Assembly (NCBI GenBank): GCA_021399395.1
Contig: JAAFKJ010000034.1
Location: 1-20,549 of the forward strand
Direction of reading: 5' to 3'
Source of the DNA: Candidatus Heimdallarchaeota archaeon
Lineage (GTDB): Archaea; Asgardarchaeota; Heimdallarchaeia; Heimdallarchaeales; Heimdallarchaeaceae
Length of the DNA stretch: 20,549 bases
In this document: in pieces, positions 1-20,549 of the stretch
Numbering within the stretch: position 1 is the first letter of the stretch
How the letters are laid out: the number at the start of each line of letters is the position of its first letter
Notes under the pieces: generated by a model
Seen by the model: only the letters and a program-made list of their open reading frames with translations
What the model was told of the DNA's origin: nothing
Database searches by the model: none
Made by a program: the position numbers and the translations under genes

Positions 1-59
1 AAATTCATATGAATCAAAAGAAAATATACTTTTTTGCCTAAAAAAACGTTGCGAAAGTT

Positions 60-102
60 TTTGTGTCAGAAAAACAAGAAATTTCGTGTTTTACGACACA
101 AA
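60..102 (-). terminator. Imperfect 43-bp hairpin directly after the mrp stop codon; candidate terminator or 3' stability element
   Basis: TTTGTGTC (60-67) pairs with GACACAAA (95-102), and AAAACA (71-76) with TGTTTT (87-92), around a central GAAATTTC. A T7 tract follows on the minus strand (A run at 40-46). Confidence 0.55.
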
Positions 103-912
103 TCACTCTTTCTTTATCTTTTTAAGTATCTTCTCTACAATTGTTTTGAAAATCGTTTCAACTTGCTCATCTAGTAGAACTGCAGGTCTCCCTTTATCTC
201 CAGCTTCACAGACTTGAGAGATCAATGGGATCGCACCTAAGAAATCTAAAGATAAATCTTCTGCCATCTTCTTCCCTCCATCTTTCTTAAAAATATAAGT
301 TGGTTCATTGCAGTGAGGACAGATAAAACCTGACATGTTTTCTATTATCCCAATTACTGGTGTTTTAGTCACTTGAGCGAAATTAATAGATTTTGTAACA
401 TCAAGCAAAGAAACATTTTGTGGAGTTGTAACAACGACCATTCCATCTAAATCTTTGATTGTTTGAACAATTGAAAGAGGTTCATCACTACTGCCTGGTG
501 GTAAGTCTACTATTAGAAAATCCAATTCACCCCAATTTACATCAGCTAATAGCTGTTTTAGAGCTTTAATCTTCATTGGACCTCTCCAGATTATTGCATT
601 GGTTTTATCTTGAAGTAGAAATTCCATTGAAACAATTTTTATTTTTCCTGCTTCAACTGGTTGGATTTTATTATCTTCTGAGGACATCTGATCATCCTCA
701 ACTCCAAACATTAGTGGAACATTTGGTCCAGTAATATCAGCATCAAGAACTCCGACTTTATATCCCATATTAGATAATGTTTGAGCTATATTTACTGCAA
801 CAGTTGTTTTACCTGTACCGCCCTTCCCTGAAAGAATAGCTATTTTATTCTTAATTTTGGAAAGTGTTTCAGCAATTTTCTTGTCTTCCTCTGTCAGTGG
901 TATTGCTTGCAT
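103..912 (-). CDS. mrp: Mrp/NBP35 (ApbC) family Fe-S cluster carrier ATPase
   Basis: Deviant Walker A SGKGGTGKTT, DADITGP, IIWRGPM, DLPPG, VTTPQ and ENMSGFICPHC. The start was moved from TTG 933 to ATG 912 because AGGAG lies 9 nt upstream of it. Confidence 0.95.
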   Translation of the reverse strand: MQAIPLTEEDKKIAETLSKIKNKIAILSGKGGTGKTTVAVNIAQTLSNMGYKVGVLDADITGPNVPLMFGVEDDQMSSEDNKIQPVEAGKIKIVSMEFLLQDKTNAIIWRGPMKIKALKQLLADVNWGELDFLIVDLPPGSSDEPLSIVQTIKDLDGMVVVTTPQNVSLLDVTKSINFAQVTKTPVIGIIENMSGFICPHCNEPTYIFKKDGGKKMAEDLSLDFLGAIPLISQVCEAGDKGRPAVLLDEQVETIFKTIVEKILKKIKKE

Positions 913-988
913 ACAACATTTCTCCTGATTCAAGATGGTTTGGTAGTCAATCCTTAAAAAGCCAATGATGCGACAACAAATCTATTTT

Positions 989-1007
989 GGTATAAGATTT
1001 TTATACC
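989..1007. promoter_or_regulatory. Palindrome GGTATAA-N5-TTATACC in the divergent intergenic region, overlapping a TATA-like box
   Basis: Perfect 7-bp arms at 989-995 and 1001-1007. It contains TTTTATA on + and TATAAAAA on -. Confidence 0.5.
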
Positions 1008-1062
1008 CATAGTATTTCTGATATTTAGGATTTAAGAAATTTCATCTTTTTGAGGTAAAACT

Positions 1063-2406
1063 ATGAACAAAACAGACTATGATGTGGTTGTAATTGGCGC
1101 TGGTCTTTTAGGTGTGGCAACCGCCTATCATATTAAGAGAAATAATGAGAATCTAAAAATGATGATTGTAGATAAAGCCGCATCAGCTGGAGCAGGGAAT
1201 ACGGCCCAATCTGCGGCTATGTACAGAGACACCTTTTCTTCAGAAGTAAATTTGCAATTAAGTAGTACTACTGTAAACTTCTTCAAACATGTTCAAAATG
1301 AAATGGGAGTTGATTTATCACTAAGAGATATTACCTACTTATGGTTAATGGATCGACAGCAGTTTGAGAAAAATAAATCAGCAATTGAAACCATGCTTGA
1401 AAACAAAATCAGAATAGAAATTCTCAAGAAGGATGACATCAAGGAAAAAATTCCAGAACTCGTTACTGATTTTGATGATAATTCAGAGGCCCAAATGCTT
1501 GGTTTAAGAAATATTGACTTTGGTATCCTCGGTTATGATTGCGGTGAATTAGATGCAGATAAAATCACAAGAGATTTTTACGAAACTGAATTTAAGAAAA
1601 TGGGGGGAGAAACTAGATATTCAACACAAATTACAGAGTTAGTTTTGGAACCTGAGGAAGAGAAATTGGGAATTCCTGGAGAACCCGTGGGATGGCAGAA
1701 GAAGAAGATTGGTTCAGCAGTGACATCAGATGGTAAAATCATTACATCACAGACATTTATTGTTGCGACAGGTGCATGGTCAAATGAGTTGCTCTTACCA
1801 TTGGGAATCAACTCCCAAGTGATGCCTTTGAAGAAGTACATTTTTAGGGTCCAGCACAATAGATTATCAGGGTTCTTAGATAATGAGTTTTTCAATGAAG
1901 AAAAAACCACGCCTTTCTTCATATTTCCAGTACATGGTATTCACGTTAAGCCTGTTAAGTATAATAACAGCATCTGGATTGGAGGGGGATCGGTGGTAGG
2001 AAAACCATTTATCATTACCAATCCAAACAAGGTTAAGGAGGAAACTAATCCTCTTGATGATACTGAAGCAAATCCGAGAGATTATGAATTTGATCGTTAC
2101 CTTATACTATCTGAGTATCTCCCTATTCTAAAAGATCTACCCTTAACAAACAGTTGGGCTGGTTTTTATGCGATGAATACAATAGACAAAAACCCAGTAA
2201 TTTTCAAACCTATAGGAATTAAAGGCTTACAAGTAGTAACAGCTGGATCAGGGAGTGGGATAATGAAAGCTGATGCAATTGGAAGGATAGCTGAGGCACT
2301 TTATCAAAATAAGGAAGTCGCAGAACTTTATGGAGGAGTATCGTTCAAAGTTTCAAGACTAGGTTTGAAAAATAGAGACGTTGATAAAGAATTCTTTGTC
2401 ATTTAA
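1063..2406 (+). CDS. FAD-dependent oxidoreductase, DAO / sarcosine oxidase beta / glycine oxidase-like
   Basis: N-terminal DVVVIGAGLLG (GxGxxG), GNTAQSAA, VATGAWS, WAGFY and C-terminal GSGSGIMKADAIG. GAGGT RBS upstream. Substrate cannot be determined. Confidence 0.88.
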   Translation: MNKTDYDVVVIGAGLLGVATAYHIKRNNENLKMMIVDKAASAGAGNTAQSAAMYRDTFSSEVNLQLSSTTVNFFKHVQNEMGVDLSLRDITYLWLMDRQQFEKNKSAIETMLENKIRIEILKKDDIKEKIPELVTDFDDNSEAQMLGLRNIDFGILGYDCGELDADKITRDFYETEFKKMGGETRYSTQITELVLEPEEEKLGIPGEPVGWQKKKIGSAVTSDGKIITSQTFIVATGAWSNELLLPLGINSQVMPLKKYIFRVQHNRLSGFLDNEFFNEEKTTPFFIFPVHGIHVKPVKYNNSIWIGGGSVVGKPFIITNPNKVKEETNPLDDTEANPRDYEFDRYLILSEYLPILKDLPLTNSWAGFYAMNTIDKNPVIFKPIGIKGLQVVTAGSGSGIMKADAIGRIAEALYQNKEVAELYGGVSFKVSRLGLKNRDVDKEFFVI

Positions 2407-2447
2407 ACACCTTAAGAAGAAAAAATCGTGATTGTTTCTTAATAAAA

Positions 2448-2455
2448 TATATATA
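2448..2455 (+). promoter_or_regulatory. TATA box of a probably leaderless transcript
   Basis: TATATATA preceded by an A-rich tract, ending about 22 nt before ATG 2477. No clear RBS. Confidence 0.5.
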
Positions 2456-2476
2456 GACCCATATTTCCTTTGGGAT

Positions 2477-3595
2477 ATGGTCTGGGTTTCCTATAGTATT
2501 GGCATTGTTTCTCTGCTTGTATTAATTACAGGAGTCAGTCTAGTAATATTAAAACAAAGCCATTCATCTTCTCGAGCAGTCTATTATTTCCTAGGTTTAA
2601 TTGTTGGTGTTATGGGATGGATTATCGGAAATATGTTCGTAGTTTACTTCAGTCAACTAGGACCAAACCCTAAAGTAGAATCTCAAGCATTACTTAGTTC
2701 AAGATTAGCTACCATAATAAGCATGGTTGGAATGGTATCAAGCATTTTATTCGTAAGAATGGTTAGTAAAAAACGAGCACATAGTTCCTTAGTTCTAGCA
2801 ATCGCACTATTTCTCTTTGGAGGAGTTGTTGGTTTAACTATATCGAGCGATTATGTTGTTATACATCAACTCATAGAATCAGGAGGATATTATTTCTACA
2901 TAGCTAAAACAAGTATAACGTGGGTTATTTTCGATGCAAGCTTACCACTTTTTGCTGGAGTTGTGTTATTGATATATTTAATACCACAACGGAATTTTAC
3001 TGAAAGAAAATACCGTAGAGTTATTGAGATCATGATTATAGGAGTAATAGTGGCATTCTTTGTTAGTGCGCTAATTTTTGCAATTAGAAAGATATTGTAC
3101 GCAACAACAGGAAAAATCTTGTTATTGCATATGGAATATATATCTGTAGCAGTTGGTGCTTTAATAATCAGTATATCAATATATTTAGGAGGGATTGAAG
3201 CTTTCTTCTATTCCACCGAAGTACATGCAATTTTTATTTTTAAGAAAGATGGAACTTCTATTTATTCTGCATCTGCAAAACGAAATATCACAATTGGTGG
3301 GCATAGTGTTTTAGGAGTAATAGCAGCTTTCTCTGAATTTGCAGGTGAACTTGTAGGTGTTAAAGTCTATCCTAAGGAAATTGACTTAGGAGATAGTTGT
3401 CTTATGATTGAACTACATGAAAACCATGTTTGTTTCCTAAGCAGCAGATTTTCAACACATTACCTTAGACAAGCAACAAAGAATTTGCTTATTAATTTAA
3501 CAGACAATCAAAATGAAGAAGAGATTTCTTCTTTAGTAGAACAATTTTTTGCTTTCAAACCTAGAGTTCAAAGTAATTTGAATACCACTAGCTGA
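2477..3595 (+). CDS. Membrane protein with about 7 TM helices and a C-terminal longin-like domain
   Basis: Seven hydrophobic segments, then about 120 soluble residues: VHAIFIFKKDGTSIYS ... VLGVIAAFSEFAGELVG ... KEIDLGDSCLMIE ... VCFLSS ... YLRQATKNLL. ATG 2477 is preferred over TTG 2432 because the TATA box lies between them. Confidence 0.7.
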   Translation: MVWVSYSIGIVSLLVLITGVSLVILKQSHSSSRAVYYFLGLIVGVMGWIIGNMFVVYFSQLGPNPKVESQALLSSRLATIISMVGMVSSILFVRMVSKKRAHSSLVLAIALFLFGGVVGLTISSDYVVIHQLIESGGYYFYIAKTSITWVIFDASLPLFAGVVLLIYLIPQRNFTERKYRRVIEIMIIGVIVAFFVSALIFAIRKILYATTGKILLLHMEYISVAVGALIISISIYLGGIEAFFYSTEVHAIFIFKKDGTSIYSASAKRNITIGGHSVLGVIAAFSEFAGELVGVKVYPKEIDLGDSCLMIELHENHVCFLSSRFSTHYLRQATKNLLINLTDNQNEEEISSLVEQFFAFKPRVQSNLNTTS

Positions 3596-3606
3596 TACAA
3601 TTTTTG

Positions 3607-3628
3607 TTTTCTAAGCTTTTTCTAAGCT
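3607..3628. repeat. Perfect tandem 11-bp repeat (TTTTCTAAGCT)x2 upstream of leuS
   Basis: 3607-3617 and 3618-3628 are identical. Confidence 0.8.
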
Positions 3629-3727
3629 CAAAGATAACTCTTTTAATCTGTAATCAATGAGACCAGCAAAGAATAAATATCCACTTTCATGGATAAGAAT
3701 TTGTGCAAAATTCAAGGAGGATTCTGG

Positions 3728-6658
3728 ATGACCTTTCTAGATGACATACGTAAAATTGAAGATAAATGGCAAAAAAAATGGAAAGAAGACCAAGTATTCG
3801 TAGGTAAGATAAATGATACAAAACCAAAATGGTTTCTTACAGTACCTTACCCATATGCTTCTGGCCCTCTGCACATAGGACATTGTAGAACATATAATAT
3901 CGGAGATATTTTCGCAAGGTATAAACGACAAAGTGGTTATAACGTATTTTGGCCTATGGCTTTCCATATTACTGGAACACCAGTTCAAGCAGTTGCTTAT
4001 CAAATTAAGATTAAGAATGAAAAAATCTGGAAAATATATGAGGATTATGTTTCTATTTATGAAAAAGATCCAACTAAAATAAAGAGTATTGTTCAATCAT
4101 TCGAGAATCAAGAAAATGTGGCTAATTTCTTCGCTAATGCAATCATTAAAGATTTCCTAGGTATGGGATTCTCACTAGACGATACTCGTCAGTTCACTAC
4201 AGGAGATAAAGAATATAACAAATTCATCGAATGGCAATATAAAATTCTCAATGAGAAGAATCTGATAACAAAGGGAAGTTATCCCATTCTATGGTGTGTT
4301 AATGATAAGAATGCAGTTGGCGAGGATGATATTCAGGAAGGAGATCTACTAAAAGTTGAAGTTAATGATTTTGTTGGGATCAAATTTAGATTGAACAGTG
4401 GTACGTCCTTAGTTGCAGCAACTTTGCGTCCTGAAACAATCTATGGTGCTACAAACGTTTGGATTAATCCAGATGCAGATTACAATGAAATTGAAATATC
4501 TGGTGAAAAATGGGTTGTTTCAAAAGAAGCAACAGAGAAGCTCAAAGAACAAGATCATGAAATAGTTGTCATTAGAAAGATAAAGGGAAAAGAATTTGTT
4601 AACCAAGAAGTAACAGTTCCTATAACAAAAGAAAAAATCCCTATCTATCCCGCAACTTTTGTGGATACAGATCATGCTACAGGAGTGGTTTATAGTGTAC
4701 CTGCACATGCCCCTTATGATTATGCAGCATTAGTTGATCTGCAAAATGATGAAGAAACAATTGGCAAGTATACTTTAGACAAAGAACGTCTAGAAAAGAT
4801 CAAACCTATATCGTTAATATCAGTCAAGGGATATGGCGATTTTCCAGCTGTTGAACTCTGTGAGATGTTAGGGGTTAAAAACCAAAAGGATAAACAGAAA
4901 TTAGAAAAAGCAACCCAGACCATCTACAAAGATGAATTCTATTCAGGTATTATGAAAGATATTACAGGAAAATTCAAAGGATTAAAGGTCGAAGAAGCCA
5001 AAGATGCTGTAGCTAAGAAACTAAAGGAAGATAATTTAGCAACAGAAGTTTACGAAACTTCAAAAAAAGCACTTTGTAGATGTGGTGGTCAAATAATTGT
5101 TGCTGTTTTAGAAGATCAGTATTTCCTCAATTATGGAGATAAGAAATGGAAAGAAACCGCTTTCAAAGCCCTAAATAAGATGGTAATCACACCAGAAAAA
5201 TACAGACAAGCCTTTGAAAACACCTTTAATTGGCTTGATAAGAGACCTTGTGTTAGAAAAAGAGGATTAGGTACAGAATTTCCTTTAACCAAAGGCGAAG
5301 GATGGATTATTGAATCGCTGAGCGATTCTGTAATCTACATGGCATTTTATACAGTGATTAGAACAATCAGAGAAAATAATATCAAACCAGAACAGCTGAA
5401 ACCAGAATTATTTGACTATATCTTTTTAGATAAAGGGAAAATCAAGGAAGTTAGCCAGTTTACTGATATCTCTGAGGAATACATCACAGAAATGAAAGAA
5501 TCATTTGAATATTATTATCCCAATGATTTGAGACATACTGCAATTGCTCACATCTCAAACCATTTATCATTTGCAATATTTCACCATGTTGCGGTTTTTC
5601 CAGAAAAATACTGGTTACCAGCTTTTTCATTGAATGAACTACTGATACGTGAAGGACAAAAAATGGGTAAGAGTAAAGCAAATGTTATCCCCATCGCACA
5701 AATTCCTGAAAAATATAGTGTGGATTTAACTAGATTACATCTAGCTTCAATAGCTACAGCAGATACAGTTGTAGATTGGAGAGAAACAGAGGTTAATTTT
5801 GCATTGCAAAGATTGAGAAAATTCTGGGAGTATGCCAATAGAAGTGTAGATGTAGTAAAAACAGAGATATTGAACCCAGCATTTCCTTCAAGAATATTCA
5901 GATCTTCTATTAAAACAAATCTACAAAAAGCTCTTACAGCAATTGGAGATTTCAACATCAGAGATTATGTTTTAGAAGGTTTTTATGGAAACATTAGAGT
6001 TATAGACGAATATCACAAAATCGCAGAACATCTTCAAAGAGAAGAAAGAGAGACTGTTTTAAAAGAAGCAATTGAACAGATTATTATTGTCATGGCACCA
6101 GTTATTCCTCACATATCGGAAGAGCTACATGAAAGGATGCAGCATGAGGGGTATGTTTCTCTAAAACAGTTCCCAAACATAGAGATAACAGAAGATGACA
6201 AACAAAACGCCTTACAGGCTAAATTCATAAGCAACCTTCTTGATGATATTGAAGAAATAGTAAAACTTGTGAAAACAACACCACAGAAGATTCATATATA
6301 CATCAACGCAGATTGGAAGAACGAATTATATAGAGTAGCCCAAGAGATTTTTGAAGATGAAGCAGTGAAAATAGGTAAAATAATGGGTGTCGCAAAAGAA
6401 AACAAGGTTCTGAACAAATATATGAAGGAAATTGCTGATGAAGCAAAACAAATGCTTAGAGACCCATCTATTTTTAGGATAGAAATGCTCTCTGCTGAAA
6501 AACAGAAAAAGGCAATAGAAGGGTATAAAGAGTTCATAAGTAGGACTTTTGTTAATGCCGAAATCTTGGTCCATGTGGCTGGCGATAAAGATATTTATAA
6601 TCCTCAGAAGAAAGCTCAAAAAGCTCGACCAATGAGACCAGCTTTACTCTTAGAATAG
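3728..6658 (+). CDS. leuS: Leucine--tRNA ligase, archaeal/eukaryotic type
   Basis: PYPYASGPLHIGH (HIGH), CP1 editing motifs ATLRPET and TGVVYSVPAHAPYDY, IESLSDSVIY, KMGKS, and C-terminal KARPMRPALLLE. GGAGG 7 nt before ATG 3728 supports this start over 3689. Confidence 0.97.
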   Translation: MTFLDDIRKIEDKWQKKWKEDQVFVGKINDTKPKWFLTVPYPYASGPLHIGHCRTYNIGDIFARYKRQSGYNVFWPMAFHITGTPVQAVAYQIKIKNEKIWKIYEDYVSIYEKDPTKIKSIVQSFENQENVANFFANAIIKDFLGMGFSLDDTRQFTTGDKEYNKFIEWQYKILNEKNLITKGSYPILWCVNDKNAVGEDDIQEGDLLKVEVNDFVGIKFRLNSGTSLVAATLRPETIYGATNVWINPDADYNEIEISGEKWVVSKEATEKLKEQDHEIVVIRKIKGKEFVNQEVTVPITKEKIPIYPATFVDTDHATGVVYSVPAHAPYDYAALVDLQNDEETIGKYTLDKERLEKIKPISLISVKGYGDFPAVELCEMLGVKNQKDKQKLEKATQTIYKDEFYSGIMKDITGKFKGLKVEEAKDAVAKKLKEDNLATEVYETSKKALCRCGGQIIVAVLEDQYFLNYGDKKWKETAFKALNKMVITPEKYRQAFENTFNWLDKRPCVRKRGLGTEFPLTKGEGWIIESLSDSVIYMAFYTVIRTIRENNIKPEQLKPELFDYIFLDKGKIKEVSQFTDISEEYITEMKESFEYYYPNDLRHTAIAHISNHLSFAIFHHVAVFPEKYWLPAFSLNELLIREGQKMGKSKANVIPIAQIPEKYSVDLTRLHLASIATADTVVDWRETEVNFALQRLRKFWEYANRSVDVVKTEILNPAFPSRIFRSSIKTNLQKALTAIGDFNIRDYVLEGFYGNIRVIDEYHKIAEHLQREERETVLKEAIEQIIIVMAPVIPHISEELHERMQHEGYVSLKQFPNIEITEDDKQNALQAKFISNLLDDIEEIVKLVKTTPQKIHIYINADWKNELYRVAQEIFEDEAVKIGKIMGVAKENKVLNKYMKEIADEAKQMLRDPSIFRIEMLSAEKQKKAIEGYKEFISRTFVNAEILVHVAGDKDIYNPQKKAQKARPMRPALLLE

Positions 6659-6662
6659 GTAA

Positions 6663-6702
6663 TTTTTTTCCACTTCTTATTTTTTCTTATTTTCGCTTAT
6701 TT
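6663..6702 (+). terminator. Oligo-T / pyrimidine-rich archaeal-type terminator
   Basis: A T7 run plus three CTTATTT units directly after the leuS stop. Confidence 0.6.
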
Positions 6703-6781
6703 CTCGAGTGTATAATGTTCTCTCGCCATATAATATTGCCTAATGGATAGCTTTTTAAAAGACTCTTTGGCAATTACACAA

Positions 6782-6847
6782 GAACATAAATGTATTTCTA
6801 AAAAAGTAATATTTTATGTTCATAAATGAACGGATGTATTAAATACA
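6782..6847. promoter_or_regulatory. Cluster of inverted repeats upstream of the DAK2 gene; candidate operators
   Basis: GAACATAAA (6782-6790) / TTTATGTTC (6813-6821); GTTCAT-AA-ATGAAC (6818-6831); TGTATT-A-AATACA (6835-6847). Confidence 0.4.
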
Positions 6848-6905
6848 GCATAAGTCACAATAATACCGAAACCGTAAAATTAAGCTTAAAACGTGGGGCA
6901 AAATA

Positions 6906-7592
6906 ATGATGGTACCTAACTCAAAAATCGATGGAATCACTCTTAAAAAAATGATGATTACCGCAGCTCATAATCTTGAGCAAACCAAAGAAGAAATAAA
7001 TGCAATAAATGTTTTTCCAATTCCAGATGGAGACACTGGTGTTAATTTGTTTTTAACAATAAGAACAGTTGTTGAGCAATTTGATGAAGTTGATCCTAGT
7101 TCCATTCAAGAAGCAGCCCAGTTAATTACTAAAGGAAGTTTTCTTGGAGCAAAAGGAAATTCTGGTGTAATTATCTCTCAATTTTTCCAAGGTTTCAGTG
7201 CAGAAATTGAAGAACATAATGAAGTAGGAATTGAAGAATTTGCAAATGCACTTGAAGCAGGTTCTGAATGGTCATATGACGCAGTTTTACACCCCACTGA
7301 GGGCACTATTCTCACAGTCATAAAAGATACAGCAGAAAAAGCAAAAGCAATTGTTGCCAATGGTGGAGATTGGTCAGAAATGATTGTTGAAACTTATAAA
7401 ACAGCTGTTAAATCTCTTGAAAACACACCAAATCTTCTGCCAGTTCTGAAAGAAGCTGGAGTAGTTGATGCAGGAGCCAAAGGTTTTGTTAATGTGTGGT
7501 TAGGATGGTGTTTCCAATTAATGGATACACTTGGAATAAAAATTGCCCACATCGAAGAAGAATTTGAAAAATTACAAAATGGAACCTTATAA
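6906..7592 (+). CDS. Stand-alone DAK2 domain protein resembling the N-terminal kinase domain of fatty acid kinase FakA/YloV
   Basis: INAINVFPIPDGDTGVNL, GAKGNSGVIISQ, PTEGTILTV and TPNLLPVLKEAGVVDAGAKG are FakA-type DAK2 signatures. It is only 228 aa. Confidence 0.9.
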   Translation: MMVPNSKIDGITLKKMMITAAHNLEQTKEEINAINVFPIPDGDTGVNLFLTIRTVVEQFDEVDPSSIQEAAQLITKGSFLGAKGNSGVIISQFFQGFSAEIEEHNEVGIEEFANALEAGSEWSYDAVLHPTEGTILTVIKDTAEKAKAIVANGGDWSEMIVETYKTAVKSLENTPNLLPVLKEAGVVDAGAKGFVNVWLGWCFQLMDTLGIKIAHIEEEFEKLQNGTL

Positions 7593-7643
7593 TCCATTTC
7601 TTTTCTAAATTTTATTTTAAAAAATAAGAGAATGATATATCCG

Positions 7644-9572
7644 TCATTCATAATTTTTGTTTTGTAATTGAACCTTATTTATGAAATCAGGAATCTTCAC
7701 TCCATATTCCACTTTGTTATCTTTAGATCTAACATCTCTAACAGCGATGGTTTCCGCTTCTATTTCCTTATCACCAACATTGATGATATATGGGACTTTC
7801 TGCATAGTAGCATGTCGTATTTTATACTCCATTCTTTCACCACTAAGATCTGCTTCAGCTCTGACCCCAGCTTCAACAAGTTCAAGAGCCACTTTCTTGG
7901 AATATTCTGCATGAGAATCAGTTATTGGAATCACGACTGCTTGAACAGGGCTTAACCATATAGGCATCTTTCCTGCGTAATTCTCTACAATTATTGCTAA
8001 GAATCTCTCCATACAACCGTAAATGACTCGATGAATTACAAATGGGCGATGTTTTTGTCCATCGTCTCCGAGATAATTAATATCGAATCTATCTGGAAGG
8101 TTGAAATCAACCTGGATAGTTGCTAATTGCCATCGTCTGCCAATGGCATCCTTAACGTCTACGTCTATTTTTGGACCATAGAACGCACCATCACCCTCTT
8201 TGATTTTATATTTTATATCAACTCTTTCCATAGCTTTCATTAAAGCATCAGTTGCATGATCCCATCCAGCATCATCACCAATAGCTTTTTCTGGTTTAGT
8301 ACTAATGAAATACTCCCATTCTTCAAAACCAAAAGCTTTGTAAAAAAGCTCTACCATTTCAATTACTCCAACTATTTCATCTTCTAGTTGATCTGGTAAC
8401 ATAAAGAGATGAGCATCATCTTGAGTGATACTTTGTACCCTAAAAAGACCATGCAAAGCTCCAGACAATTCGCGACGATAAACAGTTCCCATCTCTCCTA
8501 ATCGAACAGGTAGTTCACGATATGAGTAAGCTTTTCTGTTGTAAATCATCATATGACCTGGACAGTTCATTGGTTTAACAAACCACTTGTCTCCTTTGAG
8601 ATCAACAGGGAACATATTTTCCAGGAAATATTCAATATGACCGCTGGTTTGCCAGACTAACTCCTTGAAAATATGGGGAGTTTGAACGACTTCATACCCA
8701 GCTTTTCTATGTTCTTTAATCCAGAAGGCTTTCAAAATCTCAAGAATAACTGTACCTTTTGGATAGATTAATGGCATTCCTGGACCCCATTCATCTGCAG
8801 TACCAAATAGATCTAATTGCGGTCCTATTATTCTATGATCTCTCTTCTTGGCTTCTTCGAGCATGTTAAGATGTTTTCTAAGTTGTTTAGCATTGTAAAA
8901 TGCCACACCATAAACCCTTTGTAGAGATTCTCTTCTTGCTTCACCTCTCCAGAATGCTGAAGAAGCATTTAGAATCTTAATTCCCTTAATCCTTCCAGTT
9001 GAAGGAATATGTGGTCCTCTACAAAGATCTTTGAATATGCTCTTTCCATGAGAATAGAAAGAAACATTCTCAGCTTCAGTCTCTTCTAAGATTTCAACTT
9101 TGAATTTGTTTTTATCCTTAGCCTTGTAATAGTCGATAGCTTCCTTTAAAGACATCTCATCTCTCTTAAATTCAGAATTCTCTTCTATGACTTCATCTAC
9201 TCTTTTCTGAATTTTTTCTAGATCCTCCTGAGAGAACGGTTCTTTTACATAGAAATCGTAATAGAATCCCACAGGTTCAATACTTGGTCCTATAGTTGGT
9301 CTTGCATCAGGGAATAGATCAACGACAGCTCCAGCCATGATATGTGCAGCGCTATGATTTAAAATATCTAGAGATTCTTCTGATTTTTCTGTAATTATCT
9401 CAAGTTTACCATCTTTTGTAACTTCAAAGAATAAATCGACCAAATTGCCATCAATTTTTGCTGCGATAGCTGCTTGTGCCAATCCTGGTCCTATTTGTTG
9501 AGCAACATCTAATATAGTGCTATTCTGTTGTACATCCAATATATTTCCATCTGGTAGTTCTATTTTAACCAT
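7644..9572 (-). CDS. thrS: Threonine--tRNA ligase, bacterial/eukaryotic type (TGS, N2 editing, catalytic and anticodon-binding domains)
   Basis: IELPDG (TGS), HSAAH and DLCRGPH (editing), RDHR, KPMNCPGH, QDDAH, GAFYGPKID and IHR. GGTGA RBS upstream. Confidence 0.97.
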   Translation of the reverse strand: MVKIELPDGNILDVQQNSTILDVAQQIGPGLAQAAIAAKIDGNLVDLFFEVTKDGKLEIITEKSEESLDILNHSAAHIMAGAVVDLFPDARPTIGPSIEPVGFYYDFYVKEPFSQEDLEKIQKRVDEVIEENSEFKRDEMSLKEAIDYYKAKDKNKFKVEILEETEAENVSFYSHGKSIFKDLCRGPHIPSTGRIKGIKILNASSAFWRGEARRESLQRVYGVAFYNAKQLRKHLNMLEEAKKRDHRIIGPQLDLFGTADEWGPGMPLIYPKGTVILEILKAFWIKEHRKAGYEVVQTPHIFKELVWQTSGHIEYFLENMFPVDLKGDKWFVKPMNCPGHMMIYNRKAYSYRELPVRLGEMGTVYRRELSGALHGLFRVQSITQDDAHLFMLPDQLEDEIVGVIEMVELFYKAFGFEEWEYFISTKPEKAIGDDAGWDHATDALMKAMERVDIKYKIKEGDGAFYGPKIDVDVKDAIGRRWQLATIQVDFNLPDRFDINYLGDDGQKHRPFVIHRVIYGCMERFLAIIVENYAGKMPIWLSPVQAVVIPITDSHAEYSKKVALELVEAGVRAEADLSGERMEYKIRHATMQKVPYIINVGDKEIEAETIAVRDVRSKDNKVEYGVKIPDFINKVQLQNKNYE

Positions 9573-9607
9573 ATAATCACCTGTAAAACTTTGTTCAAAT
9601 TTCTCAA

Positions 9608-9687
9608 GAGGACAGCGTTTCTACTTAATAGTAGGGACATTAAAAAACCGCTATATAATTGTTTCATATTCACCTAACATTGTCCTC
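9608..9687 (-). promoter_or_regulatory. Possible structured thrS leader
   Basis: On the minus strand GAGGACAAUGUU can pair with AACGCUGUCCUC (11 of 12 pairs, one G-U) and encloses the hairpin CUACU-AUUA-AGUAG. Whether the whole region is transcribed is unknown. Confidence 0.3.
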
Positions 9688-9703
9688 AATACTATTTATC
9701 TCT

Positions 9704-9769
9704 AAATCTTTAAAAGATTTTTTAATAAACACAATTAAGATTGAGAAAAGAATCTATAACAATCTTAAT
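9704..9769. promoter_or_regulatory. Two inverted repeats in the divergent thrS/MFS promoter region
   Basis: AAATCTTT-A-AAAGATTT (9704-9720) and ATTAAGATTG (9734-9743) / CAATCTTAAT (9760-9769). Both contain AAGATT/AATCTT. Confidence 0.45.
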
Positions 9770-9840
9770 ATTCCGTTTCGAATTTTTTTGAAACAAGCCA
9801 TTATTGTACTAAAACTATCCGATAACCTGGAGGATAAACA

Positions 9841-11493
9841 ATGAGAAAGAAACACTTTGCAAGTCTATCTATTTTTCAGATACTTGCACAATTCAGAAGA
9901 GGAATATTTTACTTCTTTCTTAGCATATACCTCTGGGAATTCCTAGGTGTTTCATATACAGAAATGACTCTTTTTGCAACTCTTCCCATGATTGCCAACA
10001 TTGCAGCACAGTCAGGAATATGGGGAAGAATCTCTGATAAGCTTAAGAAAAGGAGACTATTAATCGTTTTTGGGGAAGTTTTCGCAGCTATTGGATATCT
10101 GATTGTGTTTTGGATCCATAACAGCATAAATAAGGGGAAAATAGGTGTTGGTCATATTAATGAAGTTCTTTTTTCTCAAGGAGATCTTACTGGAATACTA
10201 CAATATGCTATAACTTTTGATGAAACATTTATTCCTAGTATTCTAAGGATATCAGCCTATGTCATCATATTCGGTTTTACAATTATAGAAGCAGGGTGGA
10301 GTAGTAGCAATCTAGGTTGGACAACATTAATTGCAGATCTAACCAGAGATTCAGAGAGAAGTAAAACAATGGGTCTCCTACAATTTATAGGGGGGATTGG
10401 GAATGTTATTGGAGTTACCGCAAGTGGATTTCTTTATCAGGATGGTTTTGGTTTTTGGTTAGGTGATTTATTTTATATCTCCTCAGGCATTATGATTTTC
10501 GGTATTGTGGCTTTATTTATGATACCAGAATCTTATGCAGATTTAGATGAAAATTATTTCAAGGAAATAGATGAAAAAGAGAATAATAATGAGATGAGAA
10601 CCAATGAAAAGGACAATCAGAAAGGTAAAACTGATTGGCCGACAAAACTTTTCATCTGGTTTCTAATCATTCTGGCTATAGTGAACATTGGTGGAAATAG
10701 CATCAACCAGATGATTCAAATCTATGTAAGATTACCGACGACATTTGAAGCTTCGGCTATAGAAGTTGCATGGTTACGAAATACCAGCAGTATAGCTATG
10801 ATTATCGCGGGGTTAGCCATAGGGTTTCTAACGACAAGATTTGGCGATTCAAAAATGTTACTAGCTGGTTTCTTGTGCGCATTTGTAGGAACAATAGCTT
10901 TACCATTCGCACCACACATTTCTATCTTCTTTATCTACATGGCATTAAAAGGAATATCTAGAGTTTGGATCCAAACAACAGCGTATTCAATGGTAAACCG
11001 TGTTGTTCCACAAGAACAAAGAGGTAGAATGATGGGTTATTACAACGCAACATTCTATTTATCATGGGGGTTAGGTGGAACAGCAATAACAGGCCCAATT
11101 ACTGATTCTCTAGCTGTAAATGAAGCCGACATTACTCCATCTAATATACGTGTTATAATAGCATATGTAATTATTTTTCTAGCAATATTAGGCAGTATTT
11201 TCTACTTATTTATCGGAAAGATTGTAAAATTGTATAAACAAAAAAAATCCATTATTATTATTGTGACTTCGTTATTCGTTTCTAGCTTGGCTGTTTTGAT
11301 ATTCTTTGTTTACAAGCCAATGTCTTATTTTTTCATTTATTTTGGACCCGCAACGGAACGAGATCCTTATGCTACAATCATATCATTCTTTGTCGCTGCA
11401 GTATTTATTGTGATAGGAATTTTTGGTTATCTAGCTTTTAGACCTAACAATTTTAAACTACTAAATATTGATAAGAATTCCATAATAAAGTGA
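9841..11493 (+). CDS. MFS transporter with about 14 TM helices
   Basis: MFS motif A WGRISDKLKKRR, ERSKTMG after TM4, second-half repeat GFLTTRFGD and QRGRMMG. GGAGGA RBS upstream. Confidence 0.9.
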   Translation: MRKKHFASLSIFQILAQFRRGIFYFFLSIYLWEFLGVSYTEMTLFATLPMIANIAAQSGIWGRISDKLKKRRLLIVFGEVFAAIGYLIVFWIHNSINKGKIGVGHINEVLFSQGDLTGILQYAITFDETFIPSILRISAYVIIFGFTIIEAGWSSSNLGWTTLIADLTRDSERSKTMGLLQFIGGIGNVIGVTASGFLYQDGFGFWLGDLFYISSGIMIFGIVALFMIPESYADLDENYFKEIDEKENNNEMRTNEKDNQKGKTDWPTKLFIWFLIILAIVNIGGNSINQMIQIYVRLPTTFEASAIEVAWLRNTSSIAMIIAGLAIGFLTTRFGDSKMLLAGFLCAFVGTIALPFAPHISIFFIYMALKGISRVWIQTTAYSMVNRVVPQEQRGRMMGYYNATFYLSWGLGGTAITGPITDSLAVNEADITPSNIRVIIAYVIIFLAILGSIFYLFIGKIVKLYKQKKSIIIIVTSLFVSSLAVLIFFVYKPMSYFFIYFGPATERDPYATIISFFVAAVFIVIGIFGYLAFRPNNFKLLNIDKNSIIK

Positions 11494-11519
11494 GGATATG
11501 CTCATCGGGAGAACTGAGA

Positions 11520-12551
11520 TTATTCTATAAACTCATACTCTTGAATTTTGGGACTTTTTTGCTGAATCATTTTTGTCAGCAATTCGTCTCCTTCAGCTTT
11601 AATTATTCTTATTGGTATTTCTGGGAATTTACTGTGGTTTGATATAACCTGGTCTTTCAGTTGTATAGAAGATTCAATATTATCAAGTAGAGCTTTCAAA
11701 GATGCTTGAGTTCCAACATTTTTAGAGCCAGCACATAAAATTATAACCTTAGATTTATCCCAAGGATTGGGGAGCATTGCTACAATTCCAGTTAATAATC
11801 CCACTGGGGATTCTTCACTATAGGTAACGTCAGTCAATGTGCTATGAATATTCTTACTTGAAGGAGTAATGAATTTAATTGGGAGTTTTTCATCATATAA
11901 ACTCATAATCTCCGATGTTATCCTATTGATAGCACCAGAGCCTATTACCAACATATTTTCATTCTTTGATTGTATTGCTTGATAGTCTAAAACAGAATTG
12001 ATAAGAATATTTTCGATTGGTATTTTCTTGTTTTTATTTGCCCAATAAGATAGCATCTGAGAGATTTCAGGAACAAAAAGAGCGTCAATTGTACTAGCAG
12101 CTTCCGCCATCCATGAACCAAAAACAATTGTTAATCGCAACGTATCTCCCATAATCAAACAATCAGGAAAGTCATCCCAGGTATACTTAAATTCAAGATC
12201 CATAATAGGTGGTTTCTCTAAATCTCGAAATTCTTGCAGTAAACTTCTGAAGAAGTCGTTTGATATTAGATCATGATTAGGAGAGTAAAAAACCCTATCA
12301 GAACCACCAAATTTTACTTCTTGTCTTTTGATGAGGTTTAATTCTGTCAAACGATCCAGTATATTATAGATTGTACTTCTATTTGTAATTGGTAATTTAT
12401 CTAATAATTCAGATGCTGAAACAGCTTTGGAAAAGGATATTATTTGTGATAGAACCATTCTTCTTGTAGAATCAGAAAGATAGTTCCTTATCTCTTTTTG
12501 TTCTTCCATGTGACCATCAATTCCATATAATTCATTCTTCTTTGTATTCAA
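11520..12551 (-). CDS. Winged-HTH transcriptional regulator with a C-terminal S-layer-like alpha/beta domain
   Basis: N-terminal DSTRRMVL...SASELL...NRSTIYNILDRLTELNLIKR...RVFYS (ArsR/TrmB-like). C-terminal NMLVIGSGAINRIT and LPNPWDKSKVIILCAG...GTQA. The start could be TTG 12551 or ATG 12509. Confidence 0.7.
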   Translation of the reverse strand: MNTKKNELYGIDGHMEEQKEIRNYLSDSTRRMVLSQIISFSKAVSASELLDKLPITNRSTIYNILDRLTELNLIKRQEVKFGGSDRVFYSPNHDLISNDFFRSLLQEFRDLEKPPIMDLEFKYTWDDFPDCLIMGDTLRLTIVFGSWMAEAASTIDALFVPEISQMLSYWANKNKKIPIENILINSVLDYQAIQSKNENMLVIGSGAINRITSEIMSLYDEKLPIKFITPSSKNIHSTLTDVTYSEESPVGLLTGIVAMLPNPWDKSKVIILCAGSKNVGTQASLKALLDNIESSIQLKDQVISNHSKFPEIPIRIIKAEGDELLTKMIQQKSPKIQEYEFIE

Positions 12552-12612
12552 AAAATCTTTGTTGAAGGGTATGTTTAGTGAAAAGTTAAAAATAGATTAG
12601 ATTCAAACTAAT

Positions 12613-13761
12613 ATGAGAGATATTATGATTACAGAAGAAGATGTCATACCAATTTTGAAAGAATTAATAAAAATAAAAACTGAAAATCCTCCAGGAAATA
12701 CTATCGGAGCTGTAAATTATATCAAAGGCATTTTTGAAAAGTTTGGAATTGAAACCAAGATTCAAAATTATGCAGAAGAGAGAGCTAATGTCATTGCTCA
12801 TTATGGAGATAGTGATGAAACAGTCATATTAACAGGGCACCTAGATACAGTACCTTCAGGAGATGAGACAAAATGGAAATATCCCCCTTTTGCTGCAGAA
12901 GAGCATGAAGGAAGGATTTATGGAAGGGGTTCTACAGACATGAAAGGTGCAGATGCAGCTTTTATAGCAATTCTAATAGCATTGAAAAAAAATGACATCA
13001 AGTTGAAGAAAAAAATAATCTTCTTAGGCACATCAGATGAAGAAATTGGAATGGATGGCGCTGTTGCAGCAAAACAAGAAGGTATAATGAAAGGTTGTGA
13101 GTTTGTTCTTGTTGGTGAGCCTACAGAGTTACAAGTAGGAATCGCTGAAAAAGGGACTTTTTGGGTAAAAGTTAAAGTTTATGGGGAATCAGCTCATGGT
13201 TCAACACCGCATCTTGGAATTAGTGCTATTGAGGGGGCAACGATTCTTATACCAAAGATGAAAGAAGTGATTCCTGATTTTATTCATGAGATAATGGGTA
13301 AGTCAACTCTTAATATAGGAAAGATTTCTGGTGGAACTCTGATTAACGTAGTACCAGAATATTGTGAATTTAGATGCGATTATAGGCTGGTTGCTGATAA
13401 TCTACGAGAAGGAGTTAGAAGTAAAATCAAAGAGATAATCGATGATTTCAATAAAACAGGTCCTGCAAGAGCAGAAATAGAAATGATTCATGAAGTTCCA
13501 GCAATAGAATTGATTCGAGAAGACGAGGTTGTTAAAAAACTGAAAAAGAAAGCAATTGATTTAGGTAGAGAGAAGATTATTGGTTTGAATTATGGAACAG
13601 ACGGAGCCATGTTAATCCCTGATTATAATGTACCATTTGTTATAATGGGACCAGGAAAGCTTGATCAATTACATGTCACAGATGAATATACGGAGAAACA
13701 AGAAGTAATAGATTATGCTAATTTGGTTTACGACACTTTGGTTGAAACTTATTCAGAGTAA
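12613..13761 (+). CDS. M20 family metallohydrolase (ArgE/DapE-like)
   Basis: GHLDTVP, YGRGSTDMKG, DEE, GEPT, AHGS, NVVP, GTD and GPG...H. Confidence 0.93.
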   Translation: MRDIMITEEDVIPILKELIKIKTENPPGNTIGAVNYIKGIFEKFGIETKIQNYAEERANVIAHYGDSDETVILTGHLDTVPSGDETKWKYPPFAAEEHEGRIYGRGSTDMKGADAAFIAILIALKKNDIKLKKKIIFLGTSDEEIGMDGAVAAKQEGIMKGCEFVLVGEPTELQVGIAEKGTFWVKVKVYGESAHGSTPHLGISAIEGATILIPKMKEVIPDFIHEIMGKSTLNIGKISGGTLINVVPEYCEFRCDYRLVADNLREGVRSKIKEIIDDFNKTGPARAEIEMIHEVPAIELIREDEVVKKLKKKAIDLGREKIIGLNYGTDGAMLIPDYNVPFVIMGPGKLDQLHVTDEYTEKQEVIDYANLVYDTLVETYSE

Positions 13762-13776
13762 TCAGAGTAAGAGTAA
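13753..13776 (+). repeat. Tandem duplication of the gene end giving three in-frame TAA stops
   Basis: TCAGAGTAA TCAGAGTAA GAGTAA. Confidence 0.8.
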
Positions 13777-13871
13777 ACCTTCTCTTCCTTTTTTAAAGGA
13801 GATTTTAAATTTCTGACTAATTTTTGATAATTTGTAGAAAATATTTTTAACAAGAAGAAAAGAACACACTT

Positions 13872-15344
13872 ATGCAAGATAATACAGAGAATCTTGAAGA
13901 CCTTGTTTCTTACGGTATAAAATGCTCAGATAAAGAGGGAGTTCAGTATGCAGATGTGAAGTTAATGCACACCCATATGGAAGACATTTCTTTCAAAAAT
14001 AGCATACTTGAAAGGTTAAACAGAGTTGATAAGAGAGGAATTGGGATTAGATGCTTAGTTAACAGAAGTTGGGGTTTTGCTAGTACAAATGAATTAACTA
14101 GAGATTCAATAACGGATTTGGTAAAAAAAGCAGTTAAGATTGCGAAAGCATCTTCGCTGGTAAAGAAATTTGATATAGAATTAGCTGAAGAACCAATTCA
14201 CGAGGATAAAGTTTCCACTCCAATGAAAAAAGACCCATTTACTGTTGAACTAAAAGAAAAAATAGAAATTCTTGAGGAAAGTTCTAAGAGAGCTAAAGCT
14301 GTGTCTGATAAAATCAAGGTGTCTACAAGTCATTATGTTGGACGTAAAGACCATATGATCTTGCATACAACTGAAGGAACTAAGATAGACCAAACCATTA
14401 CATGGTGTGGAGGGGGTGTAGCTTCTACTGCTATAGATGGGGGAGAGGCTCAAACACGAAGTCTACCTGCTAGTTTCAGAGGTGATTTCCATACTGATGG
14501 ATATGAATACTTTGAGAGCCTTAATCTTATTGAAGTATCAGAGGGAGCAGCTGAAGAAGCTATTAAGTTGCTTACTGCAAAAAAAATGCCTAGTGGAGAG
14601 TCAACAATCATTCTTGGGCATTCTCAACTAGCTCTTCAAGTTCATGAAAGCTGCGGACACCCAACTGAATTAGATAGAGCAATAGGATACGAAGCAGCTT
14701 ATGCAGGAACAAGTTTTCTAACAACAGATCTTCTTGGAACTGGCTTCAAATATGGTAATGAGCAAGTTACTATGGTAGCTGACGCAACTGTTCCTGGAGG
14801 GTTAGGTACATTCTACTATGATCATGAAGGAGTTAAAGCTCAGAGAAATATCCTTGTTGATAAAGGGATTTTTACTGGATATTTATCATCCAGAGAAACT
14901 GCAAAAGCAGTTGGTTTGGGAAGAAGTTCAGGTGCATCTAGATCGATGGGATATGATAGGATACCAATCATTAGAATGACAAATGTAAATCTGGAACCAG
15001 GTGACTGGGAATTTGATGAACTTATTGCTGATACAAAAGATGGCTACTTCTTGGAAACAAATCGAAGCTGGAGCATTGATGATATCAGAATGAATTTCCA
15101 ATTCGGAACAGAAATAGGTTGGAGGATAGAAAACGGAGAGATGACAGAGATGATCAAAAATCCAACTTATGAAGGGATAACTCCAAAGTTCTGGGGAAAC
15201 GTTAATGGAATATGTTCTAAAAAACACTGGAAGACATTTGGAACGCCAAATTGTGGTAAAGGAGAACCTGGACAAGCAGCTTATGTTGGTCACGGAATCG
15301 CCCCAACTAGATTTGAAAATGTGCGAATAGGGATTCTTAAATAA
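13872..15344 (+). CDS. tldD: TldD family zinc metalloprotease
   Basis: GIGIR...WGFAST, metal-binding HESCGHPTELDR, YDHEG, PIIRMTN and C-terminal CGKGEPGQ. Confidence 0.93.
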   Translation: MQDNTENLEDLVSYGIKCSDKEGVQYADVKLMHTHMEDISFKNSILERLNRVDKRGIGIRCLVNRSWGFASTNELTRDSITDLVKKAVKIAKASSLVKKFDIELAEEPIHEDKVSTPMKKDPFTVELKEKIEILEESSKRAKAVSDKIKVSTSHYVGRKDHMILHTTEGTKIDQTITWCGGGVASTAIDGGEAQTRSLPASFRGDFHTDGYEYFESLNLIEVSEGAAEEAIKLLTAKKMPSGESTIILGHSQLALQVHESCGHPTELDRAIGYEAAYAGTSFLTTDLLGTGFKYGNEQVTMVADATVPGGLGTFYYDHEGVKAQRNILVDKGIFTGYLSSRETAKAVGLGRSSGASRSMGYDRIPIIRMTNVNLEPGDWEFDELIADTKDGYFLETNRSWSIDDIRMNFQFGTEIGWRIENGEMTEMIKNPTYEGITPKFWGNVNGICSKKHWKTFGTPNCGKGEPGQAAYVGHGIAPTRFENVRIGILK

Positions 15345-16424
15345 TTAATCAAAAAATCCCTTAGCATTTTTTATGAAATTAGAATTACATGTTATATCAG
15401 TACAATCTATAAATTGGTCAATAGAGCCTATTTGTTTTAAGTCTTTTAAAGGAGGTTCGATTATTTTTTTCAATTCCTCAATTATGTCATCGACATTAAT
15501 AATCATCTGAGGTCTACTAAAGAAAGGTTTGATTTTACCTTCAATTTCTCCTGTAATCTGAAGTTTATTCTGTTCCTCTAGAATCATTAAATATGCATCG
15601 CAAAGACTATTTTCTATTATTTCATTTTCTGTTTCGTTTAGTATACCTAAAAGAAAAGGATATATCGTTTTTGCAATTGGTAATTGCTGAAAGATAACAG
15701 TTAGCCATTTTGGATAAGGAATATATCTTCTTTTCAAGATAAACAACATCTCTATTAGCATCCTAACTAATCTTGATGTCTCGATCCGAGTCCCCAATTC
15801 GTCTCCAAGCATTCGTGTTCTTCCAACAAATGCAATCTCTTGTGATATACGATTCCACTGAGAGAGAATTTTATATTTCCAAACATTATCTGGAAAATAC
15901 TGCAATTTTGATCTTGCGACAGTTAATTCTCCAAGAGTATTGAAAAAAATCTTTCCAGATGTAAATTCTAATAATCGTTGTTCTGGTAGTAGTAACCAAT
16001 CCTTCTCTGAGAGTTCTAATGTCTCAATATCTAAATACTCTTTAAGAAACGATTTCACTGAATAGATTTTAATACGATGGTTTACTTCGCCTTCGCTAAT
16101 AAGTTCAGGTCTCATGGTTTTATCTTCATTAAATACCCAATTAGTAGAGTGACCAAGGAAATCATAGGGTAATCTTTCTCTGAACATATCATTCATAGTT
16201 TGTTTAATAGAATCATATCTTGATTCCTCGACAAATATATACAATTTTAGTCCCCAATCATGATCTTTAGAGATTTCATCATCTAAACCCATAACCTCAG
16301 ATCCTGGTCCAATTAATGCAGCACCATATTTTAATTCAGGAAACTCTGTATCTATTACACTTTTAACAACTTCATAAAAGAAACGTTCTGATAAATCAAT
16401 ACCAGAAATTGATTGTCTTTCCAT
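15345..16424 (-). CDS. DUF4037 domain protein with a nucleotidyltransferase-like N-terminus
   Basis: GPGSEVMGLDDEISKDHDWG, WLLLPEQRLLEFTSGKIF and RYIPYPKW. ATG 16424 is preferred over the ORF-track start at 16445. Confidence 0.85.
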   Translation of the reverse strand: MERQSISGIDLSERFFYEVVKSVIDTEFPELKYGAALIGPGSEVMGLDDEISKDHDWGLKLYIFVEESRYDSIKQTMNDMFRERLPYDFLGHSTNWVFNEDKTMRPELISEGEVNHRIKIYSVKSFLKEYLDIETLELSEKDWLLLPEQRLLEFTSGKIFFNTLGELTVARSKLQYFPDNVWKYKILSQWNRISQEIAFVGRTRMLGDELGTRIETSRLVRMLIEMLFILKRRYIPYPKWLTVIFQQLPIAKTIYPFLLGILNETENEIIENSLCDAYLMILEEQNKLQITGEIEGKIKPFFSRPQMIINVDDIIEELKKIIEPPLKDLKQIGSIDQFIDCTDITCNSNFIKNAKGFFD

Positions 16425-16480
16425 AATAAGAAAAAACACTATCAAAATAAAAGATATTCGGAATCTCTTTCTTATAATTC

Positions 16481-17380
16481 TTAATTCATAACTCTCTTTA
16501 TAAAAATCCCGATTTTTTCTAATGCTTTCTTGCTTTCAGGTAAAAGAATACCAAAGATCTGGAAAGCATGAAACATACCAGGCCATAAATCTAATTCGAC
16601 ATCAACTCCACTCTTCTCAGCTTTTTCAGCAAAACGAGTTGAGTCATCTAGTAGAACTTCTGCAGTTCCTGTTTGGATGAGAAGTGGAGGTAATCCTTCA
16701 AGATTGGCGTAAAGAGGTGATGCTAGAGGATCTTTTCTATCAACATCTTTCAGATAATATTCAGCTGCTTGATGGGCTTCATTTTCTGTAATCATAATAT
16801 CTTCTGTGGCTTTGGTTTTAACAGATTCGCCAGTTACGGCTAAATCAGTCCAAGGAGAAAGACACACACCTCCCGCAGGTAGAGTTTTCTTTTCATCCCG
16901 TAGTTTAATAAGAGTAGCTAGTGCTAATCCACCACCCGCAGAATCACCAGCAATAACTATTTTGTCTGGTTTTATTTTTTTGTTTTCTAAAATCCATGTA
17001 TAAGCAGACACTGAATCTTCTATAGCAGCTGGAAAAGCGTTTTCTGGAGCAAGACTGTAGTCAATCATTAATACTGGAGAATTTGCAGCTTTACCTATTC
17101 TAGCAGCAAGACTTCGGTGTGAATCAAGAGAACCTGAAACGTAATATCCTCCATGGAGATATAGAACAACTCTATCTTCAGATTGATCTTTTCGACTTAA
17201 CCATTCTGCTGACATTCCGTTTATTTCTAATTCTTCAATCATTGTTTTTCGAGGTGTTGAAAACAAAAAAACGTCCCCTTCAAGTTTTTTGCGTTTCGCT
17301 TCAACATCCATTTTGCCTTCATTTTTCATGGACATTGATTTCATTGTTCTCACGAAAAATTTAGTTCTAAGGCTTACCAT
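16481..17380 (-). CDS. Alpha/beta hydrolase, HSL (family IV) esterase/lipase
   Basis: LYLHGGY, DYSLAPE, GDSAGG, SPWTDL, SPL, EVLLDD and MFH. ATG 17380 is preferred over TTG 17389. Confidence 0.93.
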   Translation of the reverse strand: MVSLRTKFFVRTMKSMSMKNEGKMDVEAKRKKLEGDVFLFSTPRKTMIEELEINGMSAEWLSRKDQSEDRVVLYLHGGYYVSGSLDSHRSLAARIGKAANSPVLMIDYSLAPENAFPAAIEDSVSAYTWILENKKIKPDKIVIAGDSAGGGLALATLIKLRDEKKTLPAGGVCLSPWTDLAVTGESVKTKATEDIMITENEAHQAAEYYLKDVDRKDPLASPLYANLEGLPPLLIQTGTAEVLLDDSTRFAEKAEKSGVDVELDLWPGMFHAFQIFGILLPESKKALEKIGIFIKRVMN

Positions 17381-17432
17381 ATACGCCAAAGTAATCCACT
17401 AATAAATAAAGAATTAGGAATGGAAAAGGGAG

Positions 17433-19166
17433 TTATCTTAAGAGGTCAAAATATTTGGTAAATTTTAGAACATATCCTAATCCACCTATTTTTAGTTTTC
17501 CAGCTAAAATTGCTTTTACTGGACTTACCTTTCCTAAGCCAAGACCCATAAAAGTTGGTAGTGTTGTTATGATGTAACCATTTGTATTTTTCTTTGCTGT
17601 TTTAATCTCTTCTCGAAGATTATCTATCTGTTTAAATTCAATTTTACCATTCTGTATCTTAACTACTATGGCTTTAGAATCTTCTTTTGCAGAAATAAGA
17701 AGTGAATAAGCATGTTCTTTGTAATCTTTTTTGAATTGTGGATTGACATTAAGACCTTTTAACATTGCAAAAATGATTGAAGCAAATCCTTCATACGGTT
17801 CAACTTGTCTGTATAGAGGTAAAACCATTTCCATTGCTTTTCTATACCGTTCCACAATCTCATCAATTATCTTCTCATCCATAGGTGTAGATAAAATAAA
17901 AGCAGTTACACCTCTAGAAACAGCATAGATACCATTAATGTTAAGAGCTAGAGTTAGATATTTTGATAATTCAAAAGTAGGTATTAGGTTGAAAACAGTT
18001 TGACGACCATCTACAGCTGGTTCTTCAAACAGATAAACGTATGCTATTGATTGAATACCACCAACTTGCCCTTTGATCTTTAAATCTTTGAGGACAGCTC
18101 TTAATCCTTCACGTAATCGAACACCCAGTTTAGAGAGACGCTCAACTTCAACTTCATCATATAGTTCCATTGCAACTTTGCCAGCAGCCATTGTCAGAGC
18201 ATTTCCGCTAAAAGTACCAGAATGAGTGACAAAGTCTTTTTTAGTGGGGTTGAACTGATCAATAATCTCGCGTTTTCCACCAAAGGCGCCGACTGGTAAA
18301 CCTCCTCCAATGGTCTTTCCTAAGGCAGTTAAATCAGGAATAACATTATGGTATTTTTGAGCTCCACCTGTGGATACTCTATAAGTGATTACTTCATCAA
18401 AAATCAATAGAATGTCATACTTTGTTGTTAATTTGCGCAATCCTTGAAGATACTCTTTTGTAGCTAAAACTCCTCCACCAGAGCCCATTACGGGTTCGAT
18501 AATTAGAGCAGCTATCTGTTTATGATGTTTTTTCATGATTTTCTCTGCAGCTTTCAAGTCATTGTATGGAACTATGAAAACATCGTTCAGAATAGTATCA
18601 GGTACTCCTTTCTCTGTAGTTGCGATAGGCACATATCCTGCAGTTAGATTAGGCGTAATGTTAACCTCAACATAATCATGAGACCCATGATATCCTCCTT
18701 CTGTTTTGATTATTTTGTCCTTGCCAGTATATCTACGAGCAGCACGAATTGCGAACATTGTAGCTTCAGTTCCAGAGTTACAGAATCTTAGCAATTCAAT
18801 TGAAGGAGTTCTTTCACAGAGTATTTTTGCCAACTCATATTGAAGCTGCATCGGTGATGCATGTGCTGTTCCCTCTTTAGCTTGACTTTGAATCGCTTTA
18901 ACAATTTCTGGATGAGCATGACCATGAATATTTACTGTCATACTGTTCAGAATATCTATGTATTTATTTCCATCTACATCATAGAGATAACACCCTTCAC
19001 CTTTGACTGCAAAAAAAGGATATGGATAATAATGTGCAACATTTCTAGTTCCTCCTCCAGGAAGCCATTTTTGAGCTTCTTCAAAATGTTTTTTTGAAGT
19101 AGGAGTCATAGATTCGTATTTCTCAACAATTTGCTGTTTTATAATTTCTATTTCTTCTGGCAACAT
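17433..19166 (-). CDS. Class III PLP aminotransferase (GSA aminomutase-like) fused to a C-terminal SCP2-like domain
   Basis: LPGGGTR, DVDGNKYID, FCNSGTEA, GGYHG, FDEVIT, LGKTIGGGLPVGA and HSGTFSGN. An extra 120 or so residues end in TTLPTFMGLGLGKVSPVKAILAGKLKIGG. Confidence 0.88.
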   Translation of the reverse strand: MLPEEIEIIKQQIVEKYESMTPTSKKHFEEAQKWLPGGGTRNVAHYYPYPFFAVKGEGCYLYDVDGNKYIDILNSMTVNIHGHAHPEIVKAIQSQAKEGTAHASPMQLQYELAKILCERTPSIELLRFCNSGTEATMFAIRAARRYTGKDKIIKTEGGYHGSHDYVEVNITPNLTAGYVPIATTEKGVPDTILNDVFIVPYNDLKAAEKIMKKHHKQIAALIIEPVMGSGGGVLATKEYLQGLRKLTTKYDILLIFDEVITYRVSTGGAQKYHNVIPDLTALGKTIGGGLPVGAFGGKREIIDQFNPTKKDFVTHSGTFSGNALTMAAGKVAMELYDEVEVERLSKLGVRLREGLRAVLKDLKIKGQVGGIQSIAYVYLFEEPAVDGRQTVFNLIPTFELSKYLTLALNINGIYAVSRGVTAFILSTPMDEKIIDEIVERYRKAMEMVLPLYRQVEPYEGFASIIFAMLKGLNVNPQFKKDYKEHAYSLLISAKEDSKAIVVKIQNGKIEFKQIDNLREEIKTAKKNTNGYIITTLPTFMGLGLGKVSPVKAILAGKLKIGGLGYVLKFTKYFDLLR

Positions 19167-19294
19167 CTATCAACACTTCTAGGATGCTTTGATTATTTTT
19201 TCTTCCTTAACAGTGCTATAAAAATATATGTTTCAGAAAAGAAACAAATTATTTCAAAGTAAACTTAAAAAGCTGTTAATAGCAGTTTTACAAG

Positions 19295-19508
19295 ATAACG
19301 ACGAGTACATCTGCAGTTATTACTGATTCTGTTGCAGATCTGAGCCAAGAACTTATAATTGCAATGGGAATGGACTGTAGAACCTTTTCTCTTGAGTCAG
19401 TTCTATGCTGCTTTTCTTACATTCGTGATAGTAGCTTTTGTTAATTTTATTTTGGTAAATTTAACCAGTAAAATAGGAATAGAGTATAACTTTTTTTTCT
19501 GTTTTTGA
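19295..19508 (+). pseudogene. Possible frameshifted remnant of a membrane protein C-terminus, or a 49-aa single-TM microprotein (TTG 19359..19508)
   Basis: One frame reads TTSTSAVITDSVADLSQELIIAMGM. A +1 shift continues TVEPFLLSQFYAAFLTFVIVAFVNFILV. The resemblance to MFS TM11-TM12 was judged by eye. Confidence 0.3.
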
Positions 19509-19557
19509 ATTAGTACAACGTCCAAAAATTAAAAAGATTATAATTAATGTTGAATTT

Positions 19558-20549
19558 ATGATAGACTTATCTGTTGACAATAAGCAATTGGAAGAATCAG
19601 CCAAAAGAGCTAAGGAAAGGAACATAATTATCCCCACTTTTGCTCAACAAAAAAATCCAAAATTAATATCACCACGAATTATAGAAGAATTAAAAGAAAT
19701 AGGTTTATGGGAAGTACACCCTAGAAATTTGTTTAGAATTACATGGAAAAACGAACCAATAATTAAAGGGGGAGGTTTTGACGGAGTAAACTACATTGAA
19801 CTTCCTCCAGAATTAACTGGAGTTGAAGCTCGAATTGTGGCTTTAGTAGGCAAATTCTTTCCAACAGGTGCACATAAAGTGGGGGCAACATTTGGTTGTC
19901 TTGTTCCACGATTAATTACTGGCCAATTTAATCCAGTAACACATAAAGCAGTGTGGCCAAGTACTGGAAATTATTGTAGAGGTGGAGCATATGATTCTAC
20001 TCTACTATCATGTGAATCCATAGCTATACTTCCAGAAGAAATGTCAGCAGAACGATTTGAATGGTTACAAAGTGTTGCTGGAGAAGTCATTAAAACCCCC
20101 GGGAGCGAGAGCAACGTTAAGGAAATCTTCGATAAGGTCTGGGAATTAAGAAAAACTCGTGAGAACATCTTTGTTTTCAATCAATTTGATGAATTTGGTA
20201 ATTATTTATGGCATTATGAGGTAACAGGAAATGCTATGAAAGAAGTACTAGAGAATGAACTAGACAGTAAAAAACCACATGGATTAGTATTGACAACAGG
20301 ATCTGCAGGAACCATAGGTTGTGGTGATTTTCTAAAAAACATCTATCCTGCGATGAAAATTGTTGCAGGCGAGGCTTTACAGTGTCCAACAATGTTACTC
20401 AATGGTTATGGAGCACATACAATAGAAGGTATAGGCGATAAACACATTCCATGGATTCATAATGTGAAGAATACTGATATGGTTATTGCAATTGATGATA
20501 CCGACACACAGCAGATTATGAGGTTATTTAACGAACCTGCGGGTCACAA
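19558..20549 (+). CDS. Fold-type II PLP-dependent enzyme (cysteine synthase / TrpB superfamily), truncated at the window end
   Basis: Not in the ORF track. Manual translation gives MIDLSVDNKQLEE...FPTGAHKVGA (PLP Lys)...WPSTGNYCRGG...NQF...TTGSAGT...IEGIGDKHIP, with no stop before 20549. TATA-like ATTATAAT at about 19537-19544. Confidence 0.88.
   Translation, partial: MIDLSVDNKQLEESAKRAKERNIIIPTFAQQKNPKLISPRIIEELKEIGLWEVHPRNLFRITWKNEPIIKGGGFDGVNYIELPPELTGVEARIVALVGKFFPTGAHKVGATFGCLVPRLITGQFNPVTHKAVWPSTGNYCRGGAYDSTLLSCESIAILPEEMSAERFEWLQSVAGEVIKTPGSESNVKEIFDKVWELRKTRENIFVFNQFDEFGNYLWHYEVTGNAMKEVLENELDSKKPHGLVLTTGSAGTIGCGDFLKNIYPAMKIVAGEALQCPTMLLNGYGAHTIEGIGDKHIPWIHNVKNTDMVIAIDDTDTQQIMRLFNEPAGH

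Follow-up and report, generated by a model that had tools for sequence, protein, structure and literature searches.

A conserved Asgard membrane-protein family with a seven-helix bundle and a cytoplasmic longin domain

Asgard archaea encode eukaryote-like small GTPases by the dozen, together with numerous longin and roadblock domains. The route of these GTPases to membranes is a question in the field, as is the matching of regulators to individual GTPases. In eukaryotes, longin GEFs are built as heterodimers from paralogous subunits. Longin folds also occur without GTPase roles, in SNARE regulation and in the adaptor sigma and mu subunits. Ragulator-LAMTOR1, SLC38A9 and LYCHOS/GPR155 are membrane proteins coupled to Rag GTPases via longin/roadblock complexes. 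The protein described here would be alike in idea, as a polytopic sensor with a GTPase platform, whereas the eukaryotic systems use separate polypeptides; no homology is claimed.

Roadblock and longin dimers form small-GTPase-binding platforms in MglB, TRAPP, Mon1-Ccz1 and Ragulator, as covered in part by the available text of a structural study (PMC10933270). Asgard GTPase-longin proteins and NPRL2-like longin domains combined with two-component domains are described in the available text of Liu et al. (2020, 10.1101/2020.10.19.343400). According to this text, longin is a shuffled Asgard signalling module, and GTPase-longin ORFs are also present in the genome studied here. The fusion partner in that work is a kinase or receiver domain, whereas it is a seven-helix bundle in the present protein; the words '7TM' and 'receptor' occur 0 times in the portion of the paper available. 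Asgard '7TM proteins' and a 'class C GPCR' structural cluster are named without detail in the accessible part of a 2026 preprint (10.64898/2026.10.28.762692). Literature on Asgard longin, roadblock and GPCR/seven-transmembrane proteins yielded no description of a 7TM-longin fusion, and none is contained in the available portions of PMC13466386, PMC10307638, 10.1101/2024.02.28.582541 and PMC4917890. The family may be listed in the supplementary data of the 2026 preprint or in the asCOG tables.

The window, a stretch of 20,549 nt, originates from Candidatus Heimdallarchaeota archaeon (GCA_021399395.1, contig JAAFKJ010000034.1, positions 1-20,549 of the forward strand). An ORF at 2432-3595 (+) opens with TTG in the ORF list. 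The Met encoded at 2477 (MVW...) is the start in 12 of 12 close homologues in the alignment. The gene is therefore placed at 2477-3595, in agreement with the coordinates proposed from the sequence alone. Its product, P0001, belongs to a conserved Asgard membrane-protein family, established by architecture, topology and fold, in which a 7TM bundle is followed by a cytoplasmic longin domain. The features are the following.

2477..3595 (+): whole gene of the 7TM-longin protein P0001, 372 aa, stop codon included (ORF list, translation, 12-homologue alignment)
2480..2566 (+): TM1, residues 2-30, running from outside to inside (AlphaFold2 helix, hydropathy, positive-inside count)
2576..2653 (+): TM2, residues 34-59, W48 kept in 19/21 (AlphaFold2, hydropathy, positive-inside count)
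2669..2764 (+): TM3, residues 65-96, with the basic inside loop SKKRAH after it (AlphaFold2, hydropathy, positive-inside count)
2783..2842 (+): TM4, residues 103-122, with a conserved GG motif at 115-116 (AlphaFold2, homologue alignment, positive-inside count)
2855..2908 (+): extracellular beta-hairpin between TM4 and TM5, residues 127-144 (AlphaFold2 strands 127-133 and 138-144)
2915..2998 (+): TM5, residues 147-174, W149 and Q171 each conserved in 21/22 (AlphaFold2, family conservation)
3005..3109 (+): TM6, residues 177-211, after the most basic inside loop QRNFTERKYRR (AlphaFold2, hydropathy, positive-inside count)
3131..3208 (+): TM7, residues 219-244, without lysine (AlphaFold2, family counts, sequence)
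3221..3550 (+): cytoplasmic longin domain, residues 249-358, b-b-a-b-b-b-a-a (AlphaFold2, fold searches, transitive Pfam link)
3299..3397 (+): helix a1, loop and strand b3, residues 275-307, predicted symmetric dimer interface (conservation, homodimer co-fold)

The family comprises 21 cluster representatives among 1.84 billion. By a hand count of the matches listed, at least 61 out of 400 genomes from the phylum contain a match that spans both the TM part and the tail, and 37 of 40 distant loci carry a full-length copy of 353-491 aa. Homologues of P0001 reach E-values of 1e-124 to 1e-227. Strong homologues together with intact full-length copies across the phylum show that the ORF is not a chance product. 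The sequence-only reading had supposed that similar fusions may occur in Asgard genomes; they do, filed as hypothetical proteins. Most genomes of the family hold two to four matches, and one (G082) has two tandem copies, among the matches listed. Searches of P0001 and the family profile against Pfam, NCBIfam and PDB sequences gave no significant match. Kinase, cyclase and HTH domains were not found in P0001, and the same reading had likewise seen no such output domain. No extra domain was recognised in the 491-aa family member or after the longin domain in the paralogues. A search for longer proteins bearing the TM part found none, which is weak evidence.

Seven hydrophobic segments were located by a Kyte-Doolittle scan at residues ~3-25, 36-58, 76-95, 104-125, 147-169, 183-206 and 216-240. 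The AlphaFold2 model of full-length P0001 (pLDDT 84.1) places seven helices at residues 2-30, 34-59, 65-96, 103-122, 147-174, 177-211 and 219-244; the alignments behind this model and the tail-only model are shallow, with 20-25 rows. The number of segments counted in the sequence-only reading is thus reproduced by both methods. Lysine plus arginine in the loops amounts to 9.9 inside versus 3.9 outside, with the N-terminus outside, and the inside value exceeds the outside one in each of 19 full-length family members. The tail is assigned to the cytoplasm because the positive-inside rule holds in all of these members; an extracellular tail would have told against the sequence-only reading, and the count instead points inwards. 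Among 12 close homologues, the tail is no better conserved than the 7TM part. In the hairpin region, D125, Y126, Y138 and F140 are invariant in 12/12 close homologues. At the outer end of TM7, H218 is conserved in 22/24 and E220 in 24/24 sequences.

Among solved structures, the 7TM part aligns to GPCR and rhodopsin bundles with Z 13-16 over 210-230 residues, values that helical bundles reach approximately through arrangement alone. Partners in this range are designed GPCR-like folds, Ste2, and class C and class A receptors; rhodopsins gave Z 12.5-13.8. The GPCR-like domain of LYCHOS aligns at Z 12.8, within the arrangement-only range of helical bundles. Foldseek with the full-length model returned weak GPCR and rhodopsin matches (E ~5e-4, TM 0.34-0.42). 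Pfam 7tm families were absent from the matches of P0001 and its family at E <= 1. A microbial rhodopsin was rejected, residues 216-244 lacking the retinal-binding lysine. In P0001, as in HisKA_7TM, 7TMR-type receptors and eukaryotic GPCRs, seven helices with an outside N-terminus precede a cytoplasmic output after TM7. The output of P0001 is a longin domain, whereas prokaryotic 7TM sensors and GPCRs use a kinase, a cyclase or a G-protein interface. The suggestion that the TM region resembles HisKA_7TM sensors did not hold. P0001 has no match to HisKA_7TM (PF16927), a single member among 25 of the family reaches 21 bits, below the cut-off of 28.6, and a search of the own genome at E <= 1 gave 0 matches; the bundle is instead of GPCR/rhodopsin-type likeness. 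HisKA or HATPase domains were not found in P0001. An Atlas neighbour at 0.85 carries HisKA_7TM on 10% of its members, which serves as a lead only.

The tail is a longin fold. AlphaFold2 elements are strands 249-256 and 261-266, helix 275-293, strands 301-303, 308-314 and 317-323, and helices 328-339 and 347-358. A model of the tail alone has the identical element order (pLDDT 87.2, pTM 0.80). Four residues separate TM7 from the first longin strand. The tail has no N-terminal helix and bears C-terminal helices, which is the longin arrangement. The beta-beta-alpha-beta-beta-beta-alpha pattern that had been read from the letters at about 3218-3560 corresponds to the modelled domain at 3221-3550, b-b-a-b-b-b-a-a. 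In VIA-align searches, the tail matched Fuzzy (7q3d_C; Z 10.7, rmsd 2.8, 107 aa), Bet5 (3cue_C; Z 10.3), TRAPPC1 (7b6d_C; Z 10.3), AP-3 sigma (Z 10.1), Mon1-Ccz1 (5ldd_E; Z 9.6) and the VAMP7 longin (Z 9.1); AP sigma and mu chains gave about 10. Solved longin domains align over tail residues 1-118 of 129, and roadblocks (Z 8-9.4) over residues 2-103 only. By title, 50 of 50 VIA-align rows are longin, roadblock or SRX proteins, and PAS or GAF entries are absent from these rows. The best Foldseek match was 3cue_C (E 7.1e-4, TM 0.62). Both searches thus bear out the longin-like tail of the sequence-only reading. Adaptor sigma and mu subunits, which are GTPase-independent longins, rank equally high among the tail matches, and this counts against a GTPase reading.

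Sequence evidence for the fold is transitive. The tail itself does not match the Pfam longin models PF19036 (Fuz_longin_1) and PF19031 (Intu_longin_1). With the 7TM-longin family profile, a TPR protein on contig C102 is detected through its C-terminal domain (E 5.5e-14), and this domain passes Fuz_longin_1 with 26.7 bits against a cut-off of 26.1. Among 20 tail-type domains, Fuz_longin_1 matches four (best E 3.6e-6) and Intu_longin_1 two. A PDB search with the tail profile placed TRAPP Bet5 on top at a non-significant E of 0.34, the remaining rows being chance matches.

The most conserved stretch of the tail contains A284, F288, G294, P299, E301, I302 and D303. A homodimer co-fold of the tail reached an ipSAE of 0.58 versus 0.00 for the best control. 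The mark it passed is attained by 20 of 30 solved homo-pairs and by one of 23 solved single chains. Contacts agree between runs to at least 90%, and the partner pLDDT is at least 74. The predicted interface involves tail residues 34-50 and 54-64 (protein residues 277-293 and 297-307), lies on the best-conserved stretch and is of the roadblock/longin type. This model supports a symmetric pairing of the longin tails via strand b3 and helix a1, like that of roadblock/longin platforms. Resemblance to roadblock and longin dimers of known structure may account for the pass.

Fold and element order of the tail are shared with Fuzzy-Inturned (CPLANE), Mon1-Ccz1 and TRAPP Bet5/TRAPPC1-Trs23, its best structural matches. 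The predicted dimer uses b3 and a1 as the eukaryotic longin platforms do, and a paralogous domain passes Fuz_longin_1. These platforms are soluble heterodimers with three longin domains or multiple subunits, whereas P0001 has one longin domain and a 7TM bundle. Tri-longin RabGEFs (Mon1-Ccz1, Fuzzy-Inturned, HPS1-HPS4) contain three consecutive longins, in contrast to the single domain of residues 249-358. With MglB and the Asgard roadblocks from MK-D1 and Thorarchaeota, as presented in the available text of PMC10933270, the tail shares the core sheet and the predicted dimer mode. These roadblocks are prokaryotic GTPase-binding platforms. A roadblock has an N-terminal helix, the tail has two C-terminal helices instead, and roadblock matches end at about tail residue 103.

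The own genome contains 30 ORFs with a tail-type longin domain. A count of paralogues, proposed in the sequence-only reading, gives two 7TM-longin ORFs among them, the second located on contig C86 and not adjacent to the first. Four of the 30 combine a large ectodomain, one TM helix and a longin domain, and about nine are TPR or helical proteins with a C-terminal longin. Two (contigs C31 and C140) carry a Ras-like GTPase domain and a longin domain in one ORF. Single-helix-anchored longin proteins are encoded on contigs C41 and C127. The longin domain thus behaves like a shared cytoplasmic module behind various membrane anchors and scaffolds. Its position behind single-pass ectodomain proteins and TPR scaffolds suggests that the tail-type longin is a general cytoplasmic adaptor of the lineage. 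The roadblock profile and the tail profile have no ORF in common in this genome, which has seven roadblock proteins. Ras-superfamily proteins are represented by 35 Ras-like matches (Pfam) or 45 ORFs (own-genome HMM).

No GTPase, roadblock or other signalling gene is present within the 20,549-nt window. The neighbours are housekeeping genes for a ParA/NUBPL-type ATPase, an FAD oxidoreductase, LeuRS, DAK2 and ThrRS, and their order is conserved within the genus only. In the own genome, Ras-like genes lie within 2 kb of two of the 30 longin-like ORFs versus a random mean of 2.6, which is no enrichment. Across 40 distant loci, only three lineages show a Ras-like gene at a distance of up to 1 kb; these genes are all convergent and mutually non-orthologous, and one is separated by another ORF. 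A fourth such neighbour looks like HflX by sequence and was left uncounted. According to the available text of the structural study (PMC10933270), Asgard GTPase-regulator pairs cannot be read from gene order. The 7TM-longin protein may couple to a small GTPase, for which genomic context offers no candidate.

The favoured reading, with a probability of about 0.42, is a dimeric 7TM membrane receptor or anchor whose longin dimer offers a platform at the inner face, most plausibly for a small GTPase. The 7TM-longin protein would act as a dimeric receptor or anchor, and the state of the 7TM bundle would reach the longin dimer by way of the very short linker; the dimer would be a binding platform on the inner membrane face. 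The likeliest client would be one of the 35-45 Ras-superfamily small GTPases, recruited or regulated in a GEF/GAP-like manner, followed in plausibility by another longin or roadblock protein. Only its conserved outer-face residues suggest that the 7TM part senses. The family is a testable entry point, the candidate platform being membrane-fixed with a defined orientation and a suggested upstream sensor. A one-polypeptide route from receptor to GTPase, in which a GPCR-like sensor with its own dimeric longin exchange or recruitment platform would act on Rab-, Rag- or Arf-like GTPases in a signal-driven manner, is unlikely. If true, this would be the first regulator of Asgard small GTPases that is integral to the membrane, and a plausible forerunner of eukaryotic GTPase recruitment to membranes via longin/roadblock complexes.

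LAMTOR1 fixes Ragulator at the membrane, and on this model the 7TM part might only fix the longin dimer there, as a passive anchor or scaffold in a constitutive complex without ligand sensing. The several kinds of membrane anchor attached to longin domains in the own genome, the homodimer model that passed and the absence of a recognisable ligand-binding domain in the protein agree with such a role. One helix would suffice for it, as in the C41 and C127 proteins, yet seven are kept across the phylum. The polar and aromatic residues of the outer face (W149, H218, E220 with 24/24, and the hairpin residues) are conserved, and the 7TM part is conserved at least as well as the tail; passive anchoring appears improbable. 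Alternatively, the bundle could be the working part, as a transporter, channel or membrane enzyme, and the longin domain would be only a dimerisation or regulatory unit without a GTPase client. The missing genomic link to GTPases, the metabolic and housekeeping neighbours and the longin/roadblock roles unrelated to GTPases, with adaptor sigma/mu among the top matches, fit this explanation. The best structural matches of the bundle, however, are receptors and rhodopsins, not transporters, and the absence of lysine from TM7 rules out a retinal pump. The occurrence of this longin type behind non-transporter ectodomain receptors and TPR scaffolds better fits a shared output or adaptor module, and a working bundle is rather doubtful. 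Should GTPases play no part, this family still adds a new output or partner domain to those of prokaryotic 7TM proteins.

The tail might also pair with other longin domains of the genome, not with itself. Proposed partners are the C86 7TM-longin paralogue, the TPR-longin proteins and the C-terminal longin of the C31 and C140 GTPase-longin fusions. Such a heterodimer would be comparable to Mon1-Ccz1 or RagA-RagC, except that a membrane sensor takes the place of one partner. The 30 longin-type ORFs, including both GTPase fusions and both 7TM paralogues, are compatible with a network of this kind, as are the two to four matches in most genomes of the family, the G082 tandem pair (among the matches listed) and the paralogue heterodimers established for eukaryotic longin GEFs. 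It is quite unlikely, given that the homodimer model already passes and that the paralogues are not adjacent in the own genome. A spurious ORF, or an artefact of fold prediction from shallow alignments, has a negligible chance. The 20-25 alignment rows of the models speak for it; it is contradicted by the conservation, the homologues at E 1e-227 to 1e-124, the intact copies in dozens of genomes, the pLDDT of 84-87 and the independent sequence link to the Pfam longin family.

The G+C content of the window lies at 33-39%. An ORF on the forward strand opens with TTG at 2432 and reaches its stop at 3595. The start was fixed at 2477, because all 12 close homologues begin in the alignment with MVW at the methionine encoded there. 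The coordinates of the gene match those of the sequence-only reading, whose observation of a seven-helix protein (7TM) with a longin-like tail is confirmed:

2477-3595, + strand: 372-aa protein, 7TM bundle and C-terminal longin tail (residues 249-358)

Pfam yielded no match for the protein above the E 0.01 significance level; two weak rows lay far under their own cut-offs. NCBIfam and Protein Data Bank sequence searches with the protein or its family gave no match either. The earlier claim that the protein lacks kinase, cyclase and HTH domains was correct.

Relatives comprise 13 proteins in a 90%-clustered database, one of them named as hypothetical protein of a Heimdallarchaeaceae archaeon, and 21 in a library clustered at 50% (1.84 billion proteins). 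Every one of the ten named loci belongs to a Heimdallarchaeota or 'uncultured archaeon' MAG. A profile search across 400 genomes of the phylum matched at E <= 1e-10 in 144. By a hand count among the matches listed (67 further rows outside; five candidates per genome scored), both the membrane part and the tail are spanned in at least 61 genomes: 24 from the window's own family (G000 of the set included), 8 from a second family of its class and 29 spread over 11 other families. In 37 of 40 distant loci the protein is complete (353-491 aa); the other three hold a fragment, a partial copy and a copy detected by the tail model alone. The longest, 491 aa (L074:1712-3184, - strand), has additional residues within or beyond the longin domain that match no Pfam family. 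At least two copies are present in most genomes of the window's family, and the second one of the source genome (contig C86) shares 36% identity.

Seven hydrophobic segments were found by a Kyte-Doolittle scan, as the sequence-only reading had them, and recur in the AlphaFold2 model (25-row family alignment; mean pLDDT 84.1, pTM 0.74) as seven long helices. A beta-hairpin (residues 127-144) is modelled between TM4 and TM5. In the 19 full-length rows of the 25, lysine plus arginine averages 9.9 in the three predicted inside loops vs 3.9 in the outside segments, with the inside richer in 19/19. For this reason, the N-terminus is placed outside and the tail inside. The predicted cytoplasmic orientation of the tail is supported, which goes against the extracellular tail named earlier as counter-evidence. 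Several conserved residues are sited at outer helix ends or in the hairpin: W149 (21/22 rows of the wider family), H218 (22/24), E220 (24/24), and D125, Y126, Y138 and F140, invariant across 12 close homologues.

With the whole model, Foldseek matched GPCRs and rhodopsins only weakly (E about 5e-4, TM 0.34-0.42). A VIA-align comparison of the bundle with 48,161 chains produced matches over 210-230 residues at rmsd 3.6-4.5. Highest were designed GPCR-like folds (Z 15.9 and 15.6) and Ste2 (15.0), followed by GABA-B and mGlu5 (14.5-14.7), class A receptors (13-14), microbial rhodopsins (12.5-13.8) and LYCHOS (12.8). We read the modelled bundle as a GPCR/rhodopsin-like seven-helix arrangement and claim no homology, because arrangement alone takes helical bundles to about Z 13. 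A retinal protein was ruled out, since TM7 has no lysine. The proposed HisKA_7TM-like character of the membrane region fails as membership: one of 25 family members reached 21 bits vs the cut-off of 28.6, and a search of the source genome found no match. A feature-based Atlas neighbour at 0.85 is a lead only. No longer proteins with the same membrane part were found, in a search that gives weak evidence.

The tail folds in the order b-b-a-b-b-b-a-a in both the full-length and the tail-only model (residues 244-372; 20-row alignment of tail-type domains; pLDDT 87.2, pTM 0.80). Longin proteins rank top in VIA-align:

Structural matches of the tail (VIA-align)
Fuzzy of CPLANE: Z 10.7, rmsd 2.8, 107 aa
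Bet5: Z 10.3
TRAPPC1: Z 10.3
AP-3, AP-2 and AP-4 sigma subunits and mu N-terminal domains: Z 9.4-10.1
Mon1-Ccz1: Z 9.6
VAMP7 and Sec22 longins: Z 8.6-9.1
Roadblocks (MglB, Asgard roadblocks, LAMTORs): Z 8-9.4
Solved Lokiarchaeota longin: Z 7.5

The roadblock alignments span residues 2 to about 103 only and therefore lack the C-terminal helices of the tail. By their titles and presumed subunit identity, every one of the 50 rows can be assigned to the longin, roadblock or SRX group, and PAS and GAF domains are absent. Foldseek concurs (3cue_C, E 7.1e-4, TM 0.62). The longin fold suspected in the sequence-only reading is supported. No Pfam longin model passed on the window's own tail. A profile built from 7TM-longin proteins only matches a TPR protein of contig C102 in its C-terminal domain (E 5.5e-14), and that domain exceeds the cut-off of Pfam Fuz_longin_1 (26.7 vs 26.1 bits). 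The C102 domain is an independent transitive link at sequence level from the 7TM-longin family to Pfam longin. Fuz_longin_1 is matched by 4/20 tail-type domains (best E 3.6e-6) and Intu_longin_1 by two.

An HMM of tail-type domains detected 30 ORFs in the source genome at E <= 1e-4; a separate search with the tail domain found 33 places. The 30 ORFs comprise:

7TM and longin: 2
Large N-terminal ectodomain, one TM helix, longin about 45 residues on: 4 (C41 twice, C127, C179)
TPR/helical proteins of 630-690 aa with C-terminal longin: about 9
Ras-like GTPase and longin in one ORF: 2 (C31 23773-24765, C140 6262-7209)
Longin followed by two TM helices: 1 (C87)
Soluble: the remaining ORFs

One cytoplasmic module behind several unrelated membrane or scaffold parts suggests a shared adaptor or output domain. 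The TPR-longin family includes proteins on C102, C161, C63, C124, C192, C132, C194 and C55 (e.g. L003:1-1881, L004:1-1905), and proteins like them, about 680 aa long, are found again in other genomes of the phylum. The single-pass receptor-like proteins (C41:3-3068 and C41:3217-6867, loci L009 and L010, in tandem; C127:12511-13968, locus L012; C179:689-3931) have a further C-terminal region after the longin-type domain; their large N-terminal regions had no Pfam match. The GTPase-longin ORFs on C31 and C140 share a Rag-like layout with C92:22879-23751, in which an in-frame TAG separates the Ras-like and longin-type parts.

Asgard longin fusions as such are already known; the available part of one source describes GTPase-longin proteins and an NPRL2-like longin with two-component domains (10.1101/2020.10.19.343400). 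Another, as far as available, mentions '7TM proteins' of Asgard archaea and, likewise without detail, a structural cluster called 'class C GPCR' (10.64898/2026.10.28.762692). The parts of the literature searched gave no account of a longin domain joined to a seven-helix protein. This fusion is what appears new here; supplementary catalogues, outside that scope, may already number the family.

Co-folding of two tail copies scored 0.58, with 0.00 for the best control. This mark was reached by 20/30 solved homo-pairs and 1/23 solved single chains. The runs share at least 90% of contacts, with a partner pLDDT of at least 74. The modelled interface is symmetric, pairing strand b3 of one copy with b3 of the other (tail 54-64, protein 297-307) and packing the a1 helices on each other (tail 34-50). 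It maps to the region of highest conservation in the tail (A284, F288, G294, P299, E301, I302, D303). The homodimer pass may reflect likeness to solved dimers, because the interface has the roadblock/longin dimer mode.

Longin and roadblock dimers have known GTPase-related roles. The reading as a small-GTPase-coupled receptor is tentative, with a probability of about 0.4. It draws on the fold, these known roles and the 2/30 GTPase-longin fusions, because the neighbourhoods give nothing. Pfam gives 35 Ras-family matches in the source genome (45 ORFs by own-genome HMM), and there are seven roadblock matches; no tie to the window's 7TM-longin gene was found in the gene neighbourhoods examined. 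Ras-like ORFs stand no closer to longin ORFs than chance (2/30 within 2 kb vs a random-placement mean of 2.6; 1/30 within 1 kb vs 1.9). Only three lineages among the 40 distant loci have a Ras-like gene within 1 kb of 7TM-longin, always convergent: in 4/4 genomes of one genus past a 260-aa ORF, in one genome abutting and in one 780 bp off. None of the three GTPases has another of them as its closest relative. A fourth neighbour, HflX-type in looks, was left out of the count. The absent signal agrees with the available part of a report according to which Asgard GTPases do not, as a rule, share an operon with a roadblock or longin gene (PMC10933270).

Beside the GTPase-coupled receptor stand three main rivals. 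The protein may be a passive membrane scaffold, a reading to be set against the conserved outer helix ends. Alternatively, the seven helices may have an activity of their own and the longin domain only a regulatory role; against this, the same module recurs behind other membrane parts. It may also belong to a network of longin-longin heteromers. The modelled pair is a homodimer, and tandem same-strand 7TM-longin genes in a sister-family genome (G082 C93:10939-12012 and 13711-14769) fit a heterodimer.

Gene order around the window's 7TM-longin is kept only within the genus:

103-9572 (loci L026-L035): genus-level syntenic block of ParA/NUBPL-type ATPase, FAD oxidoreductase, 7TM-longin, LeuRS, DAK2 protein and ThrRS

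The neighbourhood also has genes for metabolic enzymes and for an MFS transporter. 7TM-longin is the least conserved member of the block (58-76% identity vs 68-94% for its neighbours). Three other window genes were recorded, the last two of which are conserved at the syntenic positions within the genus:

17433-19166, - strand: 577-aa class-III aminotransferase; C-terminal extension of about 190 aa past the Pfam domain, without a family match
11520-12551, - strand: 343-aa ORF, no Pfam match at E <= 1e-4
15345-16445, - strand: 366-aa ORF with DUF4037
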